A stretch of 64,000 bases of DNA. It comes from an uncultured virus (IMG/VR IMGVR_UViG_3300029305_011402). Lineage: Duplodnaviria > Heunggongvirae > Uroviricota > Caudoviricetes. How positions within the stretch are numbered: position 1 is the stretch's first letter; each line of letters opens with the position of its first letter. The stretch lies in the IMG/VR virus record IMGVR_UViG_3300029305_011402, one strand, 5' to 3'. The notes beneath the pieces are model-generated. The model searched no databases and was not told where the DNA came from. It saw nothing but the letters and a program-made list of their open reading frames with translations. Positions 1-64,000 of this stretch are shown here, in pieces. Made by a program: the position numbers and the translations under genes.

Positions 1-396
1 TTACACCTCGTCGTTATTTATATCAGTTTCTTCTTTGTCGGGTTTTTGTTCGATAATTTCGCCAATTTTATATAGTCCTGCTCCACCTGCATTTGCAACC
101 AAGCCAACCATACAAATAACTACCATTTCGTCTATTATATTCCTTAGCACTATTGCTAAAACAAAGAATATACACCACATAGACCACGCTGACGGCGATT
201 TTAGATATGCTTTTATCTGTTTCATAAATGGAATACAAGATAATATTGCAAACACTAAAAATAAGCCCGATATTGTAGCAGAGGAACTGTGATTTACCCA
301 AATAGGGAATTGAGATATTGTCGCAACCAATGGACCTGCAACGTCAATCACTACAGACGTTGTTTTACAAATTTTGCCCTTTGTTATGTTTTTCAT
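1..396 (-). CDS. Multi-TM membrane protein, putative holin/lysis-module protein
   Basis: 131 aa, about four hydrophobic segments, charged C-terminus, downstream of tail genes. Confidence 0.45.
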   Translation of the reverse strand: MKNITKGKICKTTSVVIDVAGPLVATISQFPIWVNHSSSATISGLFLVFAILSCIPFMKQIKAYLKSPSAWSMWCIFFVLAIVLRNIIDEMVVICMVGLVANAGGAGLYKIGEIIEQKPDKEETDINNDEV

Positions 397-398
397 AT

Positions 399-1058
399 CT
401 ATTCCTCCGTTGCAGTAATATTTTCTTCCTCAAAAGCACTCTCTGCCTTTTCTTTTACTTCGTCTATAACACCTTTTACAGAATCTGCTATTTCTTTTAA
501 TTTTTTATCTTCATTGATTGTTTTTAAAACGTCTGCATATTTAAGATTTACCAAGTCTTTTACGCCTTGTGGAAGATTTTTTGAGTTAGCATATACTGTT
601 GTTAATATTTCAAGTATTGCTTTTGTTTGCACAACCATTGACGCAACCATTTTATAGTTTTCGTCCTGAGTTCCTGTATAAGACTTTAATTTTTCGTCAA
701 GTTCGTTATAGCCAACAATCAACTCATTTACAACCTTTACAACATCAGATTGAGTATTATTTGTGTTTGTTGTTTGAGTGTTAATATTGCCTAAAGATTT
801 TTTTGTTTTGGTGCTTAATCTTAAAACAAAATAACCAACTACAGCGTCGCCAATAAGTTGCAAAATAACCTTATAATTATCTGCAAACCATTGATAGGCA
901 CGTCCAAAGAAAGTGTTATTTTCTGTTGTTTCTTCCGTAATAACTGTTGACTGCTCTGTTTCTGCGTAACAATAAGAAGTTTTTGGCTTAACAGCCATTG
1001 CTCCAAAAGTAAGCATTAAACTAAAACACGCTGCGAATATTAAAAACTTTTTTTTCAT
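399..1058 (-). CDS. Signal-peptide/membrane coiled-coil phage protein (lysis region)
   Basis: N-terminal MKKKFLIFAAC... signal, one further hydrophobic segment, coiled-coil C-terminus, GGAGG RBS. Confidence 0.5.
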   Translation of the reverse strand: MKKKFLIFAACFSLMLTFGAMAVKPKTSYCYAETEQSTVITEETTENNTFFGRAYQWFADNYKVILQLIGDAVVGYFVLRLSTKTKKSLGNINTQTTNTNNTQSDVVKVVNELIVGYNELDEKLKSYTGTQDENYKMVASMVVQTKAILEILTTVYANSKNLPQGVKDLVNLKYADVLKTINEDKKLKEIADSVKGVIDEVKEKAESAFEEENITATEE

Positions 1059-1069
1059 AAAAAACCTCC

Positions 1070-1525
1070 TTAAGTTATATCGTAGCCGTCAAGCAACTTG
1101 TTTAATTTTGTGGCAAGTTCCGAATATTTCTCTGAAAGATTTTTATAATTTTCTCTTATTGTATTTAATTCGTCCTGAGTTGACGCCCACTTGTTTGAAA
1201 TATCTGTATCGTCTGGACGAATCAAGACTGTATCAAGTTCGCATTTAGTAACAATCATTCTTTCACAATGCCAAGTTGGTACTTTGTGAGAGCCGTTTAA
1301 AATTGTTACTGTTATAGAAATAATTTCTGATTTTAACAAAAATGATAAAGGTACTTCGCAAGTTTTATCAATTATATCTCTGTAAAGCGAATCGTTTTCG
1401 TTTTGAAAAATAACTGTTGCGTTTTTGGGTGCATTTCTAAAGGTTACATACAAAGCGTCTGATACCATTTCTGCATCACGTGTAAGTATTATTCCTGTTT
1501 GATTATTTAATAATTTAACTTCCAT
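1070..1525 (-). CDS. Phage hypothetical protein
   Basis: 151-aa ORF in operon, C-terminal coiled coil. Confidence 0.6.
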   Translation of the reverse strand: MEVKLLNNQTGIILTRDAEMVSDALYVTFRNAPKNATVIFQNENDSLYRDIIDKTCEVPLSFLLKSEIISITVTILNGSHKVPTWHCERMIVTKCELDTVLIRPDDTDISNKWASTQDELNTIRENYKNLSEKYSELATKLNKLLDGYDIT

Positions 1526-1533
1526 ATAGCCAC

Positions 1534-3288
1534 CTATTCAACTGTGCAATTTAATTGACATTTTAAGCCTCTGAGATTTATTTCTCCAACTGCATTATTT
1601 CTTTGGACTGTTACACGAATTGCAACTTTCCAATAACTTACACCCTGTTCTTTAGCATTATTGCTAAATACGTGATTTAAGCGTGATTTTACTGCAGTTG
1701 TAATATCGTCCCATACAGGCAATCTGTCGTTTCTGTTGTTGCACGCCTCGACTTTTAAGATTGACTTGAACGGCATATCTAAATCTAACTCAACATTGAT
1801 TATACTTGGTTTTATCAATATATCTCCTGTTGGAGAATATTCAATTTCTAAAATACCTGCAGCCTTTGTAAAATGTTTCGTTTGAGTTACAGTAGAGCCA
1901 TTATCGTCTATTACAACAATTTTTATGTAATTATCTCCTGCAGGCAATTCTGCCCATTGTTCATTTGTTAGTGAAAGAGTATTTTGTACTCCACTTGCTG
2001 CAGAATATTCTCTTAATAGCGTTGAATTTAGATATTCTTTTACTGTTATGTTAATATCGTCGCCGTCATAAACTGCGTAATTGTAAGAGAAATCGTAAAG
2101 CACTTCGCCTAAATTTGAATTATCGCCCGAAATAAATGGAGGGTAGTTGTCTAAAACAACTCTTGTTTCAGAGGTAGAATAATCTGACTCTAAACCATTT
2201 CCGTCGCTTGCCTTAATTCTGTATTGCAATGTTTGAGTGTCCTGAGTTACGCTGTCAACGTATGTTAATTCGTTTCCTCTATAAATTTCAACAAACGTGC
2301 CGCCGTTTACGCTACGTTCAAGAACATACTCTGACGCATTATTTACTTTTGTCCAAGATATTGCAGCAATACCTCCGACTATTCCACCCGTTTCGTTTGT
2401 TGGCTCGCAATAAATTTCCTCTTGTACGCTAATAGTTGGTGTAGAAATACTTGCCCCACCCTCTCCGAGTTCTAAGACGTAGCAACCGTCCCCGTCAACA
2501 CTTTCAGATACCAGAATATCAGAACTCAAGTTACAAAGCGGACGCACGCCACGGTAACCGCCGCACGCAAAGTTGCCGTTCAAACCACCGCCCGAGCTGA
2601 CGCCGCGAACATAGCACGAGTTCGACGAGTCAGGAGTTCTTAGCCACCAAATGCGTGCTGCTCCTGCAGAAACCGAATAGTCACTATTTGCTGCTGCATA
2701 ATCTGAGACGTATGCAATTCTACAGTCGTTTGTATTAGCACTAAATAGCGAAAGTAAAGAGCCCTCTGTTATGCTGTTTTCTGCCTGTCCAAAAACCTCT
2801 GCTTTCGACGCAAGGAAGAATTTACGTACTATAGTTTCGTAAGAACCTCCGTCTGTTACAGTATTAAGTGCAACTTTTAAGGTTGTGTCCATAAGGGCAG
2901 CAACAAACGCTGTATTAAAACCATTTAAAAAGCCTGCATCATTTGCATAGGCGTTATAATTTGTAACGCTTGTTGAATCGGGTGCTTGGTCTGCATCGTG
3001 TCTTGGAGTGTACCATTGTCCCTCTGCAGCCTCAGAATTTAACCATAAGTCAATGTTTGAAACAGAATATTTATTATTTCCGTTATTTATTCTATTGCTG
3101 TCTGCATTGTTTGGCTCTTTAGCATCAAAACACCTTAGTAATATAATTTTTTCAGTAATCAGAGTCGTTGAGTTTGCAGGGTAATCTGCGTGGTCCTTAT
3201 CTGCCTTAAGAAAAATTATATCTCCCATTTTTGAGTGTGGAATTTTAATTTTGCTGCCAACTGCCAAACTTCCTAATGTAATTGACAT
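1534..3288 (-). CDS. DGR target protein 1: N-terminal DUF6273/C-type-lectin-like variable domain plus Fn3/Ig-like C-terminal domains (probable virion adhesin or receptor-binding protein)
   Basis: WWLRTP...GVRPLCNL motif containing VR1; Fn3-like ISWTKV...YVLERSVNGG...YRIKA; start overlaps the RT stop (TAATG). Confidence 0.88.
   Translation of the reverse strand: MSITLGSLAVGSKIKIPHSKMGDIIFLKADKDHADYPANSTTLITEKIILLRCFDAKEPNNADSNRINNGNNKYSVSNIDLWLNSEAAEGQWYTPRHDADQAPDSTSVTNYNAYANDAGFLNGFNTAFVAALMDTTLKVALNTVTDGGSYETIVRKFFLASKAEVFGQAENSITEGSLLSLFSANTNDCRIAYVSDYAAANSDYSVSAGAARIWWLRTPDSSNSCYVRGVSSGGGLNGNFACGGYRGVRPLCNLSSDILVSESVDGDGCYVLELGEGGASISTPTISVQEEIYCEPTNETGGIVGGIAAISWTKVNNASEYVLERSVNGGTFVEIYRGNELTYVDSVTQDTQTLQYRIKASDGNGLESDYSTSETRVVLDNYPPFISGDNSNLGEVLYDFSYNYAVYDGDDINITVKEYLNSTLLREYSAASGVQNTLSLTNEQWAELPAGDNYIKIVVIDDNGSTVTQTKHFTKAAGILEIEYSPTGDILIKPSIINVELDLDMPFKSILKVEACNNRNDRLPVWDDITTAVKSRLNHVFSNNAKEQGVSYWKVAIRVTVQRNNAVGEINLRGLKCQLNCTVE
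2534..2636 (-). repeat. DGR variable repeat VR1
   Basis: 103-bp ungapped match to TR; 19 mismatches, all at TR adenines on the coding strand (14 A>G, 4 A>T, 1 A>C). Confidence 0.97.
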
Positions 3289-4361
3289 TACTGCTTTTCC
3301 TCCTTTTTGAAAAGACTGTTATATAATTTGTCCATTTTTCTTATTAAATGGTAACAATTTCCACGTTTTGCGTGTCCTTTCCAACTTTGGTATGAACACT
3401 CAATACGCTCTATCGGCAGTTTTCCTTGTTTATTTAAAATATAAAACTTCTTTAGTCTTCTTCTCATTTTTGATTTTGAAGAACGTCTTAACTTACTAAT
3501 AACTTTGCCGCTATCTGTAAGATAAGTGTGGAAACCAAGAAAATCAATTCCGTTCTTAAGGGGAGAAATACAAGTTTTCGAGTTAAGTTCGAGCCCGAGC
3601 CTACTTACTTCCTTAATAATCTCCGTCAGGCAATACTTTAAATATTCCTTGTCCTTGTGTATTAAGTAAAAATCGTCCATATATCTTCCATAAAATTTAA
3701 TTCCTAATTTCTCTTTAATAAAATGGTCCAAATCACTTAAATACAACAGAGCAAAAAGTTGGGAAGATTGATTTCCTATTGGTATTCCTATATTGCCCTC
3801 AGTGCTATCTATAATCATATCAAGAAGATTGAGGGTCTTCGAGCAAGAAAAATATTTACGCAGTTTTTCTTTTAAAATAGTGTGGTTAATGTTATAAAAA
3901 TACTTTCTTATATCGCACTTTAAAACCCACCCGTCTGCAGATTTATTTATAACAAAATACTTTCTCATAAACTTGCTCATTCTTCCTAAGCCGAGTTTAG
4001 TTCCTTTTCCTATTTGAGATGCGTAATTGTCATAGATAAATGTTTTCGAGAGTGTTGGTTCGAGAATATTATCGCATAATGCGTGTTGTACCACTTTGTC
4101 TTTATAACTATTGCTCATAACTATTCTTTCTTTTGGCTCATACACCTTAAACACATTGTATTCTGACAAAGTATACGTTCCTTTTCGCAGTTGCTCTCCA
4201 AGCAACAAAACAGCCTCCATAGCATTTATTTCAAAGTTTATAGCAGCCTGTTTCCAACGTTTGCCGCAACGTGCTTTTTTGTATGCCTTATACATACTTT
4301 CCAATTCAGATGCGTCAATAAAATCTTGCATATAATTAAAACTCCTTACTGCTTTTAGCAT
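3288..4361 (-). CDS. DGR reverse transcriptase
   Basis: 357 aa; RYMDDF catalytic motif, GIPIGNQSSQLFA (DGR-type SQ motif), LKCDIRKYF, DFLGF; no maturase or endonuclease domain; next to TR and avd. Confidence 0.96.
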   Translation of the reverse strand: MLKAVRSFNYMQDFIDASELESMYKAYKKARCGKRWKQAAINFEINAMEAVLLLGEQLRKGTYTLSEYNVFKVYEPKERIVMSNSYKDKVVQHALCDNILEPTLSKTFIYDNYASQIGKGTKLGLGRMSKFMRKYFVINKSADGWVLKCDIRKYFYNINHTILKEKLRKYFSCSKTLNLLDMIIDSTEGNIGIPIGNQSSQLFALLYLSDLDHFIKEKLGIKFYGRYMDDFYLIHKDKEYLKYCLTEIIKEVSRLGLELNSKTCISPLKNGIDFLGFHTYLTDSGKVISKLRRSSKSKMRRRLKKFYILNKQGKLPIERIECSYQSWKGHAKRGNCYHLIRKMDKLYNSLFKKEEKQ

Positions 4362-4486
4362 TGCATATTACGAAGAAGATGCTTGCGTCAGTAATCTTGT
4401 ATTTATCCTTTCGGAAAGGATATGTTCTCCTTTGTTGGTGGAGTGCTGCTTTCGCAATTTGCTACTCGGTCTGACTTTATTCCCAC

Positions 4487-4589
4487 CAAAGCGGACGCAC
4501 GCCATTGTTACCGTTGTACGCATTGTTGTTGTTCAAACTACCGTTCGAGTTGACGTTGCGAACATTGTACGAGTTCGACGAGTTAGGAG
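4487..4589 (-). ncRNA. DGR template repeat (TR)
   Basis: Intergenic between avd and RT. Coding-sense reading PNSSNSYNVRNVNSNGSLNNNNAYNGNNGVRPL has 13 AAY codons. Matches VR1 and VR2 except at adenines. Confidence 0.97.
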
Positions 4590-4612
4590 GTTCAGAACAT
4601 ACCCTATATTTT

Positions 4613-5011
4613 TTAACGTTTTTTATCGTTGTTTCTCCAAGTTGCTGTCATTTTCTTAACTTCAACAACCAACTTTACCCAATAAGCAACTGCTTTTGAG
4701 TCAAGTGTTATACTTTTTAGATTGTACGAGAGTTCAATAAGTGTATTAAGCAATTTGCACAATACAATTACTTTTTGTTGACAATCAAAGCGTCGTTGTC
4801 TTTCTTTAGCATCTGCTAAATTGCACTCGCTTGCTAACACTAAATTTTCATAAATATCAATACAATAATTTTCAATTCTTGCACCTATTGAAAAACGGTA
4901 TTTCTTAGGGAAATTATTTGTATTCGCCGTCTTGTTAAAACTATGGTCCATAAGGTTTTTAGCCTTAACAATTACAGCCATATCGTTTTGAGAACGTTCA
5001 TTTACATTCAT
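4613..5011 (-). CDS. avd: Accessory variability determinant (Avd-like four-helix bundle)
   Basis: 132 aa; FPKKYRFSIGARI...W...EVKKM...W pattern; directly upstream of TR. Confidence 0.88.
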   Translation of the reverse strand: MNVNERSQNDMAVIVKAKNLMDHSFNKTANTNNFPKKYRFSIGARIENYCIDIYENLVLASECNLADAKERQRRFDCQQKVIVLCKLLNTLIELSYNLKSITLDSKAVAYWVKLVVEVKKMTATWRNNDKKR

Positions 5012-5236
5012 TTAACAGTAAATTACTCCATTTGTTAAATTGCAACTTCCTTGCAATAACGTACATTGCGAAAGGTCCTTAAATTCTTTATAAAAAGAAC
5101 TACCGTTTAAAGAACTGTGTATTCCGTCAATTTTCATAGCAGCATTTTTGGCTGCATCAACATTTTCACTAATAACACGCAATGTATTTAATAATTCTAA
5201 TGGAGTTGAAACATTTTTTAACTTTAAATCGCTCAT
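5012..5236 (-). CDS. Small phage protein upstream of the DGR
   Basis: 74-aa ORF with AGGAG RBS, abutting avd. Confidence 0.6.
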   Translation of the reverse strand: MSDLKLKNVSTPLELLNTLRVISENVDAAKNAAMKIDGIHSSLNGSSFYKEFKDLSQCTLLQGSCNLTNGVIYC

Positions 5237-5246
5237 AATTTATCTC

Positions 5247-7853
5247 CTATAAATATAAATCTTGTTTAACGTCTTCAATAATTCTATAAACTTTAACTAT
5301 TGACGGAGTATATGCACCGTCTTTGTCTTGAGTATAAGTTGTGCTTGTTGTTTGAGTAACATAGCCAGGAGTTTCGTCTTCATTGCCATTAAAGGTAACT
5401 CTAATTTTGTTTTGTGTATAGGCTTGCAATGTTAAAGTTTTGTTACTATTGGTTAAATTAATATAAATTTTATTGGTTGCAACTTCAATAAACACACCGA
5501 CAACCTTACCTGTTGAAGAATCTTTATAGGGACTACTTTGTATTACTGTGTTGGTGTGCGTCGCACCAGGCAAATCTCCAATCTTAAATCTAAACCTTTG
5601 ATATTGACCGTAATCGTTATTGCTTTCTACTTGTACCCAATAAACAACTTCTATTGTGTCGTATTGACTAAATGAGTCCTCTATTGTTACTTTTGACGAG
5701 CCTAAGTACCCACTATAAGGATAAGGATTTGCATAAAGTAATTCTTTCTGTTCGATAATAAGAGTTTTAGACTCGTTATTGTTTGTTGTAAGCACTTTAT
5801 TCTTTGATAATGTATCATAAATATTTGAAAAAGCGTTAAATGTTCCGTCTGCATTATTTATCGCATTTGTAGCGTTCTTAATAGATGCATCTTCGTCAAA
5901 ATCTTCTGTTCCTATTTTAGACTTAAATGCTAAACTTCCTAAATCGCTAAAATACCTTTTAATTTTAGAAAAAATTGTTGAATGCGTTTCTCCTGTAGAG
6001 ATGTTTGCTCTTGTTTCTGCAGCATAGTCTTCAAATGTTGTAACACACGCTTTAGAATCTCCTCCTGTATGTGCCAACTTTGTGCCAAGACTATTTGACA
6101 AGCCTGATATTTTTGATTGAGAAATTGTGTTGTCGTCAATTTCAGAATCTGTAATCTTATCTTTAAATGCAATCTTTTTAAGCCTTTTTAGAAGAGCAGA
6201 CAGCCTTCCTATTCTTGTTTTAGAATTTAGCCCTGACGCCAAAACTCTATCAACTTCAGATTGAATGTTTGGGGTTGTTTCCAAAGTTGCCGTAGAGGTT
6301 TGTGCGGTATCTACCGTAGAAGTAACTAAACTGCCGTTGCCGTCTTTTGCCAATTTCTCGTTTAAAGCCTCATTTAAGCCTGTCACTTTGTCCATATCTA
6401 TTTTTTCAATATGTGTAGTGTCGGCTGTATAATAAGCCTTACCAACTCTTACAATAAGTTTTCCTGTAAACTTTTCGTCAGTATAAATTATAATGTCGCC
6501 CGTTGTGGTCACATAGAATAGATTTATACTTTCATATTTGTCGTTAAGGAATTTTCTTAATTCAACACATAATGAATTATCTGTACCCATACCGTGAGTT
6601 GCTGCATTTATAGTAATGTAATAAAGTCCATTTTCGTCAGGGGTTGCACTCCACGAACTATTAAGAATATTAAACACATAACTTGGTATTTCTGTAATTG
6701 TTGGTGCAGTATATATTGCAGCCAAATACCAACCGTCAGCCTCAGAAGATTGTGGAGATGCCCAATAATAATATGTAAATACACGACCTGCATCAGGCAT
6801 TGCATTATCAATTACATTGACAGCATCTGTATTGTCAGGAATATTTCTCCCTGTAGCAGATAATACTTGTTGAGTTAATTTAGCCTTTAATTCTTCATTT
6901 AACACGTCAGGAGAGGAATTATATATAACACCTCTAATTTTTCTTGGAACAACGCCTAATTGCAAACTGTCTATGTCTTCGTTAAGAGATTTCAACGCCA
7001 TTGCAATATCAGGTGCTATGTGTGCAAAATCTGAAACGTCGCCAATATTTTCCTCAATAGTATCAGTTCTTTCCTCTAATGAGTCTAATCTTCCGTCTTG
7101 TATATTCTGTTCCTTTGTATAGGTTGATTTATCAACCTTTTCGTCAAGCAAAGCATCTATTTGCGTTTTTGTGTAACGGTTGTTAATCATTTCCAACAAA
7201 CCACTATTTAACTTGCCTTGAAGTGCATCAGTAACGTTGTCTACAAAGGTTTTAAGTGCTGTACTTGTTGGAGTGTTTTTATTATTTGACGCAAAGCCAT
7301 AACACGAAAAAGTTATTTTTGTTGCAAGCACGCCATTTGCAATATCTGTAATCACGTCAGATAGTTTTTTATTCTCTCCATTGTAGGAATCAGAAATTCC
7401 CACTTCTTCAGCACCTTTGTTTGATTTGATAAGTTCAATGTAGTTTGTTAGTTTTTCGTCTAACGTAGCAATTAGTCTTGCTTTTTCGTTAATTATTTGC
7501 TGCAAAGTAACAAGTTTTTTCTCGTTGCCCACGTCTGCAGCACTTTGGTAGGCAAGTAAAATTGTAGCAAAACTACCGTTCAAGAAAGATGCTGTTAAAT
7601 CTGCTAAAGATTGTATATCTTCGCCTAAATTGTTTATTCCGATATAATCTTGTCCGAATTTACTTAAGCCGTCTTGAATTAAATTTATTTTATCTGCCAA
7701 AAACCTTGCCAACTTGTCGAACCACAATTTTAAATTTGCTGGAGATAGCCCACCAACGCCGTAATTTGATGCAACGTTTGGTCTGTCGGCTAATGCAACA
7801 ACACCTTTTGCTTGTAATTCAACAGGCGTTATGTTTACAAATGTTTTTTTCAT
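5247..7853 (-). CDS. Putative tail fibre/minor structural protein
   Basis: 868 aa after the tail tubular genes; coiled coils, repeated LAFK.KI...D motifs, beta-rich C-terminus. Confidence 0.6.
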   Translation of the reverse strand: MKKTFVNITPVELQAKGVVALADRPNVASNYGVGGLSPANLKLWFDKLARFLADKINLIQDGLSKFGQDYIGINNLGEDIQSLADLTASFLNGSFATILLAYQSAADVGNEKKLVTLQQIINEKARLIATLDEKLTNYIELIKSNKGAEEVGISDSYNGENKKLSDVITDIANGVLATKITFSCYGFASNNKNTPTSTALKTFVDNVTDALQGKLNSGLLEMINNRYTKTQIDALLDEKVDKSTYTKEQNIQDGRLDSLEERTDTIEENIGDVSDFAHIAPDIAMALKSLNEDIDSLQLGVVPRKIRGVIYNSSPDVLNEELKAKLTQQVLSATGRNIPDNTDAVNVIDNAMPDAGRVFTYYYWASPQSSEADGWYLAAIYTAPTITEIPSYVFNILNSSWSATPDENGLYYITINAATHGMGTDNSLCVELRKFLNDKYESINLFYVTTTGDIIIYTDEKFTGKLIVRVGKAYYTADTTHIEKIDMDKVTGLNEALNEKLAKDGNGSLVTSTVDTAQTSTATLETTPNIQSEVDRVLASGLNSKTRIGRLSALLKRLKKIAFKDKITDSEIDDNTISQSKISGLSNSLGTKLAHTGGDSKACVTTFEDYAAETRANISTGETHSTIFSKIKRYFSDLGSLAFKSKIGTEDFDEDASIKNATNAINNADGTFNAFSNIYDTLSKNKVLTTNNNESKTLIIEQKELLYANPYPYSGYLGSSKVTIEDSFSQYDTIEVVYWVQVESNNDYGQYQRFRFKIGDLPGATHTNTVIQSSPYKDSSTGKVVGVFIEVATNKIYINLTNSNKTLTLQAYTQNKIRVTFNGNEDETPGYVTQTTSTTYTQDKDGAYTPSIVKVYRIIEDVKQDLYL

Positions 7854-7870
7854 TTTTGTCGCTCCTGATT

Positions 7871-10534
7871 CTAATTTTTAAATCTACCAACGACTTGATA
7901 ACGGAATGAAATGTAATATAAGGCAAAAGGTTTCATAAATTCGTCAGAATAAATGTAATATTGTTTTTCAACCCATTGCTTTTCTTTCTCTTTCACAGCA
8001 AACAAACTTTGTTCTGTAGTGTTAAACGTAAAATCTGAGAAGTCCAAATCTTCAAAAGAGAATACGCTGCTGTTAATTCTCGCTATTTGAGTGTATGGTT
8101 TTTTATTTGTTCTAACTTTTATCTTAGCCGCCGAAGACCTAAACGACCTTGTTTTTATTACTGTAGATTTTTTAACAGTATTTTTTGTTAAATGTGGTAT
8201 GCCGCAGCAGTCCATTTTAGTTGCACAGCCGCAATAAATAGTCCTATCGTCAAAGGTATAATATTGTGCAGGAATCGCACCGTCTGCATCTCTTTTATCA
8301 AAGTTAAAAGAGCATACGACGCCGTTTTCAGTACCAAAGAAGATATTATCAGACATAGTTTTTAATATAGTCGCTTTTTTAAATGTTCCACCTATATAAT
8401 TTCCACGCCTTTCGCATAGATAAGCCTCATAACGCACAAATTCGCCTGTATATGGGTCGTAAACTTCGTGAATGGTAAAATGTATACCTATGGTTAATAT
8501 TTCGCCCCTAATATCGACTTTTACTCCCTCATTGAAGACGGCGGCACTTTCTTCGCCTATATCATTTGGAGCATTTACAACTTGCCCTCTCAAGTCTTTT
8601 GTTTCGTTACCCTCAAGATAATACACGGACTCTGCGAGTTTTAAATCTACCTCAATGATATTGTCAGTATTTCCACACGTGCACTCATTTTGTGCTTTGT
8701 GGCATTTGGTGCAATAATGCACTTTTTTGTTCTGCAATTCGTCGTAAATTGTATTTGAATATAAATATTCGTAATATTGGTCCTTGTATAAACCGATATT
8801 TTCAAGATAATACCACTCGTATTGAGGCACTCCAATTTCGTGTGTGTATTTTTGTCTACTATCAGCCATAAATATCTTGCCGTCAACAAGCACTAATAGA
8901 TAGCCGTTCCATTCTTCAAGATTTGCTTTGGTTAAGTCTATATTTGCTATTTTTGCATCGATTAGACTTGACCTATGCTCAACAGCCCTTTCGTATCTTA
9001 CAGAAAGTTGTCCTACAGCCTCAACGCCTAACCTTGATATAAATACAGGGTCGTCAAGGAAGTTTATACAAGCACCTAAGCAACCTATTCCACTTAACCC
9101 TTGTGATGCAGGGTAAACTCTTGGCTGTATATCGTTGCCCGTATCGCTTGCTGTATGAAAATACATAGAGCCGTCTTGTTGTGTATCTTCTTTTAGCACC
9201 ATTAAAGTATCAGCAACAGTTATCATACCTGTTATTTTTGCTATACCAACACCGTCTTGCATATAATTCAAAACGCCAAAATATGTTGGGTCAACATAGC
9301 CCGTTATGTTACGAGAACAATAGAATATATGATTTGGGTAATTTTCATTGCCCGAAAAGAAAACTCTATTGTCATAAATAGCAATGACAGTACATTTTGT
9401 TATTAAGTCAGATATGTTGCTTTCTTCTTTTGTAACGCCCGAAACGCTTTTAATAACCTTTTTGGCAGTTATTTCTATGCCTGCATAAAATTCAGGGTAT
9501 TTAATGTCTTCAGCCCCATTTTCGCCTTTTATTTGTATTACTTCTTCAGGTTTTGCAGGTGCAGTATTAAAAGTTATTCTTCCGTTCGCCAAATCAACGG
9601 TAAAGTCTGTATCTATTTGTTTTACCTCTCCATAAACTTTAATTTCAGATATTTCGTCAATTTCGTTTTCGTTTAAATAAAATTCTACAGTTTCGCCGTC
9701 TGCAATAAATGTTTGTTTAAATTTTGGTTGAAGTATATTTCTCTGTTCATACTCTTTTCCAATATCAGCATTAGCACCACTTGGAATTGTGTTAATATAA
9801 GTTGTTGGAATATAAGCGTTATTTAATACGTTTTCTAACGTTTTGCCGTCATAAACAAGATAATTTAACCCGTCCACTATGTAAAGTTTGTTGTTGAAAA
9901 TAAAAGACGCACTCTTGCGGCAATTCATACCGTCAAAGAGAGCGTCTTGAGCCGTTACAACACCCTCTTTATAATACACAATCAAGCCGTCGCCTTTAAC
10001 CAACGTACTACTTGCGTATGTAAGCGTGTGTGTGCTTGCATCATATTGTGTAGTTAAGGTCAAGTCTTCTCCCCTTGTTGTTGTTAAAGAAACAACCTGA
10101 GCAACATTGCTCGATAGAGTTTGTGAAAATATAGAGGTATCATTTGAGATTAAGTCAGGTTCAGGAACCGTTAAACTTTCGCTCAATGTAATGTTTATAG
10201 TGTTAGGATAATTTTTCCATAAATACAACTTATTTCCTGAGTGTACTAATACTTTTGTTACAGTTTTATTGTTCTCCTTGTGCTGAAAGTGAAATATTCC
10301 AAATATTTCTTTTTCCTCAGGAAGTACAAAGCGTTTTCTAAAGCCGACAATGGTTTCTAACGCTTGCCCTTGCCCTGATTGATAATCTTTAAACATATTT
10401 GTTACATAAGCAAGTCTTTGCTCGTGTACTTGTGTATGGTCGCTTGAGAAGTCTACACCTCTAAAATCTCCATAGTATCTGTTATAAGTATCTCTTTCTT
10501 GCAAAAGGTTTTTAGATTGTTTAAATGCTGTCAT
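7871..10534 (-). CDS. Tail tubular protein B / packaged-DNA stabilisation (nozzle-like) protein
   Basis: 887 aa beta-rich; N-terminal DFRGVDFSS; position after the adaptor gene; comparable to 53439..54941. Confidence 0.65.
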   Translation of the reverse strand: MTAFKQSKNLLQERDTYNRYYGDFRGVDFSSDHTQVHEQRLAYVTNMFKDYQSGQGQALETIVGFRKRFVLPEEKEIFGIFHFQHKENNKTVTKVLVHSGNKLYLWKNYPNTINITLSESLTVPEPDLISNDTSIFSQTLSSNVAQVVSLTTTRGEDLTLTTQYDASTHTLTYASSTLVKGDGLIVYYKEGVVTAQDALFDGMNCRKSASFIFNNKLYIVDGLNYLVYDGKTLENVLNNAYIPTTYINTIPSGANADIGKEYEQRNILQPKFKQTFIADGETVEFYLNENEIDEISEIKVYGEVKQIDTDFTVDLANGRITFNTAPAKPEEVIQIKGENGAEDIKYPEFYAGIEITAKKVIKSVSGVTKEESNISDLITKCTVIAIYDNRVFFSGNENYPNHIFYCSRNITGYVDPTYFGVLNYMQDGVGIAKITGMITVADTLMVLKEDTQQDGSMYFHTASDTGNDIQPRVYPASQGLSGIGCLGACINFLDDPVFISRLGVEAVGQLSVRYERAVEHRSSLIDAKIANIDLTKANLEEWNGYLLVLVDGKIFMADSRQKYTHEIGVPQYEWYYLENIGLYKDQYYEYLYSNTIYDELQNKKVHYCTKCHKAQNECTCGNTDNIIEVDLKLAESVYYLEGNETKDLRGQVVNAPNDIGEESAAVFNEGVKVDIRGEILTIGIHFTIHEVYDPYTGEFVRYEAYLCERRGNYIGGTFKKATILKTMSDNIFFGTENGVVCSFNFDKRDADGAIPAQYYTFDDRTIYCGCATKMDCCGIPHLTKNTVKKSTVIKTRSFRSSAAKIKVRTNKKPYTQIARINSSVFSFEDLDFSDFTFNTTEQSLFAVKEKEKQWVEKQYYIYSDEFMKPFALYYISFRYQVVGRFKN

Positions 10535-10537
10535 ATA

Positions 10538-11461
10538 TCACCACCCATTTGTACTTTTAATTGTAACAGACGAGGTTGCTTTTGCTTTTTGTTCTATAAT
10601 AGCAGCACGTTCACGATATAAATTTAAGTAATATTCAGACTTGTTTGGCTCGTCGTCAACCCAAACATAGGCTGCAACAAGAATAGGCATCAAACTGCAT
10701 AATTCTTCGTCAAGGTCTATTTTTGTTGTATCTTCAGAAACTGTAACTCTATCACTTTTTACCAACTCATTTGGTCTACGTTCGTACAATATTCTATATA
10801 CGCCTTTTTTCTCATACGATAAAAGTACAGTTCCGTTGCTTTCAATTTGATAGTCTTGATTTAAAATTATATCAACTTCGTCCTCTCTTATTGGTGGACA
10901 ATGCAAACATATAAAATCTTGAACTAAAGAACTTAAGTTATAACGTGTGTATGGCTCGTATGCAGGAATGTCTGATTCTTTATCACTTAAAAGATACTCG
11001 TACATTGCTACATTTTTTACAGAATAAAAATAATCTCCTGTAAATCTTAATCTTGTAAGACCACTAACAAACTCGCCACCGTCTTTTATAAAGCCTTTAT
11101 AGGCTATAAAGTTTTTATTGGTAGAGGTTAAAGTAACGGCGTTTATAATTCTCCATTTGGAGCCGTTCTCTTCGTATTTTTCAATATAAAGAGTGCCGTT
11201 GCCGTCCGCCTCAAAGTAGTATGACTTAGCATTAGTTGCATCAAACGTTAAGTCTTCCGTTTTATCTAAAGGAACAAAAACGTTTTCTTTTATCAAGTTA
11301 GCCATAGGCTTATGATTGATGCAGTAACGGCTTATTGCAGGTCTTATTTTATTAACCTGCAATAAAGCCCTGTTCGCTGCATAAAGAAATCTATCTTCGT
11401 CCTCAAGAGAACTTTCAAAACCTAACTGAGCAACGTGTTTGTATAACTCAGAAATGGTCAT
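10538..11461 (-). CDS. Head-tail adaptor / tail tubular protein A-like
   Basis: MTISEL...AANRAL N-terminus and helical C-terminus, directly after the major capsid gene. Confidence 0.6.
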   Translation of the reverse strand: MTISELYKHVAQLGFESSLEDEDRFLYAANRALLQVNKIRPAISRYCINHKPMANLIKENVFVPLDKTEDLTFDATNAKSYYFEADGNGTLYIEKYEENGSKWRIINAVTLTSTNKNFIAYKGFIKDGGEFVSGLTRLRFTGDYFYSVKNVAMYEYLLSDKESDIPAYEPYTRYNLSSLVQDFICLHCPPIREDEVDIILNQDYQIESNGTVLLSYEKKGVYRILYERRPNELVKSDRVTVSEDTTKIDLDEELCSLMPILVAAYVWVDDEPNKSEYYLNLYRERAAIIEQKAKATSSVTIKSTNGW

Positions 11462-11484
11462 AAATAGCCTCCTACGGAATTAAA

Positions 11485-12531
11485 TTAAAGTGTAACGCTT
11501 GTCGCTCCTGTAACAGCACTTTCAGAGTTAACTGCCAACAAGATATGTTTCCAAGAACCAAAGCCAACACCAAAACGACAATAACCGTTCCAATAGAAGT
11601 TACGAGTATGGTCGTCAATATTGTTTCTAATGTCAAGTGGTATTCTGTTATAGAACATATTACCTTGAAGATTCTCGTTTGCATCAGAAGACATAATCAT
11701 AAATCTGTCGTCTGCAGTTTCCCAACCGTCAAGAACAACGACTGTCCAATTGCCGTATTGAGTGTTAATATCGTTATTGTTGCTGCCGACTGTTCTTTCA
11801 GAACCAACAACTTTTTTAACCATAGCCTCAAGTTTTGGTCTATTGCAAGGTATAATTATAACGTCTGCAACATATTCCATAACTTCGCCATTTTCGTCCT
11901 TAAAGTTTCTTAAAAGGTTTGACAAATGTCCCATAGCAGACTCTAATGCAGCAGCATCGGTTGTAAATTTGCCATAGAAGTAATTTGATTGAGTTTTGCC
12001 TTTCATTTTTTCTGTAGCGTATGTATGAACGTTTGAGAATAACGCTTTGCCGTCTGGTGCAGATAGGTCAACAGTTGCTTTGTTGAATTTATCTGAGGTT
12101 TTTGTACCATTTATTAACGCCCAAGCAGCAATTTTATTACGTGTTTTATAGTAAGCACGTACAAATTTTTTAGGTTTAGATTTAATATCTGCAGAGATAC
12201 CAATTTTTGAGTCGTCTGCCATTTCTTTTGTAATTGTAAACTCTTTCATAAATGCAATGTGTTCGATTGTCTTTTTGAAAGTAGTTTCAATGTTATCATT
12301 TTCGGCACCTTGTCCCTCTTTTACGCTTTGGAAAGTGTCGAAATCTGATTCGCCGATAATAGTTTCAGCATATCTGTTAGACTTTTCAACGTTAAACAAC
12401 GCTTTAAGTATGCCGCCTTTTTTTTCTTCGATATTTGATTCGTTTTCGATTAAGGCTTTAATTGGGTGTTCAAATTTGCCATACATAGCATCATTTTTAC
12501 CCGATAATTTACTGTAAACAAAATTAGACAT
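11485..12531 (-). CDS. Major capsid protein (Mu gpT-like HK97 fold)
   Basis: 348 aa; APDGKALFS..H and C-terminal RFGVGFGSWK motifs; follows scaffold and decoration genes. Confidence 0.85.
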   Translation of the reverse strand: MSNFVYSKLSGKNDAMYGKFEHPIKALIENESNIEEKKGGILKALFNVEKSNRYAETIIGESDFDTFQSVKEGQGAENDNIETTFKKTIEHIAFMKEFTITKEMADDSKIGISADIKSKPKKFVRAYYKTRNKIAAWALINGTKTSDKFNKATVDLSAPDGKALFSNVHTYATEKMKGKTQSNYFYGKFTTDAAALESAMGHLSNLLRNFKDENGEVMEYVADVIIIPCNRPKLEAMVKKVVGSERTVGSNNNDINTQYGNWTVVVLDGWETADDRFMIMSSDANENLQGNMFYNRIPLDIRNNIDDHTRNFYWNGYCRFGVGFGSWKHILLAVNSESAVTGATSVTL

Positions 12532-12548
12532 ATTATTTTACCTCCGTC

Positions 12549-12947
12549 CTATATTCTAACGACAATTTTGTCGTCTTTTGCTGTCGCACCGTTTATATCA
12601 ACGATTGTTACTACGCCATCTGTTTTTGTTGCAGTAACTGACAGCCCGTCTGTATTTAATGTTACTTTATCTCCTACATTCAATGAAGTAGGTGCTGCAC
12701 TTACAGGCACTTCGTATACTTGATTTTTCTCAACCCTGCAAACAGCAATAGTTCTTTTAGTTGCAGTAGCAGCAAGATTTGCCATTGCAATAAATTGTGG
12801 AGCAGCAGTAGCCCCGCATTTTGTTAGTTTTCCTGCAGAAAGAACAAGAGCCTCTCCCTCAGAAACTGCCTCGCTGGCAGTAACTTCTAAATATTCAGGT
12901 TCAGGCACGTTCATTCTTGCGTTTTCGATTTTGATTAACTTAAACAT
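12549..12947 (-). CDS. Capsid decoration/cement-like protein
   Basis: Small Ala/Val/Thr/Gly-rich beta protein between scaffold and capsid; start taken at MFKL after GGAG. Confidence 0.65.
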   Translation of the reverse strand: MFKLIKIENARMNVPEPEYLEVTASEAVSEGEALVLSAGKLTKCGATAAPQFIAMANLAATATKRTIAVCRVEKNQVYEVPVSAAPTSLNVGDKVTLNTDGLSVTATKTDGVVTIVDINGATAKDDKIVVRI

Positions 12948-12963
12948 AAGAAATTCTCCTTTT

Positions 12964-13860
12964 TTATTTGCTATAAGATTGTTTGTACAGAGCAACTATC
13001 TCTCTGTCAGATTTATTTGGGAATAATTCTCTCCATTCTACCAATGTTTTTTTAGGCATAACAAGAGAGTCGTCTTTAGAGTTTTTTGGAACAGCAGTTT
13101 TTAAATGGTTTTTTGTTTGATTTAAAGACTGTTGTTTGACTGCATCTGCAGTATTTTGCACAATATTTTTCCTAACGCTATCTGCATTAACAGCAGCATA
13201 GGCTTGTTTTGCAGTTAAGCCCAAATCTCTTAGCCTGCCAAATTCTGCAAAATTTTCAATATCTTTTATGTGACTTATGTTTTTTGTTTCAGGGTATGCA
13301 GATTGTATTTCTGCAAGGTCTGCTTTCATTTTTTCTTCAAATTTAATTTTCTGTAAAAACGCAGCAGCCTCTGTATTTTTGAAATTTTCGGCTTTTCCTT
13401 TTTTATAGTCTTCTAAAGACATTCCGTCAGCCTCTGCAGCAACTTTTTCAAGTCCCTCAATAACATTGTCACTTTCAACGCCCAACTTCTTTAAAGTTTC
13501 TTTGCCTTGATATTCGTGCTCTCGCACTTTTCTTTCAAGCTCAGCAATATATTTATCTTTTTCAGCAAGTTTAGCGTTCAAATCAGGCTCTACTACTTTC
13601 TCAACTTTTTCTGACCCCTCGTCGTCAGTTTTTTGTTTGATTTCGTCCTTTTCTTCTTGTTCTTCTTGTTTTTCGGTTTCTTCCTCATTATCTTCCTCGT
13701 CCTCGTCATTTTCGGGAATAATAATGTTTCCGTCTTCGTCGTACTCGAAGTCTTCTTCCTCCGAATTGTCGTCGTCCTCCTCAAGATTTAATTCTTCCAA
13801 ATCTTCAAGCATTTCTTCGTCAATTTCGTCGGTTTCAGGTTTCTTAACTTCTTTTTCCAT
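12964..13860 (-). CDS. Capsid scaffolding protein
   Basis: Highly acidic N-terminus then coiled coil, upstream of capsid genes. Confidence 0.7.
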   Translation of the reverse strand: MEKEVKKPETDEIDEEMLEDLEELNLEEDDDNSEEEDFEYDEDGNIIIPENDEDEEDNEEETEKQEEQEEKDEIKQKTDDEGSEKVEKVVEPDLNAKLAEKDKYIAELERKVREHEYQGKETLKKLGVESDNVIEGLEKVAAEADGMSLEDYKKGKAENFKNTEAAAFLQKIKFEEKMKADLAEIQSAYPETKNISHIKDIENFAEFGRLRDLGLTAKQAYAAVNADSVRKNIVQNTADAVKQQSLNQTKNHLKTAVPKNSKDDSLVMPKKTLVEWRELFPNKSDREIVALYKQSYSK

Positions 13861-13889
13861 ATCATTTCTCCTCTTAAAATTTAATTAAA

Positions 13890-14015
13890 TTACTTTTTAC
13901 CTGTTCTTAAGTCTTTGCCTTTAACAACAGTTGCTTTAGGTTGGTCTGTTACAGGTTTAGGTGCTTTTATGATGCCACCTTTGTTTGTTGCAAATCTGTT
14001 ACTTCCTTTATTCAT
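13890..14015 (-). CDS. 41-aa basic protein not in the ORF track (MNKGSNRFATNKGGIIKAPKPVTDQPKATVVKGKDLRTGKK)
   Basis: GGAGG RBS, ATG at 14015, TAA at 13890; first gene after the 14051-14101 hairpin. Confidence 0.7.
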   Translation of the reverse strand: MNKGSNRFATNKGGIIKAPKPVTDQPKATVVKGKDLRTGKK

Positions 14016-14050
14016 AAACAAAGTTCCTCCTTTTTTAGATTTTCCTTAGA

Positions 14051-14101
14051 AAAAGCCCCTAACCGTGTTGGTTAAGGGCTCTATCTCAAGGAATTTGGCA
14101 C
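14051..14101 (-). promoter_or_regulatory. GTGCCA..TGAG..AGAGCCC motif running into a terminator-like hairpin (copy 1)
   Basis: Minus strand GTGCCAaattcctTGAGatAGAGCCCTTAACC-aacac-GGTTAGGGGCTTTTT; second copy at 30074-30137. Confidence 0.65.
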
Positions 14102-14112
14102 ATTTATTTAAT

Positions 14113-14277
14113 TTATTCAGTTTTTACAGTCCACAATTTGCCGCATTTTCTGCATTTAAAAGTCAAGCCTGATATTTTGCTGCCTTTTTCAATGCCAATG
14201 CGTGGGACTTTCTCTTTACAGTGAGGACAAACGATTTTAGTGATTTCAGATTCCACAGTTGGAGTGATGACAAACAT
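14113..14277 (-). CDS. Small zinc-ribbon protein (Com-like / cysteine-rich KTR-like)
   Basis: CPHC...CRKC; GGAGG RBS before MFVIT. Confidence 0.7.
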   Translation of the reverse strand: MFVITPTVESEITKIVCPHCKEKVPRIGIEKGSKISGLTFKCRKCGKLWTVKTE

Positions 14278-14300
14278 ACACTTTTTTCCTCCTGTTATGT

Positions 14301-14339
14301 ATAATAACACAATTTTAACTGCAAATTGTCACTATTTAT
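14301..14339 (-). promoter_or_regulatory. Putative late promoter copy 1 (ATAAATAGTGAC-N16-TGTG-t-TATTAT)
   Basis: Identical 12-mer and identical spacing to the copy at 30152-30190. Confidence 0.7.
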
Positions 14340-17300
14340 TGCCCATATAGAGGCTTTTCGTGACTATTCTGCCGTTTTTTACTTCAAAGCCACACATTTC
14401 TGCTAACTTAGCCTTTTCGTCCTTTGTAACGCCCTTTAAATTCATTATATATCTTAACAATTTTAGTCTTACCTGCTTACTTGTATAGTGTTTATATTCT
14501 CTGTCCTGCAATGAGTACCCATTAAACGATAGCAGCAATATAACTTCTTCGTCAGAAAAGCCTTGTTTTGATAAATAGTCAATTACTTTCTTCTTTTTAG
14601 AGTTTTGAATCGTCTTACCACTTGAATTTTTGTCTGCAGCAATATCAGATACTCCTGCGTAATAAACAGCAAGTTTATCTGCATCAATATATTTTGAAAG
14701 AATTGCAAAGTTATTCTCCTTTTCAATTCCTAATACAGAAGTTAGAGCAATGTTGTAATAAGCATCATATATTTGTTTTATTGCTTTTGCCTGTAGTTCT
14801 TCAGATAATTTTAAATAATTTCTGCTATTTACCATTTTTTCAACATATTTTGCTGCTTGGCTATAAATATTTTTAAACTCGTCAGCCTGCGTTGAATTTA
14901 ATGTATAAGTTTCGTTTTCGTGAGTAATTTCACTCGGCACAGACTTAGGCAGAACAGAATAGCCTTTTGAATATAGTTTATATATTGTTGAGTTTAATTT
15001 ATCGCTTATGTTAGCAGAGCCTACTCTTTGAGCCATAACCATATTTGTTAACATTGACACCATTTCCATATCGTCATTATTTATTGCTTTTTTCAAGTCG
15101 GTTAAATAATTCTTTTTATAGAAAACATTATCTATTTTGTATGCTGTTGTAGGACTGACTCTTTTAGTTAAACCGTAAGCAATATTATAAACGTTTCTAA
15201 CGGGCACGCCAAATAGTTGCCCTGCAGAATAAGTAAGTTTTTTCAAACTTGACGCAATATCTTGACTTGTTGCATTTCCTGACACTAATTTACCTGCAGC
15301 ATCAAAAATATCTACAGCACTATCAAGCATATTGTTCATTGTTGAGTAAGCATACATATCTAAGTCGTAACCCTCAGCAAGCCTTGCGTAAATATCTTTT
15401 ATTACAGGCAAGCCACCAAATAAATTGCCAACAAAGTCAACAACTACCGTTTCTGCAACTTCTTCGTCTTCTTGGTCTTTCGCATATAGGAATTTAAACA
15501 ACTGTGCAACGCCTGCCATAAACGCAGCAGAAGTAATCAATGCAGTAACCGACTTTCTTGCTTTTCTTTTAGCAGTTTTTAATTGTTTTGTTAATTGTTC
15601 TTTGACGGCGACGTCCGTTTCATTTTTTATTTTAATTTTTAATGTACTATATTCGCCTATAGAATCAATAACCCTGCCTATAACTTTCATACTATCTGCA
15701 GTAAACATTGTAAGAGTTTTTAAAATCTCATTGCCTGAACGCATTGCTGCAGACCTTTCCGTTGCCATTGAATTTTGTTGAGTTTCTAAAATAACTCTTT
15801 TAAGCAATTTGCCTGCCTCTACCTTATTTGCCTCCGTTCCAACTTTCAAACCGTTATTTTTCTCAACTTGTACTTGGCAAGCACCGAACAAGCGACAAAC
15901 AACAAATCTGTCCATTTTGCCTATTGGAGCCATTAAAACGTCTGACACTTTGTTTAATCTATTTAAAACACCTTGTGCCATTGCTGCAGTATTGTCTTTA
16001 TTCCTTAATTTTGCAAGTTTACAATATTTGTCCACATTTGCCGCAGAAACAGTAACACCTTTTGCTATAGAATCTGCGTCCAAAATACTTGAAGATGCAA
16101 AAATCGAAGACAACTGAGTAACCCAAACTTTAGGGTTTGCACCAAGTTGATATTTTGCATAACTTCCCCTGATAAAGCCTAAAACTTTCATACCCTCGCT
16201 TGAAGAAGACGGTATTCCTTGTATATCTGATATAAGTTTACTAAAGTATTTATTGCCTTTGCTCCAAGTGTTGGCACTCTCAGTTGCAACGCTTATAGGT
16301 TTATTTCTATTTTCAGAAATATCAACATTGTACAATCTGTTGTATGTATCAATAGCAGGAGATAAATAAGCATATTTACATACTGCCTTAACGTGTCTAT
16401 TAAATACAACGTCTACAGGTTCAATAAATAACTCTTGTTTAGCACCTTTTACCGTGTCTTTGTTAAAAGATGCACTACTTACACGGTCAATTTCTGCAGA
16501 CATTTCAGAGGTGTCAACATTTTTAGCAATATTCCCACGCTTTATTGGGTAATAGTAGTCCTCTAAAGCATTTGTAAAGCCTAATCTCTCCATATCTCTC
16601 TTGACTTTCAGTTCTTTTACGTCCTGATTGTAAGCCTTTTCAAGTATTTTAATGTATTCCTTGTCTGTTTCTGACAATAATTTCTCAATTTCTGTCTGTT
16701 CTTGAGCATTTTTTTCCTGTAATACTTCTTCAAAGACAACATTATTTGCAAAACCGTCAACACGTATACGTTTTCCTTTTTCGTCCAAGAAAGCAAAGCC
16801 GTTTTGTGCAAGCCCTTTTTGTGCGTGTTTACGTTTTAATGTCATATATAAGCCAATCAAATGAGTTTTGGAGATAGAAACGCCTCTATATTCTACCTTT
16901 TCTGATTCAATGCTTGAGATATATTTTTTATTTTTCTTCAAAAAGTTTTCGTAATTTTCTTTAACTTCCATTTCGGCAATTTCAGAATCTACAGATGCCT
17001 CTCTTAATTCAAGCATCATTTCGGTATAAAAGCCGTTCTCGTATTTGTCCATACGCCTTGCAACAGTCATAGGGTCGCCAAACGTTTGCATATAGGTTGT
17101 ACCTGCAACTTTTGCAAATATTCCTGACTTTAATTGTTCGTTTTTGTGAATTATATCAATATATCTTTCAGCCTCAGGAATAGCCTCTATCCATTTGCCT
17201 TGTTTGTATACCCGTTTGTAATTTTCAACAAATTTATTGAAGTATGTTAAAATGTTGTTTAATGTGATTAAGTCTTCCTGAGTTAGTTTACCGTCGCCGT

Positions 17301-20300
17301 AAGTAATTTCGTTTAACATATCAGCAATTTCTTGCTCATAGCAACCATTTAGCATTGGGTTAAATTCGTTGTACCATTGACTAAACTCTGCAACAATACG
17401 CCTTGTTCCTGCTTGATTTAGATTGCCTCTATACTTAATGTTTGAAAGTTTGCTTATAGATTTATCAAAAACGTCACTATTGTATTGAGTTGCGTTTAAA
17501 TAATTTCCAAGTTTACTATCTTTTAGTTTTTGAGCCTTGTCAATTATACTATTTGACAGCCTGTTTATAGTTTTCAGTTCTTTATTTTGTTTAACCAAGT
17601 CGTTTATTTTATTGGTGTATTTTTCAACAAGTTTTCCAAACTTAGATTGCTCGCCCTTGTCGTCATACGCAAGTAAAATATCTCGAGTTATTTCTTGTTT
17701 TACTTGTTCTAACTGTTCTATATCTCCATAAGTATTAAGCATTTGCTTTTCAACTTTAGTGTTTAACCTTTTCTTCGCTGCATTGTACGCATCAAGCATT
17801 TCAAAGAATTGGTCTGCAGCATTTGAAGATTTAAAACTATGAAAACCCATACTTTCAAATTCTTGTGCAACAGCATCAGGTCCATAACCTCCACTTGTTT
17901 TGCCCCATTGCAAGAAAATTGTATTGTTTTTATCAAATCTGTTAAGTATTTCGCTCTTAATTGAAGATAAGTCAAATTTATTTCGTAATCTGTTCATATA
18001 AGAAACAAGGCTTTTGTCAAATTCAATGTCTGCATCTGCAGAATCTTGCCACATATCTTCAAGGACTGCATTTTGTATCATAAAGTCGGCAATATTTAGT
18101 GCTACATTTCCTCTGTAACCCTCGTCAACCCTGTTTAATTCCTTAAATAAGTATTCTATAACTTGTTTTTTATTTTTTGCGTCAAGACTGCCTGCATAAC
18201 GCTCGTCAAAGTTTAGTCGTTCAGAAATAATGGAATTGATAACACTTTCAGCCTCAGATTTTGAATAGACTTTTAATTTTGTGTTATTTGCAACAAACTT
18301 TGCTCTTTGTGCCTTTGTTAAGCCACCAACAACTTTGTTTTCTGTGTCGTCTTCGGTCTTTAGTGCAAAACGTATATCATTGTCGCTCGTTGGTGCAGAA
18401 TTAGAGGTATTTTTTACTTGATTTGCATTTAAGGCAATCCACGTTTCAACACTCCTACCAAAAGACCCCTTATCTTCAAACAAATGTATTCCGTCATACC
18501 CTGATTGTTTTAAATAATTATCAATTAGTGTCTTTGCCTTTTTGTCCACCTTGTCGTTTTCTAAACGCCACTCTTTAAGTATTTCGTCACATTTCTTGGT
18601 GCTTTCTTCAATAAGTTCGTCCAACTGTTCGTCAGACAACTCTGAAAACTGAAGTCCCTTACGACGTGCAAGTCGTTTTTCTGAAAAATATTCTTCAAAC
18701 AAATCATTGTATTTTTTGTCGTTATCGGCAATTTTGCCTACAATAGCCTCATAGCCCTCAATATTTTGTTTCCAATATCTCTGAGCCTGCTCTCTATTAT
18801 GGAAAATTAAAGGGTTTGTTATATTTGCATATAGACGCATTTGCTTGTCGCCCTTTAGCCCTATATTTGCTGCTGTTGGCTTTAAGAAAATACCGTGAGG
18901 CATTTCATAATCACTATGTCCTGCACCTTGTTTGTCTGTATTAAAAACTGTAAAATCTGCATCTGTTTGGTGGTAAACAACCAACAATCGCCCTTGTTCG
19001 TCAACAACACTACTATTTTTGAAATATTCTACTTGCTTTTTGCTCAGTTTATTTCCGTTTGAGTCTTCTTTAGGTATTGCATATCTTATATCATTACTAA
19101 TAGTTGGGCGTAAATTTGTAACTTCCTTTATTTGATTTGCCTTAAAAGCGACTATTTGCGTTTCGCTATAAGTAGTGTCAATAATATCTGTATCACCATT
19201 TACTGTATCTGAAACAACTCCGTCATACCCTAATTTTTGCAAAACTTTCTTAAGTCCTTTTGGTGTAGGTAGTCCTGTTTCGTCAGTTTCTACATTAAAC
19301 TCCCTCTTGAGCCTTGAGATTGTATAATCTCTGTTTGCAAGTTCCGCTATTACTCCGTCGCCGTTATGTAAATAAAAAGGGTTTTTTATATTTAGATACA
19401 CTTCCTTGACGTTCTTTCCATATCTTGCAGCATTCTTTTTAAAAAGTGTAAAATAAAAACCGTCAGTAATAGCCCTGCCATATTGAGGTGGCATATTTCT
19501 AAAAGTATAAAAGTTGCTATCTGTGCCGTGATAAGCCACAAGCAACCTGCCTTTCTTGTCAACAATTTTACTATTCTCAAAAAAATTGATTTGTTCTTGC
19601 GTTAAAGTTCTTTTCTCGCTATCTGTTGTTGATAGAGCGAATCTAATATCTTTGTCAGAGGTCGGTCTTGTGTTGTCCGTTCTTTTGATTTGGTTTGAAT
19701 TAAAAGCAATAACGAATTTACCTTTCATTCCTACGTCAGGTTGGTCTGCTGCAGGGCTTTCTACAATTATTCCGTCGTAATTCTCTCGCACCCAATCATA
19801 AAAACTAAAATTTTCTTTTCTTTTTGTCCAAAAGAAACCGCCTTCGTGAACTTCCTCTCTTTCTGCATTATAAATAACTTCGTCCAAATCTCTTAAATTT
19901 TCAACAACAAGAGGGTTTTCTAAGTTAATATATGCAGAAATAACTCTGCCTCCAACAGAATTGCCGTTTACTGTTAAACCTTTACTGTAATTATTTGCAT
20001 ATTGTATATCTTCAGTAAAGTACATACCTGCACCATATAAGCCCGTGTGTCCATTTTTAAAAATATTGAACATATTAGGCGTTCCGTGATAAAGAACAAG
20101 CAACTTTCCATTATCGTCAACAACCTTAGTGTTTGCGAAATATCTACGTTGAGCATCTGAAAGTTTGTTTCCCTCAGAGTCCTCGTCTGATAGAGCATAC
20201 ATAATTTCGTGATTGATATTAAATTCTTGTTTTAAAGCATTATCAAATCTTTCGTTTGCCTCATATATACCGTTTTTATTCTTAATCTTGTTAATTTCTT

Positions 20301-23300
20301 TTAACGAATAAATATTTGCATATACTTCGCCCCAAATATAACGCTCAAAACTTGTAGCAGGAATTGAAGAATATTCGTTTACATAACCACTGTAATATTT
20401 TTCATATAGAGCGTCTTTTTCTTTCTGAGTTAAAACCTTATCAATCTCTGACTTATAATAACTGTACAACTCAGGGTATTCTGATTCAAAATAGTGTGTT
20501 TTTTCGTGCCTGTTTGTTGCATTAAACAAAGGAGCGACTTTATCAAGCAGCAAAAACATTTTATCTGTTGTTGGAACGTAAAAGCCTCCAACGTCTACAG
20601 ACTGATAACTTCGGTCCACAAAAAACCACGTTCTTATGCCTAATTCTGAGTTTTCTTGTTTTAAATCAATTAAATTTCTTGGAAGACAGTCAGGGTCAAC
20701 AATTCTTATTGTTTCGCCCAAATTGCCTACAGTAAAGCCGTCTGTTATCTTTCTTAAATCATAATCTTTGTATAATTTAGCAGAATTGATAACACTTACC
20801 AAAAACTCTATTGTTTCTGAGTTTTCTTGGAGGCTGAAGCCCTGTTGAATTTCTCGTAATCGCTCTGAGTAAGGCTCAGGTAATCTCCATTCTTGCTGAT
20901 TATTGTTACTATTGGCTCTTGCTTGCTCTTTGGTAATTTCTTCGTATTGTAATAAGGACTTTCTTTCTTCATTTCTCAACTCCTTTAAATCTTTTTCAAA
21001 CATTGGTATTAAGTTTTTAGGTGTATTGGCGTCTTTTATTAACCATTCATTATGGCTAATTGACGACTGTATAGCATTTAGTCTATTATTTATGTCTTTT
21101 ATTGTAAAATCAATAATTGCATTTTGCAGCCTTGCAGGAACGTCTTTTTCGTCTATTCCTTGCAATTTTTTATTATTATAAACATTTTCTTGCTCTAAAA
21201 CAAGTTTATTTTCTTTATTATCTACGTTATTGTCGTCTGATAAGGCATAATTTTTGTCGTTTACGCCAATATTTTCCACAGAATTGCTTTGTTGATACTG
21301 TGCAGCGAAAGCATCGAACAATTTTTTGTATTGTTTATATAATTTCTTTGCAGCACCTGTCAATTTTGCATCTTCAGAGTAATCTTTTGCTGATTTTTTA
21401 AAGAAATTAAGTATTTTTTCTTTTAAGGTTGGTTTATCTTGCACTAAACGTTCAAGAATATTCTTATTTACGAGTGTTTGCTCAGCAAAATGTGCATTTA
21501 TTTCGTCTGCAACTTCTACGGCTTTTCCTTTTCCTATAGCAGAGTATCTTTTTCGTATAGACTCTTTTTCTGCGTCAGTCATAACTTCCAAGCCCTCAGC
21601 AACTTGTAATACACCGTTGTCTGATTTATATATTGCGTGGGTTAATTCGTGTATAAGTACCATTTCTCCCGTTCTGCTTTTTGATTCAGGGTTAATAATA
21701 ATTCTATTATTTTTTAAATCAATAGCACCGTCAGCATATTTGCCGCTTGCTGCAACAAATGATAACTCTTTGCTAAATACAACGTTTAAACCCGAACGAG
21801 CAGAGATTCTCGCAGTTGTTAGTATAAAGTCTTCAGATATACCTGCAACACGCCCTTGTCTAATAATCGACCTTATCATACTCTTGTTTGAGTCGTTTAA
21901 TTTTGCGTAGTCTTTTATATTTTCTTTAGCATAAGCGTCTAATTGTTCAACTTCTTGCTTTAATGTTGCCTCTTGTTCGAGATTTTTTCTTATACTGTCT
22001 GCAACATTTGCATTATTTGAGTTAATTTGCTGTAAAACCTTGTTTAATTCCTTTTTGGTAAGCACTTTGCTTAACCTATTGCTTTTATAATCAAAAAGTC
22101 TGTATTTGTCGCCGTCTTTTATTATAGCAATATCTGTTTCGCCTTGAGCAAATCTATGAACGCCGTCTTGTTTTATTGCTGTAGTAACACGTGGTATATA
22201 AGATTTTGCAGTTTCTGAGCCAACTTTCATTGCGTCTTTAACAATAAGCCTTGCTTGTTTGCTTTCTTCTATACCGTTATTTTCAACAAATTTTTGTATT
22301 TTTTCTTGTAATTCTGCAGTAGTAACTCCCTCCCAAGTTTTTATGCCCAACTTTTCTGCAACAGCAGCCTTTTCGCTATCTGTAGCAGTTTCGTTAAACC
22401 TGTTAATATCAACTTGAGAGAACAGTTTTTCTCCTCTTAAAACAGAATTTTTAAATTCTGCAGTATTCATAAATAATTGTCCTGTAGCATCAACAACAGA
22501 CAACGCCCTTAAAACTGAGTTTGTTCTCATAGCGTTTGAAAAACTCTTTGCAAAAGACTTTTGGTCCGTCATATCAATTCCGTCAAGTATTTGTTCTGCG
22601 GTAAATTGTATAGCATTTCCGTTTGCATCTCTGTAATCGTATGTATTTAATCTTTGTGCTATTATTTCGGCGTTTTTAACAATGTTTTCTGCACTCTTAG
22701 CAACAAAAGGAGTAAAGACGGCGGCTGTATTTGCGTCGTTTAACATACCTAACAACATTTTTTGTTTAATTGTTTCAACTTTGCCGCCTGTTTTTTCTAA
22801 ACTTGCTGCCAATTCGTTATAAATATTCTTTACATTCTCAAAAGCAGCGTAACCTGTTTTGTTTTCTACTTCGTATTGTGAAATCTTTTCAGCATCTTCT
22901 AAGATTGAACTATCTAAACCTTTATTGTGATAGTTGCTGCCTCTAATCGTTGCTGCAGTATTTCTTGTAGTGGTATCAAAGCCTGTCATTAACGCACCAC
23001 TTAAACCACCAACAAGAGCAGAGTAACTTATTTCTTGGAGTGTAGCGTTCTTTGCATTTGGGTCATAAGTAAGACGTTTATATACAGGGTCTAAAGCAGT
23101 TTGAACACCCTCCTCAAAAGCCTCACTTATAAAGCCTTTAAACATACTTTTTACAACAGTATCTCTTGCAACTGTTTGTGTTAGTTCTTTTCCAAAAGAT
23201 TTTGATATGTTTTTAACAATAGAACCTGTACCTGCACCAATTACGCTTGAAACACCCTCTATTGCTCCCTCAGTAACACCAACCATTGCACCATAGCCAA

Positions 23301-23840
23301 ACTCTTTAGCACCTAGTTCGCCCGTTTGTCTATATGCCTCCTTAGTTGCACCACCTGCAGCACCTAAGCCCGAAACTGTTGCAGAAATAAGTCCTGCAGA
23401 AACAGCAGACAATGAGCCTCCTGAAAAGTATGCAATAGCACCTGCAGCAGCAACAGCAGCAATAGCAGGAAGACTTGAGCCAATTCCTCCTGCCACGTCG
23501 CCTGCAGTTTTCCAACCCTCGTCAGGGTTAAACCATTCGTCAGCGTGATTATAATTTACCCAATCGTTAGCAAATTGTTGCTCAGCCCAATCGTCTGCAC
23601 CAAACAATTTAGCCAAACCACCTGCAGCATAGTCCCAAATGCCCTCAATGCCACCTAAAAGCCTAAGCCTATTTTTTCAAAGAAATAACCAATGCCACCA
23701 AAGAAACCACCTTGATTTTTTGCTTCCTCTGCAGCCTCTTTTGCTCTTGTTAGAGCGGTTTGACGTTGACTTTCTGATAAAAGCGAAACGGCTCCTGTTT
23801 TATTTGAAAACTGTTCTTTAATACTTGAAAGTGTTGCCAT
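14332..23840 (-). CDS. Giant polyvalent (probably virion-injected) protein with two zincin HExxH motifs and three ART-PolyVal-like modules; frame broken near 23657
   Basis: 3094-aa ORF (14332..23616) continues the 61-aa ORF 23655..23840 in the -1 frame; HELTH and HEKTH motifs; three YH[GQ]T...G.[YF]...Y.N..NP...YDG repeats. Confidence 0.8.
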
Positions 23841-23860
23841 TTATTTACTCCTATTAAAAT

Positions 23861-26038
23861 TTATTGTAAAAATTTTTTGATATAGTCCACAATTCTGTCA
23901 GAAGTTGCAAGTCCTTTTCCTATTGCAACTCTTAAATACGCACCATTAAATGCCTCAAATTGCTCCTTAGTAACAAACTCTTTCCAATCGTAATAGCCAA
24001 ATAAACCATATTTTGCAATATCTGCCGCCATTTTGCTTGAATCGTATTTGTAATTCTCGTCTAAATCAAAAATATTATAGAATCCTTGAAGTAAGCCTGC
24101 AGGACGTTCGCCGTCGTCTGTGATAGTTAGTATGCCGTTTGTGATGCAGTTAATATGTTTTGAAGTAAGTATGCTAAAACATTCTGTTTCTTCCTCGCAC
24201 ACCTCACAGTTTGTCAACGTTGTAATACTTAAACCATTTTCAAGTGAGATATTGCAGAATTTATGTCCAATAAACTCTGTCGCATTTTCGCCGTCAATTA
24301 AAACGTATTTTCTTAAATCTGCATCAAAGAAACCGTGTCCATACAATACTTTAATTTCTGCACCGTTATCAAACGTAAGTTTTAATACTTTATAAACCTT
24401 ATTTGAGTCATAGAAGATAAATGATACAGGTGCTATATCAATCTCGCCTGTAAAGTGATTAAACACGGCAATATTATCTCCAACCTTAACATTTTCAACT
24501 TCTGTTTGTGTTCCGTCAGGTAAAGTAATCAACGTGCCTTTTGCAAAGCAGCCGCCTCCACCTGATTTATAAGCAGAATCGTATAGATTGTTGATTTTTG
24601 TAATATTGTCTGCAGATAACCAACCTGTGTCTTTAAGTTCTTTGATAATTGCTTGTGCATCTTCCTCGGCAAGTTTTTCTCCGTTTATGTAGAACACAGA
24701 CGCTGCATCAATAGCATTTGAAAGTCCTTTGTTGTATTCTTCTTTTAAACTGTCATATTGTTCTTGAGTTATATGTCCTTTGCTAAATGCCGTGTCAATT
24801 TCGTCAGTATTTGTTGTTGAGAAGTCAGCATTAACATTAGACTTATAAGAGTCGTAATAGTATGTTTGATATGTTGAAACAAGTTTATCGTATTGGTCTT
24901 GCGTAATAGAGCCATTATCAAGGGCAGATTTAATAGTGTCAAACCCACTTGTGTCTGCATTTTGCAAGAATTTATCAAAGTTTGCTGCTTGTTGGTTGCT
25001 TTTATATGTATTTGCAGCGTCTTGTAAGTCTTCTATTTGTTCAGCACTCAAGCCGTAGTTTGTTCCAAGTTGAGATAATTGTTCTGCAGAGTAATTTCCG
25101 TTATTTGCATAAGTAAGCAATTCTGTGAAATAAGACTTTTTGTTTTCCTCTTGTTGTTTTTTATATTCAGCAAGGGCAGCCTCTGTATTTGCAATGTTTT
25201 CTCCGTATGTTATTTCTGCATTTAAGTTATCTTGTAAAGCCTTTTGCTCTGCACTAAGTTTTGTGCTATCTGCAATATACTTGGCGTTTTGTTTTGTAGC
25301 CTCAGCACTTGCATTTGCGTTTTGAGTTTCTTGCCTGCTTGTTGCATATGCTTGAGAGTTTACATAATCGCTATAGCCACTATTAGACAAGCCCATTTCT
25401 GCTAACTGTTCTGCATTTTGACCGTATGTTGCCTTGTTTTGTTCATAACTCGACCTTGCATCAACAACACTTCTTTGGCGTTGTTCTTCGGCTCTTTGTT
25501 CTGCTTGTTGTCGTTGCAGTTCTGCTTGTTCTATTGTGTTTTGTTTATTCTGTTCAATAGATTCTTTTGTTTTGTCTAAATTTGCCTGTTGTTGTTCATT
25601 TCTTTTCCTTAAAAACTCCTCGTATGAGTCAATCGGTTGTGTTACAGGTTGCGTAGTGTTTTGTTGCACAGGTGCAGCAGAAACAGGTTGTCCTTGAGTT
25701 GTTCCTGTAATATTTCCTGCATAGGTTAAATTTGTTGCTCCTGATTGTTCTTGTGGTACAGGTTGGCTATTGTTTAAGTTAATGTTATAGCCGTAATAAT
25801 CTGCAGCCTTTTTAACCATTGCTTGCGACTCTGCGTCAGGTTGACTTGCGTATTGATTTTGCCACCAAGTCGCATCGTGTCCACCATACTGCAGGTTGGA
25901 GTTGTTTTGATAACTTGTATCTAATGCTTTCGGTGCTGCAGCAGCAGTTTTAACAACGGGCTGAATATCTTTTTTGTTGTTTGCTATATGCAAGTTTTTT
26001 CCATAACTTGTATCTAAAATATTCTTTTTATTTGTCAT
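23861..26038 (-). CDS. Putative internal virion/ejection protein with a C-terminal Hint domain
   Basis: Q/A/N-rich coiled coil with LAEMGLSNSGYS motif; SGGGG-CFAKGTLITLPDG...VKVGD...HGF...NGILT Hint signature. Confidence 0.8.
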   Translation of the reverse strand: MTNKKNILDTSYGKNLHIANNKKDIQPVVKTAAAAPKALDTSYQNNSNLQYGGHDATWWQNQYASQPDAESQAMVKKAADYYGYNINLNNSQPVPQEQSGATNLTYAGNITGTTQGQPVSAAPVQQNTTQPVTQPIDSYEEFLRKRNEQQQANLDKTKESIEQNKQNTIEQAELQRQQAEQRAEEQRQRSVVDARSSYEQNKATYGQNAEQLAEMGLSNSGYSDYVNSQAYATSRQETQNANASAEATKQNAKYIADSTKLSAEQKALQDNLNAEITYGENIANTEAALAEYKKQQEENKKSYFTELLTYANNGNYSAEQLSQLGTNYGLSAEQIEDLQDAANTYKSNQQAANFDKFLQNADTSGFDTIKSALDNGSITQDQYDKLVSTYQTYYYDSYKSNVNADFSTTNTDEIDTAFSKGHITQEQYDSLKEEYNKGLSNAIDAASVFYINGEKLAEEDAQAIIKELKDTGWLSADNITKINNLYDSAYKSGGGGCFAKGTLITLPDGTQTEVENVKVGDNIAVFNHFTGEIDIAPVSFIFYDSNKVYKVLKLTFDNGAEIKVLYGHGFFDADLRKYVLIDGENATEFIGHKFCNISLENGLSITTLTNCEVCEEETECFSILTSKHINCITNGILTITDDGERPAGLLQGFYNIFDLDENYKYDSSKMAADIAKYGLFGYYDWKEFVTKEQFEAFNGAYLRVAIGKGLATSDRIVDYIKKFLQ

Positions 26039-27978
26039 TGTTTACCTCCACCAATTTGCGACATTAAGTAATTTGAATAGTCTTTTCGGTTTTGTACTTC
26101 TGCTTTTAAGCCCTCGTTTTCGGCTTGCAGAAGTGCCATTTGTTCTTGACGCTGTATTTCTCCTTTTATTCTCTCAACGTTATCGTGAGCCCAAGGGTAA
26201 TGTGCGTTCTCCATATTTTGCCAAAAGATAAGCAAAGTGTAAATAGAGTCTGTTGGTCCATAAGCCCCTGAAGTAAAGTTCGCTCTATTTTCTTGCCAAA
26301 GCGTTTCTCTTGACTTTTCAATATCAATAGTTGCGTCTGCAGCAAATAAATATTCGTCGTTATAGTAATATTCGCCCGATATATCTCTTTCAATAAAATC
26401 ATAACGATTAAATATTCTGTTTTGAAGTCTGCCTTGAGAATCTTTATAAACGCTTGGTCTTGGTTCGTCTGCATAGGCAAGATAATATTCAAATATAATT
26501 TTATCTATTTCTGCGTAAGCAGCGTTTTTCATTTGACGTTTACTATCAAGACGTCCTGCAGCCTGATTAACCTGTATTTGTTTTGCTTTTCCACTTTGAG
26601 CACTTGAGTCGTATTGTCCTTGATAACTGTCTGTAATTCCTAAAATACGCTTTGCTTGGTCGTACAGTCTTTCAGACTGAGCAATATCTCTTGAAATATC
26701 TACTTGCAAATCAATTCTTCCAAAAAGTTTATAATTTGCTTGACTCGCCCTAAATACTTTTTTAAATATAGAGTTGTCTAAATCTCCACTAAAGGTATCT
26801 GGAACAATAGGGTAAACGCCTCCACCGAATAACTTTTCAGCAATTCTGCTTTCAATCTTATTGATGCCTTGTTGTTGTGGTCTTATAAACTCACAGTCTG
26901 ACTGTCCTAAAAGACTGTCCTCCTCAGAAGTGTTTTTTCTGATAACAATAGGAAATGTTTTAGGAGTATAGAAAGGCAATTTTGTCTTTTCCATTTTAGG
27001 CACTAAAGCGTCTGCCATAATAGGAACAGCAACTCCGTTTAAATCTTCTAACGCAACCTCTCCATTTTCTAAAACAACTTGTCTTTTAACTGTTTCCATA
27101 ACAACTTGTCCGTTTTCTATAACTTCACTCATTGCAGGAATAACTGTGCCGTCAGAGCAAACTATATCTCTATCTAACTCCTCGTAATCTTCGTTTACAA
27201 GTTCATATTTTGGCTTTTCGCAATTACACAATTCTTCACGCTTGCCACAAACCTTGCAGATTCTGCGTTTGCGTGCATAGTAATCTGTAATGTCGGACAG
27301 TTCTGTGTCTGCACTCCAAATATATTGACAAACTTTGTCGTTGTCGTCTTTGTAATAACAAACATACAGAGTCGCCGTCTTGTCGTCAGCACTTTCTGTA
27401 GAGTCTGTTTCTTCTACTGTTTCAGGAGTTACGCCATATTTGCGTATAATGTCCTCTTTTGTTGTTTCAAATGAAATAAAGCAGTATTCCATTTCCTGCA
27501 CGTCATAAATATTTGGTTGCCCCGTAAACTTCTTTGGACTCAAACAGGTGACTTTAGCATCGCCCACAGTATTATGTGTGACAATCGAGTTGTCCCACTC
27601 TACAAGCCAAACAGAGCCACCATAAATAGGGTTATATCTTTCGTCTATGTCATTTTGTTTCTCAAAAGGTAATTCGTTCCTTTTGTTTCTTAGCAAAGTT
27701 TCAATGTTCTTTGCGTTGCGTTCGTTTCTATCACTAAACATTTTAGGAGTAACAGACGGGTTAGGTAAATAACTTGTTACTTGACTCTCTACGAGTTCGT
27801 AAGTAATATTTCTAACTTGTTTTGCCTCCTCGTCAGAATTATCAATTTTTCTGCTGCCTTTATATTGCTCAATGTGTTGCTCAAGTTTTTCGTATTTTTC
27901 TTCAGCAAAACTTCGAGCCTCTCTATAAAGGTTTTGAAAGAACGCCAATTTACTTGAATTTTCAATTTCTATTTTCAT
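26035..27978 (-). CDS. Portal protein
   Basis: 647 aa directly after TerL; GITDSYQGQ...AQSGKA..IQ..QA motif of P22-like portals. Confidence 0.85.
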   Translation of the reverse strand: MKIEIENSSKLAFFQNLYREARSFAEEKYEKLEQHIEQYKGSRKIDNSDEEAKQVRNITYELVESQVTSYLPNPSVTPKMFSDRNERNAKNIETLLRNKRNELPFEKQNDIDERYNPIYGGSVWLVEWDNSIVTHNTVGDAKVTCLSPKKFTGQPNIYDVQEMEYCFISFETTKEDIIRKYGVTPETVEETDSTESADDKTATLYVCYYKDDNDKVCQYIWSADTELSDITDYYARKRRICKVCGKREELCNCEKPKYELVNEDYEELDRDIVCSDGTVIPAMSEVIENGQVVMETVKRQVVLENGEVALEDLNGVAVPIMADALVPKMEKTKLPFYTPKTFPIVIRKNTSEEDSLLGQSDCEFIRPQQQGINKIESRIAEKLFGGGVYPIVPDTFSGDLDNSIFKKVFRASQANYKLFGRIDLQVDISRDIAQSERLYDQAKRILGITDSYQGQYDSSAQSGKAKQIQVNQAAGRLDSKRQMKNAAYAEIDKIIFEYYLAYADEPRPSVYKDSQGRLQNRIFNRYDFIERDISGEYYYNDEYLFAADATIDIEKSRETLWQENRANFTSGAYGPTDSIYTLLIFWQNMENAHYPWAHDNVERIKGEIQRQEQMALLQAENEGLKAEVQNRKDYSNYLMSQIGGGKQ

Positions 27979-29513
27979 AACTCTGGTTCTCCATATCTTT
28001 TAATAATTGCCTGCCTTTCTTCTTCAGAGCGAGCGTTTAAATAATCTTCCATAATGTCAGGGCGATATTTAACTTTCTTACTCTGTTTAGGTGCAGGAGG
28101 TTGCGTCCACGATATTGCAAAGTATCTTAACGCATCAGGTGCGTGTGTTAGTTCGTGAGGCTCTTTTAAACAGTCGTTAGGGTTCTTTTCGTCTATCAAT
28201 AGTTGAGGAAGTGTTCTTATTAAGTTTCTGCACGTCCTGAATATTTTTAAACGTGTAATTTGAGTTCCGTCGGGTGCAGTCTTTACTTTTAAAAGTTCTT
28301 TGATAGCACTCCAACCTGCAGCCCTGTCATTGTTAGACTGTATAAGTTCAAGCCCGTTCTCATAGAAAACAAACGCTCTGCTTTTACCTGTTTCTTGGTT
28401 TCTATTCCATAAGTCAGGAGGAGCAAGTCTTGTTCTTGGCAAATACCAATTATCAACACTTCCGTCTTCATTTTCTATAAGTTCTGTAGTTTTAACTCTT
28501 GCTGCAGCATCTGATATTATTAAGCCACTCTCGTATATTTCGTGGAACACATAAGCAACGTTTTCGTTGTCTATGGCTACTTTATAATGAGCAAACATAT
28601 CTAAACCGTAGTCCATTGTGTTGTAGATAGTCCAATCTTCAGGAATTTTGAAAGGCTCGCAAGTATGCACGTTATAATCAAACTCATTGAAGAAACTTCC
28701 ACCTAAATTGCTTAAAGCCTCCTCAGCAGTTCTTGGGTATTCTTGTTTAACCTTAATTCCTAAATCTTTTGCTGTGCTTTCGTACCATTCCTGCGTTCTA
28801 CGAGGGTCAGAGAATACAGAAAGGAATATTTTGTTAAAGGCGTTGTCTTCTAACCACAACTTTTCAAATAACGTGCCTTTCTTTATGGTAGATAAGCCAA
28901 TAACTTTACCACCTGTAGGACGGTTGATTGTCGGGTATGCAGAAGTCCATATTTCTTCAGCGTATTCTTGGAACGCCCATTCGTCAAGCAATAGAATATT
29001 TCCTGTAAACGAACGTCCTGCAGCAGGAGATGCTGGGAACGCTTTAAACGTTGAAATAAGTTTTCCTGCATCATTTGTAATTGTTACGGCTGTAGACGTA
29101 GAAGACCACTTTAAGCCGCCGCCTTTCATTATTTCAGGCATATTGTCAAGAATAACACTCATACGCCTTACTAACTCTTTTGCATCTTCCTCTGTTTTTG
29201 ACAGAGCAACAACGGTGTGACCTAAATTGAAAATTAAATCGTGTGCACAGAAGTACAGCGAAATCCACGTAATACCCATTTGCCTTGCTTTAAGTATTAA
29301 GTTTAATCTATTCTTTTCAAAGTCACGCAAAGTTTGGTTTTGTGCCTCCCAACCTTGAAATGGTACAATAATATCAGGAGAGTCTTTATCTTCAATGACG
29401 CAGTAATTGTTAGCCCAATAGACAACGTCTGTTCTACAATACTCAAACTCTGCCTTAAATATCTTGTTTATATATTCCGTGTAGTTAGTTGCACTTATTG
29501 TTTTTTTCGGCAT
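27975..29513 (-). CDS. terL: Terminase large subunit
   Basis: KARQMGIT (Walker A), LLLDE (Walker B), nuclease motifs DYG and HAPDALRY; start at MPKK after a GAGGAG-type RBS. Confidence 0.93.
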   Translation of the reverse strand: MPKKTISATNYTEYINKIFKAEFEYCRTDVVYWANNYCVIEDKDSPDIIVPFQGWEAQNQTLRDFEKNRLNLILKARQMGITWISLYFCAHDLIFNLGHTVVALSKTEEDAKELVRRMSVILDNMPEIMKGGGLKWSSTSTAVTITNDAGKLISTFKAFPASPAAGRSFTGNILLLDEWAFQEYAEEIWTSAYPTINRPTGGKVIGLSTIKKGTLFEKLWLEDNAFNKIFLSVFSDPRRTQEWYESTAKDLGIKVKQEYPRTAEEALSNLGGSFFNEFDYNVHTCEPFKIPEDWTIYNTMDYGLDMFAHYKVAIDNENVAYVFHEIYESGLIISDAAARVKTTELIENEDGSVDNWYLPRTRLAPPDLWNRNQETGKSRAFVFYENGLELIQSNNDRAAGWSAIKELLKVKTAPDGTQITRLKIFRTCRNLIRTLPQLLIDEKNPNDCLKEPHELTHAPDALRYFAISWTQPPAPKQSKKVKYRPDIMEDYLNARSEEERQAIIKRYGEPEL

Positions 29514-30051
29514 TTGCCAACCTCTCCTCAACACGTCTGATAAGAGCAAGGTCTTTATCACTTACATTTTGCAAGCCTTTCACAACGCCTTCGACTTCAG
29601 ATTTATCTTTTTGGTCGTGGTTGTTTACTGCCTCGAATTTAGCATAAACAGGGTTGTATAAGCCTGTAATTGCTAAAGATTTTAATTTTCCAAGTTGAAT
29701 CTCTTTCGCACGTGCGTAACAGTCTGAAAAACGGGGATACTCTTTCGTCCAATTCAACAGAGTCTTTGTTGTTACGCCTATGCTTGCAGCGAAAAGTTCA
29801 AATGTAGGGTATTCTGCAGGCATTATAATAGGTATTCTTGAAGTCAATTCTCCTTTATAATACGTTTCCTTATATTCAACTCTTGTAGGAGGTGCGTTAA
29901 AGAACGTAATAATTGCATCGCAGAAGTCCTCACTATACTTAACAGCAGCAGAATTTCCTTTCTTGAATCGAGTTTCCTTGCCTACAGTATTGTTTTTTTT
30001 GAACTTTGTATCTTTTTTAGTTTTTGTTTCGACTTTTTCTTTTTGACTCAT
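29485..30051 (-). CDS. terS: Terminase small subunit
   Basis: RFKKGN N-terminal motif; PTFELFA..IGV...TL.NW HTH; overlaps terL. Confidence 0.8.
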   Translation of the reverse strand: MSQKEKVETKTKKDTKFKKNNTVGKETRFKKGNSAAVKYSEDFCDAIITFFNAPPTRVEYKETYYKGELTSRIPIIMPAEYPTFELFAASIGVTTKTLLNWTKEYPRFSDCYARAKEIQLGKLKSLAITGLYNPVYAKFEAVNNHDQKDKSEVEGVVKGLQNVSDKDLALIRRVEERLANAEKNNKCN

Positions 30052-30073
30052 TTTTTTACACTCCTTTAATAAC

Positions 30074-30137
30074 AAAAATGAGCCCTGATACTCCAATTTG
30101 GAATATTTGGGCTCTGACCTCATAGGGTATATGGCAC
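30074..30137 (-). promoter_or_regulatory. GTGCCA..TGAG..AGAGCCC motif with hairpin (copy 2) in the terS leader
   Basis: Minus strand GTGCCAtataccctaTGAGgtcAGAGCCCaaATATTCCA-aat-TGGAGTATcaGGGCTCATTTTT. Confidence 0.65.
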
Positions 30138-30151
30138 TTTTACTATAAATA

Positions 30152-30190
30152 ATGTTATCACATATTTTAGTGTGGTTAGTCACTATTTAT
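30152..30190 (-). promoter_or_regulatory. Putative late promoter copy 2 (ATAAATAGTGAC-N16-TGTG-a-TAACAT)
   Basis: Same 12-mer and spacing as 14301-14339; between the RinA-like gene and terS. Confidence 0.7.
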
Positions 30191-30287
30191 AAAGTTATAT
30201 TGTTTTGATTTTTCCTTATTTAGTACTTAATATATATTTTATATTTATTTAATATTATATTATATATTATTTATATATATATTTATA

Positions 30288-30623
30288 TTATAATAGAGCA
30301 AGCCTTGTTGCTATATCGTAAATAAGTTTTCTTTTGCGTCTATAATATGCGTTTTTGGAGATTGCCCAATTCGCCTCAGAAAAGTCATAACCTCTGCGTT
30401 TTTGAATATCACGCAAGAGGCTTTTTCTTATTCCTAATTCCACGTCTTCAAGGGCTGCATCAATAATCGAGTTTAATTCAATGTAGCGAGCCAATACTGC
30501 ACCCGTAATATTGCCAAACTTTATGCTGCGTTCTCTACGTTCATAATCAACACATATTGTTTTTACTATATCTACAACGCTTGTAGGTATGTCATATTTA
30601 AAATACAGTTTTTGTCTTGCCAT
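30288..30623 (-). CDS. RinA/ArpU-like late transcriptional activator
   Basis: C-terminal ISKNAYYRRKRKLIYDIA..L.L helix-turn-helix; last gene before terS. Confidence 0.7.
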   Translation of the reverse strand: MARQKLYFKYDIPTSVVDIVKTICVDYERRERSIKFGNITGAVLARYIELNSIIDAALEDVELGIRKSLLRDIQKRRGYDFSEANWAISKNAYYRRKRKLIYDIATRLALL

Positions 30624-30632
30624 TATCTACCT

Positions 30633-31031
30633 CTATTTGTTGGGCTTATCTATGCCGTTATTTTTGTCTATTGTATTTAATAGGGTATTGTATTCTTGCA
30701 CCCACTCTAAAGGAAGTGGTAACTGATTGTCTAAATTGTATAAAATTGCTTTAATAATATCGAAATACCTCTCCTCGTCGTGCTGTTTCTTTGATTTTAA
30801 TATCTGTTGCTTTCCACTAAGCCTGCCAATATTGACAATAATAGGTATCGAAAAGCCGTTGATAATTTTATATTTTATTACCTGTCTGTCTTTATCGTTA
30901 ATATGTATAAATAAGGACGGTTTTGTTGTTACCTTGCCACTTGGACCCTGCACACTTATACAATGCACGCAAGCAGCAGTATTTTTATTTTTGCAGTCTT
31001 TACAGTCATAACTATTATTATTCTTCTTCAT
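30633..31031 (-). CDS. Cys-containing phage hypothetical protein
   Basis: CKDC...CVHC; in operon. Confidence 0.55.
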   Translation of the reverse strand: MKKNNNSYDCKDCKNKNTAACVHCISVQGPSGKVTTKPSLFIHINDKDRQVIKYKIINGFSIPIIVNIGRLSGKQQILKSKKQHDEERYFDIIKAILYNLDNQLPLPLEWVQEYNTLLNTIDKNNGIDKPNK

Positions 31032-31422
31032 AATTGTACCTATTCTCCTTTTTAGATGCTAAATTCATAAGTTCTATAGCCTTTGTGAAGTTTACCTCTT
31101 TTTTGCCAAGTTCTATTGTTTCAAAAACCTTGTCTGTTATTTCTTGTTCGCTTACAACAAGGTCCTTGTCTTGTTTCTTAGCCACCTGAAGAAGTGGAAT
31201 GACGGCGGCGTTTCTAATAAAAGTAAATAACATTACTTTTAGATATTTAATTTCTTGTTCTTTTTGTTCAAGGCACTTAACGCCTTTGTTTCTGATATTT
31301 TTTATATCTTTTATAGTTTGATTTTGATATTCTTCAAACGTATAATTGTTTGCGTTCGCCTCTTTGTTTCTACTCAAAAAGGCGTTGCAATATTCTTTAA
31401 AAGTTAATTTTTTGGTTTTCAT
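31018..31422 (-). CDS. Phage hypothetical protein
   Basis: Overlapping ORF in operon with RBS. Confidence 0.55.
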   Translation of the reverse strand: MKTKKLTFKEYCNAFLSRNKEANANNYTFEEYQNQTIKDIKNIRNKGVKCLEQKEQEIKYLKVMLFTFIRNAAVIPLLQVAKKQDKDLVVSEQEITDKVFETIELGKKEVNFTKAIELMNLASKKENRYNYEEE

Positions 31423-32305
31423 TGTTATTTACCTCAACTTTTTCATTATCTTTATTAAACTCCTCAAGAAGTGTTTTCATATATTCCTGACAGCAAGCGT
31501 CGCAAACCTCTTGTTTGTCTTTTTGGTTGTCAATGCAGAGTTTTAAAACAACCTCGACTCCTTGCTTGCCACATTTTCCACATTTCTTCTTTTCGTTTAG
31601 TGGAATTGCTTTAATTATAAAATAATTTTTCATATTAAACCTCACTTTATCTTTTTTAACTAAAATATATAATATTATTTCTAACAAAAGTGCAGCAGCC
31701 CACACTAAAATCATAAACGGAAAGCCGCCACCTGCAATATTTATAACTTGTAATGTTAAAATCATTGTCACAAGTCCTATAAGTCTTCCTACGACGTTTG
31801 CAAGTATGTAAAAAGATTGGTTAAAATTTACTGCACCTGCACACAAGCAAAGTAAGTCGTCTGGAAACAATGGAAGAAGTACAGACGCCGCATAAAGCCA
31901 TTTGCCTTTTTTATTTAATATCTCAGACCATTTATAGTAGTCTTCTTCGCTGCCTGCACACCACTTTACAGCCCGTTTGCCGAACTTTTTGCCTAACCAA
32001 TAAGCAAACATACAACCGAACATATAACTAACCCATACGGTGCAAATAAACGTGGAATCAAGCAGTTTTATACCTATACTTGAACACGCACTTAAAATAA
32101 CGTAAGCGGGAATATTTAAAATTGTAACCTGCAGGAACATAATAATTCCAATAATTATGTACACATACGCTGCATCTGCATTGTAAATTATGTTCTGAAA
32201 TAAACCAATCACAGCAGGAATAGAAAATATAATTTCAAACAGCAGCATAATCGCCGTCGTTACAACGGCAACTTTTAATAATTTTAGTATTTGTTCTTTT
32301 CTCAT
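31397..32305 (-). CDS. DedA/VTT (TVP38/TMEM64-like) membrane protein, in frame with a Cys-rich 78-aa module
   Basis: GCMFAYWLGKKFG and LLPLFPDDLLC..AG motifs; internal ATG at 31633 with its own GTGAGG RBS. Confidence 0.8.
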   Translation of the reverse strand: MRKEQILKLLKVAVVTTAIMLLFEIIFSIPAVIGLFQNIIYNADAAYVYIIIGIIMFLQVTILNIPAYVILSACSSIGIKLLDSTFICTVWVSYMFGCMFAYWLGKKFGKRAVKWCAGSEEDYYKWSEILNKKGKWLYAASVLLPLFPDDLLCLCAGAVNFNQSFYILANVVGRLIGLVTMILTLQVINIAGGGFPFMILVWAAALLLEIILYILVKKDKVRFNMKNYFIIKAIPLNEKKKCGKCGKQGVEVVLKLCIDNQKDKQEVCDACCQEYMKTLLEEFNKDNEKVEVNNNENQKINF

Positions 32306-32730
32306 AACCCCTCCGATATTTTTCGTTTCTCATAATTTATCAAAACTTTAATATCGAAGTTGTGAGATATAAATTTTTCACAAAGTTTAGGGTTGACGTC
32401 ATTACCTAACAATGTATAGATAATTTCCCAATCGTCCTCAACAAAATTTGTGTTTAAAAATTCATTCATACAATCAGATACAAATTGATTATATTTGTCA
32501 TTTGAAGATTGTTTAACAAAAGGCTGTGTTTTAAAAGCATCTCTTGAAAACCAAGTAATTGCTTTTCTTTGCAAATCTCTTAAGCAATTACAATCTTTTA
32601 AATTAAAATAAAGGTTAGTTCTTTTTACGGCTATAAATTCTCCACTATGATTTACAAAACTTTGTGGAAAACATATTAAAAGCCTATGTACCTCTCTTAA
32701 AAACTCGTCTGATTTATCTTTAAATATCAT
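32302..32730 (-). CDS. Phage hypothetical protein
   Basis: 142 aa, GGAG RBS, IYT.LGN.VN motif. Confidence 0.6.
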   Translation of the reverse strand: MIFKDKSDEFLREVHRLLICFPQSFVNHSGEFIAVKRTNLYFNLKDCNCLRDLQRKAITWFSRDAFKTQPFVKQSSNDKYNQFVSDCMNEFLNTNFVEDDWEIIYTLLGNDVNPKLCEKFISHNFDIKVLINYEKRKISEGL

Positions 32731-32739
32731 ATTTTCTCC

Positions 32740-33006
32740 TTATTTTTTCCTTGTTTCAGCCCTGTGTTTTGCATCATAAGAATTATGACACTTTTGACAC
32801 AAGGCTCTTAAGTTATCATAGTTACAGTTTTCAGGCGTGTGGTCCAAATGTGCTATTGTTAAAACTACCTTTGAACCATTTTCACGAATGATATAGTTTT
32901 CAATTCCACAAAACTCACATTTGTTATTTGCTCTCAACAATATGTCTGCTCTAATTTGTTTCCAACTTGCAGGGTAACGTTTTCTATTCTCAGGTTTTAT
33001 TGGCAT
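32740..33006 (-). CDS. Small HNH endonuclease
   Basis: CEFCG...LTIAHLDH.PENC...NLRALCQKCHN. Confidence 0.85.
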   Translation of the reverse strand: MPIKPENRKRYPASWKQIRADILLRANNKCEFCGIENYIIRENGSKVVLTIAHLDHTPENCNYDNLRALCQKCHNSYDAKHRAETRKK

Positions 33007-33008
33007 AC

Positions 33009-33218
33009 TTAACTATATATCTCCTCTAATTGTTTATCAATTTCGTTTATCTTTAAAATTTGCAAGCCTTTTAAATGGTATATTTTGTCCATTTTTGTAT
33101 CAAGGTCGTCTTCGCTCGACAGTATCTCTATTTCTAAAAGCCTGTACCAAATGTCAATTTCGTCAAGCATTATTTTTCGTTGACATTTAATTATTTGCTC
33201 TCGAATGTGGTTGTCCAT
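33009..33218 (-). CDS. Phage hypothetical protein
   Basis: Translationally coupled small ORF. Confidence 0.5.
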   Translation of the reverse strand: MDNHIREQIIKCQRKIMLDEIDIWYRLLEIEILSSEDDLDTKMDKIYHLKGLQILKINEIDKQLEEIYS

Positions 33219-33454
33219 TATTTCTCCTTATTTTTGCGTTTTTTTGTCTTCCAAATGTCTGCAATAAGAGAAGTAAAAAACATAAGAAGAAATGTAAAAC
33301 TTGATAACGCCATAAGTGAAAAGCCATAGATAAACATTAAATCGTCGTCCATTGCAAACAATGCACTAAAATATCTTAATGTAAGCCCTGTTATTCCAAC
33401 CAAAGCAACGACTAAAATCACGGTTCTAATAATTTTTGTATTTAATTTACTCAC
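33218..33454 (-). CDS. Small two-TM membrane protein
   Basis: Two hydrophobic helices, basic tail. Confidence 0.55.
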   Translation of the reverse strand: MSKLNTKIIRTVILVVALVGITGLTLRYFSALFAMDDDLMFIYGFSLMALSSFTFLLMFFTSLIADIWKTKKRKNKEK

Positions 33455-33986
33455 AATCTTTCCCTCCCTCTATTTGCAATCTATACTCGTGTTTTTCGAG
33501 TCTTTCTGCGAGTTCAAGCATTTTCAAGTCTTCGTCGGACATAAAAAACTTTTGTTTTTCTTCACACTTTTTGTTAGGAGGAGGAAAAATTTTGTTAGCC
33601 TGCACGAAAGCGTTATAAAATCTATCAGATTCAATTTTAAGATAATGTAAATAAAAGTTATATTTCGCTTTAATTTCTAAAAACTCGGCAGCAGTACATT
33701 TGATAATGTATTTATTCTTTTTAATACCGTAGGTGTAAAGTCCTTTTTCTTCCTCAACCTCATTGCCAACAACAGAATAAATCACTTGAGAAATAAGTTC
33801 TCTTGCTTTAAACAATTTAGGTATCTTAAAATCAAAATCTTTTACTGTTTCTTCAGCAATTTCTTCCTCTGTAATGTTGTACTTAAGCATTAACTCTGCG
33901 AGTAGTTTCTGAGCGTTTTCTTTTTCTCCTCCAACGCCGCCGTCAGCCAATGCTTTAATCTTCTTGATTAACTCCTGTTTGTCCAT
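33447..33986 (-). CDS. DUF2786-like phage protein
   Basis: KIKALA..G..GEKENA..LL..LM.KY N-terminal motif. Confidence 0.7.
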   Translation of the reverse strand: MDKQELIKKIKALADGGVGGEKENAQKLLAELMLKYNITEEEIAEETVKDFDFKIPKLFKARELISQVIYSVVGNEVEEEKGLYTYGIKKNKYIIKCTAAEFLEIKAKYNFYLHYLKIESDRFYNAFVQANKIFPPPNKKCEEKQKFFMSDEDLKMLELAERLEKHEYRLQIEGGKDCE

Positions 33987-34311
33987 AGTTCTCCTTTTCT
34001 AATTCTTCAATTTTTTCAAGCAATGTTTCTTGCAAAAAGTAAATATTTGTTCCTCTCAACGGTTTTGTATCAGCAATATATCTCTTTAGTTTTTCCCACC
34101 TTAAATCAAGCATCTTAATTTTGTGATTTTTTTCTTCCTCCATTTCCTCAAACATTTCTTGATAATGCTCAACGGCACTCTTAAGAATGGTTAGAAAGTT
34201 ATTTGATTTGTTTTTTTCCAAAATTGCAAGTGCTTGACTTTTTATTGTAAATTCCTTTTCGAGTTCTTTGTAAGCTCTCTCAAGTTGTTCTGCGTCTTTA
34301 AATTTTTCCAT
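33955..34311 (-). CDS. Coiled-coil protein starting with a capsid-scaffold-like motif
   Basis: KFKDAEQLERAYKELEKEFTIKSQAL is 16/26 identical to a segment of 57495..58166. Confidence 0.55.
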   Translation of the reverse strand: MEKFKDAEQLERAYKELEKEFTIKSQALAILEKNKSNNFLTILKSAVEHYQEMFEEMEEEKNHKIKMLDLRWEKLKRYIADTKPLRGTNIYFLQETLLEKIEELEKENYGQTGVNQED

Positions 34312-34312
34312 A

Positions 34313-34669
34313 TCAAACCTCTAAAATCTTTAATTGTTTAAATATTTTAAATATCTTAGGGCTTTGAATTGCAAACCAATCTGTCATTTCTTCGCTCATT
34401 GCCCATTGTTGAACATTGAAACTATTACACCATAAACCGCTTTCGTACATAAATGCGTGAATAATCTCGTGTCTTAAAATACGCCTGTCTACAGATTGCA
34501 GATTTTCCAAGTCCATTATGTCTAAATCTTCTTTTTCTCTTTTTACACAAACAATAGTTTTATTTGTATAATCGCAATAGCCGTCGCATTTCTCAAGTTT
34601 TGCATCTTGTTTTTTGTTTTTGCATTGTATTTTGTATTGCGTTCCTAAAATGTTTACTTTTTTATTCAT
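34313..34669 (-). CDS. Small zincin-like (HExxH) phage protein
   Basis: GYCD...ILRHEIIHAF...EEMTDWFA. Confidence 0.7.
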   Translation of the reverse strand: MNKKVNILGTQYKIQCKNKKQDAKLEKCDGYCDYTNKTIVCVKREKEDLDIMDLENLQSVDRRILRHEIIHAFMYESGLWCNSFNVQQWAMSEEMTDWFAIQSPKIFKIFKQLKILEV

Positions 34670-34671
34670 AA

Positions 34672-35079
34672 TTAACCTCCCTCCATATCGGGCGTTGGCA
34701 CATACCAAACAATTTTCCAATGATAAGGGTCTGTTGTTGTGTTTTCGAGTTGCTCTATAACATAAGTAACATTGCTGTCAATACTAAAATAATCAATCTT
34801 GTATTTGTCCGCACCAATTTTAAAAACGAGCCCTATTTCTTGTTGTCCTTGATATTCGTTGCTGTAGGTTGTTTGTATAGAGAAATACCCCTCAGCACTA
34901 TATAAAAGTTTGTTTGTGTAAAGATTTACAAATGTCATTTTTCTGTAAACATTAAATCTATTCGCCTCAACTTGTATATTGTGAGTTACTGTTTCGGCTT
35001 GGTCGCAACCTGTTAATGCGAACATACACATTAAAATTGGTATTAAAACTAAAATAAAAATTAAAATTTTTTTCTTCAT
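34672..35079 (-). CDS. Phage lipoprotein
   Basis: Signal peptide with lipobox ALTG-C; beta-rich mature region. Confidence 0.75.
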   Translation of the reverse strand: MKKKILIFILVLIPILMCMFALTGCDQAETVTHNIQVEANRFNVYRKMTFVNLYTNKLLYSAEGYFSIQTTYSNEYQGQQEIGLVFKIGADKYKIDYFSIDSNVTYVIEQLENTTTDPYHWKIVWYVPTPDMEGG

Positions 35080-35080
35080 A

Positions 35081-35278
35081 TTATGCTCCCTTTGTTAGGT
35101 GGCTAATTGCCTCTAAATATTCATTTTCGCTGTAATAAATTCTCTGAGGTTCTTTAGATTGCAGCGTGTTTTCAACATACAAAACAGCACCCCATTTGTC
35201 CTTATGGTATCTTACCAGCCCGTTCAGAGTCTGTTCTTTAAATATTTTTTTAACGTATTTATCTTCCCAAAGTTTCAC
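35081..35278 (-). CDS. Phage hypothetical protein
   Basis: GTG start with GGAG RBS, in operon. Confidence 0.5.
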   Translation of the reverse strand: MKLWEDKYVKKIFKEQTLNGLVRYHKDKWGAVLYVENTLQSKEPQRIYYSENEYLEAISHLTKGA

Positions 35279-35279
35279 G

Positions 35280-35885
35280 CTATTTTATCTCCTTTTTAAG
35301 TTCTTCTATCAGAGTATCAACAAAACTCCATAATGGGTAACTTTCAACAACGTTACATTCGTGTTCATAATCAAAGTAAGCATTGTTATCTATCTCGTCT
35401 TTTATAGTTTCTAATTTTTTAATACAGAATGAAATTTTGTTTTGTTCCATTTCTTTAAGGTGTTTATAATGAATGCTCGCTTGTTTTTTAAGTTGTTTAT
35501 CGCTCGCTTTTTCCTGCTCAATTAGTGTATCAGTAAATTTCTTTTCTCTCTCCACAAGTTCATTTTTTAAGCCTTGATACAGCCCCATTATTTCCCAAGT
35601 TCTGTCACTTTCTTTTGTCATTTGGTTTAAATCTTCAACAACCTCTTTTAGACTTCTTTCTTTTTTGTAATCAGAAAAGATATTGCAGTAATAAATAATT
35701 TTGTCATTTTCTAATTTCCAGCCTCTGCAACTATCTGCTTTTTGCAGTTCGTTTAACTTTTCTTCTAAGATTCTTATCTTGCATTGGTCGTATAAGTCTT
35801 CTTCGTTATCGTGCTTGATTCCGTCAGCGACAATTTTTTTACATTGGGTACAAATAAAGCCAACATTTTTAACAAAGTTTTTCAT
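35280..35885 (-). CDS. Phage hypothetical coiled-coil protein
   Basis: GGAGG RBS, CTQC motif. Confidence 0.55.
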   Translation of the reverse strand: MKNFVKNVGFICTQCKKIVADGIKHDNEEDLYDQCKIRILEEKLNELQKADSCRGWKLENDKIIYYCNIFSDYKKERSLKEVVEDLNQMTKESDRTWEIMGLYQGLKNELVEREKKFTDTLIEQEKASDKQLKKQASIHYKHLKEMEQNKISFCIKKLETIKDEIDNNAYFDYEHECNVVESYPLWSFVDTLIEELKKEIK

Positions 35886-36414
35886 TGTTTGCCTCCTCCA
35901 CATAACACCAACTCTGAGGTGGTCTTTTTAGTTTTTTCCTGCAGATAAATTCTCCCAAACTTCTTTGTTTATCATAAACAATTAAGTCTTCAATGTGCCA
36001 CACAAAAAATCTGTTTCCTTTTGTGTAATCACTTACTTGTTGAGCAGACAAGCAGCAGCATTTTTCCATAACGTAAGCATTGTAAATTTGATTTTTTTCA
36101 ATAACTTCAGTTTCTTTTAGAGTAAACTCTGCAACAACTTTTCCGTTTAAATACGGAATTGAACTTGCAATCACGTTATAAGAATTTATACTTGCTCTTA
36201 CAAATCTTTTTGTTTTACCTTGTTTTACTTTGTTTTCTAAACTAACAACGTCGCATCTTGACAAGTCATAGAGCATATTGCCGTGAGTGCAGTAAATATA
36301 AACCTTACAAGGTAAGTCGCATTTAGGAACACTTTTCCTGAGTTCTGCAATTTTTTGATTATTTAATATTTTTTCAACCCATTGAGGTTGAATAGACAAC
36401 ATAATACTTTTCAT
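35869..36414 (-). CDS. ASCH/PUA-domain protein
   Basis: MLSIQPQWVEKIL...K..ELRK, VYIYCT and PPQSWCYV motifs. Confidence 0.85.
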   Translation of the reverse strand: MKSIMLSIQPQWVEKILNNQKIAELRKSVPKCDLPCKVYIYCTHGNMLYDLSRCDVVSLENKVKQGKTKRFVRASINSYNVIASSIPYLNGKVVAEFTLKETEVIEKNQIYNAYVMEKCCCLSAQQVSDYTKGNRFFVWHIEDLIVYDKQRSLGEFICRKKLKRPPQSWCYVEEANNEKLC

Positions 36415-36611
36415 TATTCCTCCTTGTCCCAACCTATAGGACATTTTTTCCACATATCTTTTAACTCGTAAACAGAGCCTCTTTTTGCTTTTAAAGCCTT
36501 ATAGCAAAGGCAAGTGATAAATTCTCTGTCTATCTTAACCGCAACACACTCTAAGCAAGATTTTGGTTTAAATATTTTCCCTTTTTGTGCCTGCATTTTT
36601 GTTTTCTCCAT
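36414..36611 (-). CDS. Small Cys-rich phage protein
   Basis: PKSCLEC...CPI. Confidence 0.5.
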   Translation of the reverse strand: MEKTKMQAQKGKIFKPKSCLECVAVKIDREFITCLCYKALKAKRGSVYELKDMWKKCPIGWDKEE

Positions 36612-36792
36612 TTAAAATATCGTTTGGAATATCTAAAACTATCTCCAATCTTTCCTCATTGATTGTTGTGCAGAGCCTTGCTTGGTTTGGTTGTCTTTTA
36701 TACAAGGGGCACTCTTTTCTGCATTTGTGCCCCTGTGCATCACAAATATTTGCTATTTGTTGTTTTGTTAAGTTTTTAACCTTTATTTTCAT
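36568..36792 (-). CDS. Small Cys-rich phage protein
   Basis: C...CRKECPL; start at MKIK. Confidence 0.5.
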   Translation of the reverse strand: MKIKVKNLTKQQIANICDAQGHKCRKECPLYKRQPNQARLCTTINEERLEIVLDIPNDILNGENKNAGTKRENI

Positions 36793-37036
36793 TCTCTCCA
36801 CACCTCGAAATGCCTGCATTTGCCCACATAACAACTTCCTCAAGTTTTGTCATAGCAAGAGATTTTTCTCTGCCGTTTGGAACATTCTCCTCAATCAAGT
36901 AGGCGAGGTATTTTGCCTCGTCCCTAATTAACGGGTATTTTTTAATTTGTTCTGCATTTGGTGCGTGATATGTAAATCTGTTTTCAATATCTTGGTTTAA
37001 AGGTTTTGCTGGTATATCTTGAAATTTATTGTTCAT
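36776..37036 (-). CDS. Acb2/Tad1-like helical-hairpin protein (candidate anti-defence nucleotide sponge)
   Basis: RFTYHAP...GREKSLAMTKLEE..MWANA.I motif. Confidence 0.7.
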   Translation of the reverse strand: MNNKFQDIPAKPLNQDIENRFTYHAPNAEQIKKYPLIRDEAKYLAYLIEENVPNGREKSLAMTKLEEVVMWANAGISRCGENENKG

Positions 37037-37625
37037 TTGACGCCTCCTGTATTCTATTTACAGAAACTTCTAAAGCCTTTCTTTCAACACTTTCATTTTC
37101 ATTTAATTTTTTAGTGTATATACGGCTTTGTATTCTTCCCTCAACGGCAACTTTTGCTCCTACAGTAAGTTGTCCAATATGAATTGCTGTGCGTCCCCAA
37201 ATAATACAAGGAATATAGTCTGATTTACCTCTTTCTCTGTTTACAGCCAATAGAATATCGCAAATATTTCTACCCAATGGAGTTGTTCTTAAAATCGGTT
37301 CTTTACAAATTGTTCCTGTAAAATAAATTGTATTTATGTCTTTTTCGTAATCTTTTACGTCTTTAGCAAAGAATACAATTATTAGCCTGCTTTTATCTTC
37401 TATAACCCTGTTGTAAGCCCTTATTTGTCCTGTAAGGCATACTTGTTCGCCAATATTGACGTTTTTTAATATATATCGTGAAACGTTTACAGGAATCATA
37501 TCTTCAGTTCCACTTTCTCTTTTAATTGCTAAGTCAAATGAATAAAATTCTTCTCCACAGCAAACATATACTGCAGGTTCTGTTGCTACGGTACCTGCCA
37601 ACACCGCATCGTTGTTATTTTTCAT
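37026..37625 (-). CDS. ssb: Single-stranded DNA-binding protein (tandem OB folds)
   Basis: R.TPLGR.ICD..LAVNR...SDYIPCI.WGR...GRIQSR.Y. Confidence 0.9.
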   Translation of the reverse strand: MKNNNDAVLAGTVATEPAVYVCCGEEFYSFDLAIKRESGTEDMIPVNVSRYILKNVNIGEQVCLTGQIRAYNRVIEDKSRLIIVFFAKDVKDYEKDINTIYFTGTICKEPILRTTPLGRNICDILLAVNRERGKSDYIPCIIWGRTAIHIGQLTVGAKVAVEGRIQSRIYTKKLNENESVERKALEVSVNRIQEASNEQ

Positions 37626-37639
37626 AATTCCTCCAAAAT

Positions 37640-38401
37640 TTACATAATTGACATTTTTGATTTGTTCCACAAGGTAGATATGAGGTAGTTTTGCTTGTTT
37701 TTAACTTCGCCTTTCGTTGTTTTTTCCTCAACCTCTGCAACTGCGTCCCATAATTCATTAAATTTATCGTCATTTCTCAAGAAATTGTTTAAAACTTCTA
37801 AAAATTCAATAGTTTTAATTGTTCTTTTATTGATTTTTAAAGACTGCTTATCTTGTATTTCTTCAAGAATGTTATTTGTGAGTGTTCTCGCACTCATTAC
37901 TTGTTCAAACCCAACCGTAAGAGGTTCTTTTTCTGCAGCAAGATTGTCAAAATTGTTATTGATAATCTCTTTGTACCACTCAAAAGCATCTCTAAATTTC
38001 TCGTTTTCTTCTTCGTTTATCTCAGGTTCAACTTCTTCCATTTTTATTTGTTGAGCATTTGGCTTATCTTCTTCTTTCCACCTTGCACTTGCTGCTTGTT
38101 TTCTTGCTGCAGAGATTTCAGCCCTCTTTTTAATATTTCTTAAAACTCTGTCCGAAAATATTTTTCCTTTTTTAATAGTAAAAAGGTCATAATTTCTTAT
38201 AATAGCCTCACACATTTCTGCGTCCACTTGTAAATCATAAGCAATATTTACAATGTCAGACTCTTTTATGTAGCCGCCCTCCTCGTGCAGTATTTCAACA
38301 AAGCACCAATAAAACCCAACGCCTTGCAAGCCGTAATCTTTTCTTACGGCTCTTAAACTCAACCTCGCACCGTAGTCGTGTGGGAAATATTCATTTGACA
38401 T
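37640..38401 (-). CDS. Phage replication initiator (DUF4373/Lin1244-like N-terminus)
   Basis: YFPHD...YG..G.GFYW..VE.L N-terminal motif. Confidence 0.75.
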   Translation of the reverse strand: MSNEYFPHDYGARLSLRAVRKDYGLQGVGFYWCFVEILHEEGGYIKESDIVNIAYDLQVDAEMCEAIIRNYDLFTIKKGKIFSDRVLRNIKKRAEISAARKQAASARWKEEDKPNAQQIKMEEVEPEINEEENEKFRDAFEWYKEIINNNFDNLAAEKEPLTVGFEQVMSARTLTNNILEEIQDKQSLKINKRTIKTIEFLEVLNNFLRNDDKFNELWDAVAEVEEKTTKGEVKNKQNYLISTLWNKSKMSIM

Positions 38402-38413
38402 TATTTAGCCCTC

Positions 38414-38830
38414 CTATTTGTATTCGTCAATTTCTACCTTGACTTTAGGTTCTAAAGCATATTTTTTAATTATTGTTAATTGAATTATTTGTGTATCGTC
38501 CTTGTAAGCAACGTTATTAAGTGCATCACAAATTATTTTTGCTATATTGTCTGCATCAGGCTTTTTCTGAGGGTAAATTAGCCCCTCAGTAGCCTCTAAT
38601 GTTTTTCTTTTTGAAAATGATTTAGGAATTTCAAAAAATGCTGTAATTTGCATTTTAATTGCCTTATCAAAAAGGCAATAATCTTCCCCTTTTTCCTGTA
38701 GGAAACTTACTTTTACCAAGTTCTCATATAAAACGTCATTTTTAGCCTTTAATGCTTGTGGAAAGCCGTGTATTGTAGAAAACTTTGGTCTGCTTTTGCC
38801 TGCAGGAGCACCTATAACTTCAAATTGCAT
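38414..38830 (-). CDS. rusA: RusA-like Holliday junction resolvase
   Basis: KKPDADNIAKIICDALN..AYKDD.QI. Confidence 0.92.
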   Translation of the reverse strand: MQFEVIGAPAGKSRPKFSTIHGFPQALKAKNDVLYENLVKVSFLQEKGEDYCLFDKAIKMQITAFFEIPKSFSKRKTLEATEGLIYPQKKPDADNIAKIICDALNNVAYKDDTQIIQLTIIKKYALEPKVKVEIDEYK

Positions 38831-38832
38831 AA

Positions 38833-39807
38833 TTACTCCTTATCTGAATTAAAGAAGTCAAAGTCTTCTTCTTCCTTGCTAACAACCTCAGGCTCTACGG
38901 TTGTGACAACCTCGTTTGATTGTTCGATTTTGTCTTTTATTTCAACTGCATCATTCTCAACAAACTCAGGTGCTAAGTCTTGTTTAATAACAGCCTCGTC
39001 TGCCTCAAATGCTTTTTGCATTTCAATACTCATAATTCCCCATTTGCTTATAAGTTGTCTTAATAGTGTTTTGTGTGCCATACCGTCAAAGTCTTTGTAC
39101 CAAAAACTGCTGTACTTCCACATATCTTTTTCTGTTACTTTACCTGCCTCAAAATCTGCAAAAGAAACTTTGTTATACTCAGGCTTAGCACCTTTTACTG
39201 CATCTGCACTAAATGCAGCACTATATTTATCTGCGTGTGCAACCATTTTCTTTTTAGACCAATAAATTGATTTTTTAAAGCCGTTTTGATATTCAAACAT
39301 AGCATAATAGCCGACTGTTGGAGTGTTTTCTCTTAGTTCCTCGTCTTCTATTAAATCAACTTCAATTTCTTCTTCTAACGGGTTATATTTTCTTAATTCG
39401 CCCTCTTTAATTGAAATTACGTTTATTTTTTTGTAGTAACCACTACGTATTGCTAATTGAATATAACCTTTGTAGCCCAACACAAATGTTGCAACTGTTT
39501 CGTCAGGTTCTCCGTTTTTACCTTTTTTCTTAAACGGCACCATATAATATTGCCCTAATTGTGGACTTGGAGATAATTTTAAACTCTCTCCCAAAAGAGC
39601 AGCACTCAAAATAGTTGTGTGCGTACACTCTGAAAGTGCAGCATTTGTACTTACGGCACTAATAATCGCCGTCATAAATCTTTGTCCATTTTCTCCACCA
39701 ACAATATTGTTGATTGATTTTTTAATTGCATCTTGTCCAATATACATACTGAAAGTTTGTTTTTTTGTAGCCAAACCTTTTTGGCTTGTAGTTGTTAAAT
39801 TATTCAT
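38833..39807 (-). CDS. recT: RecT-family single-strand annealing recombinase
   Basis: LSPSPQLGQYYMVPF, GYKGYIQLAIRSG and W..DFDGMA.KT motifs. Confidence 0.92.
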   Translation of the reverse strand: MNNLTTTSQKGLATKKQTFSMYIGQDAIKKSINNIVGGENGQRFMTAIISAVSTNAALSECTHTTILSAALLGESLKLSPSPQLGQYYMVPFKKKGKNGEPDETVATFVLGYKGYIQLAIRSGYYKKINVISIKEGELRKYNPLEEEIEVDLIEDEELRENTPTVGYYAMFEYQNGFKKSIYWSKKKMVAHADKYSAAFSADAVKGAKPEYNKVSFADFEAGKVTEKDMWKYSSFWYKDFDGMAHKTLLRQLISKWGIMSIEMQKAFEADEAVIKQDLAPEFVENDAVEIKDKIEQSNEVVTTVEPEVVSKEEEDFDFFNSDKE

Positions 39808-39818
39808 ATATTTTCTCC

Positions 39819-40619
39819 TTAAATTGCTGAAAATTTGATATTATTTTCTCTTAAAAATGTTTGTAATTTTTTTAGTTGCTCAACAGTTGCCTCGACTTGA
39901 AATTTAACTGTTTTTATTCTTGGCGTATTGTCTTCAACTTCTTCTCGTGAAGTATTTACTTCTGCCGACTGCTTTATTTCTGCAGCCTTTTGTCTTTCTT
40001 GTTTAAGTCTTTCGCTTTCCAAAAGTGCGTCAGACAAATTTAATGTTCTAAAGTAAAAGGCTTTTATTGTTGCCTCGTCCTCAGATTTTAGAGCCTCGAT
40101 AGCAACAAGTCCGTTTTTTATATTTGCAAAAACATTATCAATATCTGTCTTTATTGATTTCATTGACACAGATACGTTTAGCCATTTTGCTTGGTGTATT
40201 TTTTCATAAGGAACAAGGTTTAAATATTCCCCTGCAGCAACTTTGTAATATTCCAATATTTCATTTTGTTTGGCATTTTGTTTCTCTGTTTCAAATGTTT
40301 TTACTTGCCCGTCTATTTGTGAAATAGTTTCTTTTACCTTACCAATAACCTCGTCAACCTTTGCTTTAAAGTTTTCGTATGGCTCAAGGTATACTTTGCT
40401 TATTCTTATTCTCTCGTCGTTGAGAGCCTTTGCAAAGGCGTTTAGCCTTGCCCTGTCTTGTTTTGCGACAGCAACTTGACTATCGTCGTATGTAATACCG
40501 TCATACTGTTTTAAAATTTCGCATACATTTGCAAGAAGTTCTTTGTTATTAAAAGAAATCATTGCAGGTATTAAGTTTTCTATTGGTGTGTCCAATACAA
40601 GTGTTAATTCGTTTGACAT
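39819..40619 (-). CDS. DUF1351-like protein
   Basis: AK.DRA.LN...KAL.DERI...K.Y..PY..F motif; between YqaJ and RecT. Confidence 0.8.
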   Translation of the reverse strand: MSNELTLVLDTPIENLIPAMISFNNKELLANVCEILKQYDGITYDDSQVAVAKQDRARLNAFAKALNDERIRISKVYLEPYENFKAKVDEVIGKVKETISQIDGQVKTFETEKQNAKQNEILEYYKVAAGEYLNLVPYEKIHQAKWLNVSVSMKSIKTDIDNVFANIKNGLVAIEALKSEDEATIKAFYFRTLNLSDALLESERLKQERQKAAEIKQSAEVNTSREEVEDNTPRIKTVKFQVEATVEQLKKLQTFLRENNIKFSAI

Positions 40620-40650
40620 ATTTTTTCCTCCAAATTTTATTTGTTAATTG

Positions 40651-41313
40651 TTATTCTCTGTTAATTCTTGGCAGTATAAGTGGAGGTCTTATTTTCCTTT
40701 CCACATAACTCCAAAACTCTTTTTCTTTCAAGTAAAGGTATTGCATATCGTCCAGAATATCTTTTCGTAAATATGGGTAGTGTCTTGTAATACACTCCAA
40801 CTGTCCATTTGCTCCTGTGTGTTTTAGTTGTGCTTTACAGAAAGCAAAAGTCCAACCTGTAACAATCAAATTGTGCAATATTTGACAGTAGTAATAATCA
40901 GGTATTTGCTTGTTCCATTTTGAAAACCCTGACGGGTAATCAATGCAGGAAGTTTTTCCCTCATATAAGCCAAAAGTATTTGTTTTTTTATCTACAATCT
41001 CTCCGTCAAGAGATGCAAACATAAAACCTCTTTTGTACACAATCTCTTTATTTGATTTGACTGTGTATTGAGGAAAGTCCAAAGCAAATAGTTTTAACAA
41101 TAAATCTTCTGCATCATTGCCGTATTTGACGTTTTCTTCCTCAGATATATCTTCAGGCGTTCTTAACCCTACTTTTTCCTCCCATAATTGAACGTTTGTC
41201 TTAAACGGACTAATTCCTATTGCTGCAGCAGCGTCTGAGCCACCTAAGCCATTTTTTCTAAACTCCAACCATTCAGGAGAATTGTGTTTAAGTTTTATAA
41301 GTTCGAGTTCCAT
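40651..41313 (-). CDS. YqaJ-like (lambda-type) exonuclease
   Basis: WL..R..GLGGSDAAA..G.SPFK, ASLDG, EGKT, IPDYYYCQ. Confidence 0.92.
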   Translation of the reverse strand: MELELIKLKHNSPEWLEFRKNGLGGSDAAAAIGISPFKTNVQLWEEKVGLRTPEDISEEENVKYGNDAEDLLLKLFALDFPQYTVKSNKEIVYKRGFMFASLDGEIVDKKTNTFGLYEGKTSCIDYPSGFSKWNKQIPDYYYCQILHNLIVTGWTFAFCKAQLKHTGANGQLECITRHYPYLRKDILDDMQYLYLKEKEFWSYVERKIRPPLILPRINRE

Positions 41314-41483
41314 TATCTTGCTCCTTTGTAACATTGCTTGTGATAAGTTTTAAATAGTTCTGCGACTAACTTATCTTTTCTTTCTGCAGACAGACTGTTG
41401 ATTGTCAAGAGTGCATTTTCTTTGGTGTAATTACACAACAATTCTTCAACTGCAGGAATTTGTACTTCTGTTTGCATAAGCAT
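41313..41483 (-). CDS. Small phage hypothetical protein
   Basis: GGAGG RBS before MLMQ; coupled to the exonuclease gene. Confidence 0.5.
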   Translation of the reverse strand: MLMQTEVQIPAVEELLCNYTKENALLTINSLSAERKDKLVAELFKTYHKQCYKGAR

Positions 41484-41518
41484 TTCCTCCTTTTGTAAAA
41501 TTTCGTTTTCTTGACCAA

Positions 41519-42169
41519 TTATTCGCATACTTCAACTTTGGTTTCAGGTATCAGAGCACAAAGCGGACGCACGCCAAGGCTACCGTTGCACGCATAGCTG
41601 TGGCTCAAACTACCGTTCGAGTTGACGCTGCGAACAAGATGCTCATAAACCAAACTGTCAGCAGTTAATGTCCACCACCAATCACTTGCGTTTGGTATAT
41701 GTTTCCTGTATTTTCTGTATTCCTCGCAAGAAATCAAAGAAATGTAATCAAAGCAACTGCCGTAATCTGTAAGCCCGTCGTCTGTAGTTAAATCTCTTTT
41801 AAATTCAACCAAGTCATATTTATTGATTTTTTCTAACTCTTTAAAGCCCTTATGTAAGTTGTCGTCATTAAAATTGTTTAATTCTTCTCTTAAGGTTGAC
41901 TCTTTCCAGTTATTGCGATTGTCGGAATCAAAAGCCCAATCACACAATCTGTCTTTTGCAAATATCAAAACCCTGTCAACCTTTTTGTCTAAAACAACCC
42001 ACTCAATACCTGCGTATTTAATAAAAGAACCCACCTCAGCATTTTCAGCCTCAATTATTGCTCGTTCTTCAATAAAAAACTTTTTTGCCAAATCTTCTCC
42101 GACAATTTCTGCAATAAGAGCCTCTGCCTCTTGTGGGTTCGCATTTTTTAATTTTTCAAATCTATTCAT
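41519..42169 (-). CDS. DGR target protein 2 (DUF6273-like, stand-alone, early region)
   Basis: 216 aa; EWVVLD...NNWKESTLR..LN...WWWTLT...GVRPLC; C-terminal VR2. Confidence 0.88.
   Translation of the reverse strand: MNRFEKLKNANPQEAEALIAEIVGEDLAKKFFIEERAIIEAENAEVGSFIKYAGIEWVVLDKKVDRVLIFAKDRLCDWAFDSDNRNNWKESTLREELNNFNDDNLHKGFKELEKINKYDLVEFKRDLTTDDGLTDYGSCFDYISLISCEEYRKYRKHIPNASDWWWTLTADSLVYEHLVRSVNSNGSLSHSYACNGSLGVRPLCALIPETKVEVCE
41559..41636 (-). repeat. DGR variable repeat VR2 (remote)
   Basis: 78-bp ungapped match to TR 4487-4564; 9 mismatches, all at TR adenines (5 A>G, 2 A>T, 2 A>C). Confidence 0.95.
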
Positions 42170-42179
42170 AATTTTCCTC

Positions 42180-42470
42180 CTATTTCTCTTGTGAATATTT
42201 TTTATAAATCTCTTGTTTTTCTTGACGTGCCTGTGTTGTGGGTGCATCTTTTAGTTGTGGGTTTTTTGCTTGCACCTTTCTTCTTGCACGCATAATTGAC
42301 TTAAAACTTGGCAAATCTTTTCTCTTTACTATCTGGCTAAAGGGAATATTTACGTCAATTCCAAATCTTTTCACAACACCTAATATCAAGTCATAATCAT
42401 TTGTTCTTGCAGAGTAGTTGTTTTCCAACTCCTCTTTAACACACTTTTCTATGTTTAAAAGATGTTTCAT
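42180..42470 (-). CDS. Phage hypothetical protein
   Basis: LPSFKSIMRARRKVQ motif, GGAGG RBS. Confidence 0.65.
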   Translation of the reverse strand: MKHLLNIEKCVKEELENNYSARTNDYDLILGVVKRFGIDVNIPFSQIVKRKDLPSFKSIMRARRKVQAKNPQLKDAPTTQARQEKQEIYKKYSQEK

Positions 42471-42482
42471 ATTTCCTCCTGA

Positions 42483-42659
42483 TTATGACGTTTCTAAGTA
42501 TTTCTTAACTGCAAGTCTGATTATGTCGCTAACACAGTAATTTGAGCCGTTCTTTTTAGTTAACTCAGCGGCAAGTTCCTCACATTTTCGCTTGTCTTCA
42601 GCCGAATTAAAGTAAAAACCAACATAACGCTCTTTTCTGTCTTGGTTCTTATCTTTCAT
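42483..42659 (-). CDS. 58-aa putative ribbon-helix-helix DNA-binding protein (not in ORF track), first gene of the early operon
   Basis: MKDKNQDRKERYVGFYFNSAEDKRKCEELAAELTKKNGSNYCVSDIIRLAVKKYLETS; GGAGG RBS. Confidence 0.65.
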   Translation of the reverse strand: MKDKNQDRKERYVGFYFNSAEDKRKCEELAAELTKKNGSNYCVSDIIRLAVKKYLETS

Positions 42660-42889
42660 ACTTTTTCCTCCATAAAAAATAGGCTTGCCAGTAACGACAA
42701 ACCTATAAAAAATAAGGACGTGTCATTTACTAACACGTCTATGATAACATTACACAATTTTAGTAATTAAGAAGTTTATTGTTTCTCAAGAGCCAATTTT
42801 GCAATTTTAATTTACAAATTGATAAAACACTTTACAAAACAAAATGTATTTGCTAAAATGTTTGTGTTTTAATAAAACATGCAAATGCG

Positions 42890-43125
42890 TTAGAACAAAA
42901 GACACGGTTTTTAACTTTGGCTTTTTAGAGAGTTGTTGGTTGGTGCAAAACAATAAAGCGGGTTAAAAATTATCACTTTTGGAGCAGAAAAACTGAAATT
43001 GTTTTTTGAGATTAAGTTTTTTCGGGACTTCCCGTAATAGAAGGCGCGAGTGATGGCTCGCTAGGCAATAAACAAGTGGTTTCAATCCTTAGCAAGGTCT
43101 TGTTTTTGCTAGGGATTTTTTGTTG
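42890..43125 (+). promoter_or_regulatory. T-box riboswitch leader of ileS with terminator
   Basis: Stem I AGAGA and GGTG elements, ATC (Ile) specifier near 42972, CCCGTAAT element, ACAAG-TGGT...CTTGT antiterminator, terminator AATCCTTAGCAA/TTGCTAGGGATT plus T-run. Confidence 0.8.
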
Positions 43126-43203
43126 CAAAGCAACAAAAAAAGTGAATAGTTAATAGTGAATAGTGAATAGTTATTGACTATTTTAATTTTGATAGGAGGA
43201 AAA

Positions 43204-46200
43204 ATGTACAAAAAAGTTGAAGAATTAAATTTGGCCAAAAATGAAGAAGAAGTATTAAAATTTTGGCAAGAAAACAATGTTAAAGAAACTTGTTTAAATC
43301 ACAACAAGGGCAAAAAATTGTTCTCGTTTTTTGAAGGTCCACCAACGGCAAATGGTCAACCACATGCTGGACACGTTTTAACAAGAACCCTAAAGGACTT
43401 ATTTAACCGTTATCACCTTATGAAAGGTTTTGAAGTGCCAAGAAAAGGTGGTTGGGACACTCACGGCTTGCCTGTTGAAATTTCGGTTGAAAAAGAAATT
43501 GGAATTTCTGGCAAACAACAAATTGAAGAATATGGCGTTGAAAAATTTGTTGAAGCCTGTAAAAAAGATGTTTGGAAATATGTTGATCTTTGGAAAACTT
43601 TTTCTGACCGTGTTGGCTATTTTGTTAATATGGACGAAGACTGCTATGTAACATATAAAGATGACTACATTGAAAGCGTTTGGTGGAGTTTGAAAGAGTT
43701 AAACAACAAAGGCTTGCTTTATAAAGGTTATAAAGTTTTACCATGTTGTCCAAGTTGTGGTACCGCTCTTTCTTCTCACGAAGTGGCACAAGGTTATAAA
43801 GAACGCAACGACTTAACTTTAGTTGCAAAATTTAAAGCGGTCGAAGAAGAAAACTTGTATTTTCTTGCATGGACAACAACACCTTGGACCTTGCCTTCAA
43901 ACGTGGCTCTTTGCGTGAATCCAGTTGAAGACTATGTTAAACTTGAATGTACTGTTAATGGCGAAAAATACATTTTGGCAAAAGCACTTGTGGAAGAATT
44001 CTTTAAAGAGGACGAATACACAATTTTGCAAACTTACAAAGGGAAGGATTTGGAATATAAAAAATATGTTCCTCTTTTTAACTATTTAACGGCTGACGAG
44101 CAATCAAAAGCACACTTTATTACTTGCGACAGCTATGTAACTTTAACTGATGGTACGGGAATTGTTCACATTGCCCCAGCTTATGGTGCCGATGATGCTA
44201 ATGTTGGTGTTAAATATGGCTTGCCTTTTGTTGCAATGGCTGGTCAAGATGGATTATTTACCGAAAAAGCATATCATTACACTGGCAAAAATGTTTTTGA
44301 TGTAAACGAGCAAATTGCCTACGATTTAAAAGACCAAGGCAAAGTGTTCAAAACAGCAAAACACAAACACGAATATCCACACTGCTGGAGATGTAAATCA
44401 CCCCTTATGTATTTTGCAAGAGATGGCTGGTTTGTTAAAACAACTGCTTTTAAAGATGAGTTGATTAAAAACAATCAAGGTGTAATTTGGCATCCAGAAA
44501 CCATCAAAGATGGTCGTATGGGCAATTGGTTAGAAAACGTTATTGACTGGAATATATCGCGTGATAGATATTGGGGTACCCCACTTCCTGTTTGGACTTG
44601 TGCTTGCGGACATCACCATGTTATAGGTAGCAAGGCGGAGCTAAGAGAACTTGGTGGCCTTGACAGAGATATTGAACTTCACAAACCTTATGTTGACGAA
44701 GTTGAAATCAAATGTGAAAAATGTGGAAGTGTTATGAAACGTGAGCCATATGTTATTGACTGTTGGTACGACAGCGGAAGTATGCCTTTTGCACAATTCC
44801 ACTATCCATTTGAAAATAAAGAAGAATTTGAAAGACGCTTCCCTGCAGACTTTATTTCTGAAGGTGCAGATCAATGCCGTGGCTGGTTCTATACTCAACT
44901 TGTTTTAGGTACAGCACTATTTGGCAAAGCTCCATTTAAAAATGTTATTGTAAACGGAATGGTTGTTGACGACAACGGCGTAAAACTTTCAAAAAGCCTT
45001 GGAAACTATCGTCCACCAATGGAAATTATTGGCAATGCAGGTGCAGACGCTGTAAGGTGGTCTTTCTATACAACAACTCAACCTTGGTATAACCAACCAA
45101 TGTCAGCAAAAAGTGCTGGCGAGGCAATTAAAAACTATTTTGGCACACTTTGGAACACATATTCGTTCTTTGTGCTATATGCCGAAATAGACAAATTTGA
45201 TCCAAGCAAATATAACCTAAAAGACTGCAAACTTTCGGTTATGGACAAATGGATTTTAAGCGAATATAACAAACTTGTAAAAGATGTTACAAACCATATT
45301 GACAACTTCCGTTGTACAGAGCCTGCAAGACAAATTCAAGAATTTGTTGACCTTCTTTCTAACTGGTATGTGCGCCGTTGCCGTAAACGTTATTGGGCTG
45401 GCGGAATGACTGACGACAAAGTGTCTGCTTATGTAACACTTTGGGAAGTGTTGGTTGGTCTTGCAAAGCTTACTGCTCCATTTACTCCATTTATTACTGA
45501 AAGTATGTATCAAAACTTGGTTGTACCATTCTTTGCAAATGCTCCAAAGAGCATCCACCTTTGCGAATATCCTGAGGTTAACGAAGAATATATTGACGAA
45601 GCATTAGCTAGAGATATGGAATTAACATATAAGTTTACCGAACTTGGCCGTAGCGCAAGAAACTTGTCTAATATTAAAATTAGACAACCGCTTGCAAAAC
45701 TTTATATCACGGACGCAAATGGCAAATTTGATTTAAGCAAAGATTTAATTAATCAAATTAAAGAAGAATTAAACGTTAAAGAAGTTGTAGAAAACGAAGA
45801 TTTAAGCCAATTTGTTAAATATTCAATAAAACCACAACTTAAAACTTTAGGACCAAAATATGGTGCACTTCTTGGTTCAATTAGAAATTTCTTTGCAACT
45901 TGCAACGCAAACGAAGTTGTTTCTACTGTTAGAAGTGGCAACCTTTATAAAACAACTCTAAATGGTCAAGAGGTTGAATTTAGCGAAGCAGACATTTTGA
46001 TTGCAGTTGAACAAACTAGCGATTACACTTCTGCAACCGAAGGCGCGTTGGCTGTTGTGCTAGACACTCAACTAACTCAAGAATTAATTGACGAAGGCAC
46101 TGTTAGAGAATTTGTTTCTAACATTCAAAACCTTAGAAAGTCTAGTGGCTATGAAGTTACCGACCGTATTAACATAACTGTTGACGGAGACCAAGCCTTA

Positions 46201-46338
46201 ACAGAAACACTTTTAAGTGCAACAAACACAATTTTAAAAGACTGCTTAGCACTTTCATTCACAAAAGGTGCAACTGGCGAATTTTGTCAAGAGTTTGATT
46301 ATAACGGCCAAAAAGTTGTGTTCTATATTTCAAGGTAA
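43204..46338 (+). CDS. ileS: Isoleucine--tRNA ligase (type 2)
   Basis: EGPPTANG.PHAGH, GWDTHGLP, WTTTPWTLPSN, DWNISRDRYWG, KLSKSLGN; type-2 C-terminus REFV..IQ.LRK..G..V.DRI. Confidence 0.97.
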   Translation: MYKKVEELNLAKNEEEVLKFWQENNVKETCLNHNKGKKLFSFFEGPPTANGQPHAGHVLTRTLKDLFNRYHLMKGFEVPRKGGWDTHGLPVEISVEKEIGISGKQQIEEYGVEKFVEACKKDVWKYVDLWKTFSDRVGYFVNMDEDCYVTYKDDYIESVWWSLKELNNKGLLYKGYKVLPCCPSCGTALSSHEVAQGYKERNDLTLVAKFKAVEEENLYFLAWTTTPWTLPSNVALCVNPVEDYVKLECTVNGEKYILAKALVEEFFKEDEYTILQTYKGKDLEYKKYVPLFNYLTADEQSKAHFITCDSYVTLTDGTGIVHIAPAYGADDANVGVKYGLPFVAMAGQDGLFTEKAYHYTGKNVFDVNEQIAYDLKDQGKVFKTAKHKHEYPHCWRCKSPLMYFARDGWFVKTTAFKDELIKNNQGVIWHPETIKDGRMGNWLENVIDWNISRDRYWGTPLPVWTCACGHHHVIGSKAELRELGGLDRDIELHKPYVDEVEIKCEKCGSVMKREPYVIDCWYDSGSMPFAQFHYPFENKEEFERRFPADFISEGADQCRGWFYTQLVLGTALFGKAPFKNVIVNGMVVDDNGVKLSKSLGNYRPPMEIIGNAGADAVRWSFYTTTQPWYNQPMSAKSAGEAIKNYFGTLWNTYSFFVLYAEIDKFDPSKYNLKDCKLSVMDKWILSEYNKLVKDVTNHIDNFRCTEPARQIQEFVDLLSNWYVRRCRKRYWAGGMTDDKVSAYVTLWEVLVGLAKLTAPFTPFITESMYQNLVVPFFANAPKSIHLCEYPEVNEEYIDEALARDMELTYKFTELGRSARNLSNIKIRQPLAKLYITDANGKFDLSKDLINQIKEELNVKEVVENEDLSQFVKYSIKPQLKTLGPKYGALLGSIRNFFATCNANEVVSTVRSGNLYKTTLNGQEVEFSEADILIAVEQTSDYTSATEGALAVVLDTQLTQELIDEGTVREFVSNIQNLRKSSGYEVTDRINITVDGDQALTETLLSATNTILKDCLALSFTKGATGEFCQEFDYNGQKVVFYISR

Positions 46339-46411
46339 GATACGTTCCTATTCTTGCGTGCCTAAAAGAATACATTGTTTCTATAGTACCTAAAAAAAAT
46401 TTAAATAAATT

Positions 46412-46453
46412 AAAAAAATTCTAGGGATTAACCTAAGGCATTTGAAACTAGTG
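46412..46453 (+). repeat. Left 42-bp inverted repeat of the RM cassette
   Basis: AAAAAAATTCTAGGgattaACCTAAggcATTTGAAACTAGTG; 34/42 identical to the reverse complement of 50734-50775. Confidence 0.85.
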
Positions 46454-46546
46454 TAATAATTAGATACTTTATCAAAAAAAGGGTAAAGTATCTTTTTTAT
46501 TAGAAAAAAATCTATCCAAATTAAAAAGGATAGATTTTAATATTAT

Positions 46547-47926
46547 TTATTTTAATGAATTCATTCTTGCCTCTATTACTTTTTCAGCCTTTTTTATCCA
46601 ATAGATTTCTTCTTCTTGTTCTAAACCTATATTGTAATATGATGCTAAAATTGCTAATGTTAAATTAGGGTTAAAAGAAAGCAATTTCGCCTTATTTCTA
46701 ACATATAGTTCACTAATAATTTTTAATCTTGCCTGTCTGCTACCTAAGTGAATTTGACAATGACAATTAGGACAAAGTGGAACAATATTATTGGGAATAT
46801 CTAAGTTTATTGAGCTATCAAAATAATACTCCTGTTGTCTATTCATTGGAACAATATGATGACCTTCTACATAATTATTTAATTCAACGGATTCAAAATA
46901 AAAATGTTTCGAATCATTGCAATCACACAAATATTTAGCTTTCTCCAATACACTATCTCTAATTTTTTTCTGTGTTTTAAATCTCTTTCTGCCATTACTA
47001 TCGACACCTCTTTCTGGTTTACGATGTATATCATTAATATTATCTAACTCATCATCACTTTCTATTACATCATCATCTATAGGAACAATCATGTGCCCTT
47101 GTTTTAATAATGATGAATTTGCATATTCTATAAATTTGCTAAGATTTTTAAATTGATTATCTAACTTAGATAGTCTTTTTGTTATTTGAGATATATCATA
47201 TTTAAAATCATTTCCACCTGCAAACATAGCTGTTAAAAATCTAAAGCAAAAAGATTTTATAAACTGACCTTCAAGTTGTTTTAATTCACAGTTGCCATAA
47301 AGTGTATTATTGTCCAATCTTAAATATTGAACTTGGGAATTAGCCTTTGATTTTTTCTGTAAAAAGTCAGACATTTCTAAATATTCAGTTAATGTGTTAA
47401 ACTTTGTATCAGTAGACAAATTCAAAATAGGGAAAAACGGAATCACATCAAAATTTAAAGTGTTAAGACTATTTACATCCATCTGCATTTTATTATAGTC
47501 TATATCAACTTTGTTATTTGCATTTATTTTAGAGGTTAATAAAACTATTTTTTTACACTTATCATCTAATAAAAATGCAATATTTTCTTCCATTTGAGTG
47601 CAAATGGTAGGCATTAAGCTTTGTTCTATAATTACATCGCCCAATTTTGAATCTATTGGAGTAAAGAATACTACAATCTTATCATAATGCAAATTATCTC
47701 CTTCTATAAAACCACTATATTGACTAAAAGAATTTTTTTCTTCTTTTGTTCTAGCAAATCTATATAAGTCAATCTCTAAAAATGTAAATTCATCATTTAA
47801 TTTTGCAATAACTTTCTGCAAGAAATCATCGGCTGATTTAACACCTAAAGATTTTAATATTGCCAGATTTTTATCATTACCTAAAGATTTATAAAATGAC
47901 TCTTGAACAACCAATGTTTGACTCAT
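46547..47926 (-). CDS. Putative restriction endonuclease with C-terminal HNH domain
   Basis: YVEGHHIVPM...LD..NNIVPLCPNCHCQIH; coupled (TAATG) to the methyltransferase. Confidence 0.8.
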   Translation of the reverse strand: MSQTLVVQESFYKSLGNDKNLAILKSLGVKSADDFLQKVIAKLNDEFTFLEIDLYRFARTKEEKNSFSQYSGFIEGDNLHYDKIVVFFTPIDSKLGDVIIEQSLMPTICTQMEENIAFLLDDKCKKIVLLTSKINANNKVDIDYNKMQMDVNSLNTLNFDVIPFFPILNLSTDTKFNTLTEYLEMSDFLQKKSKANSQVQYLRLDNNTLYGNCELKQLEGQFIKSFCFRFLTAMFAGGNDFKYDISQITKRLSKLDNQFKNLSKFIEYANSSLLKQGHMIVPIDDDVIESDDELDNINDIHRKPERGVDSNGRKRFKTQKKIRDSVLEKAKYLCDCNDSKHFYFESVELNNYVEGHHIVPMNRQQEYYFDSSINLDIPNNIVPLCPNCHCQIHLGSRQARLKIISELYVRNKAKLLSFNPNLTLAILASYYNIGLEQEEEIYWIKKAEKVIEARMNSLK

Positions 47927-49782
47927 TATTCATCCCTCCAATCGTAATTGGTAATTAAAACTTCATCTCTACTATTTTTTGCACCTACATTGTCAATGTT
48001 GGTGATTAAGAAATTGTGTGTTTTAACCCATTCGGCAAGTAGGTAATTAGTATTATCATTATGATATATAACATTAGACAATACAAATTTAAACCCCTTT
48101 TCATGTAACATAGTTATATATTCTAAAAGTTTTGTTTCTTCATCTGCATTCCAACCTATAAAACCTCTTTTTCCATCGTTATAAGTAGCACTTGTTATAA
48201 AATAGGGTGGGTCAAAATAAAATACAGTATTTTTATCTAAATTTGATATATCAATATTTCTATATGAATCATTATATAATTCATAATTACTTGTTTTAGG
48301 AATAAAATTGATGATTCTATCAGTTAAAGTACTATTATAAGAACAATTACCGACAGGAGAATTAAATTCAAGTTTTGTATTAAATCTCATTTGGTTTTGA
48401 AAACAATACATATGTAATACAAAAAGTTGATAAATATCTTTTGTTTTATTATAACTATTTCTTAAATTTAAATAGGATTCTTTATTTCCTTTTTCAAGTT
48501 TAAATTCTTTAATAATACTTTCAACTTTTTTGATTATAATCTCACCATTTTCTTTAAGCAATGTACTAATAATATTAAATGTATGTGGTAAAAACTCATT
48601 ATATATCACTTTATCGGCAACAATATTTACACCAACATTAAAAGCACCACCCATTATATCAATAAATGCTGAGATGTGTTTTGGAAGAACTTTTGTAATT
48701 TCATTAAAAATAGAATATTTACTTCCCGTATAATTCAATGGCGACTTAATTATTTCCAAATCTTTTTTAAAGTATATTAAAACTTCTTTCAATTCATTGC
48801 CTTTTTGACTAGCCCTAATATTTTTATACTCTCTAAAAGGAAATCCATAAACTTTCACTTCTTTATTTACTGCAAACCTTTTTGCTAAGTTTGTTAATTC
48901 TTCTATCGACACTAAACCCTGACTGCTATAACTAACCAAAATATGATTAAAGTTTGCTTGTCTAAACAGATCTTCAAAGTTTAACAATGCTTGTTGTTTT
49001 CTTGTATATTTTGATTTTATAGTCGTTTCTTTTCTTCTTCCTGTGATACCACCAATAACTGGATAATCATATTTAGAAATGCTTTCCAATATGTGATAAG
49101 CGGAGTTATAGTCTGTCACTGTATAAGGCGGGTCAATATATAAAATATTACCGCTTATTTTTCTTAATAATTCGTTACTATCTTTATTGTAAATTGTGTT
49201 ACTATAAATTTTATTTGTTTTGTTGATACTAATAGGTTGAATCCTAAAATCTTTTAATGCTCTATTATCCCAATTTTTCAAATAAGCTTCATATGTTCCA
49301 GTAGTATTAGAAACACCCATAACACTCTCAATCAATGAAGCTATTAAAAAATTCCTTTCTTTTAAATCGATAATAAAGTCCTTATATAATTCTTCAATTT
49401 CGATACGCATACCATCTATTTTGATTGAATTTTGCTCTGTAAAAAATTTTCTATTGCCCTTTGGGGAATAATTGTTAGTTATAAAATACTGAGAATCTGG
49501 AACATAATTTTTACTATTTAAGTATGAAAAAGGATCAACTCCAAACTTTTTAGTAAAATCTTTAAATTGAGGGACATCATTATTTTCAAGCTTTGCTCTA
49601 TTAACAATACTTAAGGAATGTAAAAAATCATTAGCAATAATTTCAAATCTATCTTTAAAATAATCACCAACAGACCCAGACCCTGCAAATAAATCACAAA
49701 AAACACCTTCAGTAATATTGTTGTCTAACATTACTGAATTAATATTTTCTAACATTCTTGTTTTATTCCCTAAATATCGCAT
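47926..49782 (-). CDS. Fused two-domain N6-adenine DNA methyltransferase (FokI-like plus Dam-like)
   Basis: RYLGNK/DLFAGSG/YIDPPY followed by KSPLNYTGSK/DIMGG/YFDPPY. Confidence 0.92.
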   Translation of the reverse strand: MRYLGNKTRMLENINSVMLDNNITEGVFCDLFAGSGSVGDYFKDRFEIIANDFLHSLSIVNRAKLENNDVPQFKDFTKKFGVDPFSYLNSKNYVPDSQYFITNNYSPKGNRKFFTEQNSIKIDGMRIEIEELYKDFIIDLKERNFLIASLIESVMGVSNTTGTYEAYLKNWDNRALKDFRIQPISINKTNKIYSNTIYNKDSNELLRKISGNILYIDPPYTVTDYNSAYHILESISKYDYPVIGGITGRRKETTIKSKYTRKQQALLNFEDLFRQANFNHILVSYSSQGLVSIEELTNLAKRFAVNKEVKVYGFPFREYKNIRASQKGNELKEVLIYFKKDLEIIKSPLNYTGSKYSIFNEITKVLPKHISAFIDIMGGAFNVGVNIVADKVIYNEFLPHTFNIISTLLKENGEIIIKKVESIIKEFKLEKGNKESYLNLRNSYNKTKDIYQLFVLHMYCFQNQMRFNTKLEFNSPVGNCSYNSTLTDRIINFIPKTSNYELYNDSYRNIDISNLDKNTVFYFDPPYFITSATYNDGKRGFIGWNADEETKLLEYITMLHEKGFKFVLSNVIYHNDNTNYLLAEWVKTHNFLITNIDNVGAKNSRDEVLITNYDWRDE

Positions 49783-49869
49783 AAATTATCCTCTGTTAAA
49801 TATTCGAACTTATTATAACATACTTTTGATAAAAATGTGCTACTATATCTAAACTTTTTAAAAATTTTT

Positions 49870-49957
49870 ATAATTTGGCATTTAGGCGTGTGCTTGTTAT
49901 ATACAAGTGGTGTCGCTTCGCTCCACCAGACAAGCACACGTCTAAGTGCCAAATTAT
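49870..49957 (+). repeat. Long hairpin (REP-like) between divergent genes
   Basis: 28-bp arms ATAATTTGGCATTTAGGCGTGTGCTTGT and ACAAGCACACGTCTAAGTGCCAAATTAT, two mismatches (both G-U compatible on the + strand). Confidence 0.8.
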
Positions 49958-50033
49958 TTTTGTAATATACTATATTTTGCATCTAATTATTGTTTTTTTA
50001 TGTTATAATGTTATAGTAAATATGGAGAAAAGT

Positions 50034-50690
50034 ATGAAAATAGAAATTAAAACACATAGAAAAATTGATACTAATGAGCTTTTAGAGGATTTAAAAAATG
50101 TAGCAAATAAAATAGATAAACCCCCAACAATTGCTGAATATAATGAAAATGGGAAATTTGAGTCGACTGTATATATTAGAAGATTTGGAAGCTGGAACAA
50201 CTCTCTTTCAAAACTAGGAATGTCTTTAAATAATAAACAATGGTCAGAAAAAGAATTATTGACAAATATGGAAGATGTATGGAAATGTTTAGGTAAACAG
50301 CCATCTAGAAGAGATATGAACAACAAAAACATTTCAAAAATTTCTTCAGGAGCATATACTAGGTTTTATAAAAGTTGGACAGCGGCATTAAATCAATATG
50401 CTTTGTATTTAAATAATAAAGAAGAAGATCTTATATATAATTTTTCTAAATCAAAAAGTACAGTTAATGCTCATAAAACTTCAAGAGATATAAATCTTAG
50501 ATTACGATTTCAGGTTTTAAAAAGAGATAATTTTAAATGTTGTATGTGTGGGCGTTCTCCTGCTTCTACACCTGATTTAGAATTACATATTGACCACATA
50601 AAACCATATTCTAAAGGTGGAGAAACTGTAATTGAAAATTTACAGACACTTTGTAGTGATTGTAATTTAAGAAAAAGCAATTTAGAATAA
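50034..50690 (+). CDS. HNH endonuclease with N-terminal homing-endonuclease-associated repeats
   Basis: Two RFGSWN/RFYKSW repeats; LRFQVLKRDNFKC..CG...LHIDHI.P.SKGG....NLQTLC..CN..KS. Confidence 0.88.
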   Translation: MKIEIKTHRKIDTNELLEDLKNVANKIDKPPTIAEYNENGKFESTVYIRRFGSWNNSLSKLGMSLNNKQWSEKELLTNMEDVWKCLGKQPSRRDMNNKNISKISSGAYTRFYKSWTAALNQYALYLNNKEEDLIYNFSKSKSTVNAHKTSRDINLRLRFQVLKRDNFKCCMCGRSPASTPDLELHIDHIKPYSKGGETVIENLQTLCSDCNLRKSNLE

Positions 50691-50697
50691 AACATGT

Positions 50698-50730
50698 AAA
50701 AAACGAACCATTGTTTTGGTTCGTTTTTTA
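50698..50730 (+). terminator. Bidirectional intrinsic terminator
   Basis: AAAAAACGAACCA-ttgttt-TGGTTCGTTTTTT between convergent genes. Confidence 0.8.
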
Positions 50731-50733
50731 TTT

Positions 50734-50775
50734 CACTAGTTTCAAATTTATTAGGTCTTAACCTAGAATTTTTTT
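50734..50775 (-). repeat. Right 42-bp inverted repeat of the RM cassette
   Basis: Reverse complement AAAAAAATTCTAGGttaagACCTAAtaaATTTGAAACTAGTG. Confidence 0.85.
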
Positions 50776-50810
50776 TGTTTATTAATGCTTAGTTATACTT
50801 AATTTTGTTT

Positions 50811-51680
50811 TTAATATTTATACATTGCAACCAAGGCAATTGAGCCATCACCGATATGGCTGGAAACTGACAAAGAAAGTTCGTCCATCATTTCAACCTT
50901 TAGACCCATTGGAGCAAAAGCTTCTTCTACTTCTTTTTTGAATTCTTCACACTTGTCTTTTGCATTGGTGTGAGCCATTGCCAAAACAATTTTGCCGCTT
51001 TCATATTCTTCTTTAAACCTTGTAAAAATGTCCTCTTTAACTTGCTCTATCATTTTTTTCTTGCCAACACTTGTTGCCATAACCATTGCATATTTATCAA
51101 GTTTTGCTCCTTGAATTTGAAGCACTGGTTTGATTCTTAGAAGTGTACCAATTGCGGCTACGGCTGGAGTAAGACGACCACCCTTTTTTAAATACTTTAA
51201 AGTTGAAACCAAAATGTAAATTGTTGCTTTTAGTTTTGTTGCCTCTAAAAATTCTTTAATTTCTTGAGCAGTTTTGCCCTCTTTGGCTAGTTTTAATGCA
51301 TCAAAAACAGATTGCTTTTGAGTAACTGAAATTCTTACATTGTCAACAACTTGAACTTTGCCGTCAAATTCTTTTGCAAAGTTTGTTGCTGTTTCACAGC
51401 TTCCAGAAAGCCCACTGCTCATTGGAATATACACAACTTGGTCATGCGTTTTTAAAAGTTCTGTCCATAAATCCATAACGCTATATATGTTTGGTTGGCT
51501 GGTAGAAACATCTGAGCCTGATAAAAGTTTTTTATAATATTCTTCTCTTGACAAAGTTACTTCTTCAAAATACTCCTCGCCGTCAATTAAAAATGGCATT
51601 GGGATGACTGTTACGCCCAATTCTTTACCTTCAGCTATTGAAATTCCACTATTACTATCAGTAACAATTGCAACTTTCAT
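50811..51680 (-). CDS. DegV family fatty-acid-binding protein
   Basis: IVTDS, STSQP, SSGLSGS, LKKGGR, L.IKP.L, H.G.G motifs. Confidence 0.93.
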   Translation of the reverse strand: MKVAIVTDSNSGISIAEGKELGVTVIPMPFLIDGEEYFEEVTLSREEYYKKLLSGSDVSTSQPNIYSVMDLWTELLKTHDQVVYIPMSSGLSGSCETATNFAKEFDGKVQVVDNVRISVTQKQSVFDALKLAKEGKTAQEIKEFLEATKLKATIYILVSTLKYLKKGGRLTPAVAAIGTLLRIKPVLQIQGAKLDKYAMVMATSVGKKKMIEQVKEDIFTRFKEEYESGKIVLAMAHTNAKDKCEEFKKEVEEAFAPMGLKVEMMDELSLSVSSHIGDGSIALVAMYKY

Positions 51681-51866
51681 AAAATCCTCCATAAATTCCT
51701 TACAAGGTTACCAAAAAAACAAAACTTAGTCAAATATTTTGTCGAATTATGTAAATATGCTTAATATATTATACAAAATTTCAAAAAACAATAGAACAAA
51801 AAATAGGCAAAGCCATAAATTTGGCTCTGCCCTTTTTATATTGTTTATTCTGTTTCAATTTTGGAT

Positions 51867-52217
51867 TCACTCTTGTTTGGCATTGCTGTGTTTTTTTTGC
51901 TCTTTGGCTGAATTGGTGTCATCTGGTTTGATTGTTTCTTGCTGTTTGGCTGTTGTGTTATCGTCTCTTTGATTTGTTGGTATTTCTTTCAAAGTATCTT
52001 CTGTTGTTTGGTTGCTATTTTCCTGCCCAGTTTCTTTTGCTTTTGGCTTTTTGACAATGCCAAAAACAACCAAAACGCCACAAATTGACATTATGACTTC
52101 TTCTGCACCTTTTGCAGAAATCGAAACGCCACATGCTTTGCCAATGGCGACGACCAAAAGTCCAACTGCACCTGCAAGTGCTGTCCAAAATTTATACGAT
52201 TTGATTAGTTTTTTCAT
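51867..52217 (-). CDS. Holin-like membrane protein
   Basis: KS.KFW.AL...L...GIV..P two-TM pattern. Confidence 0.6.
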   Translation of the reverse strand: MKKLIKSYKFWTALAGAVGLLVVAIGKACGVSISAKGAEEVIMSICGVLVVFGIVKKPKAKETGQENSNQTTEDTLKEIPTNQRDDNTTAKQQETIKPDDTNSAKEQKKHSNAKQE

Positions 52218-52443
52218 TTTTGCTCCTTTTGACAGAAGGAATTTTTGTTAAACATTGTTTAATTTCCGAAACATCCTGTTTGATCTCGTCAACTGTGTTT
52301 AATTTTGTAGCCAATTTGTTAATAATATCTTGATATTTTATTTCTCGTTTGTGTGAGTCTTTTAATGTAAACGCAAGTAGCGCCACAAAAAGACAGGCAA
52401 AAATTCCATTAGATATCGCAATATTAAACACATCACTCCACAT
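52192..52443 (-). CDS. BhlA/UviB-like holin
   Basis: SNGIFACLFV.LL...LKDS.KRE.KYQ.II..L. Confidence 0.85.
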   Translation of the reverse strand: MWSDVFNIAISNGIFACLFVALLAFTLKDSHKREIKYQDIINKLATKLNTVDEIKQDVSEIKQCLTKIPSVKRSKNEKTNQIV

Positions 52444-52447
52444 AAAT

Positions 52448-53347
52448 TTAACCTTGCAATTGTTTTAAAAGTTTGTTGTAATAACTATTTCCCAAGTTCT
52501 CTTTGTAAATTGGATTGCTTGCAAGTTCTGCTAGAGCCTGGGCTTTATCCATTGCAGAAAAATGTTCTTTGGCAATTTCATATTTTTCTTCTTGTTTCAT
52601 CATATTTATGCCAATAAGACCTCTTTCGTACCTTTCGGCAAAATCCATTATTTGTTTATAATGTTTTTCGTCTTGCTCTGCATCAAATTCGGCTTGCTTT
52701 TCTGCAATTTGATTGTTGTATTTAATTACCTCTTGTTCTTCTTTTAAAATTGTTTCGTTTAGCGAATTAATTTTGTCTTGAAGTTTTACTGCATACTCTA
52801 TATTAAACGAATTTAAAGCATTAAGTTTTTCTTGCTCTAGTGAAGCCTTTTCGTCAGTTAAAGTCTTAATTTGTGCATCAGTTTTATTTGACAATTCTTT
52901 TAAATCGTCCAGCATACTATTGTCATACTCGCTTAACTTGTTGACAATAATTGACGAGCGTGCAAGCCCGCGTTTGATGGCATCATTTGACGCATCTTCC
53001 TTAACCTTTTCGTATGTATTTTGAATGGTTGCTTGCTTTTGCTGTTTTTCTTGGTTTGCTTGTTTTACGCTTTGGTCAATTTGCTCAGATTTGGTTTTAA
53101 AAGAATCTTCTATGCCCTGAAGCGAGTTGTTTTTATAACTTTCCAAACTGCTTTTTGCACTGCTTTCAACCTGCTCTATGCTTGGTTTTTCATACTCCAA
53201 TTCTTTAAGGTTTAACTCTTGCTTGTCACTTCTTATTTTATAGTTATCATCAACTTCTTGAAATTTTTCTAAAATTGACTTGGATTGTTCGGCTTGTTGT
53301 TTAACTTTTTTTGTTGTTTGTTCATCAACGTTAAATTGATACATCAT
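52448..53347 (-). CDS. Coiled-coil putative ejection/internal virion protein
   Basis: AIKRGLARSSI motif resembling LAEMGLSNSGY of 23861..26038; follows tail tubular B. Confidence 0.5.
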   Translation of the reverse strand: MMYQFNVDEQTTKKVKQQAEQSKSILEKFQEVDDNYKIRSDKQELNLKELEYEKPSIEQVESSAKSSLESYKNNSLQGIEDSFKTKSEQIDQSVKQANQEKQQKQATIQNTYEKVKEDASNDAIKRGLARSSIIVNKLSEYDNSMLDDLKELSNKTDAQIKTLTDEKASLEQEKLNALNSFNIEYAVKLQDKINSLNETILKEEQEVIKYNNQIAEKQAEFDAEQDEKHYKQIMDFAERYERGLIGINMMKQEEKYEIAKEHFSAMDKAQALAELASNPIYKENLGNSYYNKLLKQLQG

Positions 53348-53438
53348 TTTCTCCTTTTTTTAGGATTCTTTTTTTAATTCTATTTGTTAGCATTTTTAAC
53401 AAATCTTTGTTTATAATCATCACCATTTTAAAAGTCCT

Positions 53439-54941
53439 TTAGCTGTTTATTTCTACAATTATTTGTGGGCAAGAAATATGTATTTGTTCGGCAGAAGAAG
53501 TTTCAAAGCCCACTTCAATCTGCTCGCCCGACATATTAAGCAAAATTCTTTGCGAAGTATCTTTGCCCAAAACATTAAACTCTTTGGTTTGTTTTTCGGT
53601 TGCGATTTTTACTTTGCAATCGCTCTTGGTTTTTATTAAGCACTCTTTAATATGTTTAATTTTTGTTGGATAACCCATATTGCTTTTTGGACTAACCCAC
53701 TTTTTTGCAAGTGGCGTGCCAAAAACAATGCCAGTTTCATTTAACTCACCAAGTTTGCCAGCATGCTCACCATTAAAGCAAGCAACCACTTTGGTAAACT
53801 TTTCGTCATCCAAAACCAGCATACTCGCAATGTCAACACCACGAGTTATGCTTAAATCACCATTTGACAAATCAAGTTCAATAAGAGCATTGTTAACATA
53901 GCCCGCCTCATAATTTTCACAACCAACTTTTTCGCCGTCTGCAAAATTCAATCTGCAAGCAAGCAAAAATTTGTTGTTGTAATAAACTCCGCAAGCATTG
54001 TCATTTTCTACACCCTTAAACAAACTATCAATGCCAAGGTTTAGTTTTTGAGTAGAATAGCCGTCAAACGAATGTAAGCCATCACGAGCAAGTAGCAAAA
54101 TTTTGTTTCCGCAAACTGTTACCGTGTTACCGTAAAGTTTTACGCTTGAAACAAAAAGGTGCGAAACGCTAAAATCGGTTTGGTCGCCATAGGCCGAAAC
54201 CTTGCTCACACCATAATCTCTAAACACATAAACATAGTCGTTAAAAGAAACAACTTGAGCAAGCGCTCCGCGTTCGTCTTGCATTTCTATAAAGCCCCCA
54301 CTAGACAAATCTTGACTCCAATCGGTTGGGTCAAGGTTGGCGCTAAAAGCCAAACGATTACGCTCGCCACCAACAACTGCAAAAAGTCGTTCGTAGTGCA
54401 AACACATAGACTTAATATGTGGTGCATCTTCCACTTTTTCGCAAACATGATTTCTTGCATATTTCCAAACGCCATCACTCTCAGATGAAAAAATCATTGA
54501 GTCTACTGAATTTAGTTTGTAGTTTATTGCATTTGGAATGCTAGAAGATAGCACACTTTGTAAAATGGTTCTACAAAACGGAGAATCGTCATAAAACAAA
54601 CAAGTTTGAATATCGCCGTTTTCGCAATACATAACAAGTGCATGCGACGGCTTGTTTAAAGTGGTATCAAAATATTTATAGTGCCAAAGTTTTTTAACTG
54701 GCGAAGCTGGGGGAATTATTGTCCTGAAATTTTCATCATAAAAGTTTGGAAGTTGAAGTTCGCTAAAACCATAACCGTTGGTTAGCGCGCCCTTTTTAAC
54801 ATTAAAGTTGTATGACATTTTTGCCTGTTTATACGGAAGTAGCGACTCGTCAGTTTCGGTGTTCATACTTTTTTCAAAGTTGGTAAAATTGATTTTTGCA
54901 TTGGTGCTAGATTTTTTTAATTTTAAGTTTGGGTAAAACAT
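53439..54941 (-). CDS. Tail tubular protein B / stabilisation-like protein
   Basis: Beta-propeller-like, ~500 aa, after the adaptor gene. Confidence 0.65.
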   Translation of the reverse strand: MFYPNLKLKKSSTNAKINFTNFEKSMNTETDESLLPYKQAKMSYNFNVKKGALTNGYGFSELQLPNFYDENFRTIIPPASPVKKLWHYKYFDTTLNKPSHALVMYCENGDIQTCLFYDDSPFCRTILQSVLSSSIPNAINYKLNSVDSMIFSSESDGVWKYARNHVCEKVEDAPHIKSMCLHYERLFAVVGGERNRLAFSANLDPTDWSQDLSSGGFIEMQDERGALAQVVSFNDYVYVFRDYGVSKVSAYGDQTDFSVSHLFVSSVKLYGNTVTVCGNKILLLARDGLHSFDGYSTQKLNLGIDSLFKGVENDNACGVYYNNKFLLACRLNFADGEKVGCENYEAGYVNNALIELDLSNGDLSITRGVDIASMLVLDDEKFTKVVACFNGEHAGKLGELNETGIVFGTPLAKKWVSPKSNMGYPTKIKHIKECLIKTKSDCKVKIATEKQTKEFNVLGKDTSQRILLNMSGEQIEVGFETSSAEQIHISCPQIIVEINS

Positions 54942-55510
54942 TAAAACCACCCTCTTTTCTTTAACTTTATTTCACCCTTTTTTCTTTGTGCTTCTAGTAG
55001 TGCATTTTTATAGCGATGTTCCCACAAGGTTGCATCATCATAAAGCATTTCTAAAAAGCAATATTCACTAGCAACACCATAAGCAATAACCCTTGCCGAA
55101 AGTTTACTCGAAAAGTTTTCCGCATCACCTTCTAACGTTTGTTCATTTGGATATACCTTGTAAATAATCTCCACGCATTTTGCAAGGCATATCATTTTTT
55201 CGCCCAAAAGTTTATAGCGTACATTTTTACCACTTTTTGTTTTAACCGAAACAATTTCTTGAATTTTGTTGTCAATTTCATACAAGTTTACACTTCCGTC
55301 AGTTATTTCAACCGTTGCCGTTTTAAAAATTGGCAAATAATTGCTGGCAATTTCTTCTGTAACCATATTTACGCACATTAAAATTTTTCTTAAATCTTTT
55401 TGTAAATTTTCGGTCAATTCCTCTCCGTTTTCTTCAAAAAAAGAAGAATTTAATAGTTCTTCTTTTCCCAAATACACACAAACATTTTTAATTATTTCCT
55501 TTGTTTTCAC
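54941..55510 (-). CDS. Head-tail adaptor-like protein
   Basis: C-terminal IAYGVASEYC...W...Y helices; position. Confidence 0.6.
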   Translation of the reverse strand: MKTKEIIKNVCVYLGKEELLNSSFFEENGEELTENLQKDLRKILMCVNMVTEEIASNYLPIFKTATVEITDGSVNLYEIDNKIQEIVSVKTKSGKNVRYKLLGEKMICLAKCVEIIYKVYPNEQTLEGDAENFSSKLSARVIAYGVASEYCFLEMLYDDATLWEHRYKNALLEAQRKKGEIKLKKRGWF

Positions 55511-55820
55511 TTATTTTCTCCATTTGTTTTTGTATATTTTTTTGCTCATTTTTTAAAAGACGGGCATTGGACTCTTCTATTTCTCTTAAAAGCTCCTTGC
55601 GATTTTGAATTTCACTTTTTAAGGTGTATTCAATCATTCGCTCGTCAATTTGGTCAAAAGGAAAAGTCAAACAATAAACACTTGGTTTAAAGTTGTTTTC
55701 AAAAAGGTATAACATATATTTTTTAGATTTTAAGTTATAGTAAACCTCATATTTATTGTTCCACGCCTTTAGCCTTTGAATTATTCCCAGAGCATCACTA
55801 TTTACAATTATTTTTTCCAT
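55488..55820 (-). CDS. Phage-like hypothetical protein
   Basis: I..RLK...LD.R-type small protein downstream of the capsid gene. Confidence 0.55.
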   Translation of the reverse strand: MEKIIVNSDALGIIQRLKAWNNKYEVYYNLKSKKYMLYLFENNFKPSVYCLTFPFDQIDERMIEYTLKSEIQNRKELLREIEESNARLLKNEQKNIQKQMEKISENKGNN

Positions 55821-55961
55821 TTCCCGTCCTTTTAAAGTTGAGCTTTTGTACTTAAAGCAAATTTTAAGTTTTTTTAATGAATAACACTAAAATTACAAGT
55901 TTTTTAACAAAAACAATTTTGCAAGCAAAATTCAACCTACGGTTGTTTTGTAATTTTGTGT

Positions 55962-56183
55962 TTTTAGGCTTCGTCGCATTTAACCAAATGCCAATGCCTT
56001 GCATTGTCGCTTGGTTCTCATTTGACGTAATATCGCTTCGCGATTTTAGGCTTCGTCGCATTTAACCAAATGCCAATGCCCTGCATTGTCGCTTGGTTCT
56101 CATTTGACGTAATATCGCTTCGCGATTTTAGGCTTCGTCGCATTTAACCAAATGCCAATGCCCTGCATTGTCGCTTGGTTCTC
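55962..56183. repeat. 82-bp tandem repeat, ~2.7 copies, palindromic (REP-like) units
   Basis: AGGCTTCGTCGC recurs at 55966, 56048 and 56130; each unit has AACCAA..CAATGC/GCATTG..TTGGTT and ATCGC-ttc-GCGAT stems. Confidence 0.9.
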
Positions 56184-56228
56184 TGCTCCTTGTAATAATG
56201 AATAATGGCGGATAATTTTAAAATTATC

Positions 56229-56264
<36 letters not shown>

Positions 56265-56296
56265 AAACGCACTCGGCTTGCTTTATCGCTATGATT

Positions 56297-57490
56297 TTAT
56301 TCAGTTACTACCGTTGCAAATGGGTTTGTAACTGTGCTAGAAATTCCGCTTATTTTTGCTTGACCATTTGGTTTATCGCAAATTAAATCTGCATATTTAA
56401 CAAGCGTTGCGCTATAAGTTGGGAATCCCATATTTTGACGAATAACTCTACCGTCTTCGCCTTCTAACCATTTCCAGTCGCAAAGTTGATGAAGTGTAAA
56501 GTCGTCAGTGTTTAATAAATACATTGTGTCGTCCGCAACAAATCTGTCAGCAACAAGAGGAATACCGTTGTATGATATTGCCTTGTAACCGCCATCTAAA
56601 ATTGCAACGTCAATGTTTCTTCTGTATGCGCCCAAATATTCTTGGTATGCACGTCTTACTGCACTTGAGCAAGCAATATAGTTGATGTTTGAGCCAGAAA
56701 CTTCTTCTAAGAAGTCAACTGCACTTTGAATTAAGCCGTCACTAATTTCGCCAGCACTTGTTTTGATATATGGAGCAAGCCATGGGAAGTCTGCTCTTGT
56801 TAAACCATAAAGTTTGGCAGAATCTGAGAAGATTTTTCCAAGACCTATAATTTCGTGGTCTTTTGAATTTTGAACATAAATTTTATCGCCAACTGCAAAA
56901 GTTACTGCTGTTTCTGTGTAGATTTTTTTGTTTACTCTATCTACATATTTAATTCTTACACCGCTTTTTGCTTCTACTTTTGTGCCGCTTGCGTAAACGT
57001 CAATAACCATACCTTCTATAAGGTTTTTAACAGTGTCGCAAACTGTTGCACCGTCTGCGGTTGCAGTTGTAACGGTTGCAAGTAAACCAGAGCCATCACC
57101 AAAAAGCATACGTCCAAAGTTGAAAGAAGATGCTTTGATTAAGCCTTCCATTTCGTCATTTAACAAGTTTACAAATGCACCTGCGTTGTTTTCTGATGCT
57201 CTTATTGCTTTGTCAGAAAGTTCAATTTTGCCATAAAGGTTTTTAAGTTCTGAAACAAATTGAACATAGTTGTTGCCTGCGGCTTTTGGAAGAGCATCCG
57301 TTTCAGCCCCAGCCCCAATACCACCATTAATTCCGTAAGGAGCTAGCTTTCTAACTTCTTTGCCCCAAACGTCTTTTGTTGATTGTTTAATTTTTCCTAG
57401 TAATGGATTTGCATTGATATTTAATTGGTTTGCAACAACACCCAAATACACGGTTTTTAATGCGCTTTCTGCGCTTGATAGTGTTACCAT
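56297..57490 (-). CDS. Major capsid protein of cluster 2
   Basis: 397 aa after the scaffold; LFGDGSG, YNGIPLVADRF motifs; P22-coat/HK97-like. Confidence 0.85.
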   Translation of the reverse strand: MVTLSSAESALKTVYLGVVANQLNINANPLLGKIKQSTKDVWGKEVRKLAPYGINGGIGAGAETDALPKAAGNNYVQFVSELKNLYGKIELSDKAIRASENNAGAFVNLLNDEMEGLIKASSFNFGRMLFGDGSGLLATVTTATADGATVCDTVKNLIEGMVIDVYASGTKVEAKSGVRIKYVDRVNKKIYTETAVTFAVGDKIYVQNSKDHEIIGLGKIFSDSAKLYGLTRADFPWLAPYIKTSAGEISDGLIQSAVDFLEEVSGSNINYIACSSAVRRAYQEYLGAYRRNIDVAILDGGYKAISYNGIPLVADRFVADDTMYLLNTDDFTLHQLCDWKWLEGEDGRVIRQNMGFPTYSATLVKYADLICDKPNGQAKISGISSTVTNPFATVVTE

Positions 57491-57494
57491 ATTT

Positions 57495-58166
57495 TTATCC
57501 TTTTAAGTTAAATAATTTCTCAACCATTTTTTTAGCGTCTTGCATAGTTGTTGGCGGAGTTTGTTTAACCACCGCAACACTCCCCTGACTGCCAATTATG
57601 GTTGGAGTTTTTGTTTTTTGTACATTCTTAAAATATTCTTCTAACACTTGTTTTTTTACTTCTTCACGATTCAAAATTTTTTCTGTTATGAAGTTTTGAT
57701 CGTTTGCCAAAGTATCGGGCTCGCGATAATTTTTTTGCATTACTCTAGCCCAAGCAAGTTCCAAGGCGTTGGGAGATTTTTGCAAATCTGGGTCCATTAA
57801 AATTTCGTTTGCAATATCTCCTGAATATTTTTGTGCCTCGGCATTGTTTGATAAAAAACTAGAAACATTGTCCTGCCACGATTCTTGCAAGTAAATCGGC
57901 TCTGTTTGTTTTTTATCTATTTGGTTAAGTTGAGAATTTTTGTCTTCTAATTCTTTTGACATCTCACTCAACTTTTGACACTTTCTTGTAAACTCTGCCT
58001 GCAAATTGTTATAGGCAGAAAGCAAACTTTCAGCGTCTTTAAATTTTCCAAGGGAGCCATCAGAGTTTTCCAAAAGAGTACCCTCTATATTATCTTCAAC
58101 AATTCCACTTTGTACATTTGGCAAAACTTCTTCTAGTTGTTCCCCTGATATTTTTTCTTCTTCCAT
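57495..58166 (-). CDS. Capsid scaffolding protein of cluster 2
   Basis: GKFKDAESLLSAYNNLQAEFTRKCQ motif; immediately upstream of the capsid gene. Confidence 0.75.
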   Translation of the reverse strand: MEEEKISGEQLEEVLPNVQSGIVEDNIEGTLLENSDGSLGKFKDAESLLSAYNNLQAEFTRKCQKLSEMSKELEDKNSQLNQIDKKQTEPIYLQESWQDNVSSFLSNNAEAQKYSGDIANEILMDPDLQKSPNALELAWARVMQKNYREPDTLANDQNFITEKILNREEVKKQVLEEYFKNVQKTKTPTIIGSQGSVAVVKQTPPTTMQDAKKMVEKLFNLKG

Positions 58167-58509
58167 TTTGTTCTCCTTTTTGTTATTACTTATTGTTTTT
58201 TTGTATTACTTTTTTAATGAAAAATGAATAATTAAAAACGAATAATTAATGACATATTTTAAATAATTATTAAAAAATTAATTATAAATCACCCCAAAAT
58301 TGTGTTAAAAAATATTTGCAAAACCCTGTTTTACAAATATTTACATTTTAAATTATTAAATATTATTTTTACCTTTATTTTAAAGGGAATATATTTATTT
58401 TAATTATTGTTTAATTATTTTTAATTAAATTGTTTTATTATTTTTTAATTAATAAATTATCCACCATTATTCACTATTCATTATTAATTAAAAATTACTG
58501 CAGTAATTT

Positions 58510-58848
58510 TTATGAATTATAGTCATATGGTATTTTATTCTTGCGTTCACCTTTTAAGTTTGTTATATATCCATTTTCAACCTTGCACCACCAGTCTGGG
58601 TTGTGATTTGGTATTGCATCTAATATCCACTCATCTGGACATTTGCCATCTTCTACAAATTCTAAATCTTCTAGTTTAATACCGCAGTAGTAATACCAAT
58701 CAAAATCATCACCTGTTTCAAATATACAGTAAAATTCATTATTCCTAATTTCCGCCTGCATAATTGTTCCTATCATCCCCGCATAAACATTGCAGTCTTT
58801 ATAACATTTCCTATCTTTTAAAACTTTCACCTTGTCTAAATATTTCAT
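58510..58848 (-). CDS. Putative immunity protein, paralog 3 (DUF4926-like N-terminus)
   Basis: MKYLDKVKV...GMIGTI...F; shared C-terminus WCKVENGYITNLKGERKNKIPYDYNS. Confidence 0.65.
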   Translation of the reverse strand: MKYLDKVKVLKDRKCYKDCNVYAGMIGTIMQAEIRNNEFYCIFETGDDFDWYYYCGIKLEDLEFVEDGKCPDEWILDAIPNHNPDWWCKVENGYITNLKGERKNKIPYDYNS

Positions 58849-58861
58849 TTATAAATCCTTT

Positions 58862-59200
58862 TTACGAATTATAATCATACGGTATTTTGTTTTTTCGCTC
58901 GCCTTTTAAATTTGTTATATAACCATTTTCGACTTTGCACCACCAGTCTTTATTCTTATTTGGTATAGCATCTAAAATCCATTCATCTGGACAATTCCCA
59001 TCTTCTACAAATTCTAAATCATTAATATAAATTGGGCATTCAAAATACCAATCATAGTCATCTCCAGATTCAAAGATACAATAAAATGAATTATCTCTTA
59101 TTTCCGCCTCAAAAATAGTACCTATCATTCCTTTATAGATGTTATTTTCATTATATTCTTTTCGGTCGTTTATCACTTTTACTTTATCAAAATATTTCAT
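58862..59200 (-). CDS. Putative immunity protein, paralog 2
   Basis: Paralog of both neighbours with the same 26-aa C-terminus. Confidence 0.65.
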   Translation of the reverse strand: MKYFDKVKVINDRKEYNENNIYKGMIGTIFEAEIRDNSFYCIFESGDDYDWYFECPIYINDLEFVEDGNCPDEWILDAIPNKNKDWWCKVENGYITNLKGERKNKIPYDYNS

Positions 59201-59262
59201 TTTGCCTTATCTCCTATTAATGTGTTACATTTGAGTTTTCACCTTTAATTGCCATAAAGTTT

Positions 59263-59607
59263 TTACGAATTATAATCATATGGTATTTTATTTTTTCTCT
59301 CGCCTTTTAAATTTGTTATATAACCATTTTCGACTTTGCACCAAATATTTTGATGTTCTTTTGGTAAATCTTTTAATATTTGCTCATCTGTAGCATTGCC
59401 GTCTTCTACTGTTTCAATATCTCCAACATCCATATATGTATAATGATCTTCTTTATCTTCAAAATATCTGTGTGAAAATATTACAAAAAATTTATTATTA
59501 AAACAAATTGCAGGCTCAGTCAGCATTCCAACCATACCCTTGCAAATTCCCAATTCTAAATATTCTTCTTTATCATTAATTACTTTAACCATATCTAGAT
59601 ATTTCAT
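59263..59607 (-). CDS. Putative cognate immunity protein, paralog 1
   Basis: ATGA overlap with the upstream toxin-like gene. Confidence 0.65.
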   Translation of the reverse strand: MKYLDMVKVINDKEEYLELGICKGMVGMLTEPAICFNNKFFVIFSHRYFEDKEDHYTYMDVGDIETVEDGNATDEQILKDLPKEHQNIWCKVENGYITNLKGERKNKIPYDYNS

Positions 59608-60245
59608 TTTAATCCTCCTATTAATGTGTTACATTTCAATTTCCCATTAGAAAATATTGTCCAGCCCGTTTTTAATCTATAAATCTTTCCAAAGTCCTCA
59701 TGCTTTCCAGGAAAATTTAAAACAAGACCAATTTTGTAACCCGTATTATTATGTTCTCTAAAGTTATAATTACCTTTTGAGTACTCCATTTTACACAACT
59801 TTTTAATAATTTCTAATGCTTCATAAAACTCTTCATTTGAGTAATAACCCATACTGTTTAATGTGTGCCCTTTATCTTTTAACATCCATTGTATTTTCCC
59901 ATCTGGAATAATCAATTCAATATCTTCTGCGGTTGGTATCTTGATACCCTTTTCATAACAATGACAATGTGGGTGATAAATGCCGTCATCTTTTTTTAGG
60001 ATAATTTTAATATACTTGTTTGTATCAGAATAGTCAAATTTTTCAGGCTTTTTGCCTTCTTCATTTTTAAACCAACATTTATTTACAGTAACACATTTCC
60101 AACAATGAGGTTTTGTGATTTCCTCATTAACACCATCTTTATAACTAAAATCATCAATAACAAATTCGCTCAAGTCGTCATTAATTTGTATCCATTCGGA
60201 AAGTTTGCCAACAACCTTTCCAAAAACCTTATCAAACACACTCAT
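59604..60245 (-). CDS. MuF-like minor head protein core with putative C-terminal toxin domain (DUF6883-like)
   Basis: CWKC...HPHCHC (variant of the MuF HPNCRC motif) directly after portal, followed by three immunity-like paralogs. Confidence 0.6.
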   Translation of the reverse strand: MSVFDKVFGKVVGKLSEWIQINDDLSEFVIDDFSYKDGVNEEITKPHCWKCVTVNKCWFKNEEGKKPEKFDYSDTNKYIKIILKKDDGIYHPHCHCYEKGIKIPTAEDIELIIPDGKIQWMLKDKGHTLNSMGYYSNEEFYEALEIIKKLCKMEYSKGNYNFREHNNTGYKIGLVLNFPGKHEDFGKIYRLKTGWTIFSNGKLKCNTLIGGLK

Positions 60246-60246
60246 A

Positions 60247-62118
60247 TTACTCACCAACATTTTGCGACTGCAAATTTAAACTTTTAAATTGTTTGTGTAA
60301 CCTTATGTGTTCAAGCATTTTATCTTCTATTTGTTTTGTACAATTTTTTTCGTAGTCGCCACCAAGCATAAAGGCAATATGTTCGTTTATGTGAATGTCG
60401 TGGTCGTCAATTTCTTTAACTTCAACCAGTTGTCCGTGCATAAATTTTGAGTTTTCGCAAGATGCCTTTTTTTGGTGTAATTCCAAAATGTCTTGAGCAT
60501 TTTCCCAAACGCCAAAGCCGAGTAGTTCAAGCGCCTTAATTCTCATACGGTTTGATAGTTTTCCGTCTTGGTCATGCAAAAGCCCTGCCTTTAACAAATC
60601 AAAAACCATACTTCGTCTTTGTGCAAGCGACTCGTTTAGTTCGGTATCTGTTTCAAAGGCAACTTCATCACTGGTTATGTCAGATGAACAAAAATATTCA
60701 AGTTCCAACTCGCCGTGGTCGCCAACAATTTTTAAAAGTCTTGGCTGGGTTGCAAACTGTTTGTAAAGCCTTAAAATATGCCTTGCAACCATTTTTATTG
60801 CAAACTTAATTTGGTCGCTTGTAACCGAAAGCCTTGCTTGGTCTTGTTCAATCAAAAGTTGCATGGCTATACCGGAAATGTTTGTTCTTGCAAGGTTGGT
60901 GTTTAAAATATCACTCACACCGCTTATTGTTTTAAACTCGGCTAGTAGTTTTTCTTCTTCTACATCAAAGTCTGCTGGGACATTTGTGTTGCCCATATAA
61001 CTTGGTGCAGACGAGCCTTGCCTATACACCAAAATTTTGCCTGGCGATAAACCCTCTTCTTCCAAATTTTCAACATCAACTGAGCCGTCTTCAACGGTTA
61101 ACACGCCCATAGAAAGACGATTTATATATTCGTGTTTTCTATTTTTTATTGCATTGTATGCCCTTTGAACAGGAATAATTCTTTCAATTATGCTACTGCC
61201 CCAAAAACATCCACTTTGTTCCAAACAAACTTGTCTAACAAATGGAAATGTTCTATCGTCATTGCTACCGTTGTCGTATGGCAATTCGCCGTCATACAAA
61301 AGTTGGTCGCCGGCAACAATGGTGAGCCTGCCGTTTGGATGTTTTTCGCTTGCTCTTTCGTATCTTTCAATAACTACGGCGTAACCACTTTTGACTGTGT
61401 TGACAACTTTTGTTGCTTGAGCTTTATACCCAAGCCCGCCGAGGCCGTCAGTTTTGTTGTCTAGCGAAAACACATTAACATCACCACCGGCAACTTTTTT
61501 GCCCCAGAGTGCTTCAATTTCGTCAACATGATATGCCTTTGCGTGAATAATTGACTTGCAATCTTCTAGCCCAGCGCAACAAGAACTTTCTGGATAAATT
61601 TCAAATGGCGAACAAATGCTAATGCACACATCACCCATTTTTAACTTTTTGCCGGTTTGGTCTTTTGCAAACGTTTGTCCCTTTTGGTTGTCCCAAGTAA
61701 TTTTGTAAAACACCGTACCTGTTGTTTCGCTCCACTTTGTTGCGTCTGAAATGAGTTTTGACATATCTTCTTTGTTATAAATTGAATTAATAATTTTTTT
61801 ACTTAATTTTGCAGTTTTTACATCCGATTCATCACCGCTTGCTGGCACAACTGTCATTGTTGGTCTTACTGTTTTTAACTTTGCAAGTCGGGTTTCGGTT
61901 ATGGTTGCAATATGGTTAAACACTTCCCTTTCTTGCCAAAAAAATTGTTTGTCAAATTCTTCAATATCGTTGTTATAACCCACACTGCAATATTGATTGC
62001 CCATTAAAAAATTCATATTTAATTGCCATAGGGCATCAAATGGTTTTCTTTCTTCACTTCTTTTTTTAAAGTCCTGTTGGACATCATTTATTAATTGTTG
62101 TTCTTCTAATTTTTTCAC
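60247..62118 (-). CDS. Portal protein of cluster 2
   Basis: 623 aa; FWGSSIIERIIPVQRAYN and ISGVS...SG.A..LL.EQD motifs. Confidence 0.85.
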   Translation of the reverse strand: MKKLEEQQLINDVQQDFKKRSEERKPFDALWQLNMNFLMGNQYCSVGYNNDIEEFDKQFFWQEREVFNHIATITETRLAKLKTVRPTMTVVPASGDESDVKTAKLSKKIINSIYNKEDMSKLISDATKWSETTGTVFYKITWDNQKGQTFAKDQTGKKLKMGDVCISICSPFEIYPESSCCAGLEDCKSIIHAKAYHVDEIEALWGKKVAGGDVNVFSLDNKTDGLGGLGYKAQATKVVNTVKSGYAVVIERYERASEKHPNGRLTIVAGDQLLYDGELPYDNGSNDDRTFPFVRQVCLEQSGCFWGSSIIERIIPVQRAYNAIKNRKHEYINRLSMGVLTVEDGSVDVENLEEEGLSPGKILVYRQGSSAPSYMGNTNVPADFDVEEEKLLAEFKTISGVSDILNTNLARTNISGIAMQLLIEQDQARLSVTSDQIKFAIKMVARHILRLYKQFATQPRLLKIVGDHGELELEYFCSSDITSDEVAFETDTELNESLAQRRSMVFDLLKAGLLHDQDGKLSNRMRIKALELLGFGVWENAQDILELHQKKASCENSKFMHGQLVEVKEIDDHDIHINEHIAFMLGGDYEKNCTKQIEDKMLEHIRLHKQFKSLNLQSQNVGE

Positions 62119-62315
62119 TTTTTCTCCTTTATTATTAAATGGTGTTTATGCTTGCTTAGTAATTTTTAATGAATAATGAATAATTAATAATGAATAGTGA
62201 AGGATAACTATATAAATTCTTTTTATTAAAATTGCCATCCATTATTCACAAGTTCATTGTTCATTAATGCGTACTTAACTCGAATTTTTAACTTTCATAC
62301 AAATCGGACATCCAT

Positions 62316-62349
<34 letters not shown>

Positions 62350-62360
62350 TTTAAAAACCA

Positions 62361-62570
62361 CTAACTCAACTTCTTCACTTTCTTATACGGTGCTTCCACC
62401 CCTTTGGGCACAATAACTCTTGCCACGCATTCGTAAATTTTTTTAACGCACTCATCACAAAGGTTTAGCCTTTTGTTTTTGTCGTTTGGCTCTGCAAGAC
62501 AAGTGCTAGCCAAATTTTTACAAACCGGAAAATCGCACTTGATTTTGTTTGCAATTTTAGTTATCTCCAT
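62361..62570 (-). CDS. Small zinc-finger protein
   Basis: CDFPVC...LCDEC. Confidence 0.6.
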   Translation of the reverse strand: MEITKIANKIKCDFPVCKNLASTCLAEPNDKNKRLNLCDECVKKIYECVARVIVPKGVEAPYKKVKKLS

Positions 62571-62916
62571 TTTCGTTTTCTTCCCCCTTTATTTCAACAA
62601 AGATATCTTTATCGGTCAGCTCTTGATATTCCTTAAAAAGTTTGATGGCAACTTGGTCCATTTCTTCATCAGTTAGATTCGAGTAATCTGTTTGACTGTT
62701 ATTAGCATCAACTTCCAGCAAAAACTTTGCCGCCGATATATCCGCAGGCACATAAAATTTTGAAACCTTGCGCTTTAACAACACATCTTTGCCAGCCTTT
62801 TCATCATGAGCAAATTCTTCTACTACTTCTTTGGTGGTGTAACCAGTTGCTTTTTTTTGCACCGCCAATAAAACTTTTTTTATAATGTCGCTGTCAATTG
62901 TTTGGTTGCTTTTCAC
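62557..62916 (-). CDS. Terminase small subunit-like protein
   Basis: KKATGY...E...K.YVPADISAAKFLL motif; GTG start after GGAGG. Confidence 0.6.
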   Translation of the reverse strand: MKSNQTIDSDIIKKVLLAVQKKATGYTTKEVVEEFAHDEKAGKDVLLKRKVSKFYVPADISAAKFLLEVDANNSQTDYSNLTDEEMDQVAIKLFKEYQELTDKDIFVEIKGEENENGDN

Positions 62917-63095
62917 ATTGTTCCCTCCTGCTTTCGCAACAAAGAATAGCACGGCAAAAAATATTTTCAATTAACCCTTGCCACTTTTTTTAAAAAATTT
63001 TAAATTGTTCAAAATTTTATTATCTAAAAATACACATAATTATTTGACCGAAAAATTAAATAATGCTAAAATTTAAATATATAAAGGAGATTTAT

Positions 63096-63890
63096 ATGGA
63101 TTTATCAATAAAGAATTCTGATGTTTTACCAGAAATATTTATGCTTTCTAGCCAATATTTTGACGGAATGCTAACCGATTTGCGTGAATTTTATAACAAA
63201 GTTATGCAAGATGCCGATCTTGGTCAAAAATTGATCAATTTTTTCTTGAAATATAACAACTATATCGCTGGCAACTATGCTTTGGTAAAAAATCCTGTTT
63301 CTGACATTTGCGTATCGCTAAAAGCCTTTGGTGACAAACTTGGCGCAGTTGGTGGCGAAACTTTTGCAAAAGTAAAAGAAAACACTGACGCAGTTGTTGC
63401 TGCTGCTGGCACATTTTTTGAGTTTGTTTCAAACTTTGTTGTAAACTCAAAAATGCTTGTAAAAAACAACAACAAAACTCTTGAATACAACAAAGCAAAT
63501 TTTGACAATTTGTATGGCTCAGTTTATGGCTTTTTAACAACCCTAACAAATTGTTTTAAAGAACTTGCAACTTATTCTTATCACCTTTATGGCGATGCAA
63601 AATTTGTTTTGGCAGAAAGGTTTGAAGGCATGTCAAACGGCCTTATCAATTTTATTAAAGCAGTAAAAACAAAATATTGTGCTTCAATTGCAAACTTTGT
63701 TGTTGGTGCAAAAGTTATGTACTTCAATTTTGCTCAGTTTGGTTATGTTCAACAACCTTATACTGATATATATGTAATTGACCCAAACGGCAATTTTGAT
63801 GTTCAAAACGCTGGCGTTTGCATTGACAACATTTTGACTGATTTTGAAGCTGCAAAACTCCAAGCAAAAAAAGCATTAGGCATTGAATAA
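63096..63890 (+). CDS. Hypothetical host protein
   Basis: AAGGAG RBS before MDLS; no recognisable family. Confidence 0.6.
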   Translation: MDLSIKNSDVLPEIFMLSSQYFDGMLTDLREFYNKVMQDADLGQKLINFFLKYNNYIAGNYALVKNPVSDICVSLKAFGDKLGAVGGETFAKVKENTDAVVAAAGTFFEFVSNFVVNSKMLVKNNNKTLEYNKANFDNLYGSVYGFLTTLTNCFKELATYSYHLYGDAKFVLAERFEGMSNGLINFIKAVKTKYCASIANFVVGAKVMYFNFAQFGYVQQPYTDIYVIDPNGNFDVQNAGVCIDNILTDFEAAKLQAKKALGIE

Positions 63891-64000
63891 TGAATCAAAT
63901 AGAAAAATATTACAACAAATTTAATGAGGACAAACGCTTGTCTTCTAGACACGGAATCGTTGAATATACTGTAACAAACAAGTATATTCACGATTTTTTA
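63890..64000 (+). CDS. Partial CDS, probable class I SAM-dependent methyltransferase N-terminus
   Basis: MNQIEKYYNKFNEDKRLSSRHGIVEYTVTNKYIHDFL; TAATG coupling; runs off the window. Confidence 0.55.
   Translation, partial: MNQIEKYYNKFNEDKRLSSRHGIVEYTVTNKYIHDFL

Follow-up and report, generated by a model that had tools for sequence, protein, structure and literature searches.

Results

A Small DGR Target Gene in an Early Operon

The window analyzed here, a 64,000-nt stretch of DNA from an uncultured virus, carries at 41519-42169 a gene for a 216-aa protein that is embedded in a tightly packed minus-strand run reading 58-aa ORF, 96-aa ORF, target gene, 71-aa ORF, YqaJ, DUF1351, and RecT and continuing after RecT with RusA, a replication-initiator-like gene, and SSB.

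42180-42659, minus strand: two small ORFs of 58 and 96 aa at the operon start, upstream of the small target gene
41519-42169, minus strand: small DGR target gene, 216 aa, DUF6273/phrog_9958, predicted as a single C-type-lectin-fold domain
37026-41528, minus strand: downstream operon genes from the 71-aa ORF to SSB, with Pfam matches and stop/start overlaps

The ATG of the small target at 42169 is preceded at 7 nt by GGAGG, and homologues begin at the same Met. The protein matches phrog_9958 (E 1.8e-49) and, in its C-terminal half, Pfam DUF6273 (E 8.3e-07, 29.5 bits against a cut-off of 23.5). A simple hydropathy scale reveals neither a TM segment nor a signal-like N terminus, the best 19-residue window reaching 0.84 and the N terminus being hydrophilic. 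DUF6273 being the only domain match, this agrees with the original prediction of a stand-alone DUF6273-like protein devoid of a signal peptide or TM segment, and the ORF order together with the Pfam matches likewise places the gene third in the early operon, upstream of YqaJ and RecT, as that prediction had it. The Pfam matches along the operon are YqaJ (9.5e-26), DUF1351 (1.8e-32), RecT (4.2e-38), RusA (9.2e-29), the replication-initiator-like Lin1244_N (1.5e-06), and SSB (4.5e-20). Stop and start codons overlap at the target/71-aa and 71-aa/YqaJ junctions, and the small target gene is, as judged from the gene layout, translationally coupled into the early operon with the YqaJ, RecT, RusA, and replication genes.

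The order 58-aa ORF, 96-aa ORF, small target is kept in L003, L026, L027, and L002, and neither of the two small ORFs matches a Pfam or PHROG family above threshold. A reading of the 96-aa ORF as Gad1 (Gabija anti-defence; Pfam E 0.0029, 17.6 bits where the cut-off is 27) is rejected because four of four homologues failed to reproduce the score, which is ascribed to chance. A promoter scan of the operon start gives 7 sites compared with 5.9 +/- 2.5 in shuffles and is not above them. Terminator-like sites occur on the minus strand at 42679-42739, upstream of the operon. The window as a whole has no Rfam match at gathering thresholds and no tRNA detected by ARAGORN.

The Cassette and Its Three Repeats

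The DGR cassette is placed near the start of the window, and a repeat search recovers a three-member family at 2534-2636, 4487-4589, and 41559-41661. The second of these is rich in adenine, and in minus-strand alignment the first and third copies diverge from it.

4613-5011, minus strand: Avd, 132 aa (phrog_3206 "Avd protein of DGR", 1.7e-21)
4487-4589, minus strand: TR, the adenine-rich copy between avd and RT; all VR1 and VR2 mismatches fall on its adenines
3288-4361, minus strand: DGR reverse transcriptase (RT), 357 aa (phrog_1423, 1.4e-121; Pfam RVT_1, 6e-16)
1534-3288, minus strand: VR1 target, tentaclin-like, 584 aa, an N-terminal DUF6273 followed by a long C-terminal part
2534-2636, minus strand: VR1, codons 218-252 of the 584-aa target, 103 nt compared with TR
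41559-41636, minus strand: VR2, codons 178-204 of 216 at the 3' end of the small target gene, 78 nt compared with TR
41559-41575, minus strand: IMH-like GC-rich 3' end of VR2, GGCGTGCGTCCGCTTTG, with the same 17-mer at 2534-2550 (VR1) and 4487-4503 (TR)

The RT translation contains the motifs IGNQSSQ and YMDD, and [LIV]GxxxSQ is a mark of DGR RTs. The Pfam bAvd match of Avd (6.4e-05, 23.9 bits) lies below the cut-off of 40. In the VR1 target, Pfam DUF6273 (3.3e-31) covers residues 39-255 and VR1 corresponds to residues 218-252, and the match to phrog_10993 "Hoc-like head decoration" (5.2e-130) spans the full length of the protein.

A comparison anchored on the 17-mer reproduces the match first proposed for VR2, with 78 ungapped nucleotides and 9/9 mismatches at TR adenines (hypergeometric p=2.7e-6, with 22 A in these 78 nt of TR). 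The match grows to 80 nt with two upstream bases, both of which are A-site mismatches; at 82 nt 11/12 mismatches are at A and at 90 nt 12/18, showing that homology is lost upstream. VR2 takes up about the 3' three-quarters of TR (78-80 of 103 nt), as was also proposed. VR1 mismatches TR at A in 19/19 positions over 103 nt and in 19/20 at 104 nt. The proposal of a 3' end common to VR1 and VR2 followed by T where TR has G holds as well, the same 17-mer being present in all three copies and GGCGTGCGTCCGCTTTG being followed by T in both VRs (TGT, a Cys codon) and by G in TR (TGG). Divergence of VR and TR directly after the GC-rich end is also seen in G008, G002, and G003. The AAC and AAT codons of TR are in frame with VR1 and with VR2, and these in-frame codons, together with the 9/9 A-site mismatches, support the earlier assignment of VR2 as a second, non-adjacent target of the single TR. 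The features by which DGRs are recognized are thus present in the window, with an RT beside TR, Avd, TR/VR differences confined to adenines, and a GC-rich IMH-like end, and the cassette (RT, Avd, TR) is to all appearances intact.

The arrangement of one TR and two VRs with adenine-only mismatches recurs in G008 (14/14 and 14/14), G002 (10/10 and 10/10), and G003 (18/18 and 12/12), each having a large target by the cassette and a small stand-alone target 9-20 kb away. G004 has a partial RT match, and an A-biased TR/VR pair was not found in it. The 3' flanks of VR1 and VR2 in four genomes show no DNA hairpin beyond shuffled expectation, the window VR2 flank having a DNA fold energy of -4.7 compared with -6.7 +/- 2.1 for shuffles.

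Variation at VR2

A protein search returned 240 relatives of the small target with lengths of 118-378 aa. The relative P0003 is 95% identical to the window protein and differs at 10 residues, 8 of which are at TR-A codons (N183Y, N185S, H190S, S191R, C194F, N195I, S197Y, and L198F) and the remaining two outside the VR (I50V and V121I); all eight VR changes are reachable via TR adenines alone. In a related 218-aa sublineage, 24 cluster representatives are near-identical save for the VR columns, which follow VRxVxSxGxLxxxxAxxGxxGV. DNA alleles of this sublineage (L003, L002, L026, and L027) differ pairwise at 10-17 of 88 VR positions, the differences lying at TR-A sites with at most one exception per pair, and at roughly 10-16 positions per pair in the approximately 570 nt outside the VR. 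The variation among related genomes is therefore nearly confined to TR-A positions, which is the pattern that the original prediction proposed to look for.

The polymorphism that it expected within natural populations was sought over 40700-42700 in contigs, as opposed to reads, from four animal-gut metagenome runs belonging to four studies. Run X1 contains two distinct 113-nt contigs over 41547-41659 with 12 and 10 differences, and the four listed differences (41578, 41601, 41605, and 41616) are all TR-A sites. In runs X2, X3, and X4 the contigs stop at or beside VR2. The IMG/VR fragment L001 carries an identical small target gene (0 differences in 651 nt) and possibly comes from the same assembly or one much like it. 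The status of VR2 as a DGR target is secure on the alignments described above, and VR2 is, as the alleles indicate, actively diversified in nature.

Distance between the Cassette and VR2

Minus-strand phage genes extend in the window from before position 1 to approximately 42.7 kb, and ileS follows at 43174. A relative with 67% identity is carried by G008 (the same contig as L003), a differently permuted contig of 42.8 kb in which Avd, TR, RT, and the VR1 target are followed by three small genes, a stretch of approximately 3.4 kb containing two membrane proteins and an rve-type transposase, the 58-aa ORF, the 96-aa ORF, the small target, and then YqaJ and the following genes, placing TR and VR2 approximately 9 kb apart. 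A related prophage in the MAG L026 likewise ends just upstream of the 58-aa ORF. The 37-kb separation is thus apparently an effect of prophage linearization that exists only in the integrated linear form. The remoteness originally reported for VR2 stands along the linear prophage and does not stand for the phage's own genome, for which the accompanying suggestion that the circular distance could be shorter fits the approximately 9 kb of the permuted contig.

Predicted Fold of the Small Target

An AF2 model of the small target built on an 80-sequence alignment (pLDDT 94.3, pTM 0.82) comprises three short N-terminal helices and then a mixed α/β domain. The VR residues 178-204 contain the predicted strands 178-182 and 188-192, which form a C-terminal β-hairpin. 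Foldseek against the PDB gives a single significant match, 9qa6 (E 2.5e-07), and VIA-align was needed for assignment of the fold. Run against 48,161 chains, VIA-align ranks 9qa6_A first, well clear of the other chains (Z 17.3 over 171 aligned residues at 20% identity). Legionella Lcl-C (8q4e, Z 9.6), TvpA (2y3c, Z 7.6), and 4eps, a fimbrial protein of Bacteroides ovatus (Z 6.9), rank after it, and animal C-type lectin domains appear by the dozen near Z 6, values of Z 6-8 being weak on their own by the caution of the tool itself; Mtd is not among the 50 matches listed. The agreement among these matches, taken with the hit to DUF6273, speaks for a C-lectin-type fold, which can be assigned with confidence at the level of the model. 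The C-lectin fold is what the structure prediction suggested in the original prediction had been expected to reveal. A profile search of the PDB also finds 9qa6 (E 0.0047) and gives no sequence match to Mtd or TvpA.

Residues C139, C148, and C204 are at least 90% conserved. Longer fused relatives of 379-2000 aa were not found, which is weak evidence. One member, P0117 on a 1.3-kb contig, is a natural fusion of the small target with a MazG-like domain, giving a faint hint of a cytoplasmic life for the small target.

Genomic Neighborhood across the Family

A census by profile scan of viral contigs took in 80 of 180 relatives and yielded 75 loci with a complete target ORF of 165-265 aa, which fall into 13 clusters at 60% identity or above. 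Annotation covered at most five ORFs per side around one or two representatives of each cluster, in total 139 proteins from 15 loci, leaving out the second representatives L102, L069, and L082 and the window-lineage loci L033 and L032, which were already annotated. The PHROG categories used are annotations, not experiments, and on these DNA/RNA-metabolism or lysogeny-switch genes lie within five ORFs of the small target in 12 of the 13 clusters. The remaining cluster (L068) has unknowns only around the small target. A tail-like gene is present on one side only in L059 (five ORFs upstream) and in L045 (three ORFs upstream), and structural genes on both sides of the small target are found in 0 of the 13 clusters.

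An RT lies inside the 8-kb flank at 26 of the 75 loci, and an in-locus TR matching the VR of the small target is present at 21 (18 of 38 in cluster 1 and three of four in cluster 3). At the loci with an in-locus TR, two small targets stand in tandem ahead of Avd, TR, and RT, and in L098 this tandem-target cassette is inserted between RNase H and a RecT-like gene.

Five further genomes have a small target in an early module. In nd4 the gene (tgt2) comes after the lysis/switch region and before an exonuclease-like "DNA polymerase III" gene, SSB, and DnaC, and the neighborhood of nd12 tgt2 is similar. The gp24 gene of FP_Toutatis has DNA methyltransferases on one side and replication-initiator and antiterminator-Q genes on the other. 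In G002 the small target separates PAPS-reductase-like and radical-SAM genes from a replication initiator, and in G003 a PAPS-reductase-like gene from a polymerase-exonuclease subunit. This family-wide early-module position goes beyond the descriptions of the target class in those parts of the literature that are cited below.

Discussion

The observations are very probably explained jointly by VR2 being an active second target of the sole DGR, its gene product being a C-lectin protein of the tgt2 class encoded in the early operon, and the 37-kb separation existing in the integrated form only. By analogy with BPP-1, the TR between avd and RT would be transcribed and then reverse-transcribed with adenine-specific errors, and the resulting cDNA would replace either VR1 in the tentaclin-like gene by the cassette or VR2, with homing presumably guided by the common GC-rich 3' end and the upstream homology. 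With homology ending at 78-80 nt, VR2 would receive a copy of the 3' three-quarters of TR only. This would rewrite up to about 13 codons in residues 178-204 and so create a hypervariable ligand-binding surface.

Where the small target acts is less certain. The reading given somewhat better than even standing here is one of early production with action in, or from, the infected cell, as opposed to a component encoded in the structural module. This reading draws support from a conserved setting among early DNA-metabolism genes and from the coupling of translation suggested by the overlapping codons, and the early-module position kept across the family tends to favor a non-structural role over the published receptor-binding guess. 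The conserved position also appears to strengthen the early, non-structural part of the original prediction, the binder of host-defence proteins that it put forward being inferential. The single pointer toward such a binder, the Gad1-like score of the upstream ORF, failed in four of four homologues. Gene position itself neither proves timing nor excludes virion packaging. A further proposal, which is put forward tentatively and is itself unlikely, is that phrog_9958 might comprise family-wide early, cytoplasmic, DGR-diversified binders, forming an "intracellular antibody" repertoire against variable proteins of hosts or rival phages such as defence components. A role of some other kind for the small target seems improbable.

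The usual view of phage DGRs is that they serve host range by diversifying adhesins of the virion, and a C-type-lectin fold that has conserved cysteines is typically found in extracellular binders. The fold and cysteines of the small target together with published opinion accordingly pull toward a virion adhesin, and incorporation of the small target into the virion as a receptor-binding protein is a possible outcome, although a clearly less probable one than early action in the cell. Such a protein would be Mtd-like in function, encoded outside the late region, and assembled on the tail or capsid, so that the DGR would widen host range via two adhesins. This alternative, possible but doubtful, is the hypothesis published for the class (PMC10743442; 10.1101/2024.10.15.618418, as far as these sources are drawn on here), and it is in keeping with the predicted C-lectin fold, in which the VR lies on a β-hairpin as in known adhesin targets, with a TR shared with a Hoc-like/tentaclin protein, and with the conserved cysteines. 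The gene, however, is located inside a structural module in none of the 13 clusters and none of the five other genomes and is coupled in the window, as far as can be told, to recombination genes. In addition, the model has three short helices only in place of an Mtd-like β-prism/β-sandwich attachment domain, and no Mtd sequence was matched in the profile search of the PDB.

An improbable alternative is that the small target is a lysogenic-conversion or superinfection-exclusion factor made by the prophage and serving the lysogen, for example by binding proteins of incoming competitor phages or environmental ligands. The position of the gene near the prophage end and the recurrence of peptidoglycan-hydrolase-like genes by the small target are consistent with this, as is the Mushuvirus DGR described in a 2026 preprint as active in lysogeny with tentaclin in the bacterial secretome (10.64898/2026.05.08.723808), although the Mushuvirus data, in the part of that source used here, are on tentaclin and not the small target. 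The gene is nevertheless contained within a co-oriented lytic early operon behind two small ORFs, shows no promoter signal of its own above shuffles, and encodes a protein in which the hydropathy scale detects no signal peptide or TM segment. That VR2 is a frozen relic of a past retrohoming or duplication event whose diversification has ended in this phage, as the identical gene in L001 might suggest, is very improbable and largely refuted by the eight VR codons of P0003 that differ via TR adenines alone, by the two VR2 variants within one run, and by the intact RT, Avd, and TR.

The window provides a clean, active example of the tentaclin plus small DUF6273 design in a different phage lineage and illustrates that an apparently remote DGR target can be an effect of prophage linearization. 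If the small targets do act inside the cell, DGRs would serve phage functions other than adsorption, perhaps counter-defence, and the reading of thousands of gut-phage DGR targets of unknown function would change. The family-wide early position makes the role of second DGR targets testable, for example in culturable Faecalibacterium phages with this class.

Comparison with Known Systems

The small target belongs to the published class of small, DUF6273-only second targets represented by tgt2 of nd4 and nd12 and by Toutatis gp24, as it has DUF6273/phrog_9958 only, a single predicted C-lectin domain, and a TR shared with a tentaclin-type target. The novelty implied in the original prediction does not hold in two respects. 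The pairing of a tentaclin with a small DUF6273-only target located kilobases away from the cassette is already described in PMC10743442, 10.1101/2024.10.15.618418, and PMC11792537, and a 2017 survey had listed non-adjacent targets lying within a single prophage (PMC5758913). According to that survey by Wu et al. (2017/18), phage DGRs often have one adjacent and one non-adjacent target in the same prophage within 50 kb; in the portion of that paper drawn on here the function and module context of the non-adjacent phage targets are not given. Baykov et al. (2023, PMC10743442) describe nd4 and nd12 as having a tentaclin, in which an N-terminal DUF6273 is joined to Ig-like domains, and a small tgt2 that is DUF6273-only with a shorter VR2 at its 3' end. 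The 2024 preprint on Toutatisvirus (10.1101/2024.10.15.618418) places a second VR gene in the core genome 17,480 nt from TR, and the account of the Faecalibacterium prophages Lelie and CP11 (2024, PMC11792537) refers to "large and small" DUF6273 targets. In the passages of these three sources that bear on the class, the receptor-binding role is a guess, and the words early, replication, intracellular, and cytoplasm do not occur in the available text of PMC10743442, which leaves the early-module position undiscussed.

The closest counterparts are nd4_tgt2 and nd12_tgt2, which are described as sharing with the window target a single C-lectin domain with short flanking helices, a 3' VR forming a β-hairpin, a VR2 shorter than VR1, and a tentaclin partner. 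Their genes are tblastn matches of the window protein at 40-42% identity and lie approximately 10-12 kb from the RT among early/replication genes. The phage lineage differs, the window having a P22/SU10-like portal and a 3094-aa polyvalent protein, whereas nd4 and nd12 are, according to their description, small myoviruses. The small targets of FP_Toutatis (gp24), Lelie, and CP11 are reported to resemble that of the window in being DUF6273-only second targets of about 215 aa, and gp24 is likewise remote from its cassette, at 17,480 nt on the circular map; these proteins are too distant for tblastn with P0001 at E 1e-5.

Mtd of Bordetella BPP-1 is, like the window target, a phage DGR target with a C-terminal VR and a C-lectin-type fold, and the retrohoming logic is the same, with TR, Avd, RT, and an IMH-like end. 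The 3' flank of the window VR2 shows no BPP-1-like hairpin beyond shuffles. Mtd is described as a 381-aa trimeric protein of the tail-fibre tip with β-prism and β-sandwich domains that is encoded next to the cassette (PMC10743442, PMC5758913), whereas the window target is predicted to be devoid of these domains, is remote from its cassette, and lies in an early operon. The best structural match, 9qa6, is the N-terminal DUF6273 domain of the Thomasclavelia ramosa IgA peptidase ThomasA (PMC12402451), which differs from the window target in belonging, as reported there, to a secreted, cell-wall-anchored protease and in not being a DGR target. TvpA of Treponema denticola (2y3c, Z 7.6) resembles the window target in its C-lectin-type VR scaffold and differs in being a bacterial surface lipoprotein. 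An intracellular repertoire of the kind tentatively proposed above would mirror, on the phage side, the DGR-diversified antigen sensors that have been proposed for bacterial conflict systems.

Other Genes of the DGR Phage and of the Window

The DGR phage has a 3094-aa ORF, which carries an ART-PolyVal domain, the ADP-ribosyltransferase of polyvalent proteins, and is positioned with portal-side genes on one side and head-like genes on the other. A stretch at 46547-50690 adjoins ileS and comprises three genes. A D12 N6-adenine methyltransferase domain (4.6e-60) occurs in the 618-aa product of one, and the other two encode a 459-aa HNH-like protein and a 271-aa HNH endonuclease that carries homing-endonuclease repeats. 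Lying between the two phage elements, this stretch could represent an island of the restriction-modification or mobile kind.

A further phage-like element, distinct from the DGR phage, occupies 51867-64000 with every gene on the - strand, and also encodes a DUF7934 protein. The majority of ORFs in this element gave no family match in the family search. The repeat search identified three kinds of repeat within it, with the ~340-nt copies corresponding to three paralogous ORFs of 112-114 aa.

Features of the DGR phage and the second element
14332-23616, 3094-aa ORF of the DGR phage, ART-PolyVal domain (1.1e-49)
51867-52443, - strand, two holin genes of the second element (Phage_holin_1, BhlA)
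55955-56200, 82-nt tandem repeat, three copies
56212-56267 and 62300-62355, 7-nt ATTCACT unit in runs
58507-59421, ~340-nt repeat, three copies with a spacing of 352-401 nt
60247-62118, - strand, P22-like portal of the second element (3.9e-26)

The Small Target in Other Phages

Several lineages recurrently show an early-operon small DGR target with a peptidoglycan-hydrolase-like gene no more than a few ORFs away, the kinds being L-Ala-D-Glu peptidase, transglycosylase, endolysin-like, and 3D domain. In two unrelated two-target DGR phages, the contig L003 and the published phage nd12, the interval from the lysis end to the early operon contains a transposase gene.

Genes near the small target in other phage contigs (L-numbers) and published phages
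L003 8129-9172, rve-type transposase
nd12 record 25320-26357, transposase annotated as IS30 family
L086 5010-5624, peptidoglycan-hydrolase-like gene
L046 5163-5837, peptidoglycan-hydrolase-like gene
L052 1319-2020, peptidoglycan-hydrolase-like gene
L015 9892-10485, peptidoglycan-hydrolase-like gene
FP_Toutatis gp16, peptidoglycan-hydrolase-like gene

In a different phage group, the DGR cassette of contig L098 (7401-10212) has two tandem phrog_9958 small targets followed by Avd and RT, an arrangement also present in L067 and L102, and is flanked by an RNase H gene and a RecT-like gene. A single TR pairs with both L098 targets, with A-site mismatches of 9/9 and 12/12. The small-target homologue P0117 (286 aa) has a C-terminal MazG-like domain (precomputed PF03819); its only member lies on a 1.3-kb contig, and it may be a genuine fusion or else neighboring genes read through.

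Structural Relative of the Small Target

Among the matches listed by VIA-align, the DUF6273 N-terminal domain of 9qa6 is the sole close structural match (Z 17.3) of the model of the window's small target (m91c883d1d6ba). The 9qa6 domain, labeled as of unknown function in PMC12402451, belongs to a gut-bacterial IgA protease.
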